DNA from: Lepidodermella squamata
Taxonomy: Eukaryota; Animalia; Gastrotricha
DNA length: 64,000 nucleotides
Assembly: GCA_047495785.1 (NCBI GenBank)
Contig: JBLDXI010000025.1
Span: 1,240,001-1,304,000 of the forward strand
Direction of reading: 5' to 3'
Shown here: positions 1 through 64,000 of the stretch, one piece after another
Position numbering within the stretch: position 1 is the stretch's first letter
How the letters are laid out: the number at the start of each line of letters is the position of its first letter
Notes under the pieces: generated by a model
What the model was told of the DNA's origin: nothing
Seen by the model: the letters and a program-made list of their open reading frames with translations, nothing else
The model's database searches: none
Made by a program: the position numbers and the translations under genes

Positions 1-565
1 GCCAATGCCTTCACCACGGCTCTTAAAACAGGCACTTTCATCTTGTTGCAAGCTCTAACATAAGCCTTGAGTAGAGCCAGTACGTCCTTGTCAGTTACAG
101 TAATGTTGCCAGTGTACTTTTTGATCAGCGCCTCAACTTCCGCAGTACGACTTCGCCTCTTGTAAATGCTAGATTTCGCTAGCTTGATCTCTTCCTCCAT
201 ATCTGTGCTGTCGTCGTCTTCGAAAGTTTCCTTTACTGGAGTCGTTGATTCTATTTCTTGCGGCTCTTCCTTCGCTTCCGGTTCCTTCTCTTCATGAGCT
301 TCTTCATCACTGCTATCCCCGAGAACATTACGCTTCTGACGGGTCCTTTGAAGTAGCCGCATGAAAGGACCCCGGTATTGCAGCAGACGAGTGAAGCGGT
401 CGAAGCGGGGCCGGAAGGGCCAGATATCCGAAATAGGCGCAAAGTTGGTTCGCTGCTCGGCGCAAGCATTTGTCTGCTGCTGCACCCACCATTCGTCGAC
501 TTCCGGCTCCTGATCCTCCTCATCACCCTCCTTCTTCTCGCCATCATCTCCAAGAGGATCTTCGC
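1..565 (-). CDS. Partial coding exon of an acidic protein running off the left edge; product uncertain (last segment weakly recalls the helix preceding LRRs in LRRC74-type proteins)
   Basis: Stop-free minus frame of ~188 codons (EDPLGDDGEKKEGDEED...LLKAYVRACNKMKVPVLRAVVKAL) starting after a ttttag acceptor at 566-571; not listed in the ORF track because it has no stop in the window. Confidence 0.55.
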
Positions 566-1104
566 CTAAAATATCGTCGGTAATCATACTTTTTCGAAAT
601 TATGCTGAAAACACATGCTACGGGCTACTGGGCAGTTTCGGGCTAGCTTTATTACCTGATGTGATTTAGGTCTCCATGGTTGCATAAGACATTTGCGTGA
701 TCAGTGATTGTTTAACCGTATGTAATATTTGTGTTTACTCCCGAAATATCTCAATAATATTATATTGAGCGCAGTTTTTCAGATGCGTGACGTCAGCAAT
801 CAGCCATGCAACAAGCGACATACGATATTTTTCTAAGATATGGGTTCGAATGATGGGCTCAAAATTCATATAAAAAGCATTAGCGACTAATTTGGACTCT
901 TTCGGAAATTTTGGCGTTAGCTTGCATCTCATATTTTCGGATCGCGCACGTCATAGATGCGAAAAAGGGAAATGGCACGTTATTGATAATTAGTGAACAA
1001 ATATAGCCACCGGGCTAATTCGAGTAACGGAATACGCTTGGAACTATATAAGCACGTTAAGGATTGATTATTCGTGTAAGAAAATTCCTGTAATCAAAAA
1101 GTAA

Positions 1105-3543
1105 ATGAAAAATCCGTGCGCCATGATAATTTTCATTCTTTGGGCAGTTATCCATTCCACCAATGCGGCCATTCAAAAGCCGTATCGACTGAATCTGCCG
1201 CAAATTTTCCTCCTTTCCGCCGCTACGCCTGATTACGGAACTTCCTGTAAAGCTTCGTCTGAGATGGTCGTAGATATGTACAACAACCGAAGCGACTTAC
1301 TCCCGGACTACCATGTCGTCTCGAAGTTTACCGATGAACAGCAAGGAACACTGACGGCTCGTCGAGTTGCGGAATACATTCGTTCTTTGGAGGAAACCGA
1401 AGAAGGTAACTACAACTCACCTCTAATCCTTGGCGGGGCTTACTCCGGCGGCATAACTCGAGCTGTTCCGATGCTGAAACCAATGAATTTGATCGAACTG
1501 TGTTTCACATGCAGCGCTCCTTACCTGGCTGATCACTCGAAATACCCAAACTTGTGGCTGATGTTCGCTGGTGCAGACGTAATGGCTATGTCGATGGTTA
1601 AATTCACTGGGCAGGTCGGTAAATGGAAGCGGCTAGGAATCCTTACAACCCCGACTAATCCTTACGACTACGTAACAGCTTTTTGGATCCAGAAAATCGC
1701 ACTGGAAAGCAAAATCGAAGTCCCTGTCTATAACATTCGGCTAGACTTCGGGGACGATGCAGTCAAGTCGTTACTCGATCAGGACGTAAGGATTGCGGTG
1801 ATTCTCACCACTGATATCGACGCAGCTTGGCAATTCTTCTGCGCAGCTCATCGACTTGGAATGACAGGGGACAAGTACGTCTTCATGTTCGATCTAACAA
1901 TCTTCGTAGAGCCATCCCTAGTCCCAGAACAAGTTTTACCCGGTTGCCCACGTCAGTTCATCCTGGATCAATATGCGATATCATTCTGGGTTCTGCCAGC
2001 TCTCTACAGCATGAATCCGCAAGGGAGAAGTGAACTGGGTTACAATGCCTACGAGTTCGATACTATGCTTGCGAGTTACATGGCTGAAAGAAAGATGCCA
2101 GTCTCCGCAGACTATGAATTCCGATTCGTATGCCATGATACGGCCCTCAAAGCTCTGTACGCACTCGATGATGCTGATAGAAAGTTGAAGAAGCAAGGAC
2201 TGAGTCTTCGTGACTATAAGAGATTGCCTGAGGTAGTCGCGAAAGCTGTTAACAGCTCTCTAGCAACAAATCTAGTCCAAGGGCTGAGAATCGGGCCGAT
2301 GAAGTACAGCGCTAGGGGCCAGACTGACGATGAACCTCAGGTTATAGTCTATTACGATGGTAAACAGTTGGTGCAGAGTTTCGTCCAGAAAATGTACTTC
2401 AACGCGACGAAATTTGTGTATGACTCATTCTATCTCAGCGAGATGGCTCCATTTAAATGGCCCGGTTGGCATGGTAGAATTCCGAGGGACTCGACAATTT
2501 CAAAAACTGAAATCTCCGAAGTTTCAAACGAAATTTTCAAAGCTGTTGTAATCATTTCTATTCTGCTGTCTATTTTCTGCACTGCTGGTTTGATTTTTAC
2601 TGGGTATAATGTTTGGAGGTCAAACCGAGGGGTTTTACTCACATTGCCATTTTCGAAAATACTTGGCTATGTATCTTGCATTATGCTCAACGGAACCGCT
2701 GTTGCTTATGCAGCTAACACAAACCAAAAGTATTATCTGATGTCTGTTGTAAGATTAAGCTTGCTGGTCTTGAGTTTGTCTCTCTTAATTGGAATGATCT
2801 CAATGAGGGCTATCATTTACTCAAGAATGATCGATCAGCTCACATATGTTGCCCCTAGAGGTGTATCACGAGTTCTATCCAGCGGCAGGCCGTCGTCTCA
2901 TCTTTCGACTAATTCAGCCCGTAGAGAACTGACAACGGCATCAGCTAGAACCCTGGATCTCTACTCATCTATTTGGGGCTTGGCTTTTTACGGCGTAAAC
3001 ATCCTTATCCTGGTCATATGGCTTACTGCTGACAAATTAGCTTGCTCGATGGTTCAGATCAATAACGGGCCGGTGTATCAGCCTGAGACTGACACGTTCT
3101 TGCTCACTGTGGTCGGTTCCTGCACTTCGACTAATCATACAGCTTGGGTTGTGGCTTTAGCTTTACTACAGCTGCTTCTTCTCGCCGTTGCTGGATTGTC
3201 GTTCTATCAGTTCAAAACACAGAAGCTGAGAATCCGAGGCGTTAGCGGGTTGTTTGATCTGTCGCTTTGTGTCGCGAATTCATCGACAATTTTATTGGGG
3301 GTGATACTTATAGTTTTGGTAATTCGAGACCCAGTTAGTCAGCAAGTTGTTGTTGCATTCGTGAGTCTCACGCTATCAGCTGTTTCAAATGTTACATGGT
3401 TAATTCCCCATTTGCGAACGATCAAAATAAGAATTCGCATCGTGTCAAATAGTACTGCACTGCCCGACTTGCAGCTAGCGCATATTCAAAGCTCGAGAAA
3501 TCGGGAGAGTGCCTCTCGCACGAACTCTTCTGCGGGGCAGTAG
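1105..3543 (+). CDS. Class C GPCR, GABA-B-like (VFT + 7TM), single exon
   Basis: 812 aa; signal peptide, D(L/I)LPDY, SPLILG, LADxxxYPN motifs of ANF/Venus flytrap domain, seven hydrophobic segments, no Cys-rich domain. Confidence 0.9.
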   Translation: MKNPCAMIIFILWAVIHSTNAAIQKPYRLNLPQIFLLSAATPDYGTSCKASSEMVVDMYNNRSDLLPDYHVVSKFTDEQQGTLTARRVAEYIRSLEETEEGNYNSPLILGGAYSGGITRAVPMLKPMNLIELCFTCSAPYLADHSKYPNLWLMFAGADVMAMSMVKFTGQVGKWKRLGILTTPTNPYDYVTAFWIQKIALESKIEVPVYNIRLDFGDDAVKSLLDQDVRIAVILTTDIDAAWQFFCAAHRLGMTGDKYVFMFDLTIFVEPSLVPEQVLPGCPRQFILDQYAISFWVLPALYSMNPQGRSELGYNAYEFDTMLASYMAERKMPVSADYEFRFVCHDTALKALYALDDADRKLKKQGLSLRDYKRLPEVVAKAVNSSLATNLVQGLRIGPMKYSARGQTDDEPQVIVYYDGKQLVQSFVQKMYFNATKFVYDSFYLSEMAPFKWPGWHGRIPRDSTISKTEISEVSNEIFKAVVIISILLSIFCTAGLIFTGYNVWRSNRGVLLTLPFSKILGYVSCIMLNGTAVAYAANTNQKYYLMSVVRLSLLVLSLSLLIGMISMRAIIYSRMIDQLTYVAPRGVSRVLSSGRPSSHLSTNSARRELTTASARTLDLYSSIWGLAFYGVNILILVIWLTADKLACSMVQINNGPVYQPETDTFLLTVVGSCTSTNHTAWVVALALLQLLLLAVAGLSFYQFKTQKLRIRGVSGLFDLSLCVANSSTILLGVILIVLVIRDPVSQQVVVAFVSLTLSAVSNVTWLIPHLRTIKIRIRIVSNSTALPDLQLAHIQSSRNRESASRTNSSAGQ

Positions 3544-4366
3544 ACTAATGTTAACGTGATACAAGTACATAAATATCAGGTTTACATGTTTTACGTCTGA
3601 ATCTGATATCGATTATAATTATAATTCCCTAATCGATACGATAATATCACTGAATAAATCATTCTAGTAACGAAAGGTCAACGTGCGACGGTCATACAGG
3701 GCTCAGGAAGAACCTTGGTGCAACTTCCACAGCGAAAGAAATTCCTAGACGGCTATTGAATCAATCAATACAGCATACCGTTGTTTGGGACGAGTTGGGC
3801 AGTGAAAAAAAATTACCCCCTTATTTTATTGCATATTTACACGTTTCCAAGGGTCCTGATTCCGAAAATTCATGTATCTCAATTCGCCCCAGGTATGTGG
3901 CAAATTGGGCAGGTGTTTTGGGGCGAATTGGGCAGCTTAATCTTTATAAATTGCTAATGAATAAAAGTATCTTGCGATTGTTGAGTGGTCGATTTCTGGC
4001 TTTCCTCCAGACTGTCCTAAGTGGTCGGAGGACGTTTAAAAGGTTTCCATAATTAAATAGACTAATTAAACCAAAATACCAATTCGCCCCCATATATGAT
4101 TTTTCCATGGGGCAATTTGGGCGCAATTACCTGGCCATACCTGTGCATCGCCTCGAGTCGCAGTTTTCTCCCCTGATATCACCAAAGGAAATGGTCGAGG
4201 GAAAAAATGTCATCTGAACTCAAAGCCTTTCGATTGGTTACAGATAATTCAATTCATATGGTTCGTTTTTACCCGCCTAAACTTACTGGCTTACCGCCTA
4301 AATACTGGCTTGCCGTGGCCTCATTCTGGGACATAACTGGCGATTACTGGCATTTTTACAGATGTA

Positions 4367-4926
4367 CATTATACTCCCGTTTTGCAGGTCAAAGGTCACA
4401 CGTGCACACGTGATCAAAACGTGTGATCAAAACACTAAACTTTTAGGTTGTTGCTAGTGTGGAAGTTTCGTCATTTCGTCATTTCGTCATTTCGTCACCA
4501 TGAAAAAAAATATAAAAAAAATGTTATGAGCTGGAGTCGAACTATCAACCTCTGGATTCCTGAGCTATAGCTTGAACCACTAAGCCACACAGGAGACACA
4601 TAGGAACCGTCTGAGAATCAATTGTTATAGGCCACAGTTAAAGCTTACTTTAACAAGATAGATGCGAACGATTTTAAGACAACTTGCTTGCTTAGTGGTT
4701 CCAGCACTAGCACTCGAAACCAGAGGTTGATAGTTCGACTCCAGCTCATATCATTTATTTTTATTTTTTCGGTCTTTTGGAAGTTTTTAAAAGTGACGAA
4801 TTGACGAAATGACGAAACCACCACCAACTTAACAACAAGCAACAACTTTAAAGTTTAGTGTTTTGATCACACGTTTTGATCACGTGTGCACGTGTGATCT
4901 TTGACCTGCAAAACGGGAGTATAATG
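4367..4926. mobile_element. Foldback/MITE-like element with long imperfect TIRs and TA target duplication, carrying two tRNA-like cassettes
   Basis: ta|CATTATACTCCCGTTTTGCAGGTCAAAG... and ...CTTTGACCTGCAAAACGGGAGTATAATG|ta; inverted similarity extends ~230 bp inward, including TTTCGTCA repeats. Confidence 0.85.
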
Positions 4927-5163
4927 TACTCCCCTTAGTAAGGGGCCTGTTGAAGATCATCTGCACACATTTTTTCAGAGATCTGACTTACAGTCTATGA
5001 GCTATTAAAAGTAATGTGATGACATCAATTCGGCCAAATCGCCCCGAGTGCCCATTTCACTCCAAACGACGGTAGAGCTAATACGGCGTGCATTGCATTT
5101 TCCTGGTCGATTCTGGCATTTACTGATCACTCATGCCTCATGCTATTCTGCGGTGTGTTTTAT

Positions 5164-5391
5164 AGTCCGGCCTGAAAGAGGTTCAGTTGGTTCGACTATT
5201 TTTCGAACAATCAGAAACCGTCATGTGCCGCACGTGCCGTGAAAACGGTGAAGACCGAGAAGACCGCGTTGCCAAAATATCAAGTGAAAGGGCTAGTTCA
5301 CGTGAATTCAATTGAAAATACCTAAAATAATATAATAATAAAATCGGTAAAACTAGTAGTCGAACCAACTGAACCTCTTTCAGACCGGACT
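5164..5391. mobile_element. Small MITE-like inverted-repeat element
   Basis: AGTCCGGCCTGAAAGAGGTTCAGTTGGTTCGACTA vs TAGTCGAACCAACTGAACCTCTTTCAGACCGGACT (~35-bp TIR, 1 mismatch); AT-rich flanks, no clean TSD. Confidence 0.7.
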
Positions 5392-6042
5392 TAAAAGCAC
5401 AGCCCTGGTCTGAAGTTATCGGCTTTAGCAACCACAGGTTTTACCACCAGTAATGAAAGGCATGGTTTCAAACATGGTATCTTGTTGATGTTTTTAGTGG
5501 CGCGGCAATGAGTAGACAAAATATGCATGAGAACAGTCTTCATGACCGTCCAAATTTCAGTGTTCAACGAGTAGCAAACTTTCATCAATACATAACTGAT
5601 CGCCTTAACGGTTAACCTCACTCTTTCGACACCCCTTTACTTTCGCAGCGAATTTCACAATTGTCGTACTGAGCAACCCAATTAGCAGCCAATTGACTGG
5701 CTCGACTGCTAGTCGTATGCTTTCGATGGCTACTAGTTCGTTACTCATCTGGCGCTGCCTATCTATATTCGAGCGCATCGCAAGTATATGTTTACCAATT
5801 GAAGATTTTCTTGTCGAAAAAGCTAGTAATATTCATCCTCTAGCAAAGGATGATATTATAACGAGCTATAAATTATATCAGATCGTGCTGCAAGCCCACG
5901 GGATATGACGGACGTTTTTGTTCAAAATCGTGACGAAGTTGCGTTTGGGCTAATTTTAAGCTCTAAGTCAGACAAGTGGACGATTGTTCACACTTGTTAT
6001 TTCCCTTGCATAGATTGCTCAAAGTGATTTTTGTACACGAAA

Positions 6043-8457
6043 ATGATACAATTCCTGTTCTTCGCAAGCTTGTTGTCACCTTCGACTACCAACGTTATCT
6101 CCAAGCCTTACAACATGACCCTCCTACAAATCTACCTCTTTTCTGGTATAACACCGGGTCATGGCGACTCCTGTCGAGCTACAGGGGAGTTGGTTATTGA
6201 CATCGTAAATAAGCGGCAGGATATTCTGTCTGACTACAACATTCAGTCGATTTTCGAGGACGAAATGCTTGGCAGGAATACAGCAAGAGTCGTAGCTTTG
6301 TACGCGAGGTCAATGGAAGACTCCAATGATTTAACCTCGTTCCATTCCCCACTCATCCTCGGCAGTGCATTTTCATCAGGAATAACTAAAAGCGCCCCTC
6401 TGTTCAAACCGCTGAATCTTGTTCAGATGTGCTACACATGCAGCGCTCCTTACCTAGCCGACCGTAGACGTTATCCTAACCTCTGGCAGACAATGGCTGG
6501 TGGTGATGTATTCGCTATGTCAATGATCAAGTTTGTAAAGCAGGTAGGAAACTGGAGGAGAATCGGAATCTTGACTACCCCGACAAATCCCTACGACTAC
6601 ACAACAGCTTCGTGGATTCTGAAAATAGCATTGGACAGCAACATTTCGGTGCCAGTTTACAACATCCGATTAGATTTTGGTGATGAAGCGGTTGATTCGT
6701 TGATTGAACAAGATATTAGGATCGTTGTATTCATGACCACTGAAACTGATTCAGCATGGGAATTCTTTTGTTCTGCTTATAATCGAGGAATGACAGGGCC
6801 AAGATACGTCTTTCTGTTTGATTTAACAGTCTACATAGACTCAAGTTTGTTGCCTGATGATCCGTTACCCCGCTGCTCGAAGCGAGTGATAACGGAGCAA
6901 TATAAAATATCAATCTGGTTTATGTCTGCGATTTACAATCTCAATCCTAGGGAAAAGTCGGAGTTAGGCTATGACTCCATGGAATTCGATTCTATGCTCG
7001 ATACTTACATGGCAGAGAGAAACATCTCAAGGTCCCAGGAGTATGAACTTCGAATGATTTGCCACGACGCGACCCTCAAAGCACTCTACGCACTCGATGT
7101 TACTGATAAGAAACTCAAAGAAAAAGGGCTTTCTTTGCGAGATTATCGATCTTATCCTGAGTTGGTGGCTAAAACCTTGAATGAAACTGTTGCGACTTCT
7201 ATTGTGAACGGCCTGCGAATAGGGCAGATGCAGTATAGTGATCGGGGGCAAGTTGATGATGACTTACTAGTAGCTTTGTATCTGGATCCAAAACTAGGAC
7301 TAACAAACTATTTCGTCCAAAGGAGATACAAAAATTCGTCAACTTTCAAATCGGAGTCCTTCTATTTCAATGAATTAATTCCTTTCAAATGGCTAGGTTG
7401 GAATGGGAAATCCCCAAGATATTCCCGAGGATATAAAAGAATGATATCAGAGGTCCCTTCTGATGTATTTATCGCGATTGCCACGCTTGCTGGACTTCTT
7501 TCTGCAGTCAACTTAGGCTCTTTGATAGCTCTAGCTCTGAAGCATGCGACTGATTATTCAACAATTTCAAGAACTCTTCCCTTTTCCAAATCAGCCGGAC
7601 TTTTCGCATGTTCTATCGTTTATGCCGCTGCAATTGCTTTCGCCTCGAATGGAGATGGCCGATATCACTTGATTTCGACTCTCAGGACAGTTTTACTGGT
7701 AACAGGCGGAAGCCTCGTGACTGGAATATGCGCATTCAGAGCTATTTTTCTATCAAGAATCGCTTCTAAAATAATTTCGACTCGAGGATCTTCTATTTAC
7801 CACAACAATCGAAGATCAACTAGTATTTCACTCGTACCACGACGAGAAATCCCTGTTGATCTTTCGAAACGTTACGACGTATTGTCTATCATCTCTGCTT
7901 TGACTTTCTGCGCATTGAATGGTCTAGTTTTAGTCGTGTGGTTCACTTCAGACCCTTTGCGATGTTCCGTTGAGCTGGTTAAAGGAGGCTTGTACTACCA
8001 TCCCGATTCAGACACTGAATTTACAACTCTTTTTTATTACTGCGCTTCAAAACATCAACCAGCATGGATCTCCGCCATAATCGTGGCCAATCTAAGCCTG
8101 TTATGCTGCGGTTCAATGTCTTTTTATCGACTGAAAAAGAGGCGGATTGCTTACATCAAATTCGATGGTATTGTCGATATACCGATCAATTTAGTCCTTT
8201 CGACATCTGGTCTGACATCCTCGATTCTCATAGCAATGGTGATGAGTGATCCGATAAATCAACAACTAGTCGTTTCAGCTAGCTGTCTGATCATTTCTGC
8301 TGCGACATCTGCTTTATGGCTGGTAACCTTTTACCGACCGAGTAGCAAGAGTGGCGTTTACGAACGTCGGAATAGTTCGATCGCAGACTGTGATGCAGTC
8401 ACTCCCAATTTTAGATTGTCTGTCTATCAATCTCAAATCGCTCCACAGCGAGCATGA
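6043..8457 (+). CDS. Class C GPCR, GABA-B-like, single exon
   Basis: ORF 6031-8457, probable ATG 6043 (MIQFLFF signal peptide); colinear paralog of 1105-3543. Confidence 0.9.
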   Translation: MIQFLFFASLLSPSTTNVISKPYNMTLLQIYLFSGITPGHGDSCRATGELVIDIVNKRQDILSDYNIQSIFEDEMLGRNTARVVALYARSMEDSNDLTSFHSPLILGSAFSSGITKSAPLFKPLNLVQMCYTCSAPYLADRRRYPNLWQTMAGGDVFAMSMIKFVKQVGNWRRIGILTTPTNPYDYTTASWILKIALDSNISVPVYNIRLDFGDEAVDSLIEQDIRIVVFMTTETDSAWEFFCSAYNRGMTGPRYVFLFDLTVYIDSSLLPDDPLPRCSKRVITEQYKISIWFMSAIYNLNPREKSELGYDSMEFDSMLDTYMAERNISRSQEYELRMICHDATLKALYALDVTDKKLKEKGLSLRDYRSYPELVAKTLNETVATSIVNGLRIGQMQYSDRGQVDDDLLVALYLDPKLGLTNYFVQRRYKNSSTFKSESFYFNELIPFKWLGWNGKSPRYSRGYKRMISEVPSDVFIAIATLAGLLSAVNLGSLIALALKHATDYSTISRTLPFSKSAGLFACSIVYAAAIAFASNGDGRYHLISTLRTVLLVTGGSLVTGICAFRAIFLSRIASKIISTRGSSIYHNNRRSTSISLVPRREIPVDLSKRYDVLSIISALTFCALNGLVLVVWFTSDPLRCSVELVKGGLYYHPDSDTEFTTLFYYCASKHQPAWISAIIVANLSLLCCGSMSFYRLKKRRIAYIKFDGIVDIPINLVLSTSGLTSSILIAMVMSDPINQQLVVSASCLIISAATSALWLVTFYRPSSKSGVYERRNSSIADCDAVTPNFRLSVYQSQIAPQRA

Positions 8458-8956
8458 ATTTACAAGAAAGAAGCAAGTGATGATTTCTATAAATAAGCAA
8501 ATTTAACCTATGTAGTTGGCCGTACCCTGTCGGACATTTTTCAGAATAATTTAGACTACATCGTCGAACGTTATTCCTGAAAGTACGCGCACGAGCTCTT
8601 AAGCGAATGAGAGAAGCATGACCTCGCAAGATTTTTAATTTTTTATATGTTGTCGGAGCATCCTAACTTATTCAGTGTTAAGATATCGGATTTTGGCTCG
8701 CCTCGCAGGCGGAAATCGGCTGAGTAGTCAAATGAAAAGGCGCAAGTCTCTTTTCATTTCCGGCGCCGTAGCACATCATATGCACCCTGTTGAATTAAGC
8801 TCGTAAAAATAGACTAGGTAAAAGTTTTCCTGCAAATCGAACACCTACAATTACTCTTATGATCAACAGATGGTCAGACTATAAGTCTTAAATTGGGCTC
8901 TACTTAACCATCCTAAGGTCCGCCAAGAGTTTTTTGCTTTATCGTTTCCTTTAAAC

Positions 8957-11413
8957 ATGAAAGCGAAGCAGCTTTTTCTGGTCATAATCGTAATCACCTC
9001 TTGCGAGGCCTCTCGAAAACCACACAACATGACGATGGTGGTGATTCAACTGCTCTCCGGGATAACCGATGGATATGGGACCACGTCCGTATCAACTGCC
9101 GAACTTGTTATCAATATCGTTAACAACAGAACCGATATATTACCCGATTATCACATTGTCCCTGAATTTAAGGACGAAATGTTCGGAGACGACGTTGCCT
9201 ATCATGTTGCATCCTTTTCTCGAAGGCTCGATGAATCAAGTGGCAATTCTTCTTTCTACTCACCGATAATTTTGGGAGGCGAATTATCTTCGGGTATAAC
9301 AAAAAGTGCTCCCCTACTCAGGTCACTTAATCTGATTCAATTATGCTACACCTGCAGCGCTCCCTATTTAGCGGACCGAAGCCGATATCCAAACCTCTGG
9401 CTAACTATGGCAGGTGGTGAAGTGTTCGCAATGGCGATTGTCAAGTTAATAAAACAGATAGGAAATTGGACGAGAATCGGGATTTTAACTTCCCCGAAGA
9501 ACCCTTACGACTACACAACAGCGTCCTGTCTTCTAAAAATTGCGCTAGAGAGCAACATCTCGGTGCCAGTTTACAACATCCGGCTGGACATGGACGATGA
9601 AGCTATTAATTCTTTGATTGAGCAGGATATCAGGATTGTGGTTATAATGAACAATGATATCGATTCAATATGGCAATTTTTCTGCTCGTCGTATAATCTT
9701 GGAATGACTGGAGCGAGATACGTCTTCATGTCCGATTTAACAGTTTTCGTTAACCCAGACTTGATTCCTTACTCTCCATTTCCTGGCTGCTACAAAGATT
9801 CCATAGTTGAACAATACAAAACTTCGTTCTGGTTCATGTCAGCTACGTACAATTTCGAACCGAAGCAAAAGTCGAACTTGGGCTATGATTCGATCGAATT
9901 CGACGCTATGCTGAATGCTTATATGATTAAGCGCAACCTGTCGCAGGCGCAAGATTATGAATTTCGAATGTTTTTCCACGATGCAACTCTCAAAGCCTTG
10001 TATGCCCTTGATAGCGCTGATAGAATGCTGAAAACCCATGGCCTCTCCCTTCGCGATTACAAAACGAAACCTGTGGCCGTATCGAAAGCTGAGAATGATT
10101 CTCTTTTTATTTCGGATGTTACAGGCCTTCGAATGGGTCGTATGCGGTACAGCGAAAGAGGGCAAGTAGATGATGATGTGCTGGTTGCAGTCCATTACAG
10201 CGAAATCGCGGGCCTCACTTATCATTTCGCCCAGCGGCGGTACGAAAACGCGACATCTTTCGAATCAGAATCTTTTTACATGATTAATCTTACGGAGTTC
10301 AACTGGACCGAATGGAACGGGGGTAAACCGAGGGATTCGATGATATATCGCAAAATGAATGCAAAGGTTGACCCTTCGATTAGCACAACCATATCAGCGA
10401 TAGGAATTTTGTTGCTGGTAATAGATTTCGGAGCATTTGCTTCTATTCTATACTATTATCTCTCGTCTTATTCGGCGGTGTCACAAACCATTCCGCTGTC
10501 AAAATCGGTTGGAATTCTGTCTAGCTTGGTTTTCAGCGCTTCCGCCCTAGCGTTTGTCTCTGAATTTCCAGGCGACATTTCCATCACATTTATTCTTCGA
10601 ATATCTGCCCTAACGTTAGGAATGACTCTTCTCAGTGGGATATCCGCATACCGAGCTGTAGCTATAGAATGGATAGTTTCAAAATCATGGGTAAATACTG
10701 CTGCACTGAGGTTGAGCAGCCATCGACCCAGTGAAGTTAGAGCCAGCTTCTCAAACGTTATAGAAAATGGTTCCAAATCAGCTGATCTCTTCATTCTTAA
10801 ATATTCAACAGGTCATCTAGCCGTCAATATTGCCGCTTTTCTTACTTGGCTAGCGTCGGATCCTCTCATATGCCTGGATGAGGCCATTAATCAAGGAAGT
10901 AAATATCATTACGAATCTGACACATATACAGATCTAATTCACAAAACGTGTTATTCCGAATATATGCATCTGTGGAGCTCTGTTGCCATTATTTTCAACA
11001 TTTGCTTGCTACTATTTGGATCTCTCAAGTACTACCGCATCAAGAGGCATCTGCGGGGTTTTCAAGCGTTGATTGACATTCCTTTGAATCTTATAAGCCT
11101 GATATCGCTCACGATAGCTGCTGTAATGATTTTCTTCGTCTTAAACAATCCTATACATCGACAGGTGGCCATATCCAATGTTTGTTTACTGATTTCAATA
11201 GCTTCGACAGCAGCGTGGTTGAAACCGCATTTTGCTAGGGAGATAACTGTTTCAAATCCTTCTGTCACTTCTTTCCAGCCAGAGGCGAGATCATCTCGGG
11301 CAGTTCTTCCTCAAGGTCGCCATTCAACGGTGCACATGCCTTGTAACGAGGATAGAATCATTCAAGTCAAGCCATATGCGGCTGAAATCGGTAAGGAAAT
11401 TACTGTGAACTAA
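8957..11413 (+). CDS. Class C GPCR, GABA-B-like, single exon
   Basis: 818 aa, signal peptide, same VFT motifs (NPYDYTTA, RGQVDDD), 7TM. Confidence 0.9.
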   Translation: MKAKQLFLVIIVITSCEASRKPHNMTMVVIQLLSGITDGYGTTSVSTAELVINIVNNRTDILPDYHIVPEFKDEMFGDDVAYHVASFSRRLDESSGNSSFYSPIILGGELSSGITKSAPLLRSLNLIQLCYTCSAPYLADRSRYPNLWLTMAGGEVFAMAIVKLIKQIGNWTRIGILTSPKNPYDYTTASCLLKIALESNISVPVYNIRLDMDDEAINSLIEQDIRIVVIMNNDIDSIWQFFCSSYNLGMTGARYVFMSDLTVFVNPDLIPYSPFPGCYKDSIVEQYKTSFWFMSATYNFEPKQKSNLGYDSIEFDAMLNAYMIKRNLSQAQDYEFRMFFHDATLKALYALDSADRMLKTHGLSLRDYKTKPVAVSKAENDSLFISDVTGLRMGRMRYSERGQVDDDVLVAVHYSEIAGLTYHFAQRRYENATSFESESFYMINLTEFNWTEWNGGKPRDSMIYRKMNAKVDPSISTTISAIGILLLVIDFGAFASILYYYLSSYSAVSQTIPLSKSVGILSSLVFSASALAFVSEFPGDISITFILRISALTLGMTLLSGISAYRAVAIEWIVSKSWVNTAALRLSSHRPSEVRASFSNVIENGSKSADLFILKYSTGHLAVNIAAFLTWLASDPLICLDEAINQGSKYHYESDTYTDLIHKTCYSEYMHLWSSVAIIFNICLLLFGSLKYYRIKRHLRGFQALIDIPLNLISLISLTIAAVMIFFVLNNPIHRQVAISNVCLLISIASTAAWLKPHFAREITVSNPSVTSFQPEARSSRAVLPQGRHSTVHMPCNEDRIIQVKPYAAEIGKEITVN

Positions 11414-11979
11414 ATATTCGATCAATGAACCAAAAAAGACTGCAATGGCTAATATAGGCTATCTGTCCGCCACTGTTTGAAATAAACTTAATGAGCGGGA
11501 AATTTTCGGGCGAAAGCAGAAATTATCTTTGCGCTCTGAGTGCATAAAAGGCGCTATTCTTTCAGCTTCTATTAACCGAAATAATCTTCTTAACAAGAAT
11601 AATCTGTAGAATGATATTAGACGTTTTTGACTGGGTTGGATGTTCATAGGATTAGAACACTAGCGTCTCATAGATGCTCTCTTTGCTGTCACACAAAATG
11701 TCACTTGGCTTGACAGTAGAGTTAAAGGACTAAACTGCTGATTCCCAGACATATTGAAGAGCAGATTGAAATCCCACTTTTTGATGGGGAACTAATAACT
11801 GAAATGTGATTAGCATCCAATGTTCTCCTCTTTTGCTCGCCGAAGTCGCCGAAATGCGGGGATACTATTCATAAGAGAAGATTAATAATTAGGTTCAATA
11901 CTAATGCATCAGAAATGCCCTACTGTGAGTGAAATTCGTGCGATACGAAAATAGTGAGGACCGCGAGACCTGAAGTATC

Positions 11980-14325
11980 ATGATTTCAGCTAGACTTATT
12001 TTTCTATCTTTCTCGCTGCAATTTGCGTCTAACAAGCCTTTTAACCTGACTTTACTCCAAATCTACGTTTTCTCGGAGAACAGCCCTGGCTATGGCAATG
12101 CCTGCAGATCCACGGCTGAGCTAGTTATCAGCATCGCCAACGATAGATCAGACTTGCTGCAAGATTACAACATTGTATCTGTTTTTGAAGACGAGGCTCT
12201 TGGGAAAGCAACAGCTCGCCATGTTGCGCAGTACGCTCGTAAAATCGAAGATGGGAATAATTCTACCTACTATTCGCCTATCATTCTTGGGGGCGATCTG
12301 TCGTCTGGAATCATTAAAAGCGCCCCACTGCTTCAACCTCTCAATCTGATTCAAATGTGCTATTCCTGTAGTGCTCCGAATCTTGCAGATCATAGCCGTT
12401 ATCCAAACCTGTGGCTTACTATAGGGAGTGGAGATGTATTCGCGATGGCCATGGTCAACTTTATAAAACAAGTTGGACAATGGCGTAGAATAGGAATCAT
12501 TACATCCCCAACCAATCCTTATGACTACACAACATCTGCATGGATACTGAAAATTGCTATCGAGAACAACATAACAATACCGGTTTACAATATTCGAATG
12601 GATTTTGGGGATGAAGCTGTGATGCCATTTATCGAGCAAGATATTAGAATTATCGTCATGATGACGACGGAAACAGATTCTGCATATCAGTTCTTCTGCT
12701 CGGCGTACAATCTTGGAATTCGAGGCAGCAAATACGTATTCATGCTCGATGTAGCTGTATACACCGAGCCATCTCTATTATCAGATGAAATCGGCCCTGG
12801 TTGCGATAAATCGAGTATTCTCCAGCAATATAGCATATCTTTTTGGTTAACCTCTATTCTTGTGAATCTAGATAAAAATCAGAAGTCGGAATTAGGCTAC
12901 TCCGTTAAAGAATTTGATGCGATGTTGTCTAGCTATATGCAAGATCGCAACATTTCGAATTCCCAAGAATACGTGTTCCGGATGACTTGCCACGACCCAA
13001 CTCTTCAAACCCTGTACGCACTGGACGATGCTGATAGGAAACTCAAGAAACTTGGCTATTCATTGCGAGACTATCGAAGTCACCCGAACATAGTGTTGAA
13101 AGCAGTCAATGAATCTATTGCTACAACTTCGATAACCGGCCTTAGAATAGGAAAGATCAAGTATAGTTCCAGGGGTCAAATAGATGATGACCTAATAGTG
13201 GTGATGCATCACGAACCAAATTCAGGCCTGCGAAACTTATTTCTTCAACGCAGGCATGAAAATGCGACGGAATTCCGAATGGAGTCGTTTTTCCTTGGAA
13301 GATTAGTCAGCTATGACTGGTCTGATTGGAGCGGCCACATCCCCAAAGATTCGATGAGCTACGCCGAAGAAATAGCTAGAGTTGGATCCTCCGTGTCCAG
13401 TGCAATTATCGTTCTCTCCGCATTGCTGATTCTAGTAGAACTATCGGCTATAATTTGGCTGGCACAAAATCTCAGAAATCCTAATCTTTTACAAATTATG
13501 CCAATGACAAAGGCATTAGGCTTATTTGGTTGTAGCGTAATCAACTTCGCATCTATCTCGTTCGCAACAAATTCGGATAATCATTACGTATTAGCAGTTT
13601 CGCGGGTGGCTTTACTGGTCTTAGGGCTTAGTATCGTGAATGGGGTAGTTCTGCTTCGAGTTATAGCTGTCTCCCATGCTTTCCATCGAGTCAATCCAGA
13701 ACAACAAGGTAATCGCAGAAGGCTGTCAGTTTTTCCAAGGAGTTCCATTCCGCGAGCATCCTTTTCATATGAATCAGCGAGATTAAATGACAGATCCGCA
13801 GCTGGTCGCTCAGCAGCATTTTCTGGGCTGAATATCCTTCTATTCGTGGTCTGGATAACTTCCAGCCCATGGTCTTGTCAGTTAGCCCCAGATCAAACGG
13901 GACCAGTTTATTTGAAGCTTTCAGATTCCTATTTACTAACGCTATTTGCCCGCTGTTCCTCGAAATATCATCTAGTGTGGATTCTACTTTTCTTCATTGT
14001 AAACCTCTTATCACTTGCTTTAGCTGGTGCAATGTTTTACAAGTTAGTCCAACGCAAATCAAGCCTCGAAGGAATGAAAGATCTGGGAATAAATGTTGTT
14101 GTCAATATTTCAATCTTAGTTTCCACCTTGCTGATAATGGTGCTACTAAGCAACCCAATTAGCCAGCAATTAGTCATCGCAGCAGCATGCATGCTATTGT
14201 CGTCATCTGCAACAGCCTTATGGATACAACCGCACGTTAAAATAGCCAGAAAGTGTGTGGATGCTATTTTTCACCTGAGGTCTGCGAATCATTTCGTTGA
14301 CCTTCAACAATTGAAACGGATGTAA
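11980..14325 (+). CDS. Class C GPCR, GABA-B-like, single exon
   Basis: 781 aa, same family motifs and 7TM. Confidence 0.9.
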   Translation: MISARLIFLSFSLQFASNKPFNLTLLQIYVFSENSPGYGNACRSTAELVISIANDRSDLLQDYNIVSVFEDEALGKATARHVAQYARKIEDGNNSTYYSPIILGGDLSSGIIKSAPLLQPLNLIQMCYSCSAPNLADHSRYPNLWLTIGSGDVFAMAMVNFIKQVGQWRRIGIITSPTNPYDYTTSAWILKIAIENNITIPVYNIRMDFGDEAVMPFIEQDIRIIVMMTTETDSAYQFFCSAYNLGIRGSKYVFMLDVAVYTEPSLLSDEIGPGCDKSSILQQYSISFWLTSILVNLDKNQKSELGYSVKEFDAMLSSYMQDRNISNSQEYVFRMTCHDPTLQTLYALDDADRKLKKLGYSLRDYRSHPNIVLKAVNESIATTSITGLRIGKIKYSSRGQIDDDLIVVMHHEPNSGLRNLFLQRRHENATEFRMESFFLGRLVSYDWSDWSGHIPKDSMSYAEEIARVGSSVSSAIIVLSALLILVELSAIIWLAQNLRNPNLLQIMPMTKALGLFGCSVINFASISFATNSDNHYVLAVSRVALLVLGLSIVNGVVLLRVIAVSHAFHRVNPEQQGNRRRLSVFPRSSIPRASFSYESARLNDRSAAGRSAAFSGLNILLFVVWITSSPWSCQLAPDQTGPVYLKLSDSYLLTLFARCSSKYHLVWILLFFIVNLLSLALAGAMFYKLVQRKSSLEGMKDLGINVVVNISILVSTLLIMVLLSNPISQQLVIAAACMLLSSSATALWIQPHVKIARKCVDAIFHLRSANHFVDLQQLKRM

Positions 14326-14875
14326 TTGATAGCTCGTTTGTTAATAGCTGCACTTCTTGGATGGCCATTTTTGTTAATAAAAGAGACTGACTTCCGTCAT
14401 AGTTCATGAACAAGAGAGAATTTCCATTTCATTCTCATAAATAGGGTCTTCTGATAACACATTCCATCAATGATTTACCAGAAACTTGTTTGGAGTTTGG
14501 AGTGATACGGGCTTCCAGGTCATCTCTAAATCGATGAGCGCTCTGAACTCCTTCTCAGGAATTTTTTTAAGCAGCGAAGGTTCAAAAAATGTAATCAGAC
14601 GTATTGATTAAAAAGCTCGCCCAACTAATATTAGTCATTTTCACACTCACGTTCTTCGAATACCCCCACATACGTTCTCTAGGCGACTGCGTGTCATAGA
14701 AACATGGGATGGGCAATAAAGTTGGGCATTCCTTCTGTCAACTGAAACTTCATAGGATCTTCATTATAGTCCAGCTTTGCAGGATCAAAGTCAACGTTTA
14801 GCTAAAAAAACTGAAAGTCACTTTGTCACTTCGTCGTCAGCGTCGTGAAACATCAAAAATAGAGGATTAAAAAGC

Positions 14876-17693
14876 ATGAAGAAAAGCAAGGTTATACTTT
14901 TTCTGTCAGCGATTTTTACTTGTTGTGATTCGATGAAGCCCAACAACATGAGCCTTCTTCAAATTTACAAATTTTCTGGATTCACTCCTGGATACGGCAA
15001 TTCCTGTCGCGCTACTGCGGAACTTGTAATCGATATCGTGAATAATAGAGCTGATTTTCTGGCTGATTACAACATAATCCCTGTTTTCAAGGACGAAGTT
15101 ATGGGCAGAAATACCGCTCGAGAGGTTGCTCTATACTCGCAATCTACATGAGACGTACCAGGACGCAGCGGCTTCGAAGCTCCCGTTATCCGGGTTTGCG
15201 TAAAAAATCACGTGACGTGTTTAGCATAAGTGTGCATAATAATTACTTTCGATGGCAAATTTTTTATTTAATATAAAATTAATTTGCCATCGAAAATAAA
15301 AATTATAATTGATAACAAAATAACCGATCTTTTCGCGACCCCGCCGTTTTCTTTAAGATCTAGATCTTCAGGCCACTGCAAAAAACTGATCTTTGCGTAA
15401 ATACGTGATTTTCATGAATGAGATTTTTTGCTGGTCGTAGAAGAAAAATAACGACCGCTACTAATGAGGTTATTTTTAGCCACAACGACCTTTGGACCTT
15501 ATTAAAAAATAACACAAAAATCAGGCATCTAAATCGAGGCGCCGCGTCCTGGTACGTCTCATGGCAATCTATGGATGAGCACTCTGGCACTTACTACTCC
15601 CCAATAATTCTGGGCAGTGCAATTTCTTCCGGTGTAGTGAGAAGCGCCCCACTGTTGAAGCCGCTGAACCTTATTCAAATGTGTTACACATGCAGCGCTA
15701 CTTACCTTGCAGACCATACTAAGTATCCCAACTTATGGCTAACAATCGCTGGAGGTGATGTTATGGCAATGGCTATCGTCAAGTTTATCAAACAAGTTGG
15801 TCGCTGGAAAAGGATAGGAATCCTTACTTCTCCTAACAACCCTTACGACTACGTTACAGCCTCATGGGTACTCAAAATCGCATTGGAGAGCAACATCTCA
15901 GTGCCCGCCTTTGACATCAGATTGGACTTGGGGGCTGAAGCGGCTCAGTCATTCCTAGATCAGGACATTCGAATCATTGTCGTTATGACTACTGGGACTG
16001 ATTCGACCTGGCAGTTTTTCTGCGCGGCTTACAAACTTGGAATGTATGGCAGCAGGTACGTCTTTATGTTTGACTTCACTTTATATCTCGCTCCAGAGCT
16101 CTTGGCTGAACTCGTCTTACCTGGTTGTCCCAAGCGTGTTATTACCGAGCAATACAAATCCTCGATATGGTTCATGTCTGCTATTCGCAATTTTGACGCT
16201 GATGAAAAGTCCGACTTGGGTTATTCCGCTGTCGAATTCGATGAATTTTTAGATGACTACATGAAAGAACGGTATCCCGATCCCAAGAGTATGATCTAAG
16301 AAGAATCTGCCATGATACCACCCTGAAAGCTCTTTACGCGCTTGATAAGGCCGACGAAAAGCTGAAAATACGCGGCCTGTCACTCAAGGATTACTTGAAG
16401 TATCCAGAAATTATTTCGAAGGCAGTGAATGAATCAATCTCGAATTCAGTTGTAAACGGCCTTCGAATGGGACGAATGCAATATAGTGAACGGGGCCAAG
16501 TCGACGATGATCAGCTGGTTGTTATGTATGTCGATCCGAAGAAGGGCGTCCTGAACCATTTCCTACAAAAGAAGTACAAAAACGCGACCAATTTCAAGGA
16601 AGATTCCTTTTTCCTTCAAGCTTTGACACCTTACAATTGGGAAGGCTGGAAAGGCGTTGCTCCTCGAGATGCTAGGATTTACGAATCAGTTTCCGTGGAA
16701 GTTTCCACTAAGAGATTTGCGGCTATTTCAAGTCTTTGCATTTTGGCTTCAATCTTTGATGTTACGGTTCTGGTCGGTTTTTTGCTGCGGTATTTGAACC
16801 CAGCCATTCCATGTTACCAGAGCATGGCCATTACGAACATTCTTGGACTGTTTTCTTGCGTTATTCTCAACTCTTCATCGATTGCTTTTGCAGCTGAGGG
16901 GCGAGACCACGCCGAAATATTTGAAGTAAGAACTTCATTGCTGGTTATAGGGCTCAGTCTTCTGAACGGGGCAATCTCATTCAACGCCGTGTTTACCTAC
17001 AGGCTTGCTGTGCATTTCGTGACTATCAGAATTCCTTATATTCCTTCGGACACCGCCGCCGATCCTATAGCTGATAGACGAGGACTTTGCGTCAAATTAG
17101 GTAGATCTCATGATAAGAAAGCTTTGGCTTGCTCTCTCAGCTGTACCGCCTGCGCTTTGGCGATCCTTATTATGTGGTTTATTATTGACCCGCTTAAATG
17201 TTCCGAAGAAGTTATTTCTGGGGGCGAGTTTTATGACCAGCGTTTGGACACTCTCTTCAAAATGCTTTACACTAAGTGCGTTTCTGTCAATCAGGCTGCT
17301 TGGGTTTGGTCACTAATTGCAGTCCATCTGATCGTCCTAGGCTTTGGATCCGTGTCTTACTATAGGTTGAAGAGATTAGCTGTCAACAATCTGAAGGACG
17401 AGGTTTTGAATGACATACCGATCAATCTTGTTCTTTCGATCTCCATGTTGGTTGCAACTTCGCTTATCGTGATTATTTTGAAGGATCCTATAAGCCAAAG
17501 ATTGGTCATAGCCTCGTCTTGCTTTTTGCAATCTGCAGTTGTTTCTGCAACTTGGTTTTACTCTGCTATGAAAGAGACACAGAAGGTGAAATGCAGTAGC
17601 AGTGAAAGCGTTTCGGTCGCGGTTGCTACTTCAGGGCAAGGGATGTCTAAACTGCCGAATAACAGAAAAACATTTTCGCTGCGAATTCGTTGA
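14876..17693 (+). pseudogene. Disrupted class C GPCR paralog (MITE insertion + frameshift)
   Basis: Three ORF pieces reconstruct a full paralog: removing 15147-15571 restores YSQSMDEHSGTYYSP; a frameshift near 16273-16280 (8 nt where paralogs have 12) precedes SQEYDLRRICHD. Confidence 0.88.
15147..15563. mobile_element. 417-bp non-autonomous DNA transposon (MITE), CATG termini, 8-bp TSD (P-element-like)
   Basis: TIR CATGAGACGTACCAGGACGC (20 bp perfect, extends imperfectly); TSD GCAATCTA at 15139-15146 and 15564-15571. Confidence 0.92.
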
Positions 17694-18311
17694 GAAAGTC
17701 GAATAATGTGACATAATGATGATAGAATAAACCAATTGAATCTGTTGAAGGAGGCTGAAGGGTCTTATAGAATAATAGAAAAACATTGAGTCAACTATTT
17801 TGTAAAAACAATAACGTGTATTATCCGGAAATTCTATTTCTGGAAAGTAGTCGACGCGGGTTCATGTCATTTCAAGTCACTTGTGGCAAGCTTTCTTCCT
17901 GACGAGGGCACAGCTCAAAGTATAACGTCTGCTGAAAATTGGCCTAGTACAGGGGCAGCTGAAGTTTCTCAAAGCCAAACTGTGAACTCATTAAACGTGG
18001 TGGATTGCACCATCGGACTACTATATGCAATATGTTTTTTGCAGGAATAATATTTTCTTTTCAAGCTTGGGTTCCATGCGTGCAGACACCCGGTTTTGCG
18101 GCATCGCCTTTTTTCGTTTTTCTCAGTCGATTAGGTCGGAATACAAATTTCTTATTATTCATAACAAGCGCCGTCTCTACACGTAGCATTGTTTAATCAG
18201 CCGGGCCGAAGGGCACAAGGAGATGGTATTAGGGCGATCTCATCATTCGTCCTATTTCGAAAAGCAAGGATATTTTCATTTTAACAAATTAATATTTTCA
18301 TCACCGAGATA

Positions 18312-19071
18312 ATGAAGGCACCTATTGTGATCGCTATATTGGTAAGATAGCCCACTCTTAATAACGCTCTCTAGCCACGTTTTCTCACAGGCCATTGTGA
18401 CTCTCATCGCCGAGGGAAACCCGGTTTCGACAAGCCGTCAGGATGCCGCAAACCCTGAGGGTTCCCGTCAGGATGCTGCAAACCCTGAGGGTTCCCGTCA
18501 AGATGCCGCAAACCCTGAGGGTTCCCGTCAGGATGCTGCAAACCCTGAGGGTTCCCGTCAAGATGCCGCAAACCCTGAGGGTTCCCGTCAGGATGCCGCA
18601 AACCCTGAGGGTTCCCGTCAAGATGCCGCAAACCCTGAGGGTTCCCGTCAAGATGCCGCAAACCCCGAGGGTTCCCGTCAGGATGCCGCAAACCCTGAGG
18701 GATCCCGTCAAGATGCTGCAAACCCTGAGGGTTCCCGTCAAGATGCCGCAAACCCTGAGGGATCCCGTCAAGATGCCGCAAACCCTGAGGGTTCCCGTCA
18801 GGATGCCGCAAACCCTGAGGGTTCCCGTCAGGATGCCGCAAACCCTGAGGGTTCCCGTCAGGATGCCGCAAACCCTGAGGGATCCCGTCAAGATGCTGCA
18901 AACCCTGAGGGTTCCCGTCAGGATGCTGCAAACCCTGAGGGATCCCGTCAGGATGCCGCAAACCCTGAGGGTTCCCGTCAGGATGCCGCAAACCCTGAGG
19001 GTTCCCGTCAGGATGCCGCAAACCCTGAGGTTTCCCGTCAGGATGCTGCAAATTCTGAAATCTCTCGCTAA
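18312..19071 (+). CDS. Secreted repetitive protein / candidate peptide precursor: signal peptide + 21 x QDAANPEGSR-type units; exons 18312-18341 and 18391-19071
   Basis: ATG 18312 MKAPIVIAIL, gtaag donor 18342, ttttctcacag acceptor 18390 (49-bp intron, phase 0) joining to AIVTLIAEG-NPVSTSR; variants in the first 19 units are all synonymous; AATAAA at 19200. Confidence 0.82.
18435..19052 (+). repeat. 30-bp tandem repeat, ~21 copies (coding minisatellite)
   Basis: Unit CCGTCAGGATGCCGCAAACCCTGAGGGTTC with variants at four third-codon positions. Confidence 0.97.
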
Positions 19072-20019
19072 GATACCCGGATAATTCCCGCCGACAGTAG
19101 AGTGAGTGAATGTTCATACGCGACAGGAATCTGGGAACGTTCCTTTCATGATATCCCACTATATCTCTTTTCGTAGGTTGAAAGAAGTTCCCATCATGGA
19201 ATAAAGCAAAACAAATTTTCAATTTGGTCATTTTTGAAAATATAACCAAGTCGTTGTGTAATAGCGGTTCTTAGTGTTTTATTTTTTTGAGATGGCTTTC
19301 TAAATCAAATATGAAAGGTCACCGTGAAAATGATAATGCAGAACCAAGAACATTGATTACAGTTTACATAGGGATTAATATATTAGCAGAGCTTGATAAT
19401 ACGTTCTAACCTGAGAAGCACATATTTTCATACACCCCATATATTCCACTCAATCGTTGCCGTAGCAGTTTAGCTTCCGTGCCTGTCCATTATTACGATC
19501 TTCCGCTGTTACATCGGATTTGACTTTTATTACGAACTCGAACTTTTAGTTGATTAATGAATATAAGATACAAAATATTATATGAATGCGATGAGGCCGC
19601 TCGATGAGCATTTAGCGCCTGTTCAAACATAGATAGATGCCAAAACTGCCCCAGCGTTTTTTGTGGCCTAGAGTATCGCCACTCTAAGAGAATAACAACA
19701 GCTGAAGATGCAATGACGCCTAAAACTTCAAGTCAAAAATAATATTAGAAAATTCTTATATATTTGCTGCATTGTAATACAACAGGCAAAGCATTGTCAT
19801 ATATGCATTGTCTTCTGTACATTGCCGGAAAAAAACCGGAAAAAACATAAGAGCGCACATATTATGACGACATAGAACCGCACTTTCGCGGCATGTAATT
19901 ACGCGCGAAAGATGTTGAAGGCACGAAAAATAGTAAAATACTGTTTACCCTCCTTTACAGCCGTATCGTGTATGAGTATCAAGTCTCCTGAGCCGTTATG
20001 GCAACTTATGAATCATGAA

Positions 20020-20092
20020 GGGGGATTAGCTCAAATGGTAGAGCGCTCGCTTAGCATGCGAGAGGTAACGGGATCGACGCCCGTATCCTCCA
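20020..20092 (+). tRNA. tRNA-Ala (AGC)
   Basis: GGGGGATTAGCTCAAATGGTAGAGCGCTCGCTTAGCATGCGAGAGGT...GGATCGACGCCCGTATCCTCCA; anticodon arm CTCGC-TT-AGC-AT-GCGAG; followed by T-run terminator. Confidence 0.97.
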
Positions 20093-20205
20093 ATTTTTTT
20101 TTTTTTTTAATTTTTTTTTAAATAATAATTTCACGTCTTTTTTCATTTATATCAATTGGTTCGCACCTAATGACGGCATAACACAAAAGGTCGATGGCTT
20201 GAGGT

Positions 20206-20783
20206 TTAAGAAGAAATTCTGTGAACCATGCCATCTCTTGCCCTGAGCCATATTAGCGAAATGAATTTTCCTCTTTGTGTCAATATGTGCACGAGGTTGA
20301 TAAACGTAGCAAATGTTGACAAGACTGCGTATAGGGACGACACAGATCTCTTCGCTAGAACTGAGCTTGCAAACAAGATGACTGCAGACGCTGAGGTGAC
20401 CAACACTACATTTATCGCGCATTCCCGATGTAGGTCGCTGTTCAGACGGCTAAAGCTAGAAATCTGACTCGAAGTAAGGTCCTTGAGAGAGTCACGATTC
20501 CTATGGCTAGCATTTGATATCCGGCTTGGACTAATGTCCTTCAGAGAGACACAAGTCACTCGAGGTCGAGGTTTCTTGGCAGTCTTCCACTTTTGCAATG
20601 TCAAAAATCCCAGAAAAATAGCTATGAATGTCAGAATTACTAATAAGCTGATTTCAACCAGTAATAGCGCGTTGTTCGTTCCAACGCCACATGATAAAAA
20701 AAGATTTTCCAGGAAAGTATCAGTGTCTTGAGAGTAAGACTGCGATACAATGACGATTGATTCAAGCATTGATCCCGAAAAAA
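20206..20783 (-). pseudogene. Duplicated 3' fragment (ECL2 to C-terminus) of the GPCR at 22353-24827
   Basis: Matches 22353-22930; truncated at the duplication junction. Confidence 0.85.
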
Positions 20784-20786
20784 CGA

Positions 20787-21218
20787 GGTTCCCGTCAAGA
20801 TGCCGCAAACCCCGAGGGTTCCCGTCAGGATGCCGCAAACCCTGAGGGATCCCGTCAAGATGCTGCAAACCCTGAGGGTTCCCGTCAAGATGCCGCAAAC
20901 CCTGAGGGATCCCGTCAAGATGCCGCAAACCCTGAGGGTTCCCGTCAGGATGCCGCAAACCCTGAGGGTTCCCGTCAGGATGCCGCAAACCCTGAGGGTT
21001 CCCGTCAGGATGCCGCAAACCCTGAGGGATCCCGTCAAGATGCTGCAAACCCTGAGGGTTCCCGTCAGGATGCTGCAAACCCTGAGGGATCCCGTCAGGA
21101 TGCCGCAAACCCTGAGGGTTCCCGTCAGGATGCCGCAAACCCTGAGGGTTCCCGTCAGGATGCCGCAAACCCTGAGGTTTCCCGTCAGGATGCTGCAAAT
21201 TCTGAAATCTCTCGCTAA
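20787..21218 (+). pseudogene. 5'-truncated duplicate of the QDAANPEGSR repeat gene (14 units, no signal exon)
   Basis: Matches 18640-19071; upstream sequence is GPCR antisense, not the signal-peptide exon. Confidence 0.8.
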
Positions 21219-22166
21219 GATACCCGGATAATTCCCGCCGACAGTAGAGTGAGTGAATGTTCATACGCGACAGGAATCTGGGAACGTTCCTTTCATGATA
21301 TCCCACTATATCTCTTTTCGTAGGTTGAAAGAAGTTCCCATCATGGAATAAAGCAAAACAAATTTTCAATTTGGTCATTTTTGAAAATATAACCAAGTCG
21401 TTGTGTAATAGCGGTTCTTAGTGTTTTATTTTTTTGAGATGGCTTTCTAAATCAAATATGAAAGGTCACCGTGAAAATGATAATGCAGAACCAAGAACAT
21501 TGATTACAGTTTACATAGGGATTAATATATTAGCAGAGCTTGATAATACGTTCTAACCTGAGAAGCACATATTTTCATACACCCCATATATTCCACTCAA
21601 TCGTTGCCGTAGCAGTTTAGCTTCCGTGCCTGTCCATTATTACGATCTTCCGCTGTTACATCGGATTTGACTTTTATTACGAACTCGAACTTTTAGTTGA
21701 TTAATGAATATAAGATACAAAATATTATATGAATGCGATGAGGCCGCTCGATGAGCATTTAGCGCCTGTTCAAACATAGATAGATGCCAAAACTGCCCCA
21801 GCGTTTTTTGTGGCCTAGAGTATCGCCACTCTAAGAGAATAACAACAGCTGAAGATGCAATGACGCCTAAAACTTCAAGTCAAAAATAATATTAGAAAAT
21901 TCTTATATATTTGCTGCATTGTAATACAACAGGCAAAGCATTGTCATATATGCATTGTCTTCTGTACATTGCCGGAAAAAAACCGGAAAAAACATAAGAG
22001 CGCACATATTATGACGACATAGAACCGCACTTTCGCGGCATGTAATTACGCGCGAAAGATGTTGAAGGCACGAAAAATAGTAAAATACTGTTTACCCTCC
22101 TTTACAGCCGTATCGTGTATGAGTATCAAGTCTCCTGAGCCGTTATGGCAACTTATGAATCATGAA

Positions 22167-22239
22167 GGGGGATTAGCTCAAATGGTAGAGCGCTCGCTTA
22201 GCATGCGAGAGGTAACGGGATCGACGCCCGTATCCTCCA
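22167..22239 (+). tRNA. tRNA-Ala (AGC), duplicate copy
   Basis: Identical to 20020-20092. Confidence 0.97.
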
Positions 22240-22352
22240 ATTTTTTTTTTTTTTTAATTTTTTTTTAAATAATAATTTCACGTCTTTTTTCATTTATATC
22301 AATTGGTTCGCACCTAATGACGGCATAACACAAAAGGTCGATGGCTTGAGGT

Positions 22353-24827
22353 TTAAGAAGAAATTCTGTGAACCATGCCATCTCTTGCCCTGAGCCATAT
22401 TAGCGAAATGAATTTTCCTCTTTGTGTCAATATGTGCACGAGGTTGATAAACGTAGCAAATGTTGACAAGACTGCGTATAGGGACGACACAGATCTCTTC
22501 GCTAGAACTGAGCTTGCAAACAAGATGACTGCAGACGCTGAGGTGACCAACACTACATTTATCGCGCATTCCCGATGTAGGTCGCTGTTCAGACGGCTAA
22601 AGCTAGAAATCTGACTCGAAGTAAGGTCCTTGAGAGAGTCACGATTCCTATGGCTAGCATTTGATATCCGGCTTGGACTAATGTCCTTCAGAGAGACACA
22701 AGTCACTCGAGGTCGAGGTTTCTTGGCAGTCTTCCACTTTTGCAATGTCAAAAATCCCAGAAAAATAGCTATGAATGTCAGAATTACTAATAAGCTGATT
22801 TCAACCAGTAATAGCGCGTTGTTCGTTCCAACGCCACATGATAAAAAAAGATTTTCCAGGAAAGTATCAGTGTCTTGAGAGTAAGACTGCGATACAATGA
22901 CGATTGATTCAAGCATTGATCCCGAAAAAATGCCAGCCATAACAATGCTGAACGAAGTCGAATTCAATATAATGAGTACAGACAGACATTTGTAAATGCT
23001 GTAACCCATGTCCATGGCCATTCCAAAAGCTAGAGAACTCATCAGAAGCCCGTATCCAGTTGAGATCAGGACAGACAGTGATTGGCAATAGGCATTTGCG
23101 TATGCGGTATCAAAACTTGTTGGAAACGTCAGTGCAGCTATTGTTATCAAGCAACAAGCCACCGCTTGCATGGCCAGCGTCAATCTTCTTCGACGGCTGT
23201 TCGCATCAATTTTCAGAGCTAATAGCTCAATTAGAATGAGCACTGCAGCTGAAATGCCAGTAAAACTGCTACCAACAGCGAGAGCATTTGTCGACAGAGA
23301 AGCCTCGAATCTGTGAAAATTCGGCTCACTTTTAGGAGGCAACCTTTCCTTATTTGACCATTCGAAGCTTTCAAGGAAGACGAAACTGCCATCAGCCCGT
23401 CTTTTCATGGCTAACCTTCTCGACCGGCCTTGTATTTGCTCGACGACGATCTGTGGAGTTAAAGACACCAAAGTACCAGGTAAATAGCCCATTCTACCGA
23501 AAAGCCCGGTGGAATTTTGACCGACTGTTAATTTCCTCACTAATTCGACCAGGCTGTTTTGCTTCCCAATGTCTGAGATAACGTTCCTCAGTGTCTCGTT
23601 AACTGCGTTTAGAGCTAATTCTGTGTCGTGAAGAATGCGAGCAGCGGCATGAGCCATGTCGTGGCAAATAAGCCTCCAACCATAACAGGCAATGTAATCC
23701 CATTCGGAACTTTCGAACGAAGAATCTCATTAAACTTGCCATATGTGACTCCTGTGTCGCTTTTTGACTCGGGAGAAAGCGAAATGCCAGAGTAGTCACC
23801 GCCTAAGAAAATAGCTCTCTCAGCGAACTCATCAGTCATTGTTTTAGTGCAGCCTCCAGGTCGAAGAATCCCAGGGGAGAGCAAGTCAACTGCACTGTTG
23901 AAGATCCATACGATCCTGGGGCCGAAAAGACCCTTGGAATAAGCCTGTGGCAAAATAAGGGACTGTTATCATGATATGGTTTCTTTAAAATCCTTTACCG
24001 AACAGGCAATAATAGGACAGGAATTGACATAGCAGCTCGCGAATATAATCCTAACATCAGCTGCCTTTAGTCTGTCAATCGATTCGCTAGGATCTGTAAT
24101 GAAAAATTCCTCTTTCGAAATATCCAATCCACCTCGTTGCGCGATATTCATAAAGTAGATCGAATCCTGAAAATAATTTGATTAACCAAACCAAAAAATC
24201 CTTAAAAAGGCTCACCGAGTATTGAAACTGGACCAAGTCAGAAAGAATCTCCAGCTTTGTCCAATTGAAGAACCTGATAACCTGAAAACGGGTTTCTGAT
24301 AATTCGCTGTTGGATGGGGCGAATCTGTAGAAATTCGGGTTAATCCGACGGTCGTCCAAACTGATGTCTGTGCAAGCGCCCGATATATCGATGTATCCAA
24401 AGTATTGTGCAAACCTTGCCGTAGCTTTGCACGTGGCAGAGCAAATTCCACCTAAAAATAGCGGGGCGGTAAATGCTAGTTTATTGCTAGTAGTTGATGC
24501 GACTGGAATGTTCACGCCGAGCGATTCATTAAGATAACTAGCCGGGCTGTAATTACGGAAGATAGCGATAGCTTTTTTGAGGCCCACCGAATCGAGGCAC
24601 TCGTCATCGCTTACATCTAGCACCAAGTTGTAGTTCGGTAAAATATCCTTATTTGAATTTACCGCATTCAGCGCGATTTCTATTGATTCCGTGCACAACG
24701 GTCCCATTGGTTGTATGAATCCACCTAAAGGCGCCATCATTGGAACTTTCAGGGTAAAGGGCTTCGACCAGGGTTGACCAGATACTTCGGATATTATCAG
24801 CATCGCGATCCAACTTGAAATGGCCAT
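22353..24827 (-). CDS. Divergent GABA-B-like class C GPCR, three exons (24827-24216, 24166-23999, 23944-22353), with an apparent frameshift near 23700 (pseudogene or assembly error)
   Basis: Signal peptide, DILPNYNL, DDEC, GGICS, NPNFYR; 49- and 54-bp GT-AG introns join QYS|DSIY and IACS|AYSK in phase 0; the frame switches from SKVPNG to DYIACYGWRLICHD. Confidence 0.8.
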
Positions 24828-26440
24828 CGTTATTATTGTAAAAAATAGGTATTGCTAAAAATTGAAATGTCCAATTAGCGTGACACAATCAGCTAAGACA
24901 TTTATGATGAAATTGTGATGAAGTGATCCTAGATGTTGAAAAGCAATAATCATTAGTCTTGGAACCGTAAACTCACATTTGGCTGCCTTCAACTGCACTG
25001 GAGATTTCTTAAATACGTGATGCGCAGCTGTCTCAGCAGTCCGAGGAACAGAACATAGTCCTGGAAAATGACAACTGCGCAGGTAGTCGTGACTTTCTGC
25101 TGATTACGAGCAGCCCCGAATAGCCAAAACAAGCCAATTGACTTCTTCCTACTCACACTCACTGTTTCTACCGTATTTTAAAAACTCCATGAACTCCAAG
25201 CTTGGATGATTACGTAGCCCGTTTTTTGAATATACCAAGAAGTTCGTTCACTCTGATGCCTTCCATGTCTCTCATTGTCCACTATATTATACAAATTATC
25301 GGAACCGACAGAACTCCGTAAATGCTGAGAGCTATATGTCATGTGCGTAGCTAGTCTGAACTCATCAGAAGGCCGAATAAAGCGTATCAAAAAAATGTTG
25401 AACTTTGGGACTATGTATAACCAACAGGAAATGGCATACACTTAAAGCATCACATTTCCTCTAAGCTGAGACCTGATATTCAGCATATTTAGCGAGTATG
25501 CAATTTCGACACATGATAGAAAGGGAGGCTATTTCTGTGGCATAGCCAACATATTTAGCCAGAAAATCGCTTTATGTAGGTAAAAATGAGGCTTCTGACT
25601 TCTTCACTTCACCTTCCAGGTGCATTATTAGCTCAACGTTCAAGATCAAAGGACTACCCATAGACAATAATACCATACCCCTTTACGTGATCACGCAATT
25701 TCACCCCGTCAAAAGACAAAACATCATTTTAAACAGGGTCAGATGATGAGCACCATGAAACATTTTAATGGCTAGTGGGTGGTTCAAAACACTTCCGCTA
25801 CTCCCTGCACGTAAATGACTTTTTAGCAAAGTTCGTGGCTATGTGGGCTAGCTCTTTTCAAGAGCTCTTTGTATTATTGATTTGATATTACAAATGACAT
25901 GTTCCGAAGATTAAAAGCTTCGGTTTGGGGTCCCATTTTGATCCCATTTCGATCCCTAAATAAAGCTCTAATTTAATATATATTACTTCCGCAGAAAAAG
26001 AGCAGCAATTGAAATTGAAAATAATTTTAAAATCGAATAATTTTCAGATATTTTTAGCCACTATCTCAGCTGCGGTTCAGCGCAAAATTCGCTGGCAGAT
26101 ACGGCGAGCGGTACATCGAAGAACACGGCGATGGTGTCTCATAAATAGCTTATTGAGTCTGAGTATGCTGACAGTGCGGGTTTCAACCGTCTACAGGCCA
26201 ATATTCTCAATTGGAAACATGTTATTTTTGCAATTCGCAGAATGTTTACTGAAGCTTCTATATAGTTATCGTCATAACTATTGTTGGGAAAGTTCATTAT
26301 ATGAAGTTCACTGCGACAAATATTTTTACATGCAAAATAGCGTAGTTCGGTACGAGCCAGCTATTTTTGTACGATAAAACACGAGTTTTGTTATCTGCCC
26401 TGTTTTCTGTAACTATCCGCACTGTAACACTTTTCGCTGT

Positions 26441-26492
26441 CTCTCTTTCTTCTTTCAAATATGCGGTAACTACGCAACCGTTTTTCTCCGCC
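26441..26492 (+). promoter_or_regulatory. Upstream motif shared by the two sushi-LU paralogs (partner at ~28939-28992)
   Basis: CTCTCTTTC...AATATGCGGTAACTACGCAAC...TTTTTCTCCGC vs CTCTCTTTC...AAATGTGGTAGCTATGCAAC...TTTTTCTCCGC, 85-160 bp before each ATG. Confidence 0.4.
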
Positions 26493-26576
26493 GTCGTGTA
26501 ACGTGATGATATATTTATTCATTCAAAAACGAAGACGTCTCAGTTTTCGGCAAACATTTGCTAAAAAGCAAGCAAA

Positions 26577-27754
26577 ATGAAACATATATTCTCTGCTCTA
26601 TTTTACATGTTCACAGTTTCGACATCAGTTAACGCTGAGGTAAGTCCTTCAAATCAACACTTTGATGATTCAAAGCTTTAGAAAGCTGAACGCGCGGATC
26701 GAAACATGAACATTTGAAATTCCAGTGCTACAGTCTGCCAAACGTAGCGAATGCGTTGTTGACAAGATATCCAGAGTCAGCCGACTACCCGTATGAGGAT
26801 GGTACAACGTTTATAATTGAATGCAACTCTGGATATCGGCTGGTTGGGAATAATTACATATCCTGTCACTACGGTGACTATGATGCAGTTCCACAGTGTA
26901 TCCAAAGAGGGGCGAATAGATCGGATGGGGTTGCGAATAGATTGGATGGGAGCATGAGCAGATCGGATGGGAGTGCGAATAATAGATCGGTAAGCTGCAT
27001 AACTCTACAGCATGATTATTTTGATCCAATTTTTCTCAGTGTTACTCACTGCCAATCATTCTGAACGCTGACGTGACGAGATATCAGGCCTCGGGAAATT
27101 TCCCGTATGAACATGGAGCAATCTATACCGTTACCTGCCAGATTGGATATTATCTCAGCGGCAACTCATTCGTCAAATGTCAAGACGGAACATGGCGCTC
27201 CGTTCCGGAATGCATCAGATCTACTACAAGTTCCTCTCCGCCTTCTACAACACCTCAACCGCTTTTTACCGGAAGACTTTCATGTGCTAAATGCACAGAT
27301 TGCAAAGATTCCGTGGGACGTATTTCGGAATGCGCGGATGATACATTTTCATATTGCCGCATCGTTGTTGTCAAAGGAGTTGTCAACATGCGCGATTGCG
27401 TGATAACCTGCAATGAGAGTAAGTTGGAACTAAAACACCACCGATTAATTCGATTTATACTGAATATCACCTCCAGCATACCTATTCTTGGCTGGGTCGA
27501 ACTCTCAAGCGCCTACCATAGGTTACAATAACCTGTCGGTTGGCAATTCTGTAACGGTTAGCGTATATGATTTCTATGAAACGAAATGCTGCCAGTCGAA
27601 TGGATGTAATGTCGCCGCGAATGTAAAAGCTTTGCGGCGTATTGAGCTTACATTTATGGCCCTTCTTCTCGCGACTAAGACGATAGATTTAATGACTGGA
27701 CATTGGAAAAGTTGGATATTCAGCGTTTACAACGTTTACAACTTACTCGAATAA
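26577..27754 (+). CDS. Signal peptide + 2 sushi/CCP domains + S/T/P linker + LU (Ly6/uPAR three-finger) domain + hydrophobic tail; exons 26577-26639, 26726-26989, 27040-27418, 27477-27754
   Basis: GT-AG introns keep frame; CCP motifs C...ECNSGYRLVG...C..G...PQC and TCQIGYYLSG...CQDGTW...PEC; 10-Cys LU ending CCQSNGCN. Confidence 0.85.
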
Positions 27755-28562
27755 TGGCAGCGAAACTACATGGGAATGCTTTTACTTTCATACTCATTGT
27801 CAACCAGATTGTTCGTTATCATTCTTGGTCAAAGTTTAATAAATTTATTTCCCTTTTTATTGAAGCGTTTGCTCAGTTCGCAATGCCAGTTATTTTCAAT
27901 AAGCAACTCACCATGCAGAGATCGGTCTCCGATTAACATTGAACAATTAGAGCATCCAAAGGGGAGCGTAAATATGGGGCCCGGTTATATTTCACGCTAC
28001 GGTGTACCTATACTCGTATCCTTTTTCGCTGAACTGTGCTGAAAATGCACCACCATAACAGCAGCGAACGCGATAAGGGCCCGCTCAATCTTTGCCATTG
28101 GAATTGCAATTGATAGACACAATGGATGGGTTGAATACACGGGAATTTTTAAAGGCTTCGCACCACGCTTCATCTCATGACGTGTTATCTATCCATTTTT
28201 CGGAGGTTGACGCGTCGAAATTCTGATGGCGATTCCACGCATCATGTGAGCACCCGATGGAATGTTTCGTGATTAGGTATTGCTGTTGTGGTACATCATG
28301 CTGCAAGACATCCGAGCTATGAATAACAAGTAAGGTGGTGCTTTTCGGTGCTTTTGAGGATGCCTAATTCGATTTGGACACTGACACGTCCCTTACTATC
28401 CAAAATACTCACAGGATAGCTGTGCCACATAAATTCAGAGATAAAGCGAAGTTTCACTCAATTATCAGCGGTGGCTAGAGTGTCGCCTCTTCACCGTGAT
28501 TACGTCGATTTTTAAGACAGCCCATTTATCATCCCGAATTGTTAAAAACATGTTAAAAATGT

Positions 28563-28692
28563 CAGTGCGCGAAGTACCACTGAATTGAACTGGGGGGTAT
28601 TTTCAGGCCCAGATTTTATGACCAAAGGTCTTTTTGGTGTTTTCCGCCACGGCCTGCCGATACCCCTCAATCCCCCCGTACTTCGCGCCCTG
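28563..28692. mobile_element. 130-bp hAT-type MITE
   Basis: TIR CAG(T/G)GCGCGAAGTAC; perfect 8-bp TSD AAAAATGT (28555-28562, 28693-28700). Confidence 0.88.
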
Positions 28693-29098
28693 AAAAATGT
28701 GTCAACCTCGGAACATCAGCCTAAACCTAAAAACTCTCAGAACCGAATAATATGTTGAAATGTGACGGAAAAAGTTGTTTTGGCGTAATAATCGATACCA
28801 GATAGTATCGTGCGAGAACAAAGCACCGAATTACATGCTGGCTACAATGAAACCATGGCAGCAACGTCGCTCTAAGCATAGCGCATTGCTGGAAAAAGTT
28901 GCGCACATCGAATAGATAATACGTTTTAGCTATTCTGGCTCTCTTTCATGTTTCGCAAATGTGGTAGCTATGCAACTTTTATTTTTCTCCGCAAAACATT
29001 TCATTAAATATTAATGACCGAACTGAACGCAAAGCTGCCTAAAGCCTAAAGCAGTCGCATTTTTCGATTTAGTTGAACATTTTCGCAAAACATACAAA

Positions 29099-30179
29099 AT
29101 GAAAGTTTTATTCTGGACACTGGCTCTTCTTTTTACAGCTTCGTCGGGTGTTAGCGCTCTGGTAAGTCTAATGGCGGCTTTTTTTCTTCATTTGAAATTT
29201 CAAAATGAATCTCAAAAATGCTCGGAATATAAATTTCCAGTGCTACAGCCTACCAAATGTAACAAATGCACTACTGACAAGAAAGCCTTATTCCACATAC
29301 ACTCCGTATGCGGACGGTACAACATTCATGGTTGAATGTAACTCTGGATATCGGTTGATTGGGAACAATTACACAACTTGTTACTATGGCAACTACACAG
29401 CACTTCCGCAGTGTGTCCAAAGAGGGGCGAGTTATTGGAGTGGGAATAGATCGGTGAGCTGCAGACTTCAAGACATCATTTTTCATCTTATCTTTCTCAG
29501 TGCTACTCGCTGCCAAGTATTTTGAATGCTGATCTGTCGCGATATCAGGCGTCGGGAAATTTCCCCTACGAGGATGGAGCAATCTATTCCGTTTCATGCC
29601 AAAGTGGATACTATCTTAGTGGGAGCTCATACGTCAAGTGTCAAAACGGAACATGGCCCTCCATTCCGGAATGTATCAGATCTTCAAGTTCTAGTGGTGG
29701 ATCGTCATTTCTATCATCGCTATTTTCCGGAAAACTGTCATGTGCCAAATGCACTAATTGCAATGATTTTGTCGGCACGATATCGGAATGCGCGGATGAT
29801 ACATTCAAATATTGCCGCACCGTGGTTGTTAAAGGAGTAGTCAACATGCGCGATTGCATGATAACATGCAACGAGAGTAAGTTGAAACTAAAACATTCGC
29901 AGCAAACTGATAGATTCAACTTGTAATGTACCTACTGCAGCGTACGAATTCTTGTCTGGATCAAAATCTACATCGGGTAACGCAGGATACAATGGCTTGA
30001 CGGCTGGTAGCACCATAACGAATACAGGATATGATTTTTATGAAACAAAATGCTGCCAGTCGAATGGATGTAATAGCGCCGCGATTGTCAAAGTATCGTG
30101 GCTTACAGAGTTTGGAGTTTTCGCCTTTATTGCGGTTATAAAGGAGATGAACTCATATATTGGAATTTGGATGCCCTGA
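29099..30179 (+). CDS. Paralogous sushi-sushi-LU protein; exons 29099-29161, 29241-29453, 29501-29876, 29941-30179
   Basis: Same exon structure and phases as 26577-27754; YETKCCQSNGCN; hydrophobic C-terminus (possible GPI signal). Confidence 0.85.
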
Positions 30180-31199
30180 TGGATATCGATTCTTGGAGAA
30201 GGATGATGGAGCTACGAGGATATCATGCTATAACTATAATGCCTATTTCTGTTCAAATTATGTTCTCAAGAATTATGGCATATTTCGGAATTGGGAAAGT
30301 TCCATCGGACCCCTAATAGGGATGTTAAGAGGATATTAGGATGCAGTCATTCGGAAATGTTGAATTTCGGACCTTGCGGACCTGGAGGAATAGCAGATGA
30401 AGAATATATGTCCGCTAACAAAAGTAAAGTCAGGCGCGCGCGGCAAAATTAACGAGAAAATATTTATCTGCGAAGAGTTAATAGAGCAAACGTTTAGCTG
30501 TTATCCACAACGTAAGACCATAGATTTTTCTTCGACCTTTTAGGGGCAGATTTTATCAACTGATCGTAATTTGCATTTGCGTTCAAGGGTCGAACGGACT
30601 TTCCATAAAATTCTATAAATAGTAAAGTGGTTGATCTGGCCTTTCGCTAACGAGATGGGCGTTGGAAACGTCATAAGACAATCATCACACTGCGCGACAC
30701 TAGATTTTTCTAAGTGAAGCGATCATTTTCAATTGGTAAATGATGAGAAGATTTATGTAGAAATTTTTGCTAAATTTGATTAATTCTTTGCATATTTTCC
30801 TTACATTTTCTTGCTCTATGCGTATGCATTGTTGCTTCAATATTGTTGAGAATCAGCCCCAAAGCTTGTGACTAGAGTCAGCCAGCCTCTATGAACTCTC
30901 AATCATTAGTCACCACTTATGTAGCCCATGTTAAACAAATGCTACATCTTTGAGTAATATGTTATTTTTATTTACTTTTATTCATCCGGATTGGTCATTT
31001 ATTCATGATAAAATGCGTGAATCGCGTAGATAATGATTGAATAATCCAATACTTGAGCCTTGCGCTGTTCATTTGTGGCATTAAGCCCATGATTAAAATT
31101 AGCCTAAACGTGGTAATAAATGGACGTGACAAATTGAGGAAACTTGCTAGATTCGAAGCTCACAAGCAGACAGAGCGCAGTACGCAGTTTCTGTCGAAA

Positions 31200-33551
31200 A
31201 TGATCCCTCTCTTGGCGGTCATCCTATCAGGAATTTCTACTCATGCAGGAGAAATTCTTGTCAAGCCTAACAATCTCACTGTTCTTCTGATAGCCCCGTT
31301 TCTACCAGTCACCACTGGAGTTGGTGCTGCTTGTGCAACAGCAGCAGAGTTAGTAGTTAAGACCTTCAACGAGAATTCGGAGCTACTGCCGGACTATAAT
31401 ATCAAGTTGCAGTTGGAAGATGAATTGATTGGACTAAGGATACCACTCCATGTTGCGTTGTACGCAAGATCCTTCGATAGTTCCGATAACATCGCTTCAT
31501 TTCGATCACCTCTTGTTCTAGGTGGGGGTTATTCTGTTGGGGTCCTACGTAGCGCACCTATACTTCAGCCTCTAAATTTGATCCAGTTATGCGGTGGATG
31601 CACTGCGTCAAGCTTAGCAGATCACTCGCGGTATCCAAACCTGTGGCTCATGATGGCTGCTGGAGATGCTTTTGCCCTCGCCATGGTTCGATTTATTAGT
31701 CAAGTCGGACAATGGCGGAAAATCGGTATAATTACATCTCCATTGAACCCGTATGACTACACAACAGCATTATGGATCCAAAAACTCGCTCTGGAGAGTG
31801 GAATTTCAGTTCCTTTATTCAGCATTCGACTTCAATTTGATGAGAATACGATACAGCAATTCTTGGAAAATGACGTCAGGATCATCGCGATTATGTCGAG
31901 CTCATCTGAAATTCAAATGCGATTCTTTTGTGCCGCGTATTCAAGCGGCCTAACAGGGAATAAATACGTCTTTATCGCAGACTTGTCTGGGTATACGAAT
32001 CCAGATTTGCTGGACGACGTCAGCAGCTACTGCGGAAAGCAAATCATTCTGGAGCAGACTAAATACACCTTCTGGGTCTTGTCGAGCTTCACAAATCTCG
32101 ATCGAAGTGCAAGGTCAGATTTGGGGCACAATATTACGGAATTAGAGGCGTTTTTAACAGAGAGATTTAAGGCTAAAAATCAAACTCGAATCCCTGATAA
32201 TGGCCATCGGGCGTTATGCTACGACACAGTGCTCAAAGGATTGAAAACTCTAGACGAAGCTGATAAAAAACTTAAGGCGATGAACCTCGGATTGAAAGAT
32301 TACGCCAAACTTCCTGAGATGGTTTTACAAGTTATAAATGATACCTTAGCTCACATCTCCGTCCGCGGCCTCAGAATGGGAATGATGAAATACAGTCCCC
32401 GAGGCCAAATTGATGATGATCTTATAGCTGTTTACTACATCAAAACGGTTAACATGCCCATTCCACATTTTGTTCAGCGTAAGAATGCTAACTCATCTGG
32501 GTTCAATTACGAGTCGATATATCTGGCGGAGATGATTCCTTTCGATTGGCAAGCTTGGAACAGACGCATTCCAAAGGATTCTACCAACTATTTAACGGTA
32601 CATGATGAAGTTTCCACCACACTGGTCATCATTATATCAGTCATAGCTGGAATTCTCACCTTGACTGGTTTGACATTCCTGGTTTACCAGGTGAAACTTA
32701 ATAAGGATAAAGATCCATCAGCTCTAAAAATGTTTCCGGTTTCTAAAATCGCTGGACTTGTAGCCTGTCTTCTCCTGAACATAGCCGCGCTTCTCATCAG
32801 CTCCTCAGGTTCGAGTTACCCAGTCACAATGGCGAGTTATTGCGTACTGATCATCGGAATATCATTGCTGAATGGGACAATAGCATTGAGAGGTATCGTG
32901 TTCTCACGTTCTGCAGTGAAAATTCACGCGAAAACATTGAGAGAAAATCTCAAAAGGAAAATGTCACTTGCAGCAACTATGTCGAGCCACAGCTTGGGTT
33001 TCTCAACTGCTAGGCAAATAGATAAAACCGTCACAATCGGCAGCTGGGTTTTCACCTTGACGAATGCATTGGTAATGGCCGTTTGGTTTATCGTAGATCC
33101 AGTGAGCTGTTCGGATGAAGTTCTTGGCAATGGGCCAATTTATGTACCAGCAACCGATTCACTCATTCGAACTGTTGTGACAAATTGTTTACAATCGAAT
33201 CACTCCGGTTGGGTTTACGTTATTGCCCTATTGAATTTGCTACTCCTAGCGCTGTCTGCAGCTTTGTTCTATCAGTTCAAGCAGCGAAAGGTTCAGATTA
33301 TTGAGGTGGACAACTTGAAGGACATATTTATCTGTCTGATAAATTCTCTCACTGTTCTTGCGGCTGTGATACTTGTAATTATAACCCTTTCGAGTCCTGT
33401 TCAACGCCAGATTGCTGTTTCTTTCGCTTGCCTAATGTTTTCTGGTGTGTCCAGCTGTGCATGGGGTATTACTTTGTATCAGAGACAGCTTTTAGATGAT
33501 AATCAGCGAAGAGCTTCTTCAGTTGTCCTTTCGCATTTTCAGCGCCCATAA
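31200..33551 (+). CDS. Class C GPCR, GABA-B-like, single exon
   Basis: ORF 31053-33551; probable ATG 31200 (MIPLLAVIL signal peptide); family motifs and 7TM. Confidence 0.9.
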   Translation: MIPLLAVILSGISTHAGEILVKPNNLTVLLIAPFLPVTTGVGAACATAAELVVKTFNENSELLPDYNIKLQLEDELIGLRIPLHVALYARSFDSSDNIASFRSPLVLGGGYSVGVLRSAPILQPLNLIQLCGGCTASSLADHSRYPNLWLMMAAGDAFALAMVRFISQVGQWRKIGIITSPLNPYDYTTALWIQKLALESGISVPLFSIRLQFDENTIQQFLENDVRIIAIMSSSSEIQMRFFCAAYSSGLTGNKYVFIADLSGYTNPDLLDDVSSYCGKQIILEQTKYTFWVLSSFTNLDRSARSDLGHNITELEAFLTERFKAKNQTRIPDNGHRALCYDTVLKGLKTLDEADKKLKAMNLGLKDYAKLPEMVLQVINDTLAHISVRGLRMGMMKYSPRGQIDDDLIAVYYIKTVNMPIPHFVQRKNANSSGFNYESIYLAEMIPFDWQAWNRRIPKDSTNYLTVHDEVSTTLVIIISVIAGILTLTGLTFLVYQVKLNKDKDPSALKMFPVSKIAGLVACLLLNIAALLISSSGSSYPVTMASYCVLIIGISLLNGTIALRGIVFSRSAVKIHAKTLRENLKRKMSLAATMSSHSLGFSTARQIDKTVTIGSWVFTLTNALVMAVWFIVDPVSCSDEVLGNGPIYVPATDSLIRTVVTNCLQSNHSGWVYVIALLNLLLLALSAALFYQFKQRKVQIIEVDNLKDIFICLINSLTVLAAVILVIITLSSPVQRQIAVSFACLMFSGVSSCAWGITLYQRQLLDDNQRRASSVVLSHFQRP

Positions 33552-34116
33552 AGAATTTAAAAATTTGCGAAATGCATTCGTGAGGCATTGTGTATAATCA
33601 GTTCGTGATTTGTGATTATTAAAAATTTACGGTTCGAGATTTTGGTCTCAAATGTTTATTGTTTTTTATGGTTCACCGACCATTTTCTAATCTGAAATGC
33701 TAAGATCAAACAGATCATTCTGAGACCTCCGTCAAACTGATCGAGTAAAAATGATTGATTAACTTTGAATTTCAGCAATCCTTATTGCAGTCAAATGCTT
33801 GCGTCAAGCGAAAGAAAAATCTTTAATATCTTTGATTATGCTCGTTGCAAAATGCAATAATCAGTACGTCCAACATTGTCCAACATTGGGCAAACATTTT
33901 GCACTAAAAGAAGATGAAGCTACTCTCAGCTGCTTGAAGCTTTCCTTGTTTTTTGTAAGGATACCTCATTAAGTATTAGTGCAATTTTACGGATAATTGG
34001 GTGAACTTTTGCCGTAATCAATGCCGTCGTCACGTCATGGAACCTGTGGGCTGTAGGTATGTGCTTTGGCTGTGAAATCGGGAGCGCCAAACATTTTATT
34101 TCACTTAGCGAGAGAC

Positions 34117-36471
34117 ATGCATTCAACTCGAACCTTAGCTTTTATCACTGTGCTGCGGTTGGCTGTTCAATCAAATGCGCAGAAGCCGTACAACTTGACA
34201 GTAATGTCAATGTGCCCATTCACCGGTGTTACTACAAATTTCGGCAAGGCTTGTAGCACTTCGGCTGAAATCGTCATTCGGATGTTCAACGAACGCTCGG
34301 ATTTACTTCCAGACTATAACGTTATCGCGCAAATGGTAGACGAATCAAACGGTGTCTTGAACCCTACGCAAATTGCGTATTACGCTCGCTCGATTGAAGA
34401 AGACTCTTCAGATTTTCCATCTCCGTTAATAATGGGCGGTGGATTCTCCTCGGGCGTAATTAGGGGCGCCCCTTTACTCAAGCCCCTTAATCTCATCCAA
34501 ATATGCGCCGGATGCAATGCGCCGGCATTGGCGGACCATAGTCGCTATCCAAACCTTTGGTTGTCTATGGCTGCCGGAGATGTCTTCGCCATGGCTATAG
34601 TCCAATTTATAGGGAAAATCGGAAAATGGAGAAAGTTTGGAGTGATTTCATCACCCGCTAATCCCTATGATTACACCACCGCCTTATGGATACAAAGAAT
34701 CGCATTAGAGAATGGATTCGAGATCCCGGTTTTCGACATCCGTTTGCAGTTCGATGACAATTCAGTTATTTCCATGCTTGAAAATGATATTCGGATAGTA
34801 GTTGTCATGACGAGTCAACCTGAGCTCGTAGCTGAATTTCTATGCGCCGCTTATCGCAATGGGTTGTCTGGACGCAAGTACGTATTTCTCAGCGATTTGG
34901 GAGGATTTTACGTACCCGATTCAGCGATGAGTTCGAGATTTGGTTGCGAAATCGGAGCGATTGCTGAACAGCTTCGAAGAACCTTCTGGTTCAGAGCGAG
35001 CGTTTTCAATCTTGACGATTCTGCGAAATCAGATATCGGACTAACGTTGCCGGGATTCGAGCAAATACTAAGCAAAGAGATGGCCAAGAAAAACCTTAGT
35101 ATAAGGGCAACTCCGGACGCTTCTTACAGATGGCTTTGCCATGACCTAGCACTAAAAGGCCTTAGAACCCTGGAAGAGGCGGATAAAAAGCTGAAACTGC
35201 AAGGCCTATCGCTACGAGACTTCAAGTCGAGGCCAGAATTGGTGGCGAAGGTGATAAACGATACTCTCGCGTCCATCACGGTTCGAGGTCTACGAATGGG
35301 TGACATGAAATATAGCGCAAGAGGTCAAGTCGATGACGACCTCCTCGTTGCTTATTACATCCGTGATAGGGAACCCAGGGCTTACTACGTTCAAGCACGC
35401 TACAGCAATGAATCCGATTTCAAGTATGGATCGTTTTATATGAAGGAATTGGAGCGTTTCAACTGGTCGTTCTGGAATGGTCGTGCTCCAAAGGACGCAA
35501 CAAAAGTCATTACTCTCACGGATGAAGTCACTCTTCCTATTCTTATCGCCGTTATAATTCTTGGAGCGCTATTCATCGCTATAAGCACTGCTGGTGCATT
35601 GAAAATTCTTTACAAAAAGGGCAAGGAAGACTTTTGTTTGAGATCGCTGCCTACATCAAAGACGATCGGCTTCGGCGCGTCATCTCTTTTATGTGGGGCT
35701 GGCATCGCTCAGGTTTGTTCGCCCTATGGAGAAGGGTATTACGAACTAGCTCTGCTGAGAATACTCCTGCTTGTTATTGGTTTGTCTCTTTCTAATGGGG
35801 TAGTAGCTATGAGGGCACTAGCTATCTCTCGGTTGACATCTAATCTCAAGTCTATACCCAAGGTAAACCATCCCAACATGAGACAAAATCTCAGCACTGT
35901 TACCAAAGTAACATTAAAAGATATCGACGATCGTACAGCTAAATCGATTGATCTGGTTTCATCAATCGGATCGCTGGTTTTTACTAGTATAAACGGCATA
36001 GTAGCTGCTCTCTGGCTTGGCTTGGATCCGCTAAGCTGTTCTTTGGTTGAATCAAAAGGATCTACGTACTATGATGCTGATAACGCCATTTTGACTCGAA
36101 AAATAGCGACTGTTTGTCAATCGAATAATCACTCAGCCTGGATTGTTAGCATTGCTTGCTTTCATCTTGTTCTTCTCGCATTTGCTAGCGTCTCTTACTA
36201 CCAGTTCAGGCGAAGAAAGGTCAGGCTAGAAAGCGCTGACCTTCTGGTTGATATACCTATCTGCTTGGTTAATGCAATCGGGTCTCTAGTTGCTGGTTCT
36301 TTGGTTGTTGTTTCTATACAGGCTGTCACTAGCAAGCAGGTCGCGATATCGTTTGCTTGTCTCGTCCTTAGCGGAGGATCAACAACCGCTTGGCTGATTC
36401 CCAGATCCTCCGGAGCACCTAGGGCTCCTTCAACCTCGCAGACTCCAGCAATGCTTGGGAGTCACATGTAA
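34117..36471 (+). CDS. Class C GPCR, GABA-B-like, single exon
   Basis: ORF 34066-36471; probable ATG 34117; family motifs and 7TM. Confidence 0.9.
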   Translation: MHSTRTLAFITVLRLAVQSNAQKPYNLTVMSMCPFTGVTTNFGKACSTSAEIVIRMFNERSDLLPDYNVIAQMVDESNGVLNPTQIAYYARSIEEDSSDFPSPLIMGGGFSSGVIRGAPLLKPLNLIQICAGCNAPALADHSRYPNLWLSMAAGDVFAMAIVQFIGKIGKWRKFGVISSPANPYDYTTALWIQRIALENGFEIPVFDIRLQFDDNSVISMLENDIRIVVVMTSQPELVAEFLCAAYRNGLSGRKYVFLSDLGGFYVPDSAMSSRFGCEIGAIAEQLRRTFWFRASVFNLDDSAKSDIGLTLPGFEQILSKEMAKKNLSIRATPDASYRWLCHDLALKGLRTLEEADKKLKLQGLSLRDFKSRPELVAKVINDTLASITVRGLRMGDMKYSARGQVDDDLLVAYYIRDREPRAYYVQARYSNESDFKYGSFYMKELERFNWSFWNGRAPKDATKVITLTDEVTLPILIAVIILGALFIAISTAGALKILYKKGKEDFCLRSLPTSKTIGFGASSLLCGAGIAQVCSPYGEGYYELALLRILLLVIGLSLSNGVVAMRALAISRLTSNLKSIPKVNHPNMRQNLSTVTKVTLKDIDDRTAKSIDLVSSIGSLVFTSINGIVAALWLGLDPLSCSLVESKGSTYYDADNAILTRKIATVCQSNNHSAWIVSIACFHLVLLAFASVSYYQFRRRKVRLESADLLVDIPICLVNAIGSLVAGSLVVVSIQAVTSKQVAISFACLVLSGGSTTAWLIPRSSGAPRAPSTSQTPAMLGSHM

Positions 36472-36707
36472 TTTCTCTTATAGGAATTTAATGAATAATT
36501 ACCGAAGAGCGCTCTTTGATGAAGCCTGCAGTGGTCGAGATCACTCGCCAGCAATTGATTGTCGTGATTTTGTTTGAGTCAAACTTTCGATCGGGACAAC
36601 TTCATTAACTAATTTGCCTCGTTCTCCAACCACGAACATTTTTTTGTTATTAGGCGGAAAGTTGTGAAGAATTCATAATTCGGCGATTTAATCCTTCAAG
36701 TCAGATA

Positions 36708-36840
36708 GCGCGCCTTACTCGGGCCGCCGGATTTGGAATCGGGCTGTCGGGCTTGGGTCGCCGGGCTTGGGTCGTCCTACAACCAATGCCCTACCCGATA
36801 ACTGTCCCGGCCCAAACCCGGCGGCCGGAGTAAGGCGCGC
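36708..36840. mobile_element. 133-bp GC-rich MITE-like hairpin
   Basis: GCGCGCCTTACTCGGGCCGCCGGATTTGG vs CCAAACCCGGCGGCCGGAGTAAGGCGCGC; TSD ambiguous. Confidence 0.6.
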
Positions 36841-36930
36841 GCGAGCGCCTGACAGTAGCGCTGGTTCCCATTGTTCTCCGCCGTGCTCTGCCGTGAATTT
36901 TGTTCATTCATTAGCTAAAGAGGATATAGT

Positions 36931-37468
36931 ATCGTCACATCATATGGTAAAATGGACGAGGAAATCAAAGCTCGCCTAGCGAAAGCTGGCAGTTGATTTT
37001 GGGCTCTTTTAATTCCTGTGAAACCTGGAACCTACACAACTATGCGGTTTTGAGGACAAAGTTTTGAGGACAAAGAGGACAAACTACACAAGAACAAAGG
37101 TTAAATGCAACTTTCATGCGCTGGCTTAGAATCATTATGGGATTTTTCAGAACAGATTATTTATACTTATACCCAACATCGATATTAGAATGATCCTTGA
37201 CTTTTTGGAATTCAGTAAAATAATTGAAAAGAATCGTTTGAAATATTTCGGTCACATTATATTCGCCAAGATGAGTACGAAACTGAAAGTCTCGCGAATG
37301 CCATGTATTATTGGAAACCGGTCGACCCGAGTTGGTGCTTGCCGATAAACCGCCAACCCGCTGAATCGATAGCTGAAAAAAGGAGTCTCCTCAAAACTGG
37401 TTTTTTTCGAAATTCAAGTGAAACATATTAAAAACTCAAACGAGCCAGTTAAGCGCGGTAGACCTCGA
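36931..37468 (+). mobile_element. Degenerate RTE-like non-LTR retrotransposon 3' fragment
   Basis: Broken frames give IVTSYGKMDEEIKARLAKAG, SCETWNL, EQRLNATFMRWLRIIMG, RLKYFGHI and KRGRPR, the usual post-RT motif order of RTE-type LINEs. Confidence 0.7.
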
Positions 37469-37889
37469 CCCTGTTAATGCGACGCACTGAAATTCACAGC
37501 AGGTTGCTCTCGACCGATCTGTCGGCCCCTGAAGCCGATCGCCTGTCGTCAGCCGTCTCCTAAACTTTGAGGCTTTTTCTATTCTCCAATTTTAACATAA
37601 AATTTGTATGCATACGGAAGAAGTAAAATTAAACTTCATTTCGGTCATTTGGTCATTTGGCTTAAAATGCGCAGCTATCATCATTATTTTGTGATTAATA
37701 CTTATCACTAAACATTAGGTTTTCCCGTGAAAAATTGGCCATATCGACATGAACGAGCAATTAGTCTAAACTTCTGCTATGGGAGGGAGCTGAGCTTTAA
37801 AACGTAGGGGTATTTGAAGCCCGTGGGTGTGTTTGAGATGAAGAAAAGCAGGAGAAACCGTGCGCATTTCTTATCTTCCTAAGTTAATC

Positions 37890-40232
37890 ATGAAATTATG
37901 CGAGATCTTCCTGTTAATAACATCATTGCAAAGTTTGGCGCAATCATCCACCCAAAAGCCATATAACTTGACAATTATGTCTATGTTCCCGTTCACTGGC
38001 ATTGCACCAAATTTCGGAATAACTTGTAGCACTGGCTTTGAAATTGTTGTTAGGATTATCAACGAGCGCTCCAACATTTTAACAGGCTACAACATCATCC
38101 TGAAAATGGGGGACGAATCCAACGGAATTTTCAATCCGATGCAAATCGCAACTTACGCTCGTTCGATGGAAGAAGACACGTCTGAATTTCCATCTCCCCT
38201 GGTTTTAGGCGGTGGATTTTCCTCGGGTGTAATTAGGGGCGCCCCCTTGCTAAAATCCCTTAATCTCATCCAAATTTGCTCTGGATGTACCGCGCCGGGA
38301 TTGGCAGATCATAGTCGCTATCCGAATCTCTGGTTATCAATGGCCGCCGGAGATGTTTTAGCCATGGCAATTGTCCAATTCATCGGAAAAATAGGTAAAT
38401 GGAGAAGGTTTGGCGTAATAACGAGTCCAACCAATCCATATGATTACACAACCGCCTTATGGATTCAGAAAATCGCTCTTGAAAATGGTTTTCAGGTCCC
38501 TGTATTTGACATCCGCTTAGAATTCGACGACAGTTCAATTATTCCCATGGTTGAAAATGATATTCGTGCAGTAGTGGTAATGACAAGCCAGCCAGAGCTT
38601 GTTATTAGTTTCCTGTGTTCGGCTTATCGAAATGGATTGTCTGGAAACAAGTACATATTCCTAGGTGATCTGGGAGGATTCTATTTACCTGACTCAGCTA
38701 TGAGCTCGAGATTAGGATGTGAGACGGACTCAGTAATAGAACAATTGCGCAGAACCTTTTGGTTCCAGCCTAGCGTGTCCAATCTTGTTGACTCGGGCAA
38801 ATCGGACTCAGGACTGGGTTCACGCGAATACGAACATATTTTGAGCGAAGAATTGTATCAGAAAAACCTGAGTCTGAAGACCATGCCGAACACTGCCTTC
38901 AAGTGGCTTTGTCACGACTTAGCTTTGAAAGGTCTGAGAACCTTGGACGAGGCTGATAAAAGGCTCAAACGTCAAGGCTTGTCGCTGAGAGATTACAGAT
39001 CGAAGCCAGAGGTTGTGGCTAAAGTCGTGAACGATACTCTCGCATCCATCACAGTTCGAGGGCTGAGAATGGGCGATATGAAATACAGTCCTAGAGGCCA
39101 AGTAGATGACGATCTGCTAGTTGCTTATTACATCTACGACTTACAGCCCAAACCTTACTACGTACAATCTCGATTCGCCAATGAATCCGAGTTTAAGTAT
39201 AACTCCTTTTACATGAAGGAAATAGAGCGCTTCAACTGGTCCTTCTGGAACGGCCGAGTTCCGCAAGACGCAACAAAAGTGATTACTCTGATGGATGAAG
39301 TCTCGACGCCCGTACTTGTTGCAGTTTCAGTGCTTGGAGGAGGATTCATAGCGACAGCTATAATTGCTGGGATGGTTAATTTCTTCCAAACAGTCAAGAA
39401 GGACTCACAAACATTGAAGTCGCTGCCAATTTCTAAGTCGATTGGCTACGTTGCGTCATCTGTTCTCTGCGGAGCTGGAATCGCTGCCAGCTCGACTTTC
39501 GAAGACAGATATTATGAACTTGCAATTATGAGATTATTGCTGCTTGTTGGGGGCTTGTCACTCTCGAATGGGGTCGTGGCAATGAGGGCGCTATCCATTT
39601 CTCGGATGACATCTAATCTAGCTTCTAAGAGTAAAAAACCTAACTCGAGACGCTCCGTTCAAATAGTTTTTGTACCTATAAAAGAGCTGGACGACGAAAC
39701 TGCTAAATTAATTGATACGGTTTCATCCGCCGGATCGATTGTTTTTGCTTGTGTCAACTGTTTCATAACTGGGCTTTGGCTTGGCTTGGACCCGTTAAGC
39801 TGTTCTTTGCTGGAAACTAAAGAATCAACCTTCTACGATGCTGATAGCGATACTCTCACTCGAAAAATTGCTGCTGTTTGTGTGTCTTTGAATCACACAT
39901 CGTGGATTGTTAGTATTTATTGTTTTCATCTTGTATTACTCGCTGTGGCTTGCGTCTCTTACTACCAGTTCAGGCAAAGAAGGATCAATATAGAAGGTAT
40001 TGAATTTGTCAGTGACATACCGATGTGCTTAGCGAATTCTATGGGCTCTCTAATCGCAAGCGCTTTGATCATCATTTCGCTGCAAAGTGTTACCACCAGG
40101 CAGATTGCGATATCTTTCTCTTGTTTCGTAATCGGCGGGGGATCGATGGTTGCTTGGATGATACCCAAATCCCCGCGAGTCTCTACTGCTTTGTCAGTTT
40201 CAAGAATTTCAGGGGCATTCGATGTTCAATAA
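37890..40232 (+). CDS. Class C GPCR, GABA-B-like, single exon (closest to 34117-36471)
   Basis: ORF 37860-40232; probable ATG 37890; shares WLCHDLALKGLRTL and NDTLASITVRGLRMGDMKYS with its neighbour. Confidence 0.9.
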   Translation: MKLCEIFLLITSLQSLAQSSTQKPYNLTIMSMFPFTGIAPNFGITCSTGFEIVVRIINERSNILTGYNIILKMGDESNGIFNPMQIATYARSMEEDTSEFPSPLVLGGGFSSGVIRGAPLLKSLNLIQICSGCTAPGLADHSRYPNLWLSMAAGDVLAMAIVQFIGKIGKWRRFGVITSPTNPYDYTTALWIQKIALENGFQVPVFDIRLEFDDSSIIPMVENDIRAVVVMTSQPELVISFLCSAYRNGLSGNKYIFLGDLGGFYLPDSAMSSRLGCETDSVIEQLRRTFWFQPSVSNLVDSGKSDSGLGSREYEHILSEELYQKNLSLKTMPNTAFKWLCHDLALKGLRTLDEADKRLKRQGLSLRDYRSKPEVVAKVVNDTLASITVRGLRMGDMKYSPRGQVDDDLLVAYYIYDLQPKPYYVQSRFANESEFKYNSFYMKEIERFNWSFWNGRVPQDATKVITLMDEVSTPVLVAVSVLGGGFIATAIIAGMVNFFQTVKKDSQTLKSLPISKSIGYVASSVLCGAGIAASSTFEDRYYELAIMRLLLLVGGLSLSNGVVAMRALSISRMTSNLASKSKKPNSRRSVQIVFVPIKELDDETAKLIDTVSSAGSIVFACVNCFITGLWLGLDPLSCSLLETKESTFYDADSDTLTRKIAAVCVSLNHTSWIVSIYCFHLVLLAVACVSYYQFRQRRINIEGIEFVSDIPMCLANSMGSLIASALIIISLQSVTTRQIAISFSCFVIGGGSMVAWMIPKSPRVSTALSVSRISGAFDVQ

Positions 40233-40730
40233 TGATCTAATAATAAACTTCAAAAAAGTCTCGCCTGAGGGAACATATCTGTGAGTGTTTCTTCGCGAAT
40301 TATTACCTAACTCACTGATTCTATTAAATAAAAAATTTGCTCGGAAAGAGCTGCCAGACTTGGACACTTTGGAGAACACGCTGTTGAGCGATTTATCAGA
40401 GAAGCCAATCAACGAATGCCAGTGATTCTAACTTCTGACCACGAACTGCATTCTACAACATACCATGGACAATGGTAAGATTTAAAGGAAGGATGAATTT
40501 AGCCATTTTTCGCATAAATTAATGAGCATCATCATCGCCGAACCTGAAGAGAATGGCAATTGTGTTTAAAGTCTTTATTGATCGGATTTAGATGTCGGAT
40601 CTATCGAAAGTTTGCCTGATATATGACTGATCACGTGGGCAGCCCAAGGCTTTTCATTTTCATTTTTTTCAAAACAACGTGCAAATATACAAGACAGCAT
40701 CATGTTTCGTTCTGCGTAACTGCTGGAGTG

Positions 40731-43587
40731 CTATGTATTATTCCATTTTGCTATGTTTTCGAGTTTTTCAGCCTTCACTGAAACCGGCAGCAGCAAAAGG
40801 AAGCTCATGATCGCAGAATAGACGAGTTCGATGAAAGCCAATACTGCGTTGAACACGCACGGCTTGTTGGACGAAGCGACCAACGCAAAGATAATCACGC
40901 CAGCAGCAAGCATCGTCAGTGCATTCACTGCAGCTGCCCGGAATAGCTTGCAACTCAGCGCTAACTCGATGGGCATTATCCGCCGTCTCAGATCAACAGA
41001 ATACAGATTCGCAAGCGAAATCAGTACCAAATTGAAAGAAAGAATCGCGCCAAGCCAATAGTTCGAATTTGCTGAGTTGCAGGACATAAGACTAAGCTCG
41101 AAGTAAGTATCCGCTTTCTCATCAAAGGCAGCAGGATTGTGGGTCAAAACAAGTTGCATAGGTTCTTTGATGAACCAAACAAGAATGAACCCAAGGTTGA
41201 TTGACATGGTCGAAATGAGTGATTGTGAAATCTGAAGTTCGTTATTCTGTTTGTCACTTTGAAGAGTAGATACGTATCTTTGGTTCACTATTCCTTTTCT
41301 TTCATACAACAAGCTGCTCGGTTGATCATTCGAGGATATCTTTAACTTCGCGAGATTGTTAATGTAACGAATAGCTCGATTATAAACGCGGTAGGTTCTC
41401 ACTCGAACGAACTTGCTGTAGACTAAAAGTTGACTGAAAATTAGGCAGTGAAACATACTTAGGCTTATCGATATGAACACTAATCTCCATCCGCATTCCG
41501 TTGCTGGAGAGAAATCATGACCAATTATTGAGAAAATTGCTGACGCGTTCAAGCTTAAACAGGCGGAGAAAACGAAGCACTTCTTCCAATTGATGTAAAA
41601 CGTCTCTGGTTTTGCTAGAGTTGCTCCGAAGAGCAGAAGGCTCTGGACTAGAGTTAGTAAAACAGAAAAGCAAGGAACAGCGACGTTGAGTACACTGCCG
41701 CAGTACCCGATCCTCTGCTCGATAATAGACAAATCCTTGGGAGAGAGGCCGGTTTTTGTATTCCATACGGGTACAGCATCAAGCTGAAACGAATATGACC
41801 GGTTTTCGTGATGGTACTTGAGATGAGCCACTCTTCGAAGTTTCAAGTTGTAGGCTTGCATTATCGATAGGTCTTGATACATCTCACCGTTAACATCTCG
41901 CTTAATTCTCGGATTGCGAAACCCAACAGCCTCGAGTTTCGCTGCTTCTCGATTAGCTATGCTGTAAATCAAGGCCCTATATCTGATCTCTTTGAAATTA
42001 GCAAGGGAAAGGTTGAAGTCTTGATTTAGAACAGCCTCGGTTTTGTTTAGGACCAGTAGTGTGAACATTTGAGAGTCGTGATGGGTGTAGCGAACGCTGT
42101 AACTCCCAGAAATATCTGCGACCTGAGCCATTTTCGAGGTAACTCGTTTGTCGTATTCGGTAGGGCTCATACCAAGGCTCGACAGAGCTGGCATATCAAA
42201 AGAAGTTGTCGGAATGCCGATTGCAAACGTCGCCGACAACTGTATGTCAAGTATTTGCCTGGTACATCCATCTGATATGTAGGCGTCTCGATCTAGGTTC
42301 CAAGTCAAGCATGCCGGAATGGAGACGATAAATTGATACAGCGGAGGTCTTATGCCATTGTGATAGGCTTTGCATAGCAAAATCTGGCACTCATAAGCTC
42401 CGTATGGAAAAACAAGCACTACTCTGACATTTAGTAGGGGCTGTAGATCGGCATCATCCAACTCTTCGAACCAATAGGAACCAACAGACTCGCCAACTTC
42501 GATGTTGTTCGCCGTTAGCAACTTGAAGGTGTCACTAACTAGCATAGGAATGTCACGAAGCCACCACGAATATATAATACCGACCCGTTTCCATCCACCA
42601 ACACTCCGAACAGCCTCGAGAAACGCGTATTTGTACGTGTTCACGGAACCTAGTGTTGTATAGAGGTTGTTGAAGAATTTAGATCTTCGAGATTCGATGA
42701 AAGGCCCAGCGCAGCTTTGCGTTACCTGAATGAAAATTTGACATGAAATGAACATAGTTCAACACGATGGAGACATAGTCGACTCGAAAAAAACCATGTC
42801 TTGAACCTACTGAACCCTGTATGAGTGGTCATGTACAGTTCGTGTGGTATATGGGGGTCTATTCAAAGCAACTACGGCGCGCTTATGTCGACTGAAGTTG
42901 TCTTATACTTGCTGAGATTGGTGAGATGCAACCTCTTTCTCGTTTGATTCAATCCTTCAAAGTTATTTGACTGATCTTAAAATAGAAAAACTCTAAAGAT
43001 AACTCCTAATCAGCAAAAAATGTTTATTCGCTTATCAAAAATGAGTAGGGTGGGGAAGAACGAACACGTGGTCATTTTAATACTATTTTTGGCTTAAACG
43101 TTGATCTTTGCGATGCGTGCTTAATTCAGCCTGGCTATTAGGCTATTAAGCTATTATACCCTGTAACCTGTATGAGCAACCTAAATTTTAGGGACTTTTT
43201 TATCTTGCTGGCGGAAGAGATGAAAAGTGAGCCTTTTACCATGACCATGTTGATGCCACGATACGTACCAGCGCTTGTGTCGCAGTCTCCATCTGGTCCT
43301 GTAAGAACAGGCGCTAAGCAAGAGTCGCCAGGCAACTCCAACTCCAACAGCTCCCTCGCGTATCTGTTGCCAGAATCTTCGTCAGTAACAATCAGAGGAT
43401 ATGGAACTATTTCGAAGTTTGCTAATAAACTCGACGCGTCATTTACGTATTCAGCAAGGGCGTAAACACTGGCATTGGTTATATCTGATCCGCTAACCAT
43501 GGCTGGCCACAGCAGCTTTGGTCTAGCAGCTTCGCTAGACGCCAAGAGCATCGTTGCAAGTAACAATATTGCGAAAACCACAGGCAT
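40731..43587 (-). CDS. Highly divergent class C GPCR-like gene, two exons (43587-43240, 42725-40731)
   Basis: MPVVFAILLL signal peptide, LLANFEI, APVLTGP; 514-bp GT-AG intron joins NMVM|VTQSC; GWKRVGII, CKAYHNGI, 7TM with TM3 CGWR. Confidence 0.82.
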
Positions 43588-44795
43588 ATTAGCCGGCTTC
43601 TTAAGTTTAATTTCTAAAAATAATGAAGAATTTTGGTTAAAGGACGCACGTTGAAGAAAATGTTGTGGAAGGTGAGTAGAGGGTCTACAATGACAAGCGA
43701 TTACGACCACTGATTATCGCTTGGCACCTGCTGATATCGTTTACGAACATGTATTACGCCAGCATGTATTACGGGTTCTTCACATCTATTGTTAATATGA
43801 AGAATTCTTTTATCGAGCCCTGATCCTCGAACTGTGAACTCCTGTTAATGAAAGAAAACCCTGATCCATTGAAAACTATTTTCTCAAATAATATTAGCAC
43901 TCAGCACTACAAGAATTTTCCTATCTACACGATATCTACACGAGTTTTTTAACGGTGGCAATTTCAACTGAACTTTTAGGAAGGAATTTAGAGAATACCT
44001 TATTGCCGGATATTATTGTGAATCAAGAAGGCGTAGCAGCCTTCAATTCTCAAATAAAGAGTAAGTGAAGCATGCAATCATACTTTGACAGTGTCTCAAA
44101 TTTCTGTTACGTATATAGCGTGCGGTTTGAAGTAAGGAACGTTTTTGCTTTTCAAATCACCCAGATTTTATTATTCATAAAAAACCATCGTGACATTTTA
44201 AAATAACGACTCCTTTCAAATGCTTTCAACGCGAACGCGAGGGTGCAGCCTACTGCTGGCAGGATGGATATTTCCGGCGAGAGGCTGCGAGGAATTGCGA
44301 GCCGACGCCTTTTTATCTGAAGTTTCAAGCTAGTACCTTTTTACCTTTTAAACTATGGGCCTCGAAAACATGAGACGTGCTTTGCCTTGACGCGAAAGGG
44401 TTCAGACAGCCCATGAAATCAATGACCGAAATGCATCAAGTTTATGCTGACTTTTAAAATTCCAAACTTGGTTTGCTGGTTCCACTGATTTTGGACAAAC
44501 GAATAAAAATCAATTATCAATTGTACCGCAGAAGCGCAATCTCAACAAGTGGCAGCCCAACCAATGCACTATTTCCTCTGCTTTTTCCACATGTTCGTTT
44601 TGCCTTGACCTGGAAAATCGCATAATTAAGGGCTGCAATTTTGACAATCAAGCGCGAACGATTTCTAGCAATATTTTTCATTTAAAGAGAAATTAGAATT
44701 TTAGAAATAAAATATATTGGCTCAAGATTGTTTCCTTTCTGGAATTTTACAGTTCGGAAAAGTGGCTCGGTCATGAATGTTTGTTTTACGCTGAA

Positions 44796-45270
44796 ATGAT
44801 GAAATCAAGTCAGAGCTTACTTTTAGCACCAGCTTTGCTCAATCGCTCAGAAGCCATATAACTTGACTGTTACGTCAATGTTCCCATTCACTGGAGTAGC
44901 TTTGAGTTTCCGAATAACGTGCCTTTGAAGCCGTCGTTGGGCATTTCAACAAACGCCGCGACATGTTAGGAGACTACAACATTATCCTGCAAACAGCAGA
45001 TGAATCCAACGGCATCTTGAATCTCATGCAAATTGCAAATTATGCTCGTTCAATGGAAGAGACTTCATTTTCATTTCCATCTCGGCCAGTTTTAGGCGAT
45101 GGATTTTCCTCGTGTGTAATTAGGGGCGCCCCCTTGCTGAAACCCCTTAATCTAATCCAAATATGCTATGCATGTACTGCACCGGCTTTGGCGGACCATA
45201 TTCGTTACCCAAACCTCTGGTTGCCAATGGCCGCCGGAGATGTTCTAGCCATGGTAATTGTCCAATTCAC
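44796..45270 (+). pseudogene. 5' fragment of a class C GPCR paralog (37890-type)
   Basis: QKPYNLTVTSMFPFTG then frameshifts; ADESNG...YPNLWLPMAAGDVLAMVIVQF, then homology ends. Confidence 0.85.
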
Positions 45271-45631
45271 TCCGTTCTCTATGGAAAAATTCGGAACTTA
45301 CCATGATTTCCTCAAAATTATTTGGGCATATGATCATTATCACAAATCGCATAAATTTGGGTAATATGCATTCTTCACTATATTTTCAGACTTTCAGACT
45401 AGTTCAGTTTATTACGATAAGAAATGCCATGATGAGACAAACAACGCGCGCTGGCAAGCAATTTCGGCCATATCTAGTACTTTGAAAGACATCGATCAGG
45501 TCACGAAATGAGGGGTGAAATTTTGAAGCCTGTGCACGTAGCAAAACGAAACAGCCAATTATTTGAGTATACATATAGACACACGAAAACGATTTCGAAT
45601 GGAGTTAACAAAGATTGTTGTTCCTTTTTCA

Positions 45632-48013
45632 ATGAAATTCTGGTCGACTTTGATTGCATTCTCAAGCCTAGTCATGGCTTGCTGTGCCATCAAACCGTAC
45701 AATATGACCCTAATGCAAATTTTTCTGTTCTCAGGCATAACGCCTGGCTACGGAAACGTCTGCCGAGCTTCTGCCGAAATAGTCATCGATCTTGTGAATC
45801 GAAGAAACGACATTCTGCCAGATTATAACATCATCTCCGATTTCGAGGACGAAATGGTGGGGAAAAACGTAGCTCGATTGGTTGCAATGTATTCTCAATC
45901 AGTTCTCGACTCGGCAGGTCCGATGTATTACTCTCCTCTGATTCTTGGCAGTGCCATGTCTTCCGGGGTCGCTAGAAGTGCCCCGCTTTTCAAACCGCTC
46001 AATTTAATTCAAATGTGCTACTCCTGTAGTGCTGCTTACCTAGCAGACCATTTAAAATATCCCAATCTGTGGCTCACATGGTCGACTGGGGATCTTTCAG
46101 CAATGTCTATTGTTACATTTATTGCCAAAGTCGGAAACTGGAAACGTATCGGGATTCTCACGTCTCCGTTGAATTCCTACGACTACTCCACGGCTACTTG
46201 GATTCTGAAAATCGCCATGGAGGCCAAAATAGAAGTTCCTGTATTCAATATTCGGCTTGAATTTGACGAAGAATCTGTAGCGCCGTTTCTAGATCACGAT
46301 TTGAGAATACTTTCTGTCGCGAATACGCATACGGAGGACGTTTGGAAGTTTTACTGTATGGCTTACAAGAAAGGAATACGGGGACCGAAATATGTCTTTT
46401 TCCTTGACTCAGTCAGCTACCTAGAGGCTAAACTTCTCCCCGAAGAAATAATTCCAGGCTGTCATAAGAGCGTCGTGATTGAACAATATCAAAACGTTAT
46501 CTGGTTTTCATCGGCCCTACAAAATCTCGATCCGACCCAGAAATCTGAGCTCGGCTACGATTCGGTAGAATTCGACCGAATGCTTGATCGCTACATGTCC
46601 GATCGAAACATCTCGAAATCGCAAGACTATGCTGGATTCAGAACAACATGCCACGACACGACTCTCAAAGGCATAATTTCCTTACATAATGCTGATAAAA
46701 AACTTCAGAAATTAGGAATGTCGCTGAGAGACTATAGGAATTATTCAGAAATCGTCGCAAAAGTGGTGAACGATTCTGTTGCGACATCGAGAGTGGCTGG
46801 AATCCGAATCGGGCCTATGCAGTACAGCGACAGAGGACAGGTTGATGACGATCAGTTGGTTGTTATGTATCTGGATCCGAAGAAGGGATTGCTGAATCAC
46901 TACGCTCTAAAACGCTTCCGAAACTCCACAACATTCAGCGTTGAATCCTTCTATTTTGATAAGCTGGTGCCATTCAAATGGGTGGCTTGGAATGGGGTCC
47001 CTCGAGATTCTATGATTTTCACGGCTATAACTGCTGACGTTAGTTTATCTGGCCTCATAGCGATCGCGATCATTTGTTCCCTAGTTGCCCTGATTGATGT
47101 ATTGGGACTGATCTTCATTTGCTTGAGACATTCAGCATTATGCTGTGCTTTACCGATTTCCAAGGCCATAGGATTGATTGCTTGTATTCTCATAAATATT
47201 ACAGCGATCCTTAACGCTGCTGGAAATGATTCAAAACCTCTGACCTTTTCAAATCTAAGGATAGTTTTCATCGTTATCGGCTTGAGTCTGTTTAACGGGT
47301 CGATCGGACTTCGATCAATGTCACCATCTCGAATTTTCGAAATTGCCCACAGTTCTCCAACGCAAAAGACCAGGTACAAACTTACGGCAACTGCAAGCCA
47401 TGCTAAGGGCCAAGTAACTCTGCAACAGCTCAAATATGTCGATTTATTCATTGCTAAAGCCACCCTCAGTTTAGCTTTGATTTTTGTAGTCATCGTCATA
47501 ATTTGGTTAACTAGCGATCCACTCCTATGTAAAACGGAAGTAATGGGAGGAGTTCCGGTTTATCAGTCAACTTCGGACACATTTCTGAAAACTTTCGTAA
47601 CGAGCTGCGCATCTTCAAATCATACTATTTGGGCATCTGTGCTGATCTTCGTCAATTTGATCTTCTTAATTGTAGCCGCGATTTCTTATTACCAGTTTAA
47701 GCAAAGAAAGCTTAACATCCCAGCCCTAGACAGCTTGATTGATATCCCAATCAATCTTATGATATCGATATCGGTATATTTGGCTGCTGCCCTAATTATT
47801 CTGATCTTGAGAGATCCTATCAGTCAGCGGCTTGTTATTGCTATTGCATGCCTGATCTTATCAGCGGCTTCAACTGCTGCATGGCTGATTCCTCATTTTT
47901 CAAGTATCGATTTAAGCGAAAATTCCCCGATGGACATTATCGTGATTAGCAAGGTTCGAAATGACCACTCAAAGTTCTCAGAGTTGGGGGGTGACGGGAA
48001 ACATTCGACATGA
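45632..48013 (+). CDS. Class C GPCR, GABA-B-like, single exon
   Basis: ORF 45563-48013; probable ATG 45632 (MKFWSTLIAF); family motifs and 7TM. Confidence 0.9.
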   Translation: MKFWSTLIAFSSLVMACCAIKPYNMTLMQIFLFSGITPGYGNVCRASAEIVIDLVNRRNDILPDYNIISDFEDEMVGKNVARLVAMYSQSVLDSAGPMYYSPLILGSAMSSGVARSAPLFKPLNLIQMCYSCSAAYLADHLKYPNLWLTWSTGDLSAMSIVTFIAKVGNWKRIGILTSPLNSYDYSTATWILKIAMEAKIEVPVFNIRLEFDEESVAPFLDHDLRILSVANTHTEDVWKFYCMAYKKGIRGPKYVFFLDSVSYLEAKLLPEEIIPGCHKSVVIEQYQNVIWFSSALQNLDPTQKSELGYDSVEFDRMLDRYMSDRNISKSQDYAGFRTTCHDTTLKGIISLHNADKKLQKLGMSLRDYRNYSEIVAKVVNDSVATSRVAGIRIGPMQYSDRGQVDDDQLVVMYLDPKKGLLNHYALKRFRNSTTFSVESFYFDKLVPFKWVAWNGVPRDSMIFTAITADVSLSGLIAIAIICSLVALIDVLGLIFICLRHSALCCALPISKAIGLIACILINITAILNAAGNDSKPLTFSNLRIVFIVIGLSLFNGSIGLRSMSPSRIFEIAHSSPTQKTRYKLTATASHAKGQVTLQQLKYVDLFIAKATLSLALIFVVIVIIWLTSDPLLCKTEVMGGVPVYQSTSDTFLKTFVTSCASSNHTIWASVLIFVNLIFLIVAAISYYQFKQRKLNIPALDSLIDIPINLMISISVYLAAALIILILRDPISQRLVIAIACLILSAASTAAWLIPHFSSIDLSENSPMDIIVISKVRNDHSKFSELGGDGKHST

Positions 48014-48060
48014 CTGAGAATTCATTAACCTCACTACAGACTTTATTTCATCTAATAAGA

Positions 48061-48636
48061 CTAATTATTAGCTTTGTCAGCTTGCTGGCACACGTTCTTG
48101 TAAAAATTCGCATCTGCCGCAATTTTCCTTAGCAATTTGACGAGATTGCGATGCTGACGATAAAACTCAGCATCGGGCGGGGGCTGGGCATTGCGCATTC
48201 CAAGCGTCACATTACCGATGATTGCTTGCCACCGCCTCGAAGCGACCTCCTCCGCTGGATTTCGCCCTAACGCTAATGACGCCGAGTACTGCAGAAGATT
48301 GGCTTTCACGCAAAGAGCAGATTGAATTTTACGGCAGTTCTTAACGAGCCCAGACGAAGCGAATGACATATAGAACGTGACGTTATCGTGTTGCTGTTGA
48401 TGTTGATCGTCGCAAAATCGGGTTCGTAAAATGTGCCCTGTCATCAGGGCAACAATTTTGTCCTGCACTCTGTTATGTTTCTTCGTAACCTTATGGTGCG
48501 CTCGTTCAACATAATGCTGGTAATCTCGGGTTTGACCAACTGCATTCACTGGAACTAGTTCTATCTCTACAAAAGTTAACTTAGCGCTTGCTAATTCGCT
48601 AAAGATGAATGCTGAAATTATAAAATGGAAATACAT
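48061..48636 (-). CDS. Small secreted 4-Cys family member 1 (subgroup A)
   Basis: Signal peptide; LRTRFC...CRKIQSALCVKA...ADANFYKNVC. Confidence 0.85.
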   Translation of the reverse strand: MYFHFIISAFIFSELASAKLTFVEIELVPVNAVGQTRDYQHYVERAHHKVTKKHNRVQDKIVALMTGHILRTRFCDDQHQQQHDNVTFYMSFASSGLVKNCRKIQSALCVKANLLQYSASLALGRNPAEEVASRRWQAIIGNVTLGMRNAQPPPDAEFYRQHRNLVKLLRKIAADANFYKNVCQQADKANN

Positions 48637-48672
48637 TTTTTTGGAAAAATGACTAGTTTATTAGCTCGACTG

Positions 48673-49212
48673 TCACTGATTGTTTGCTTGTTGACACACA
48701 AGTCGGAATAAACGAGCGTCATTTACGAGATTGCGCCACAATTTGATGAGGTTGCTCCTGTTTTTGCCGGCGTCATTTGCGGCCTTAATTGACTCGCGCG
48801 ATGCAAAATAGTGCAGGACATTCGACTTCATGCAGAGGGCATCTCGCTTCTGGCTGCATCGTCGGTTAAGCTCGGACGCCGCCAAATTAGCCGGGACGAA
48901 AGCTTTTTCCAGTTTCAGGTCGCAGAACTTGCCGCGGAAGTAGGCGGCGCTGAGGATGACCGTTCTGACGTTTGCATCTTCCTTTGCAGTAGCCAGGTCT
49001 TGCTCCGGCAGAGTGCACGGTGACTCTTGACTAGATTCCTTATTTTCAGCAACCATTGGAGTTGCGAGTTTGTTTTCGATAAGTTCTCGACCCATGTCGC
49101 CCGCCACTTTCTCCAGCTCTCCAAACCGTAATTTCTCAGGGGCTTCATTTGCGGAACAACTCGCCAGCAGAAGATGGCAGACAGTTAGTAGCTTTATTAG
49201 ACCTTTTCGCAT
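48673..49212 (-). CDS. Small secreted 4-Cys family member 2 (A)
   Basis: Signal peptide; AAYFRGKFC...CSQKRDALCMKS...NDARLFRLVC. Confidence 0.85.
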   Translation of the reverse strand: MRKGLIKLLTVCHLLLASCSANEAPEKLRFGELEKVAGDMGRELIENKLATPMVAENKESSQESPCTLPEQDLATAKEDANVRTVILSAAYFRGKFCDLKLEKAFVPANLAASELNRRCSQKRDALCMKSNVLHYFASRESIKAANDAGKNRSNLIKLWRNLVNDARLFRLVCQQANNQ

Positions 49213-51488
49213 TTTGTATAATTTGAAAGAATAAGAACGAAATAACGAATAAGAGTCAAAGCAGAGCCTTATGAACGCAACAGACGTCCGCTTTCAAATT
49301 ACACTGCGATCTCTCACCGCACAATATGATGAAGCCTCCTACTCAATCAATTTGCTTAAAAATGATGTTTAGTTTGGGCGCTTTTATTCGGTACAGTTGG
49401 ACACCGATACATCAGCGGAGATGAGAATCGAGAAGAAGGATTACGATTCTAGGCATTGGAGGAGGCGGGTTTTATGAAACCACAGATATTTTTAGTTCTA
49501 GCGTAAATTTAAAATTGCGCATTTCCAAATCCCAATTGGAAGCCCCATCGGGTTGCGCAATAGTAAGAACTAGTGGACCTGTGTCACAAATTTGTAATGT
49601 TTATCGAAAACGCTAAAAATACTATGCTCCCACGATATCTGCAAGGGGGCGTTATCCACGCGGTTTCAATTTTCGAGAACTGTGGTTATGTAGAGGGCGG
49701 TAAAAGACCTCAAGTGCATCACTGCTGGGACGACGATGTTGTACTGGTTAGCTATTTCTGGTTTAACCTAAAATGGCTGAATGAGAATTTAGCTAACTTG
49801 TATATATTATCGCTGACATTTATCACTTTTCAATGATGCCATCAAAGTAGTTTCGATTTTGAGAAAAGCCTTCGACATGTAATTTCCTTCTGACGTGGAG
49901 CTTTATTCTACCAATTCCACGGGCAATTTTCAAGATTTGAAGGTATTTCTGTTTTTTTTTTACCTTAAAGGAGCATACCGTATTTTACGAATTATAAGAC
50001 CCTGCCCTGTATTTTTTCAAACGGGGTTCAAGTCCTGCTCTGTAATTAGGGTCTGCCCTTTAATTTTTCGAGCCTAATCAGTTACCTGAAGATTACCTAG
50101 ATCAACAGTTAAAACTAAAACCGCCGAATAGCCACTATAGCTACTGTCTTCCACCTGTGACTACATGCGTGAGGTGTTTGCTCAAGTGAATTAAGGTGGA
50201 TAAAGGACGATTAGCGCACTGAAGAAAAATCGCAACCATTCCAACTTCAACCAGTTGCCCAGCAGGCGCTTATGCAAGCCGCGTCATACAAGGCCCTGCC
50301 TATTAATACGGTTCTGTCCTTTATTATTTCAAATGGCCGTTACCCTCTGCTCCAGCATTTTTGAGACTCCAGCACAAGATTTCCCTTAAATATGTCTTCT
50401 TTGAAATCTCAATGTTTTGTTATAATGCCTAGCCAATAGATCTACAAATTTCGTGTATTTTCCGCTATGAGCGATCAGATAATGAGGTACCTTCAGCCAG
50501 CAGAGCCGATATCCACAATCCATGTATCGATCTCACAAATCAGTGGTTTTTCCGATACCTGCAGTCGTGGAAGCCAACATCGCTAATTGTCCTGCGAAGT
50601 TTGGGCGCCAGGTAGCTAAAATAACAAATGCTAGGTTCAGGGAGGGCATCAGCATCGATCGAAAAATGAAAACGCCGAAAATTAATACTCGTTTTTAGTG
50701 GTGCAATTGTTTGGATTCCAAAAAGAAATTTCACGATAGTTTTTTATCTAGCACATGACTTCTTTCATCCTGTAAAATGAATAATTTCACCGATGAATGA
50801 AAATACGATAAAAAATAACCTGAAACTGAATTGCAATCTCGCTGCGAGGAATAACATCAGTTTGGGAGCGGCTTCCATTTCTCCATTTCTCAAGTATCAT
50901 TGAAGTCTATGTAGATGGCGAATATATTTCGCCCTATGCATGTTTCCTGAGCCTTTTTCGACTGGGACCTACTTTTAAAAGTCGCCTCAAAGATTTAAGA
51001 CAGATCGTTTGTATTACATTTTTGTTTTTAAATCAATCTTTCAATCAATTTCGGGATTTGAATTAGTTTGTATTGTCCGACTGAAAGAAAAACACTTCGT
51101 CGTCTCCTATCCTCCTATGTTAACCTTATAAATCCCCTAGTTTTTCAAGCGATATATTTTTGATAAGCTGACATTATACTCCGCATCGAAATATGATCTT
51201 TGGGATAGGTGCGAGCCATGCGAGTACAGATTTAGAAATGTTGAGTGGAATATACAAATCAGCCCGCTCCCCAGCTTAAATTATCAGGATTAAATTTTCG
51301 CCATTTAGTACCACCAACTTAGAGCAGGAAAAATGTATAGTTGTAGTTTGTATAGATTCTATATTGCATTTTCTATATTGCAATTAAACACTATGTATGT
51401 AGGTATCTAGAGTAATTTGGATGCTATTCCTATCGATGAAAGGATTAAAGAGCGAAGCCTCGGGCGGCTGAACATCATTTTTATTCGA

Positions 51489-51878
51489 TCATAGAAGGCA
51501 CAATTCATTGAAAAGCTTCCAATCAGAACGGAATGTATCTTCCAATCTAAGTAACTCCTTCGCTTGTTTCTTCTGCATTGCTGCAAAATGCATGATGGAG
51601 GCTTTCGCACACATCATGGATCGAAAATTGAAGCAGATGCTCGATCGATTGATAGCGCTTCCATATTTCTGCATACAGTTTTTCAACCTGAATTCATTCG
51701 CGACAATCTGAGCAGAATTTTTCTCGGGGGCGTTGTAAGTTGAATCACTAAGCGTTTTGATCGACTCGGGAGGGTAGCCATCGCCTACTGCAGCTTGAGT
51801 GAACCCAACGAGAAATTTCAACAAAAAGGCTGAAACAATGAGAGGAGACCAAGTGGAAGCATTGTTAAACTTAGTCAT
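51489..51878 (-). CDS. Small secreted 4-Cys family member 3 (A)
   Basis: Probable ATG 51878; signal peptide; ANEFRLKNC...CFNFRSMMCAKA...SDWKLFNELC. Confidence 0.8.
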   Translation of the reverse strand: MTKFNNASTWSPLIVSAFLLKFLVGFTQAAVGDGYPPESIKTLSDSTYNAPEKNSAQIVANEFRLKNCMQKYGSAINRSSICFNFRSMMCAKASIMHFAAMQKKQAKELLRLEDTFRSDWKLFNELCLL

Positions 51879-52081
51879 AGTTCGAATATATACAGGAAAT
51901 TGCGCCAACCTATTTTTCAGTTTGGGACTGAGGAAGCCTCTTGACTGCCTCTGAATCAATATTTTCGTGCGAGTAAATGAGGTCATCTAGTTATTTTTGA
52001 GGCATATACACTTTATTATACCAGTTACGCCAAAAACAACACAGAAAAACAGCGAAATTAGGCCACAATAAAACACGTGGC

Positions 52082-52681
52082 CTACCTATTTGCATATCCA
52101 CAAACACTTGAGTAGAAAAGCGCGTCATTGATTACATTTTGCAGCAGTTTATCCACGTAGTTTGCGTCGACATTTTTTATCAAATGGCTTTTCTTGCTGG
52201 GGTCTAGAAAGATGGCCGCCTTTTGGCAGAGGATTTTCCGCCTCATTGAGCAATCAGAAACTAGTTTTTTGGTCCTAGTAGGCTGTCCATAGTCTGCGCA
52301 TAGCTGGCTGATAAGGTAGGCCCCAGTGCCGTATCCAAAATCATCGTTCTCTTCTTCATCATCTGCTTCGTAGCTCAAATCCACTTGTTTCGTAGTCGCG
52401 GTTACATGCTTAACTTGTGTGACGGCAGTTTCATTGATATGAGGGTGCTTAGTCGTCGAGTTTTGGTGATAAAATTCGACTGTAGCATTGTGAGCAATTC
52501 CATTAAATGCTGTGCTGACAACTCGAGCTAGTACTCCGAAGAAAATTCCGAAAAATACGAAAAATGATACTACAAAAATAACAGTAGCAGGGTGGTTGCA
52601 AATTTTTAGAAGTTGCTGCTTTGGCCCTGACTTTTCTCGAGTTATCCGCTTGATAACAGTGCCTTTTCTATTCAGAACCAT
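52082..52681 (-). CDS. 4-Cys family member 4 (A), type II membrane-anchored form
   Basis: Basic N-terminus, internal TM (VIFVVSFFVFFGIFFGVLA), Thr-rich stalk with N-glycosylation sequons, acidic patch, then LC...CSMRRKILCQKA...NDALFYSSVC. Confidence 0.8.
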   Translation of the reverse strand: MVLNRKGTVIKRITREKSGPKQQLLKICNHPATVIFVVSFFVFFGIFFGVLARVVSTAFNGIAHNATVEFYHQNSTTKHPHINETAVTQVKHVTATTKQVDLSYEADDEEENDDFGYGTGAYLISQLCADYGQPTRTKKLVSDCSMRRKILCQKAAIFLDPSKKSHLIKNVDANYVDKLLQNVINDALFYSSVCGYANR

Positions 52682-52883
52682 GATTTTTCGACGAAAATAT
52701 TCATAAGGACAAATACGGTCAGTAGTATCACCTCATGTGACGCGAAAACAGGTCATTGTTTACTCAGATCTCACCCGCTGAGAGTGATGCTCCCTGATTT
52801 TTATTTGTGTAATGCAAGCGGGAAGTTTATTCAATGAATTCGAATTAAAAATGAATAAATTCATGTGCGGCTGCGTCTGTTTT

Positions 52884-53321
52884 TCACGCCCGGCGGCCGC
52901 ATACGTTGTCGTAGTACAACGTGTCGGCGGCTAAATCCGTAGTAAGAGTCGTTAGCGCATTCGACTTCGTTGGACCACCTGCGCTCGCCGCTTTCGATGC
53001 TGTGAAGTAGAGAATAGTTGCCTTAGCGCAGATGAGACTGCGAATTTTCTGGCATCGACCTGCAAGTGACGGCGCTAGCATCATCGAAGGACCGCTGTTG
53101 TCCTGATTAGCCGATGGAGTGATCCCGCGGCAAAAAGTAGCTCGATAGTGATCGGCCGCTTGCATAGCTGCAACTTGGCGCTGCTGGCGCATTGAAGGCT
53201 GAATTATGGCATCCGAGGGATCGGCCAAATCTCTCAGCGTTTCCTCCTGCTCAAAAAGGCTGCATTTGACGCATTGAGCAGCGAGGATAGAAACAAGCAG
53301 AAAATTGATGAAAAATCGCAT
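52884..53321 (-). CDS. Small secreted 4-Cys family member 5 (A)
   Basis: ATG 53321 signal peptide; RQQR site; AADHYRATFC...CQKIRSLICAKA...ADTLYYDNVCGRRA. Confidence 0.87.
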   Translation of the reverse strand: MRFFINFLLVSILAAQCVKCSLFEQEETLRDLADPSDAIIQPSMRQQRQVAAMQAADHYRATFCRGITPSANQDNSGPSMMLAPSLAGRCQKIRSLICAKATILYFTASKAASAGGPTKSNALTTLTTDLAADTLYYDNVCGRRA

Positions 53322-53868
53322 CTTACAAGCTAAAATGTACAAAATGTGACTGAGTGCGGTGTAAAGGTATTGTGGGATCTTGATTAAAATTTTCCATTTA
53401 TCAAGGAATGTTAGGTGCAGATTTTCACAAACAGTAAGGAATGGCGAGGTGTTATATTCCCGCTTTCAACTGAAGTGACATTTCTTGTAGGAACTGCAAG
53501 GCTTTGTGACATTTATCAGCTATTCTTGGAATAAAATGAGAGATAGCCATAGTTACCAGCGTTAGTCGTTATGAATATTTAAAATAATTATGGCATGCTT
53601 TTGATCCGGATGAATGACGATTCCGAAGAAAATAGCGGAAAAACAAACGTTTTTTGAATTAATCGCGTTTTTTATCTCTCACAACGCGTGATTATCCTAA
53701 GAGATACGTCATTAGCCTTAAGAATACGCGAGGGAGGCTGAACCTATAGGGACGTTTTGCAAAACAAGTCTCGAGTTTCAATAAAATCTTTTATTTGAGG
53801 GACCTTGCAGAGAGTCCTTCTTTATGTGATAGGTATAAAGAACAAGAACTAAGTAAATGTGTTAAAAA

Positions 53869-54480
53869 CTAAAATCGCCCGCAAACATTGGCATAGTATA
53901 ACACATCTGCGACAAAATTTTCAAGTAGCCGATCGATTTCGGCCTGCCGTGGCATTAGTGGAACGTTTTTGCCCATTGTTGTCGTCACGTAGGTGTTACT
54001 TGACAGTCCATTACGCGCGTAATGCAGAATGGTTGCCTTAGCGCAGACGAGTCGCTTAATCTTTTGACACCGCAGAGCTAAACTCGGTCCAAGCATCATC
54101 GATGCAGAAGACACCATCGCTGATGGGTTGGCTGCTGAGCTGCAGTGCCGTTGGCGGAATGATTCAGCGTCTCGAAAAGCTGATTCTCGCAATTGTTCGT
54201 TCATACTGATGGTTGGAAGTGGTTCTTCCACCTTGTTGCTGTTGTAGTTTGATCTTGCCCGATGCGGCGCCCTCTTAGTCGGCATAACTTTGTCTCCGTA
54301 TATCATTGGAGGGTTGTAGCCCTTACCATAACTTTCCAGTCTTTTGCCCACAACATTTGCGACGGTCGGATTTAGAAAATAGGCAGAGCTAGGCACCTTT
54401 TCACCGGATCTTCTCAATGCAGCAGAACCGTGGAAGAAGAGGACGACGAATAAAACTAACAGCTCGACTTTGATGAACAT
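53869..54480 (-). CDS. Small secreted 4-Cys family member 6 (A)
   Basis: Signal peptide; AESFRQRHC...CQKIKRLVCAKA...ADVLYYANVCGRF; shares SMMLxPSLAxRCQKI with member 5. Confidence 0.87.
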   Translation of the reverse strand: MFIKVELLVLFVVLFFHGSAALRRSGEKVPSSAYFLNPTVANVVGKRLESYGKGYNPPMIYGDKVMPTKRAPHRARSNYNSNKVEEPLPTISMNEQLRESAFRDAESFRQRHCSSAANPSAMVSSASMMLGPSLALRCQKIKRLVCAKATILHYARNGLSSNTYVTTTMGKNVPLMPRQAEIDRLLENFVADVLYYANVCGRF

Positions 54481-56697
54481 TTCGAAAAATCACCAAATAC
54501 CTAGAATCATTGAGTAAAAAAGTTGAGCTTTATGGCGGTTCGAACCCTTGATTTTGGCGAGGTGGACAGTAGGTGGTAAAATCCAGGGGTTGCAATTACT
54601 ACAACAAACCGTAGTATGACCACGCACACAATTTTCGCACTTAGCGTAGGCATCGATAGTGGAGCCGATAAAGGCATTGTGTTTGATGTTATTTTTTCAT
54701 TAATATTTGTTGTGGCAGACAAAGCGTGGGAACATCAGTGCATGCGCGGCAATGTATCTTCTAATACATCAATCACAATCAAATGGAATTGTTTCGGTTT
54801 CCTGCCGGAGCTCAAGATGGTCAGAAAGAGAAAGACATTTAGAATGTTCAAAAGCAATGAAACATGTTGGGGAACAACACTATTCTGGTGAGCTTATTAA
54901 CTCAGTGACAGAAAATTCAGCTAATTTATACATATCATGTGACGACGTGATCGCATCGAAATATACCGCGGTCAAGTGTGTGGTCAAGGGTAACGAGAGG
55001 GAGGTGACCGTGAGTTCATTATACACATTCCTCCCTCCAGCCAGGATATGTCGAGCGGACATATTTCCTTGTTGATTAGTTTACGATCTCTATAAAACAT
55101 GAGCTAAGACTAACTATTTCTTCAACCGCTCAAGGTAGGCGGTACCATAACTGCAGTTCACTATTTCATGGGATATGACGGAATTAGAGGAAAAGCGCTT
55201 AATACCCAAGAATTTTAATGGTTGCGCTGCATCTTAGGAATTAAAGTAATGTATTATACCCCTTACAAGGGAATTAGACTAGCAATGTGCGACGGTGGTT
55301 ATAGGGATGGGGACAAAGGTGAACTGATACCAGCGGACCCGGTCTACAACCTTTAAAGATTGATAGCGCCTAAGGGATAGAAGAGACTGGCAGGAATGGC
55401 TAGAAGCTAGAAGTCAAGAAAAATGCCGAAGTAAAGTCAAGAAGATCTTATAACCGAAGAAATAATAAGGGAAAGAGCAGACGGATCCCGTAACAAACCC
55501 CGTCCATATGGAAGCAACATATCCGATATTTCTGAAAAAACTGTCAATTGGACATTGACCGAAACAATATTGCTTCAACTAGATGATTTTATAGTAACAG
55601 CAAGATATTCTCGGCTGTGTGGGTGGGTAAAATGTTGGGTTTGCCTTGCCTACGACTTCCTCAAGACCCAAAAGGATACGGACGATAAGTCGAAGGGTGG
55701 AGAACTTTCAATCTCAATTTCAAATAAAAATCAGTCGCATACTGCATGTTGCCTACGTTAAAAATAAAGCCCACGCCTATCATGGAAGGTAAACTTTCTA
55801 TCAATTTCAGCTTTCTACCTCTGGGTTAGTCCGGTTTAGTGTTTACAGTTTGCAGCATCCCTGGACGGTTTGACATAATTCACCATTTGACGCAATTTTT
55901 TATTACTTTTTTGATGAAATTCGCCTACGTATTGCATGACAAGGTCGAAAGTTTTATTTAATTTCGCTGTTGATCTTTGCAATGCGTTCTAAGGTCGAAG
56001 AGCTCTTATTGTCTTTACCTAGGCCATCTAGAATCATGATTCAAAGTCGGGCTTATATTCAAGGCCGAAAAATATGCAAAGGGAAGTTAAGTCCAATATG
56101 AAGTCCAAGTACAGACAAGCGCATGGTAAAAACTGAAATTTGTTGATTTCGCTCAAAAGAAAAGTTCGTATTTTGGTAAGTTTAACGGATAAGCCTTCCA
56201 GGGCTATTCACTATTCACTCTATTATTATTTGTTTTATAGATTTAACAACTTTCTGACATATCTTCACTCAAGCTTTTGCCAAATAATACAGTGTGTCCA
56301 ACATTTTTGCAACATTATAAATTGCGCTGCCATTCGCTCATTTTGGCAAATTTTTCCATGGTTGAACATGATTTCGAAAGCACTAATCGCTAAGTTTATG
56401 TGGTTAAAAGGATTTTGACGTTTCAAAATGCCGATGCGCCAAATTCGCGAATGGCAGCAATTATAATGTTACACAACTTTTTGGATACACTGTACTTGTA
56501 TGATTTATTAATAAAATATTTGCGGTTTTTTGCAATTTTACGTGAATCTTCTAGTAGAGATGGAGAAAATAGGAAGGTCGAAACGTTGAAATAGATGTTT
56601 CAAACATGTTGCTTGATGCCAACACGGGCACCGACGATTTGTCCAATCACTTCAACGTTCGATAGGTCGTTCTGAACACGTGAAAAAGCTGTTCTCA

Positions 56698-57785
56698 TTA
56701 TTCGTTCGTATTCATATTCTCGTAGGACGTTTTTTGGGCTCGTCGGATGGAAAATCTGTGAATATTATGTAAAATTGCAATTATGTAATTTTGGGACAGA
56801 AAATCTTACATTAGAAACGCAATAACTAGTACGGCCACAAAAAGCAGTGCCCCCAGAACGCCGCCCACAATCGCAGCATCGTCGCTTCCAGAGGCGTCTT
56901 TGCGAGCGCACGAAGAGCTATTCGCCAGAATGTGATCCATGCGATCAGCATCGTTGCACATGGATCCGCAGCATGTGCATGTTTTGAAGTAGTCTCCATT
57001 TTCTGCTGTGAAGGTTACCGAGGCTCCACATGGCTTTTGCAGGGTGCTCGCACAGCCCCAGTAGTAGGTGTGGTCCTTCCCATCAAATTTTGACGACTTC
57101 TAATTAAGGAAACTGTTTTCGTTAAAAGCTTATCGATTATCGGAATTCTCACGTGGCAAGATTGCGTTTTAGTGCAAGGAACAGGAACTGCATCCGGGGG
57201 GAGGTAAGGATCGTTTACAGTGTTCTGAGTATCAAAAATTGATTTTGGAAATTTCTGTTTCAAGCGGCGCTTACATCCATCCTCCCAGCAGTGTAACAGG
57301 TCTTATCGTACTCAGGCTGGCCATTACACGTGGCATCTAATTCATGGCCGTTACACATCTCACCACAACACGAACAGAAACGGTAATAGATCGAAATATT
57401 TGCGCCGTAAAACTGACCGCCATACGTGTCCTCGAAGGTGGATCCACACTTCCACATGCGATTGAAGGTCCCAATAGGACTATTGTCGTCTACACAGCCC
57501 CACTGATAGCCTAAAGTCGTTGTAACTATCGGGGAAGTTTCGTTGGCAGAATAAATTGTCTCTAGGTACGCTTTCTGAATGAAAGAAACACCAATTTATG
57601 TTGTTGATTATGTGATAAATAATGATTACATAACACTTCGCATCAGCCGTAGCGTTGCAAATGATAGGCTGGGCATTTTCGGGTAAAGAAGTTCCGTCAA
57701 GCGTTTGTGTTTCAGCGCTGTAACATGTCAAAGCATCCGTCCAGCCTAGCCCTAAAAGAAAGATGATCCCATGGAAGATGTGCAT
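56698..57785 (-). CDS. Type I membrane protein with two three-finger/LU-like domains and a TSYENM tail; exons 57785-57630, 57574-57275, 57224-57153, 57099-56810, 56755-56698
   Basis: Four 50-55-bp GT-AG introns keep frame; each domain begins TCY and ends CxCCGxMCN; TM AIVGGVLGALLFVAVLVIAFLIFSI, then RRAQKTSYENMNTNE. Confidence 0.8.
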
Positions 57786-57892
57786 CGTGTTAAATGTACG
57801 TAAGTGAAAACTTTGCTCGTTCTAATTTCAACTGATAACGCTTATCTCGCACATTTTTATTTCTTCAAAAGAACCCCAGCAATCTCTAATAA

Positions 57893-58273
57893 TCAGCAAT
57901 ACGTTTGATATTCCTCTGCGTATTCAACAAACGAGTTGACAAGCTGTTTGTATTCCTCAATCGGCATGATTTCCTGAGGTTTGTTCGCGGCAACGCTTGC
58001 CATAGCTTGGAGAGACGCCTTTGTGATCTGACCAGCTCTTTTGCAGGCTCCTCTCAGCGAATTTTCGTAACGAGCCAATCGGCTCAAAACTCCAGCTGCC
58101 AAAGCTACATTGCTGCTAGGGCCCGATGTCATATCTCCGCAATAGCGGAGTCGAAAAGCTGCTGCTACAACACTCGGAGGGGCTGTAGATCTCACCGTTC
58201 TGTCATACTCCGCCGATTTGCCGCAGCAAATGAAGACGAAAAAAGTCGTTAAAAATAAAACAGCGAGAGCCAT
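57893..58273 (-). CDS. Small secreted family member 7 (subgroup B; lacks Cys2)
   Basis: ATG 58273 signal peptide; RTVR; AAAFRLRYC...YENSLRGAC...FVEYAEEYQTYC. Confidence 0.82.
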   Translation of the reverse strand: MALAVLFLTTFFVFICCGKSAEYDRTVRSTAPPSVVAAAFRLRYCGDMTSGPSSNVALAAGVLSRLARYENSLRGACKRAGQITKASLQAMASVAANKPQEIMPIEEYKQLVNSFVEYAEEYQTYC

Positions 58274-58544
58274 TTTATTGAATGAATTGTGAAAAGCTTG
58301 AAGAATCCGGAGTGAAAATTTGCAGAATCCTGTGGGATGCTTTAAAAAATGCAAAGTTCTTCGATCAAAGACCTTACTACGCCTTTCCTAGGGCTTGTTT
58401 AATTACGACAAAAAACCAAGGAAATCCGTTTACTCCTGCGTAAGGGAAAAGCACAGGCTTAAGACAAGGGATATGAAAATCAATTATATATACAAAAAGC
58501 GCTTCGGGCAAATTTTGTATTGTATATAAACGCACAAAGTTAGC

Positions 58545-58969
58545 CTAGTGACTTTTCATACTACGGCATTGATTATGGTAATACTCTGATAATCCATTGA
58601 ATTTTGAGATCGTTTTTTCTGCAGCGGGATCTTCAGGTTTAGATGCGCTCAGTGAACTTGCTGTTTCGCACGCAAGCTTTTGAAGTTGTCCGCAGCTCTA
58701 TCCAAGCTGTCAATGAAGGACGGAGTAGCGTCAACTCTAGCTCGGTTGTAGATATTCGCTGTCCCACCGAATCGCAGCACGTTTCGATATTCAGGCTTGA
58801 TTAGATCAAGACAATATCGCAGCTCGAAAGCCGCAGCTCTGATCGCATCAATGTTGACAGGTTTTCGTGAACTCTTTACGAAGTTAACTTCGTCTTGACA
58901 GCTAGTCATAACAAAAACTAAGACCAGAGTTAGAGAATGACCTAAATCCATGGTTAAAAATTCTTGCAT
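58545..58969 (-). pseudogene. Frameshifted family member 8 (B)
   Basis: AAAFELRYC...LDRA in one frame; after a shift near 58695 a second frame reads CGQLQKLACETA...FNGLSEYYHNQCRSMKSH-stop. Confidence 0.75.
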
Positions 58970-59101
58970 TGAAGCTTTACGGATTCGAATAAGTGCCTTA
59001 AATAACTTTGCGCCCCGGCATGCAAAGACGCAATTATAGACTTAAATTCAGATTTTTTATTTTCATAGACATAAAGCCTACGCAAAATCGTTATTTTTCT
59101 A

Positions 59102-59527
59102 CTAATGTTGATGCAGAGACAAGGCGCGGCATTGCCTGCGATACCAGATCGCTGTGGAGGCGAAAGCCTCGATCAGGCTTTGATATGTCGTAGCAGAAAC
59201 TTGCTGCTTCGGGGTAGTCAGCACTTTTGACGCAGCCATGCATGCTGATTTCATCCAGTTGGCACAACGCACATGCAAAACGCTGTCCCCTAGGGACGCG
59301 AAATTACTCGTTGTCCGCGGCGAGCCGTCCCTATCTACGCAATATCGCAGCTCGAACGCACCGGCGACGATGACAGGCGACGGCGTTTTCACGCGCTGAT
59401 GAATCTCAGACGGTTTGTGGCGGTTTGAGATCAAACGCAGCATTTGTTCGAATGCAGCTTCTTGGTTGACAGCTGCCATTGCGCAGCCCAGTGTAGCGAG
59501 AAAAGCGATGATTTCGAACAATTTCAT
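59102..59527 (-). CDS. Small secreted 4-Cys family member 9 (B)
   Basis: ATG 59527; AGAFELRYC...CANWMKSAC...FASTAIWYRRQC. Confidence 0.87.
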   Translation of the reverse strand: MKLFEIIAFLATLGCAMAAVNQEAAFEQMLRLISNRHKPSEIHQRVKTPSPVIVAGAFELRYCVDRDGSPRTTSNFASLGDSVLHVRCANWMKSACMAASKVLTTPKQQVSATTYQSLIEAFASTAIWYRRQCRALSLHQH

Positions 59528-59871
59528 TATATAACAGGAAATCAAATAAAGCGAATGTTGTTTACTCCGACAGCTGTGTATCAGTCGCTCATTAGATTAG
59601 TTTTATCGGCGCTGAAATTCAATTAGGGAGACTTTTTTAAGGGGCGTGGCTGCGCTCAATTACTCGTCATGAAACCTCATCTGGTACGCAGCGAAATTAC
59701 GTAGGCAGGCTTCTGCGATGTCCACTTCAAAGTTTTCGCTGGTCACTTGTATAATAGATGAATGCTGAAATCATAATTCATAAATATTTACACAAATGTA
59801 AGGATTCAACGCCCACATTTTTCGTTTATTTTTGTAAGATAATATGTACTATAAATATTTGCACTAATCGA

Positions 59872-60291
59872 TCACTCATGTCCCCCGACGTGCCTACACT
59901 GCCGTCTGTACCAGATGGCGCTGCGCGCGAAATTTTGAATCAGCGATTTAAAGTTATCCGACGTAGGGGCGGTGAGTTTTGACGAGTTTTGTAATATGGC
60001 ATCAGATGACGCGCAAACGACACGTAAGATTTCATTGCATCGTGCATAGCGCTGAACGTTTCTCATGAAATTCGGCGATAGGATCTTGATGTGGTCATCG
60101 CTTGGACTTTTCGAACAGAATCGAAGCTTGAACGCTCCAGCTGCGATGATCGGCGAGGGCGTGCCGGGGGATACTGAAGAACCAACCGGTCCAGCGAGTC
60201 GCTGAAAAACCGCCTCGAAAGCTTGCTCCTTGTAACTTTTCGCCTCGACCGAAATAGCGGCCGTGAAAAATAGGAGAAGAAATAATTTCAT
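59872..60291 (-). CDS. Small secreted 4-Cys family member 10 (B)
   Basis: Signal peptide; AGAFKLRFC...CNEILRVVC...FARSAIWYRRQC. Confidence 0.87.
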   Translation of the reverse strand: MKLFLLLFFTAAISVEAKSYKEQAFEAVFQRLAGPVGSSVSPGTPSPIIAAGAFKLRFCSKSPSDDHIKILSPNFMRNVQRYARCNEILRVVCASSDAILQNSSKLTAPTSDNFKSLIQNFARSAIWYRRQCRHVGGHE

Positions 60292-60706
60292 AATAATTAC
60301 TCTGGATGTTTAGCTAAAATTCAGCGTATAGGACTGGCGTGTTGTATCGCAGCTCTCGAGGGAAGAATTTCGTCGGGTCAGCTGCGTAATCGGGTGAATC
60401 AGAGTCCTTGATACGCGCGTACTGCTGGCCGTATTCGTCAATAGCGGCGCGACTCGTTTATCACCATAGCGATCGACCGCGGACAGTAAATATATCACTA
60501 GTATGACAACAAGCCGTGACCAATTATGGTAATTTGATAAGCAATAGATAAGCAATACTATATCTGATAAATGTATACCGCCGAAAAAAAATTATTGCTC
60601 GCCACTAGTGTGGCAGCTCATTACCCCGTTTGTCATCGCGTAGCCCCATCCACGTCAAATTAAAACTAAATTCAATAACTTCAGTCCATTTTATTTCGGA
60701 ACAATA

Positions 60707-61165
60707 TTAATAAAAAACACCCTCAAACTTTTTAGATGCGACAATTTTCTTCGTCTGACAATGACGCTGATGCCACATCGCATATAGCGTGAATGCGTCC
60801 AATATCGACTTATATCGGACTTTGTTATTAGCCCTCAGCAGCGACGCCCCTTTGCGGCCACTTGCCATCACTTGGTCAGCTTTCGAGCAGGCGGTTTTAA
60901 GAACACGCTGGCACTTCATCTCTGCGTCGAGATTGTTGAAATCAATCGCCCCAAGCTTCGAATCATTCGTATGAAGAGCGTTTGCGCGCTTGGCTTGAAT
61001 AGGACAGTGTTGTTGTCTGAATTTCCCAGCAAAGGTGACAGCAACTTCCTGTCGTGAAATTGAAGCTGACGTAGCGATTTGCAAAACAAACGCTAAAAAT
61101 ATTAGAGGAATAGCAAATCTCATGATGAAGGCAAAAACTGCGGAAATGATTGAAACGGTGACCAT
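60707..61165 (-). CDS. Small secreted 4-Cys family member 11 (B)
   Basis: Start 61165 or 61123; AGKFRQQHC...CQRVLKTAC...FTLYAMWHQRHC. Confidence 0.85.
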   Translation of the reverse strand: MVTVSIISAVFAFIMRFAIPLIFLAFVLQIATSASISRQEVAVTFAGKFRQQHCPIQAKRANALHTNDSKLGAIDFNNLDAEMKCQRVLKTACSKADQVMASGRKGASLLRANNKVRYKSILDAFTLYAMWHQRHCQTKKIVASKKFEGVFY

Positions 61166-61252
61166 GCCTTCACTACCCCACGCAAAACCTCAAGAGATTG
61201 ACATATATCAGAACATTTTATTTAGCAATCAGAGTGATGCAATAATCATCGA

Positions 61253-61714
61253 TCAATCGCGCTCTTGGCCTATAATGTGTTGACAGTTTTCACGTAGCCA
61301 AATTGCTTTCTCTGCGAATAGCTCCAGAAGTTGCTTGTAGGCGGTGATATTCAGCAGCCAATTGCTGTTAACCGGTGCCGTGACGATGCGATTTGCGTCG
61401 GCGCAAGTTGAGCTGGTTAAACGATAGCATTGAATTGCTCGCTCCAGGGCGCTGAAAAATATTGGCGAGCTTGTTCGTTGTTGTTCTTCAATTATTTGAC
61501 CGGCCTTGCTGCAGTAGCGCTGTTTGTACGAATAAGCGGCGACTACAACACTGGGCAGCTTGACAGTGCTCTCGCCCTTTGAATGGGGAGTGTTAGGGCT
61601 TGGTGGTACATCAACTGGGGCGAACAGTGATTCGACCGTTTCAAATTCAGCCGCGGCGGAAGCGATAAAAATCGCCTTCAGCATTAGTATAGAAATTCCG
61701 ATGCTAGCAGTCAT
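61253..61714 (-). CDS. Small secreted 4-Cys family member 12 (B)
   Basis: ATG 61714; AYSYKQRYC...CYRLTSSTC...FAEKAIWLRENC. Confidence 0.85.
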   Translation of the reverse strand: MTASIGISILMLKAIFIASAAAEFETVESLFAPVDVPPSPNTPHSKGESTVKLPSVVVAAYSYKQRYCSKAGQIIEEQQRTSSPIFFSALERAIQCYRLTSSTCADANRIVTAPVNSNWLLNITAYKQLLELFAEKAIWLRENCQHIIGQERD

Positions 61715-62127
61715 TTCCACTGAAAATAATGACCAAACATGCGCTTGAGGGTGAGCTCAACCGTAGGCTGGGTTGGTGAACGTGGTGGAACGTGACATTT
61801 TCGGGAAATATCTCCATTTAATTGCCAACTACTGACCAGATCAACAGATCTGATGCCATGCTTAGAACAGGTTTTTTGAGTGCATATCCAATTACATCAC
61901 GAGGAGTAGGCTGGACAAATTCTACAGAAAAATGAATTTTCGGAAGTCTCGGACTTTTTTGAACAGGAAACAACCCACATCAAGGCTCGGTGTAGTACAT
62001 CTCGGACCACTCCATTAGCGAATCAGGTTTCTAGTACTAGTACTTGTCTGAAAATAGTTTATTTTTCCCAGCGCGAAAAAGTACAAAATTTCAACTGGAC
62101 GACATGAATTGAGAGAAAAACATGAAA

Positions 62128-62682
62128 TTAAATATTCTGGCAGTTGTCACGAAACCACAAAGCATTGTCAATAAAATTGACGACTCTGGTCTTGAATTGC
62201 TTTAAATTGACATTATTCGGCATTGAAAAGCCCCCTGAATCAGGCGATATTTGACTGGCAATATTGCAAACCGTCCGCAGAGTTCCGTAACACTGAACAA
62301 TTTTGTCGAGCATACTGAAGAAAATAGGCGCAATTTGCTGCTGTTTCGAATTTTCACTGTCAATCGAAATGTCATCAACTGATAACCGGCCGCAGTAATT
62401 TTTCTTGAACGCATGGGCAACGAAAACGATACCAGGGATAACTTTAGAATATCGTGATTTCTTGCCGCCAGTTAGGGCTTTAGTTACAGCGCTCGATATG
62501 ACTAACCGGCTGCGAAGTTGCGAAGTTGACTGCTTCCCAAAAACAGCTGATTCCAGCTTGGTGATGCCATTACTCAAACAAAAATCCGTGGACGAACTTT
62601 TGGAGCATTTTGAAGATTGCACGGCGTTAGCTGGTCGCCGCAGCAAGGTGAAAGAGAAAAAGACAAAGGGCAGGAAAATCAT
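62128..62682 (-). CDS. Small secreted 4-Cys family member 13 (B)
   Basis: AHAFKKNYC...CYGTLRTVC...FIDNALWFRDNC; extra Cys pair in the N-terminal region. Confidence 0.85.
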   Translation of the reverse strand: MIFLPFVFFSFTLLRRPANAVQSSKCSKSSSTDFCLSNGITKLESAVFGKQSTSQLRSRLVISSAVTKALTGGKKSRYSKVIPGIVFVAHAFKKNYCGRLSVDDISIDSENSKQQQIAPIFFSMLDKIVQCYGTLRTVCNIASQISPDSGGFSMPNNVNLKQFKTRVVNFIDNALWFRDNCQNI

Positions 62683-63029
62683 GTCACGTTTTGCGGTTTG
62701 AGGCTTAATCCCGTCCGAAGCGCGCCTTATCTCTCATTGTTTGAGGATAAGCTACTTTGTCAGATTATTAGTGATGTTTACGAATTTAATTTTAACCCGA
62801 ACCGGCAGCTTTATGCGGATATGTGCGAGCTAATTATAGCCTGGCGATCGGAAATCCTCGAGCATATCAGGCGCCCCCGTTCCGGCAAGCTACTACGCTA
62901 GTGCCTTTCATTAACCGAAATTTCGAGAAAATTTTGACTGACAAACCCGAAAGATCATGGCTAATAGAATCAGGAGGGGATTTATTTTGAAAAATACGGA
63001 AATCAACAGACAGAATAATCAGAGTTTAT

Positions 63030-63443
63030 TCACTGCTCCTGAAGACAATGTCCGCTGTACCATACAGCATTTGACGCGAATGAGTCTGCGAATAACCGAT
63101 TCGGCTTATTTTTAACGGCACTTCGCAAAAGTCCATCCGCACTGATGCAAGCTGTGTTGAGAGTTTTGTAGCATTGAACCGCTCGATCGAGTAGGCTTGA
63201 GAACAGTGACTTCATATTTCGAACCATATCAACGACTTCTCGCTCGTCCTTGCCAGAATTCGTGCAGAATTTCATCCGGAAAGAGTGAGCCATGAATATG
63301 GCGCCGGATAGTGACTTCGGGATAACTACAGGTGTTCTCAGGGTGTTAAGCGACATATCTAACAGATTCGGCTCGTCTTGCATCATAACGTTGCACAGAA
63401 CATCTGCCCATGTGAAGGCAGCTAGGAAAAGCGATGTCCTCAT
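63030..63443 (-). CDS. Small secreted 4-Cys family member 14 (B)
   Basis: Signal peptide; AHSFRMKFC...CYKTLNTAC...FASNAVWYSGHC. Confidence 0.85.
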   Translation of the reverse strand: MRTSLFLAAFTWADVLCNVMMQDEPNLLDMSLNTLRTPVVIPKSLSGAIFMAHSFRMKFCTNSGKDEREVVDMVRNMKSLFSSLLDRAVQCYKTLNTACISADGLLRSAVKNKPNRLFADSFASNAVWYSGHCLQEQ

Positions 63444-63928
63444 GATTGGGCTGAGTGAATTATTGACCGAGCTAGTGAATTGCAGACTGAATTACGCTAA
63501 AGTGAGATTTTGCGTGGCTTAAATAGGCTTTGTCTTGCTAATAATCGCCAGATATTTTCGAACTGTCACGAAGTATTTTTTATTTTTAAAAGGCTTTCCG
63601 GTTCGCGAAACGCCCAGAGCTCAAATTGATTTTTCTCTGCGACTTGTCTGTAATAGCGCTTAATGAGAGTTTTATTTCAGACGTACAAAACCTATTCTTT
63701 GTCTGATGTAAATACAATCAGCGCAGTAGACCTAGGCTTCGGCGTTGGCGGAATAGCTTAACCCTAAAATTCCATGAAAAAGTTCAAATTTTCTATAATT
63801 TGACAAAAAGATAAACCTACGATAAATATACGATGATTAGAGTGGCGAGGCCTAATACTGTCCCCAGTATCGCAGCTGCGATTACTGCCCCGTCGTCATG
63901 TGAAGGCGTGATAGTACTTGAAGCAACG

Positions 63929-63987
63929 TGGTTAGCCGCCGTGGATTCGATCTCAGTAACCTGGTTAGCCGTCGTGGATTCGATCTC
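63929..63987. repeat. Short direct repeat (2 x ~26 bp, ~32-bp period)
   Basis: TGGTTAGCCGYCGTGGATTCGATCTC twice; the minus strand resembles a tRNA T-arm/3' end, but the window edge truncates the context. Confidence 0.55.
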
Positions 63988-64000
63988 GCGGCAGCTTTTC

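Follow-up and report, generated by a model that had tools for sequence, protein, structure and literature searches.

The region at positions 18312–19071 on the plus strand of the analyzed DNA, a 64,000-nucleotide stretch of the Lepidodermella squamata genome (referred to below as the window), is transcribed and spliced, and almost certainly represents a real two-exon gene. Sequence reading and translation yielded a protein of 236 amino acids, in which a predicted signal peptide is followed by a chain built nearly completely from ten-residue units of the type QDAANPEGSR. The preferred interpretation, to which a probability of roughly 0.5 was assigned for the whole statement including the gene model, is that of a secreted, acidic repeat protein acting whole and uncleaved as an extracellular polyanion.

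Gene Structure and Expression

The ATG at position 18312 is the first AUG of the transcript. It is preceded by a short 5′ untranslated region (18269–18311, plus strand), which was read from the sequence, is covered by a transcript contig, lacks an upstream ATG, and features an A at position −3 of the start codon. The coding part of exon 1 (18312–18341, plus strand, 30 nt) specifies MKAPIVIAIL, representing the first half of the predicted signal peptide, and is separated from exon 2 (18391–19071, plus strand) by a GT..AG intron of phase 0 with a length of 49 nt (18342–18390). Since this intron is bounded by GT and AG on the plus strand, transcription can be assigned to that strand. Exon 2 starts with the remainder of the signal peptide, AIVTLIAEG (18391–18417), for which cleavage was predicted after A-E-G, and closes with a TAA stop codon (19069–19071). 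The resulting 19-residue predicted leader, MKAPIVIAILAIVTLIAEG, is composed of M-K as the n-region, a core of 15 hydrophobic residues, and a terminal A-E-G with small residues at positions −3 and −1 (A-x-G); this heuristic assignment was made by eye and by means of Kyte–Doolittle hydropathy, the nine-residue means reaching up to 3.8. In the original prediction, a hidden exon of 30 nt, a 49-bp GT-AG intron, and a signal peptide were proposed for this region, and their coordinates and frame were reproduced, with the signal peptide resting on the heuristic just described. Absent from that prediction were seven residues, NPVSTSR (18418–18438, plus strand), which were found by translation to separate the leader from the first full unit and form a degenerate partial unit at the N-terminus of the mature chain. 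On the 3′ side, the motif AATAAA at 19200–19205 (plus strand), located approximately 130 nt past the stop codon, was regarded as a likely polyadenylation signal.

To follow the expression of the gene, three public runs with dates of 2014, 2015, and 2024 were matched (designated X1, X2, and X3), and contigs were placed on positions 17500–18480, ending at the start of the array. A contig of 161 nt obtained from X3 (contig 17) matches positions 18268–18340 and 18390–18449 without any mismatch, including the coding part of exon 1, and leaves out 49 nt bounded by GT and AG. It joins 18340/41 to 18390/91, as predicted by the gene model, the shorter of the two flanking matches comprising 60 letters. 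The exact 18341/18391 junction, whose absence from transcripts had been named as grounds for rejecting the prediction, is thus present in this contig. Positions 17500–18258, where the upstream receptor gene ends and intergenic DNA follows, are without coverage in X3. Because this upstream intergenic DNA is left uncovered, X3 behaves as RNA and was evidently obtained from RNA, as far as can be guessed from its coverage. In the DNA run X1, the whole placed stretch is covered, the intron included, with approximately 1% differences from the window, and a synonymous G>A substitution was found at 18329 in exon 1. As further observations on the runs, X1 (organism A) provided two haplotype contigs at 17611–17720, and a single X1 contig spanning 17691–18470 showed 8 substitutions, one insertion of 10 nt, and one deletion of 2 nt relative to the window. 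In X3 (labelled organism B), agreement with the window was complete; accordingly, the window may derive from the strain or label of X3 rather than from that of X1.

Approximately 28 of the 161 letters of the X3 contig are located 5′ of position 18268 and were not placed on the genomic stretch. Based on these letters and on the AG at 18267–18268 (plus strand), just upstream of the start of the contig match, the mRNA is probably trans-spliced to a spliced leader at this putative acceptor site. Such an apparent trans-splice site directly before a short 5′ UTR is also relevant for the completeness of the gene model, since it speaks against the assumption that the array is only one exon of a larger gene featuring further downstream coding exons, or reading through into the duplicate described below, so that the 236-aa model would be incomplete. 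This alternative can draw on the facts that reads were placed on the 5′ part only and that the 3′ end was deduced from the stop codon and the AATAAA motif. It is nevertheless considered quite improbable, because the loose contig ends of X1 and X2 remain colinear beyond a variant last unit and the stop codon, reaching shared letters of the 3′ flank, and because the next downstream gene is encoded on the opposite strand.

Sequence Variation within the Repeat Array

Applying Tandem Repeats Finder, the array was located at 18435–19052 with a period of 30, 20.6 copies, 94% matches, and a score of 1096. Listing of the units in codon register from position 18439 resulted in 21 units of 30 nt each (18439–19068, plus strand), namely 19 QDAANPEGSR units followed by QDAANPEVSR and QDAANSEISR, which agrees with the originally described 19 exact and two variant terminal units. 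Variable sites within the 19 core units are restricted to unit positions 3, 9, 18, and 24, all of them being third codon positions and synonymous, and the 8 distinct DNA units observed specify one peptide unit, QDAANPEGSR. In contrast, translation of the array in its three other open frames results in 8, 5, and 8 different units at the peptide level, and the final two frames are interrupted by stops. The statement that the four polymorphic sites are synonymous in the frame of the gene but amino-acid-changing elsewhere was accordingly borne out. Open reading frames on the opposite strand and in other frames (of the LRHPDGNPQG and MPQTLRVPVR types) were also considered as coding candidates; they were rejected in view of the GT..AG intron on the plus strand and of the variable sites, which change amino acids in these frames.

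In the signal-peptide frame, 22 of the 90 single-nucleotide changes that the consensus unit allows leave the peptide unaltered, and the chance of observing four synonymous changes by substitution amounts to 0.244^4 = 0.0036. The chance of four random sites all being located at third positions is 0.0077. A fifth synonymous variant, GCA>GCG, was detected in the public runs X1 and X3. Changes of amino acids are limited to the two end units of the array, the last of which varies by sample (QDAGNSETSR in X1, X2, and X3 versus QDAANSEISR in the window). For poorly homogenized array edges, such a pattern is expected, and a homogenized middle combined with decaying edges and selection on the peptide corresponds to the usual picture for arrays of this kind. 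Protein-level constraint on the unit, as claimed at the outset, is supported by the synonymous-only variation at the four sites (chance between 0.004 and 0.008).

It was also considered that the array might be a transcribed minisatellite without protein function, for which the frame, the leader, and the splice would be incidental and the likeness of the units would result from recent expansion. Homogenization by unequal exchange can mimic conservation without selection, four of the six frames run through the array without a stop codon, the protein is without relatives in the searches reported below, and the locus is very dynamic, as indicated by an exact duplication. Yet four independent variant sites (five with the reads) are synonymous in exactly the frame spliced behind the signal peptide, and this frame alone has a single peptide unit. 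Moreover, the start context, the lack of an upstream AUG, the stop codon, and the AATAAA motif together constitute a complete gene. Scanning of the 64-kb window for the degenerate 30-mer revealed 33 units compared to 0 expected from shuffles, and all 33 are located within two arrays; hence, the dispersal that would be characteristic of a satellite is not seen in the window. Likewise, the summed depth over the unit in the DNA of X1 (approximately 2500–4100, compared to approximately 65 in flanking single-copy DNA) exceeds the single-copy value by a factor of approximately 40–60, a rough figure, as such sums are not copy numbers, which suggests some tens of units and not thousands. A minisatellite without protein function is therefore considered improbable: the variation depends on the frame, and the array resides within a spliced transcript, neither of which would be expected of a non-coding repeat.

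Tandem Duplication and Second Array

The exact duplication mentioned above comprises 2144 bp in tandem and, like the second array contained in it, was not part of the original prediction. Its first copy (18640–20783) starts within the array, of which the 3′ two-thirds are included, and extends across the 3′ UTR and intergenic DNA into a class C GPCR-like gene on the minus strand, taking in the 3′ end of that gene. Sequence comparison placed a 3-nt filler, CGA, at the junction (20784–20786), followed by the second copy (20787–22930), which is 100% identical over 2144 bp. At the junction, mid-array sequence is fused to mid-exon sequence of the convergent class C GPCR-like gene. One intact copy of each gene is found on the outside, represented by the repeat gene (18312–19071, plus strand) and the receptor gene (approximately 22353–24827, minus strand), and two truncated copies are located inside.

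The 5′-truncated copy of the repeat gene (20787–21218, plus strand) consists of approximately 14 units and a stop codon, with the QDAANPEGSR-coding units of this second array occupying 20787–21199. The sole in-frame start listed for it is a TTG at 20757, which lies inside the GPCR fragment. As neither an ATG nor a signal peptide is present in the repeat frame, the truncated copy is probably dead.

Given the perfect identity of both copies, the duplication has either arisen very recently or represents an artefact of assembly or amplification. The published L. squamata assembly was generated from amplified DNA, which is prone to chimeras (PMC11660948). The filler of 3 nt, as read from the junction sequence, favours a real repair event.

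Properties and Relatives of the Encoded Protein

After removal of the predicted leader, the mature chain comprises 217 residues, with a pI of 4.3, a net charge of approximately −20, and a GRAVY value of −1.7; Cys, aromatic residues, and Lys are missing. Repeat units account for 210 of the 217 mature residues, a dominance of the repeat that is characteristic of secreted disordered tandem-repeat proteins, and each unit harbors one turn-type motif, Asn-Pro-Glu-Gly. AlphaFold2 returned a mean pLDDT of 46 and no secondary structure, a weak indication, as the model was calculated from a single sequence. Together with the GRAVY value and the composition, it points, again weakly, to a low-complexity, disorder-prone chain without a predicted fold, and the mature chain is predicted to be disordered. 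Ser, Thr, and Pro (24, 1, and 21 out of 217 residues, respectively) contribute only approximately 21%, with one Ser per unit, and thus a classical mucin (PTS) domain is not represented.

Searches for related proteins were carried out in several collections. In a word-indexed search covering 5.8 billion proteins and restricted to 0.55–1.75 times the length of the query (124–393 aa), no protein sharing even three five-residue words was retrieved. The phmmer search against 1.84 billion representatives resulted in 1426 hits, of which those inspected were unrelated low-complexity repeats (GPEGTTPGQT, DGGNY, RQEAA, and RQEGS). Since none of the inspected hits featured the QDAANPEGSR unit, their E-values reflect the periodicity of the repeat rather than kinship. 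The best score in the feature search of the ESM Atlas was 0.87 with low recognition, providing nothing usable, and when metagenome contigs were scanned for exact occurrences of the degenerate 30-mer pattern, 0 matches were obtained. Within these collections, the 236-aa protein is an orphan.

Processing Signals

The original prediction interpreted the protein as a multi-copy peptide precursor yielding approximately 19 copies of pQDAANPEGS. According to this interpretation, the chain would be cut after every Arg, the Arg trimmed, and the N-terminal Gln cyclised, resulting in approximately 19 pGlu-DAANPEGS peptides along with variant end peptides, which might serve as a neuropeptide, hormone, or pheromone. 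The architecture agrees with this proposal insofar as a signal peptide is followed by repeated cores (19 identical and two variant ten-residue units) arranged back to back, each starting with Gln and ending with Arg, and as the strict R|Q boundary is what would be expected of a pGlu precursor. The unit is subject to purifying selection, and the perfect conservation of such a short unit would also suit a bioactive peptide; moreover, the gene is expressed.

The signals usually directing the processing of such precursors are, however, missing. Dibasic sites are absent, and according to the classical rules for monobasic cleavage (Devi/Veenstra), a second basic residue is located at P4, P6, or P8. 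In the repeat protein, positions P2–P10 before each Arg are occupied by S, G, E, P, N, A, A, D, and Q, none of which is basic, and the next basic residue is found 10 positions upstream. Peptidomics of spiralians likewise revealed that monobasic sites usually feature a second basic residue 3–6 positions upstream (PMC8557429), and neither a dibasic site nor a monobasic Arg accompanied by such a nearby basic residue was identified. On the other hand, monobasic cleavage as such does occur in spiralians (PMC8557429), and non-canonical processing exists in some animals. As already pointed out in the original prediction, the terminal G-S-R is not a standard amidation signal: no Gly precedes Arg, and the C-terminal Gly serving as amidation donor, which is common though not obligatory in precursors, is lacking. 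Nonapeptides with two acidic residues and a free C-terminus would be released, and such products are atypical among bilaterian neuropeptides; homology to any known neuropeptide family was not found in the collections searched.

Judged by known processing rules, the precursor interpretation is disfavoured. The proposed release of approximately 19 pQDAANPEGS peptides is not favoured by the lone Arg, the absence of dibasic sites, and the lack of Gly-Arg, and ranks second, as a less probable alternative.

Genomic Neighbourhood

The repeat gene lies between two class C GPCR-like genes, which belong to a group of about a dozen such genes located at 1105–48013, mostly represented by single long ORFs of 780–830 aa and mostly encoded on the plus strand. 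A Pfam scan of the large ORFs identified ANF_receptor in nine of them, two of which also matched 7tm_3 (one above and one below the cut-off). Four other large ORFs scanned, including those of the transmembrane half of the convergent receptor, had no family match in Pfam. Amino acids, ions, or sugars are the usual ligands of class C (Venus-flytrap) receptors, which are not typical peptide receptors, peptides usually being bound by receptors of the rhodopsin or secretin types. The class C character of the neighbours thus provides little basis for expecting a peptide to act on the adjacent receptors, and the absence of rhodopsin- or secretin-type receptors directly beside the gene is a further point against a peptide precursor.

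Among the other members of the group, the receptor gene at 14876–17693 is broken into three ORFs, due to either introns or decay, and the ORFs at 40731–42755 (minus strand) and 45563–48013 (plus strand) are of receptor-like size without a Pfam family match. A Sushi (complement control) repeat was identified at 27073–27531 (Pfam E = 1e-6), adjoining an ORF in which a short segment is rich in Arg, Ser, Asp, and Gly; the ORFs of this region (26714–27531) probably belong, as exons, to an unrelated protein that is either secreted or membrane-bound. Furthermore, a series of small minus-strand ORFs of 150–200 aa extends over 48061–63443, and the one scanned (48061–48636) was without a Pfam match. The GC content of the window is 42.8%; for the L. 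squamata genome, a value of 43% was published (PMC11660948).

Proposed Role as an Intact Secreted Polyanion

Given the absence of dibasic sites, the lone Arg, the lack of an amidation Gly, and the atypical products, the intact protein was ranked above the precursor. An uncleaved, acidic secreted protein, which had been mentioned in the original prediction as the alternative, fits at least as well as a precursor. For the protein acting as an intact polyanion, the following course may be envisaged. The leader would be removed after AEG, and the mature, acidic, and disordered chain of 217 aa would be exported without being cut by prohormone convertases. The intact chain would then act extracellularly as a polyanion; mucus, the secretion of a gland, and a coat on the surface or cuticle are conceivable settings. 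At the level of the gene, the array would grow, shrink, and homogenize by unequal exchange, while selection would purge amino acid changes in the inner units and tolerate them in the end units.

The net charge of approximately −20 would make the secreted chain a candidate de-adhesive. It is conceivable by analogy, although very far from probable, that the polyanionic product, either whole or in the form of acidic nonapeptides, represents the releasing secretion of duo-gland adhesive organs, by means of which gastrotrichs also attach and release. For the detachment of the flatworm Macrostomum lignano, a small, negatively charged secreted molecule, still unidentified, was proposed to neutralize a Lys/Arg-rich glue protein (PMC6410801), and gastrotrichs were recovered as sister to flatworms in phylogenomic analysis (PMC11660948).

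Comparison with Known Systems

What looks like a minisatellite is thus an expressed protein-coding gene, found in a genome that lacks annotation and in a phylum that has received little study; standard gene finders combined with repeat masking would probably lose it. Taken alone, the finding represents one orphan gene, and it would be important only if non-canonical monobasic processing or localization in a defined gland proved true.

Similarities to several known systems are apparent. Fungal KEX2-processed repeat proteins (KEPs) and precursors of the yeast alpha-factor type are likewise secreted and made wholly of peptide cores. KEPs are defined by Lys-Arg between the cores (PMC9769878), whereas the mature repeat protein contains no Lys; moreover, KEPs belong to another kingdom. 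With multi-copy pGlu precursors, such as the TRH precursor and those of cnidarians and spiralians, the protein shares a signal peptide and many identical short units starting with Gln after a basic residue. These precursors differ in featuring dibasic or paired-monobasic sites and mostly a Gly donor, compared to a lone Arg per 10 residues and no Gly-Arg in the protein described here. In the searches, they showed no sequence similarity to this gene.

Compared to mucin-like and repeat-antigen proteins, the chain is strongly acidic, lacks an anchoring or adhesive end domain, and shows no homology. Parallels are offered by the secreted, intrinsically disordered tandem-repeat proteins known from invertebrates and parasites, which also possess a signal peptide and a mature chain consisting nearly completely of short perfect repeats, and are restricted to particular lineages. 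The Asn-Pro turn repeats of the Plasmodium circumsporozoite protein may resemble the Asn-Pro turn-type motif of the unit. Arrays of such secreted disordered proteins also evolve by unequal exchange with the peptide unit being kept constant, as is the case for QDAANPEGSR.

Follow-up and report, generated by a model that had tools for sequence, protein, structure and literature searches.

Within the window (the whole 64,000-nucleotide stretch of DNA analysed), the minus strand between 48061 and 63443 carries a tandem array of 14 co-oriented units. Thirteen are intact, intronless open reading frames (ORFs) of 137–203 aa and one is a frameshifted copy; the 14 genes counted in an earlier note are therefore 14 units, of which 13 stand as genes. 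Open frames of 137 codons or more number 13 on the minus strand and zero on the plus strand; shuffled sequence gave 0.27 on average and never more than 3. An AATAAA signal lies 4–79 nt 3' of the stop codon in 13/13 intact genes (chance ~0.07 per gene). Every member has an N-terminal hydrophobic stretch (12-aa Kyte–Doolittle 1.8–3.1), consistent with the signal peptide or anchor proposed earlier. A membrane-like segment after the N-terminal signal was seen in no member (best 19-aa hydropathy past residue 70, ≤1.13), and in all of them the C-terminus extends 0–16 residues beyond the last cysteine. No further copy was found within the 10 kb beyond 63443. The genome as a whole holds 23 copies, 22 of them intact, with nine outside the window; 22 of the 23 are on the minus strand of one contig, and a second cluster of six copies lies ~400 kb away.

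The two positional subgroups described earlier, A and B, are real, and subgroup B (57.9–63.4 kb) is a clade in the tree (support 97/98). All genes described below are on the minus strand. The subgroup A gene at 48061–48636 (191 aa; HMM E 7e-27; AATAAA at +14) has a signal peptide followed by a core in which a long insertion separates helices 2 and 3, and its stop is 48 bp from the stop of a convergent GABA-B-like receptor gene. Its neighbour at 48673–49212 encodes 179 aa (HMM E 2e-23; AATAAA at +11). The 165-aa ORF at 51489–51986 (HMM E 1.5e-18; AATAAA at +4) has the shortest core of the family; as its hydrophobic signal starts at about residue 49, an internal ATG (Met37) is the likelier start. 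The most divergent member (tree branch 3.3) is found at 52082–52681 (199 aa; HMM E 2.4e-18), where a long N-terminus precedes a hydrophobic segment of ~23 residues, so that the signal may be a type II anchor and not cleaved off. The last two subgroup A genes, at 52884–53342 (152 aa; core modelled as a three-helix bundle) and 53869–54480 (203 aa; HMM E 1.6e-26), end in CGRRA and CGRF as first reported. The RxxR-type sites noted before the core are present in few members and are not a feature of the family, and pro-hormone-like processing is not common to the members.

Subgroup B starts with a 153-aa ORF at 57893–58354 (likely start Met28) that is covered by cDNA-like contigs. Its second conserved cysteine position (C2) is Tyr96 in the assembly and TGC (Cys) in a second individual (run X2; 58068 T>C). 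The pseudogene at 58548–59041 is frameshifted directly after 'LDRA', which leaves the signal, helix 1 and C1 in one frame and C-x7-C and the final Y-x-x-x-C in another; neither of two other data sets has an indel at the frameshift. The 147-aa ORF at 59102–59545 (first ATG 59527) is matched by a single colinear cDNA-like contig (59054–59567, 539 nt) terminated at 59567 by what we take to be a SMART-type cDNA primer. Because this primer-capped, colinear contig spans the whole gene, the gene is an intronless transcription unit. The 139-aa protein encoded at 59872–60291 matches the family profile best (E 1e-31). It is followed by a 152-aa ORF at 60707–61165 (likely start Met15) and by the gene at 61253–61720 (155 aa), whose start codon is GTG in the assembly and ATG in another individual and whose numerous allelic differences are chiefly synonymous. 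The gene at 62128–62682 (184 aa) has nearly no coverage in the cDNA-like run. The last gene of the array, at 63030–63443 (137 aa), is covered by a cDNA-like contig that continues upstream.

Conserved core and predicted fold

The core motif comprises F-R-x-x-x-C, C-x7-C-x-K-A and F-x-x-D-x-x-x-Y-x-x-x-C. As a working definition of the family we use a signal peptide, A-x-x-F-[RK]-x-[RK]-x-C, C-x7-C-x-K-A, and F-x-x-D-x-x-x-[YF]-x-x-x-C near the C-terminus, in a basic core of ~90 residues; the 13 window genes, nine other genes of this genome and three metagenome proteins all have these features. The cysteine, aromatic and A/K/D positions are kept over these 25 sequences, which share ~20% identity. 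Cysteine spacing is C1-x(13-33)-C2-x7-C3-x(36-73)-C4, with C1, C3 and C4 invariant in all intact members and C2 present in all except gene 57893. Every one of the 25 cores is basic (net charge +2 to +16, pI 8.4–10.3), and the linkers between signal and core are variable and of low complexity.

We modelled the core of gene 52884 (pLDDT 85.7, pTM 0.74) and the full-length product of gene 59872 (pLDDT 84, pTM 0.72) with AlphaFold2. Both independent models have an antiparallel up-down-up three-helix core, to which the full-length model adds a short helix after the signal peptide. C1 sits just past helix 1, C2 and C3 are within helix 2, and C4 is where helix 3 ends. This placement would allow helix 2 to be linked by one disulfide to helix 1 and by another to helix 3; from helix geometry only, we infer the pairing C1–C3 and C2–C4. 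The predicted three-helix core and the N-terminal signals agree with the original description of secreted-type, four-cysteine, helical proteins. A designed antiparallel three-helix bundle ranks first among the structural neighbours (Z 8.6); the fold is generic and gives no pointer to function.

Expression, age and constraint

Coverage of subgroup B was examined in run X1, a cDNA-like run labelled 'RNA?'. Six of the seven subgroup B genes are covered; the gene bodies show depth and several intergenic bins show none, and k-mer depth in this whole-animal run is moderate (~10–65). On this evidence the genes are transcribed; a lack of transcription had been named in the earlier note as an outcome that would speak against the family.

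Within-species variation is skewed towards silent change: the polymorphic sites listed, beyond which there are 22 more, include at least 17 synonymous and at least 5 non-synonymous differences (binomial P = 1e-7), and pN/pS among the SNP sites listed is ~0.09. The paralogues are saturated at synonymous sites, with tree branches of more than one change per site, and the low identity between them therefore reflects age. Moreover, only one of the 14 copies in the window array is broken, and the one missing cysteine is restored by a second allele. The family is old and constrained. Purifying selection, the absence of which would have spoken against a functional family, is evident in the synonymous skew; the suggestion that the proteins are diversifying rapidly is contradicted by the paralogue saturation, the low pN/pS among the sites listed and the single broken copy.

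Database searches

Judged from sequence and fold searches, the family matches no described family and is lineage-restricted. None was matched in Pfam, among PDB sequences or folds, in the ESM Atlas or in a profile scan of 1.8 billion proteins, in line with the earlier note, which had called the family unrecognised. At E ≤ 1 the Pfam scan hit none of the 25 members, and the family profile found nothing below E = 7 among PDB sequences. The only relatives outside this genome are three unnamed metagenome proteins.

Several familiar folds and hormones were tried and rejected. Saposin-like proteins have six conserved cysteines and the family only four; there is no Pfam SapA/SapB match, and none was among the fold neighbours listed. 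The six-cysteine signatures of insulin/relaxin and CHH/ITP hormones are absent, again with no Pfam match.

Discussion

We are highly confident that the array represents a real, expressed and constrained orphan family of secreted helical proteins. In the explanation that we favour, 13 genes of this lineage-restricted family are functional and one copy has decayed. Each gene is an independent, mostly intronless transcription unit, in whose product a signal peptide is followed by a variable linker and then by a basic, ~90-residue domain.

As to what these proteins do, we tentatively favour a reading by analogy, in which the mature proteins may be extracellular binding or signalling ligands; we hold this to be possible rather than probable. 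The paralogues are old and individually conserved, pseudogenes are few and all members are basic, which makes the pattern ligand-like; chemokines and many growth factors are basic. Such proteins would bind cell-surface partners outside the cell, as cytokines, hormones or pheromones do, and each old paralogue would be retained to serve a partner of its own. A common structural or contact site would then include the conserved R of helix 1 and K after C3, both basic, and the acidic D of helix 3. Basic amphipathic helices suit antimicrobial or matrix-binding roles equally well.

Indeed, the proteins might be cationic host-defence effectors, antimicrobial or microbiome-managing, whose basic amphipathic helices, stapled by disulfides, attach to anionic microbial surfaces and disturb them. 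Lepidodermella squamata is a freshwater, bacterivorous animal, in which a tandem multigene family of small, secreted, disulfide-stapled, predicted helical proteins with uniformly basic cores would not be out of place. However, strong purifying selection, very old paralogues and low turnover are less typical of immune effectors, and no antimicrobial peptide or saposin family was matched; we regard this role as rather unlikely.

The same uniformly basic cores could bind anionic glycans or surfaces in a structural or secretory matrix (mucus, cuticle, egg envelope or adhesive gland), an idea that also draws on the variable low-complexity linkers and on the moderate k-mer depth in the whole-animal run. 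It is unlikely, as the proteins have none of the repeats, Pro/Gly/Ser/Thr-rich stalks or cross-linking motifs typical of matrix proteins, and their domains are compact and individually conserved.

We are more doubtful that the proteins carry small hydrophobic or semiochemical molecules like odorant-binding and chemosensory proteins (OBPs, CSPs) or secretoglobins, possibly in chemoreception. Small, secreted, disulfide-stapled, all-helical proteins from a tandem array would fit, as would the large neighbouring array of class C receptors, probably of chemoreceptor type; yet a cavity would hardly fit into a three-helix bundle of ~90 residues, the cysteine spacing is unlike that of OBPs and CSPs, no Pfam family matches, and the family is basic whereas OBPs are usually acidic.

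This neighbourhood raises a more specific possibility, that the proteins serve the adjacent GABA-B-like class C receptors as dedicated protein ligands or accessory subunits, as in the mouse ESP–V2R system. About 10 single-exon GABA-B-like receptor genes form a tandem array that ends 48 bp from the start of ours, and both families are lineage-specific expansions. The adjacency is not systematic. There is no receptor gene within ~20 kb of the second, six-copy cluster, and the receptor arrays found elsewhere (contigs C2, C24 and others) have no family member near them. Moreover, a first look across the genome gives at least 1276 candidates for the receptor family, and one adjacency among five loci is therefore expected fairly often (~20% by a rough estimate). 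The proteins lack a C-terminal membrane helix and for this reason are not RAMP-like. When a complex with the ectodomain of the neighbouring receptor was predicted, the score was 0.00; this is the no-answer value and is evidence neither way. We consider a dedicated receptor partnership very unlikely; the further reading, in which the array supplies the ligands of a co-localised ligand–receptor cluster, as endogenous or conspecific protein ligands or soluble co-factors for the highly divergent neighbouring GABA-B-like GPCRs, strikes us as slightly more improbable still. If true, it would be an invertebrate counterpart of ESP–V2R and would provide the first protein ligands for one huge orphan class C expansion of small invertebrates. 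The position beside the receptor array is the one feature able to raise the significance of the family, through a link that is weakly supported.

That the ORFs are chance frames or dead repeat relics is practically untenable, for it has nothing but the lack of database relatives in its favour and is refuted by the ORF statistics, polyadenylation signals, signal peptides, conserved cysteines, cDNA-like coverage and synonymous polymorphism excess.

Lineage-only, secreted, cysteine-stapled tandem families are common in poorly sampled animals. Gastrotrichs have one published genome, and their secreted signalling and defence molecules are almost undescribed. Twenty-two intact genes, expressed, constrained and confidently modelled, make a well-defined target in a phylum close to flatworms, usable in the search for new extracellular ligands, antimicrobials or chemosensory co-factors.

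Comparison with known systems

RAMPs (receptor activity-modifying proteins) are partners of GPCRs, including one class C receptor. Their ectodomain, like the domain predicted here, is a small extracellular three-helix bundle with disulfides, and our array adjoins class C receptor genes; unlike RAMPs, however, the family has no C-terminal transmembrane helix, and the cysteine pattern differs. Neither the Pfam scan of the 25 members nor the profile search of PDB sequences matched a RAMP, and no RAMP chain was among the best 50 Foldseek or VIA-align matches, beyond which weak matches may fall for so generic a fold.

Insect CSPs (OS-D) and OBPs (PBP_GOBP) are likewise tandem, small, secreted, all-helical and disulfide-stapled; like the family, CSPs have four cysteines. 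CSP disulfides join neighbouring cysteines (C-x6-C ... C-x2-C) and OBPs have six cysteines, whereas the family has the pattern C ... C-x7-C ... C and three predicted helices, not six. Both were rejected: the spacing of CSPs differs and Pfam OS-D does not match; the six (or C-minus four) cysteines and C2-x3-C3 spacing of OBPs are not found, again with no Pfam match.

Short-chain helical cytokines (GM-CSF) and the ciliate Er pheromones are small secreted helical bundles with two or three disulfides. The cysteine order of GM-CSF is also C ... C-x7-C ... C, which we treat as a lead only; in the family C2 and C3 lie in one helix, and there are three core helices rather than four. We rejected short-chain four-helix cytokines on the up-down-up three-helix models and the lack of a Pfam, PDB-sequence or fold match. 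No natural cytokine was among the neighbours listed, the sole cytokine-related entry being a designed granulopoietic protein (E ~1).

Mouse exocrine-gland secreting peptides (ESPs) signal to V2R, an expanded class C GPCR family, and each has one disulfide. Like our family they are multigene, small, secreted, helical and disulfide-containing; there is no homology, and the receptor link of our family is a single, non-systematic genomic adjacency.

For the working of a stapled three-helix ligand, the nearest analogues are the ALKAL/augmentor (FAM150) ligands of ALK/LTK, which are secreted and basic and whose C-terminal three-helix domain, with two disulfides, comes after a variable N-terminal region. 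The ALKAL domain is about half the size (~50 residues versus ~90 here) and has its own four-cysteine spacing, and ALKAL/FAM150 was matched neither by Pfam in the 25 members nor among the structural neighbours listed. Secretion, basic charge, a variable N-terminal region and, by our models, a stapled three-helix domain are common to both.

Results

Thirteen intact open reading frames of 137-203 residues, all on the minus strand, lie at 48061-63443 together with one broken unit, as established by open-frame listing, alignment and mapping of motifs and cysteines. The earlier note had counted 14 genes; the 14 co-oriented minus-strand units stand, but only 13 are intact, the other being frameshifted. 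A profile built from the 13 cores recovered all 13 in the 64-kb window, with E from 1e-18 to 1e-31; the only further matches there were to two fragments of the broken unit, which are read in different frames (58652-59041 and 58548-58697, minus strand). The frameshift in this unit (58548-59041) falls directly after 'LDRA', and C-x7-C and the terminal Y-x-x-x-C persist in translation of the downstream frame. Neither of two other data sets, the public sequencing runs X1 (2015) and X2 (2024), has an indel at the frameshift site, and the copy is therefore a genuine pseudogene.

On the minus strand, 13 frames in the array region stay open for 137 codons or more; shuffled sequence has 0.27 of them on average and the plus strand none. 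Moreover, AATAAA occurs 4-79 nt past the stop in all 13 intact genes (chance expectation ∼0.07 per gene). Every protein has an N-terminal hydrophobic stretch and a C-terminus 0-16 residues beyond the last cysteine, and no intact protein has a membrane-like segment after the N-terminal stretch. In gene 52082 (genes are named by window start) this stretch looks like a signal anchor, not a cleaved signal, and the frames at 51489, 57893 and 60707 probably start at an internal ATG. Three of the four cysteines (C1, C3 and C4) are invariant among intact members; C2 is absent from gene 57893 only, where Tyr96 takes its place. We found no 7-mer shared above background among the upstream regions of the family genes.

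The array breaks at 49.2-51.5 kb and at 54.5-57.9 kb. The second gap contains an unrelated small gene, two copies of which flank subgroup B, the 57.9-63.4 kb genes (∼56806-57785 and ∼63817-64098, both minus strand). It encodes a signal peptide, a cysteine-rich ectodomain ending CC-x-x-x-C-N, which we take to be the Ly6/uPAR three-finger signature, and a single transmembrane segment, and it appears to have several exons.

Run X2 covers the subgroup B region at an even depth of ∼63, and it is therefore genomic DNA from another individual or strain. Run X1, annotated 'RNA?', has patchy coverage of this region, with contigs over genes 57893, 59102, 59872, 60707, 61253 and 63030, zero depth in several intergenic bins and next to nothing on gene 62128. 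One 539-nt X1 contig is gapless and colinear with 59054-59567, that is, with all of gene 59102 plus short untranslated regions, and extends 23 letters further; the reverse complement of these letters includes AAGCAGTGGTATCAACGCA. We take this to be the SMART cDNA-amplification primer; with that identification, X1 is amplified cDNA, and the contig shows that gene 59102 is transcribed without an intron. One further X1 record ends loosely in 23 nt of poly(A) 'behind' 59917 on the plus strand. Gene 59872-60291 is read from the minus strand, so this is the wrong side for it; an antisense transcript may end here, or the tail may be an artefact of internal priming or of the contig.

The family extends beyond the window. 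The first profile, run against the entire assembly (121.2 Mb, 151 contigs), gave five additional places, and reading these loci revealed a second cluster on the same contig, ∼400 kb from the window array. An improved profile of 25 sequences (22 genome copies and three metagenome relatives) was used for the genome-wide recount, which gave 22 solid matches: 13 in the window, six in the second cluster (contig C25:1695533-1702521, minus strand) and three singletons, at C25:1714862 and C25:1352715 (both minus) and on another contig at C21:380054. Contig C25 has family copies on its minus strand only. All 25 cores are basic (pI 8.4-10.3, net charge +2 to +16). In several second-cluster and singleton copies the open frame includes no signal peptide, and an upstream exon is therefore probable for some second-cluster copies. 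The family is thus probably not strictly intronless.

In a maximum-likelihood tree, subgroup B is a clade (support 97/98), and members of the second cluster group apart from both window subgroups. Subgroup A (48-54.5 kb) is recovered more loosely. The median terminal branch is close to one change per site.

The proposal that the family is diversifying rapidly is not supported. Synonymous sites are saturated (pS 0.75-0.85, pN 0.28-0.50) in comparisons of paralogues and also of a second-cluster gene with the metagenome relative closest to it. The suggested dN/dS ratios of paralogues and orthologues are uninformative because of this saturation, and we dropped them as a measure. Silent-site saturation with lower pN means that the copies are old and have been retained; rapid diversification is not visible. 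Within the species, the X1/X2 comparison covered the subgroup B region, and the listed differences in its seven intact genes include at least 17 synonymous and at least 5 non-synonymous changes where 77% of sites are non-synonymous (binomial P = 1e-7, pN/pS ∼0.09 among listed differences).

Two of the five listed replacements concern gene integrity. At 58068 (T>C; gene 57893), codon 96 reads TAC (Tyr) in the assembly and TGC (Cys) in run X2, which restores C2 of the family; the polymorphism falls on a structurally conserved, putative disulfide position, and the assembled Tyr96 allele may be a hypomorph or heading for decay. At 61720, C>T changes the start of gene 61253 from GTG to ATG.

No characterized family matched. 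In Pfam no member reached any family cut-off and weak matches never recurred across members; Ectatomin, SUR7, Tweety and others were discarded, since a single member gave each of these matches and none reached cut-off. Against the family profile no PDB sequence fell below E = 7. A profile scan of 1.84 billion representative proteins returned three true relatives (E ∼1e-4) and one artefact, P0001 (3873 aa, E = 2e-8), in which 14 weak matches were summed over a discoidin-repeat protein. The relatives are unnamed proteins of other species, on eukaryote-like contigs (∼37% GC) of environmental metagenome assemblies. They share no synteny with the genome, including at the locus of one of them, P0003, when compared with the C21 copy. 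Profile scans of JGI metagenomes gave no family relatives, and literature searches found no description of the family, though as word searches only they are weak evidence of absence.

We modelled two members by AlphaFold2 with the family alignment, and both predictions support the three-helix arrangement, with putative disulfide staples, proposed in the earlier note. The full 59872 protein (pLDDT 84, pTM 0.72) has predicted helices at 47-59, 75-101 and 112-132, preceded by an N-terminal helix comprising the signal peptide and a short amphipathic segment; the 52884 core (pLDDT 85.7, pTM 0.74) has them at 2-14, 37-64 and 71-95. C1 comes after helix 1 in both models, helix 2 holds C2 and C3 at a distance of two turns, and C4 sits close to the end of helix 3. 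An up-down-up bundle would set C4 opposite C2 and C1 nearer C3, and we infer the pairing C1-C3 and C2-C4. Apart from the cysteines, helix 1 conserves an alanine, an F/aromatic and two basic positions, C3 is followed by a conserved K-A, and helix 3 conserves F, D and Y/aromatic.

Structural searches with the predicted bundle pointed to no characterized family. Foldseek on PDB gave nothing below E = 0.5 for the two models. An exhaustive structural aligner returned generic helical bundles only, the best a de novo designed antiparallel three-helix bundle at Z 8.6, within the range that the aligner itself rates uninformative for helical proteins. In the ESM Atlas, a shape search found unrelated bacterial helical proteins and a feature search nothing usable.

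On the plus strand at 1105-48013, ∼10 single-exon genes of ∼800 aa stand in tandem and encode very divergent class C GPCRs of GABA-B-like type. The array includes 1105-3543, 6031-8457, 8957-11413, 11980-14325, 31053-33551, 34066-36471, 37860-40232 and 45563-48013, along with a split copy (15418-17693) and a fragment (44963-45364). Their closest solved relative is the GABA-B receptor (PDB 9jr0, E = 4e-13, nearly full length); the one receptor protein examined against Pfam, 45563, had no match at E ≤ 1. First-look candidates number at least 1276 across the genome, and contig C24 carries many arrays. By eye, more divergent receptor-like frames lie on the opposite strand (40731-42755, 43138-43710 and 24087-24827, minus), one of them of 674 aa with a ligand-binding-domain-like part and multi-pass membrane regions.

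Elsewhere in the window, a near-identical duplicated minisatellite region encodes QDAANPEGSR / PDGNPQGLRH repeats (18385-19249; 20206-21396 and 22353-23657, minus). Frame 20206-21396 fuses the repeat with a C-terminal part that exactly matches the C-terminal part of the 7TM-like frame 22353-23657. Either the segment was duplicated recently or the assembly is chimeric here; multiple displacement amplification was used for the published L. squamata assembly (PMC11660948). Two paralogous plus-strand frames (27073-27531 and 29522-29926) each combine a Sushi/CCP-like stretch with a Ser-rich linker and then a Cys-rich tail; they probably represent exons of secreted-protein genes that have been duplicated. 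The genome contains Wnt genes and a very large set of Cys-loop channel matches (>150); a six-frame search of the whole genome for innexin (PF00876) gave no match, which may reflect first-look filter sensitivity or real loss in what otherwise resembles a protostome genome. The Wnt genes, the missing innexin and the GABA-B-like expansion had suggested a sponge, a reading discarded in view of the Cys-loop channels. A diatom or other alga was likewise rejected, as neither light-harvesting nor silicon-transporter genes turned up.

Discussion

The four-cysteine array is confirmed, and its three-helix structure is supported by the predicted models. The likeliest mechanism, which we hold tentatively, is that family members would act as secreted, basic, disulfide-stapled three-helix ligands, each retained for its own extracellular partner.

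A role as antimicrobial effectors is the nearest alternative and seems unlikely. We give less credence to matrix or mucus components, and doubt still more that these proteins are small-molecule carriers.

Least probable is that they are dedicated partners of the adjacent GABA-B-like receptors: the two arrays do adjoin, with 48 bp between the convergent stops of the last receptor gene and the first small gene, but the second cluster has no receptor gene within ∼20 kb, no family member adjoins the receptor arrays of other contigs, and profile-profile comparison finds no relation between the families, so that the adjacency is not systematic. Given the number of receptor genes, it is unsurprising that one of five loci adjoins them (chance ∼20% by a rough estimate). 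Complex prediction for the 45563 ectodomain (residues 43-490) with the 52884 core scored 0.00, by which the predictor gives no answer either way.

The family differs from each known system with which we compared it, lacking at least one defining feature of RAMPs, of CSP/OBP, of saposins, of insulin/CHH, of ALKAL and of helical cytokines. It is a new family, but one of a familiar kind, the secreted Cys-stapled proteins.
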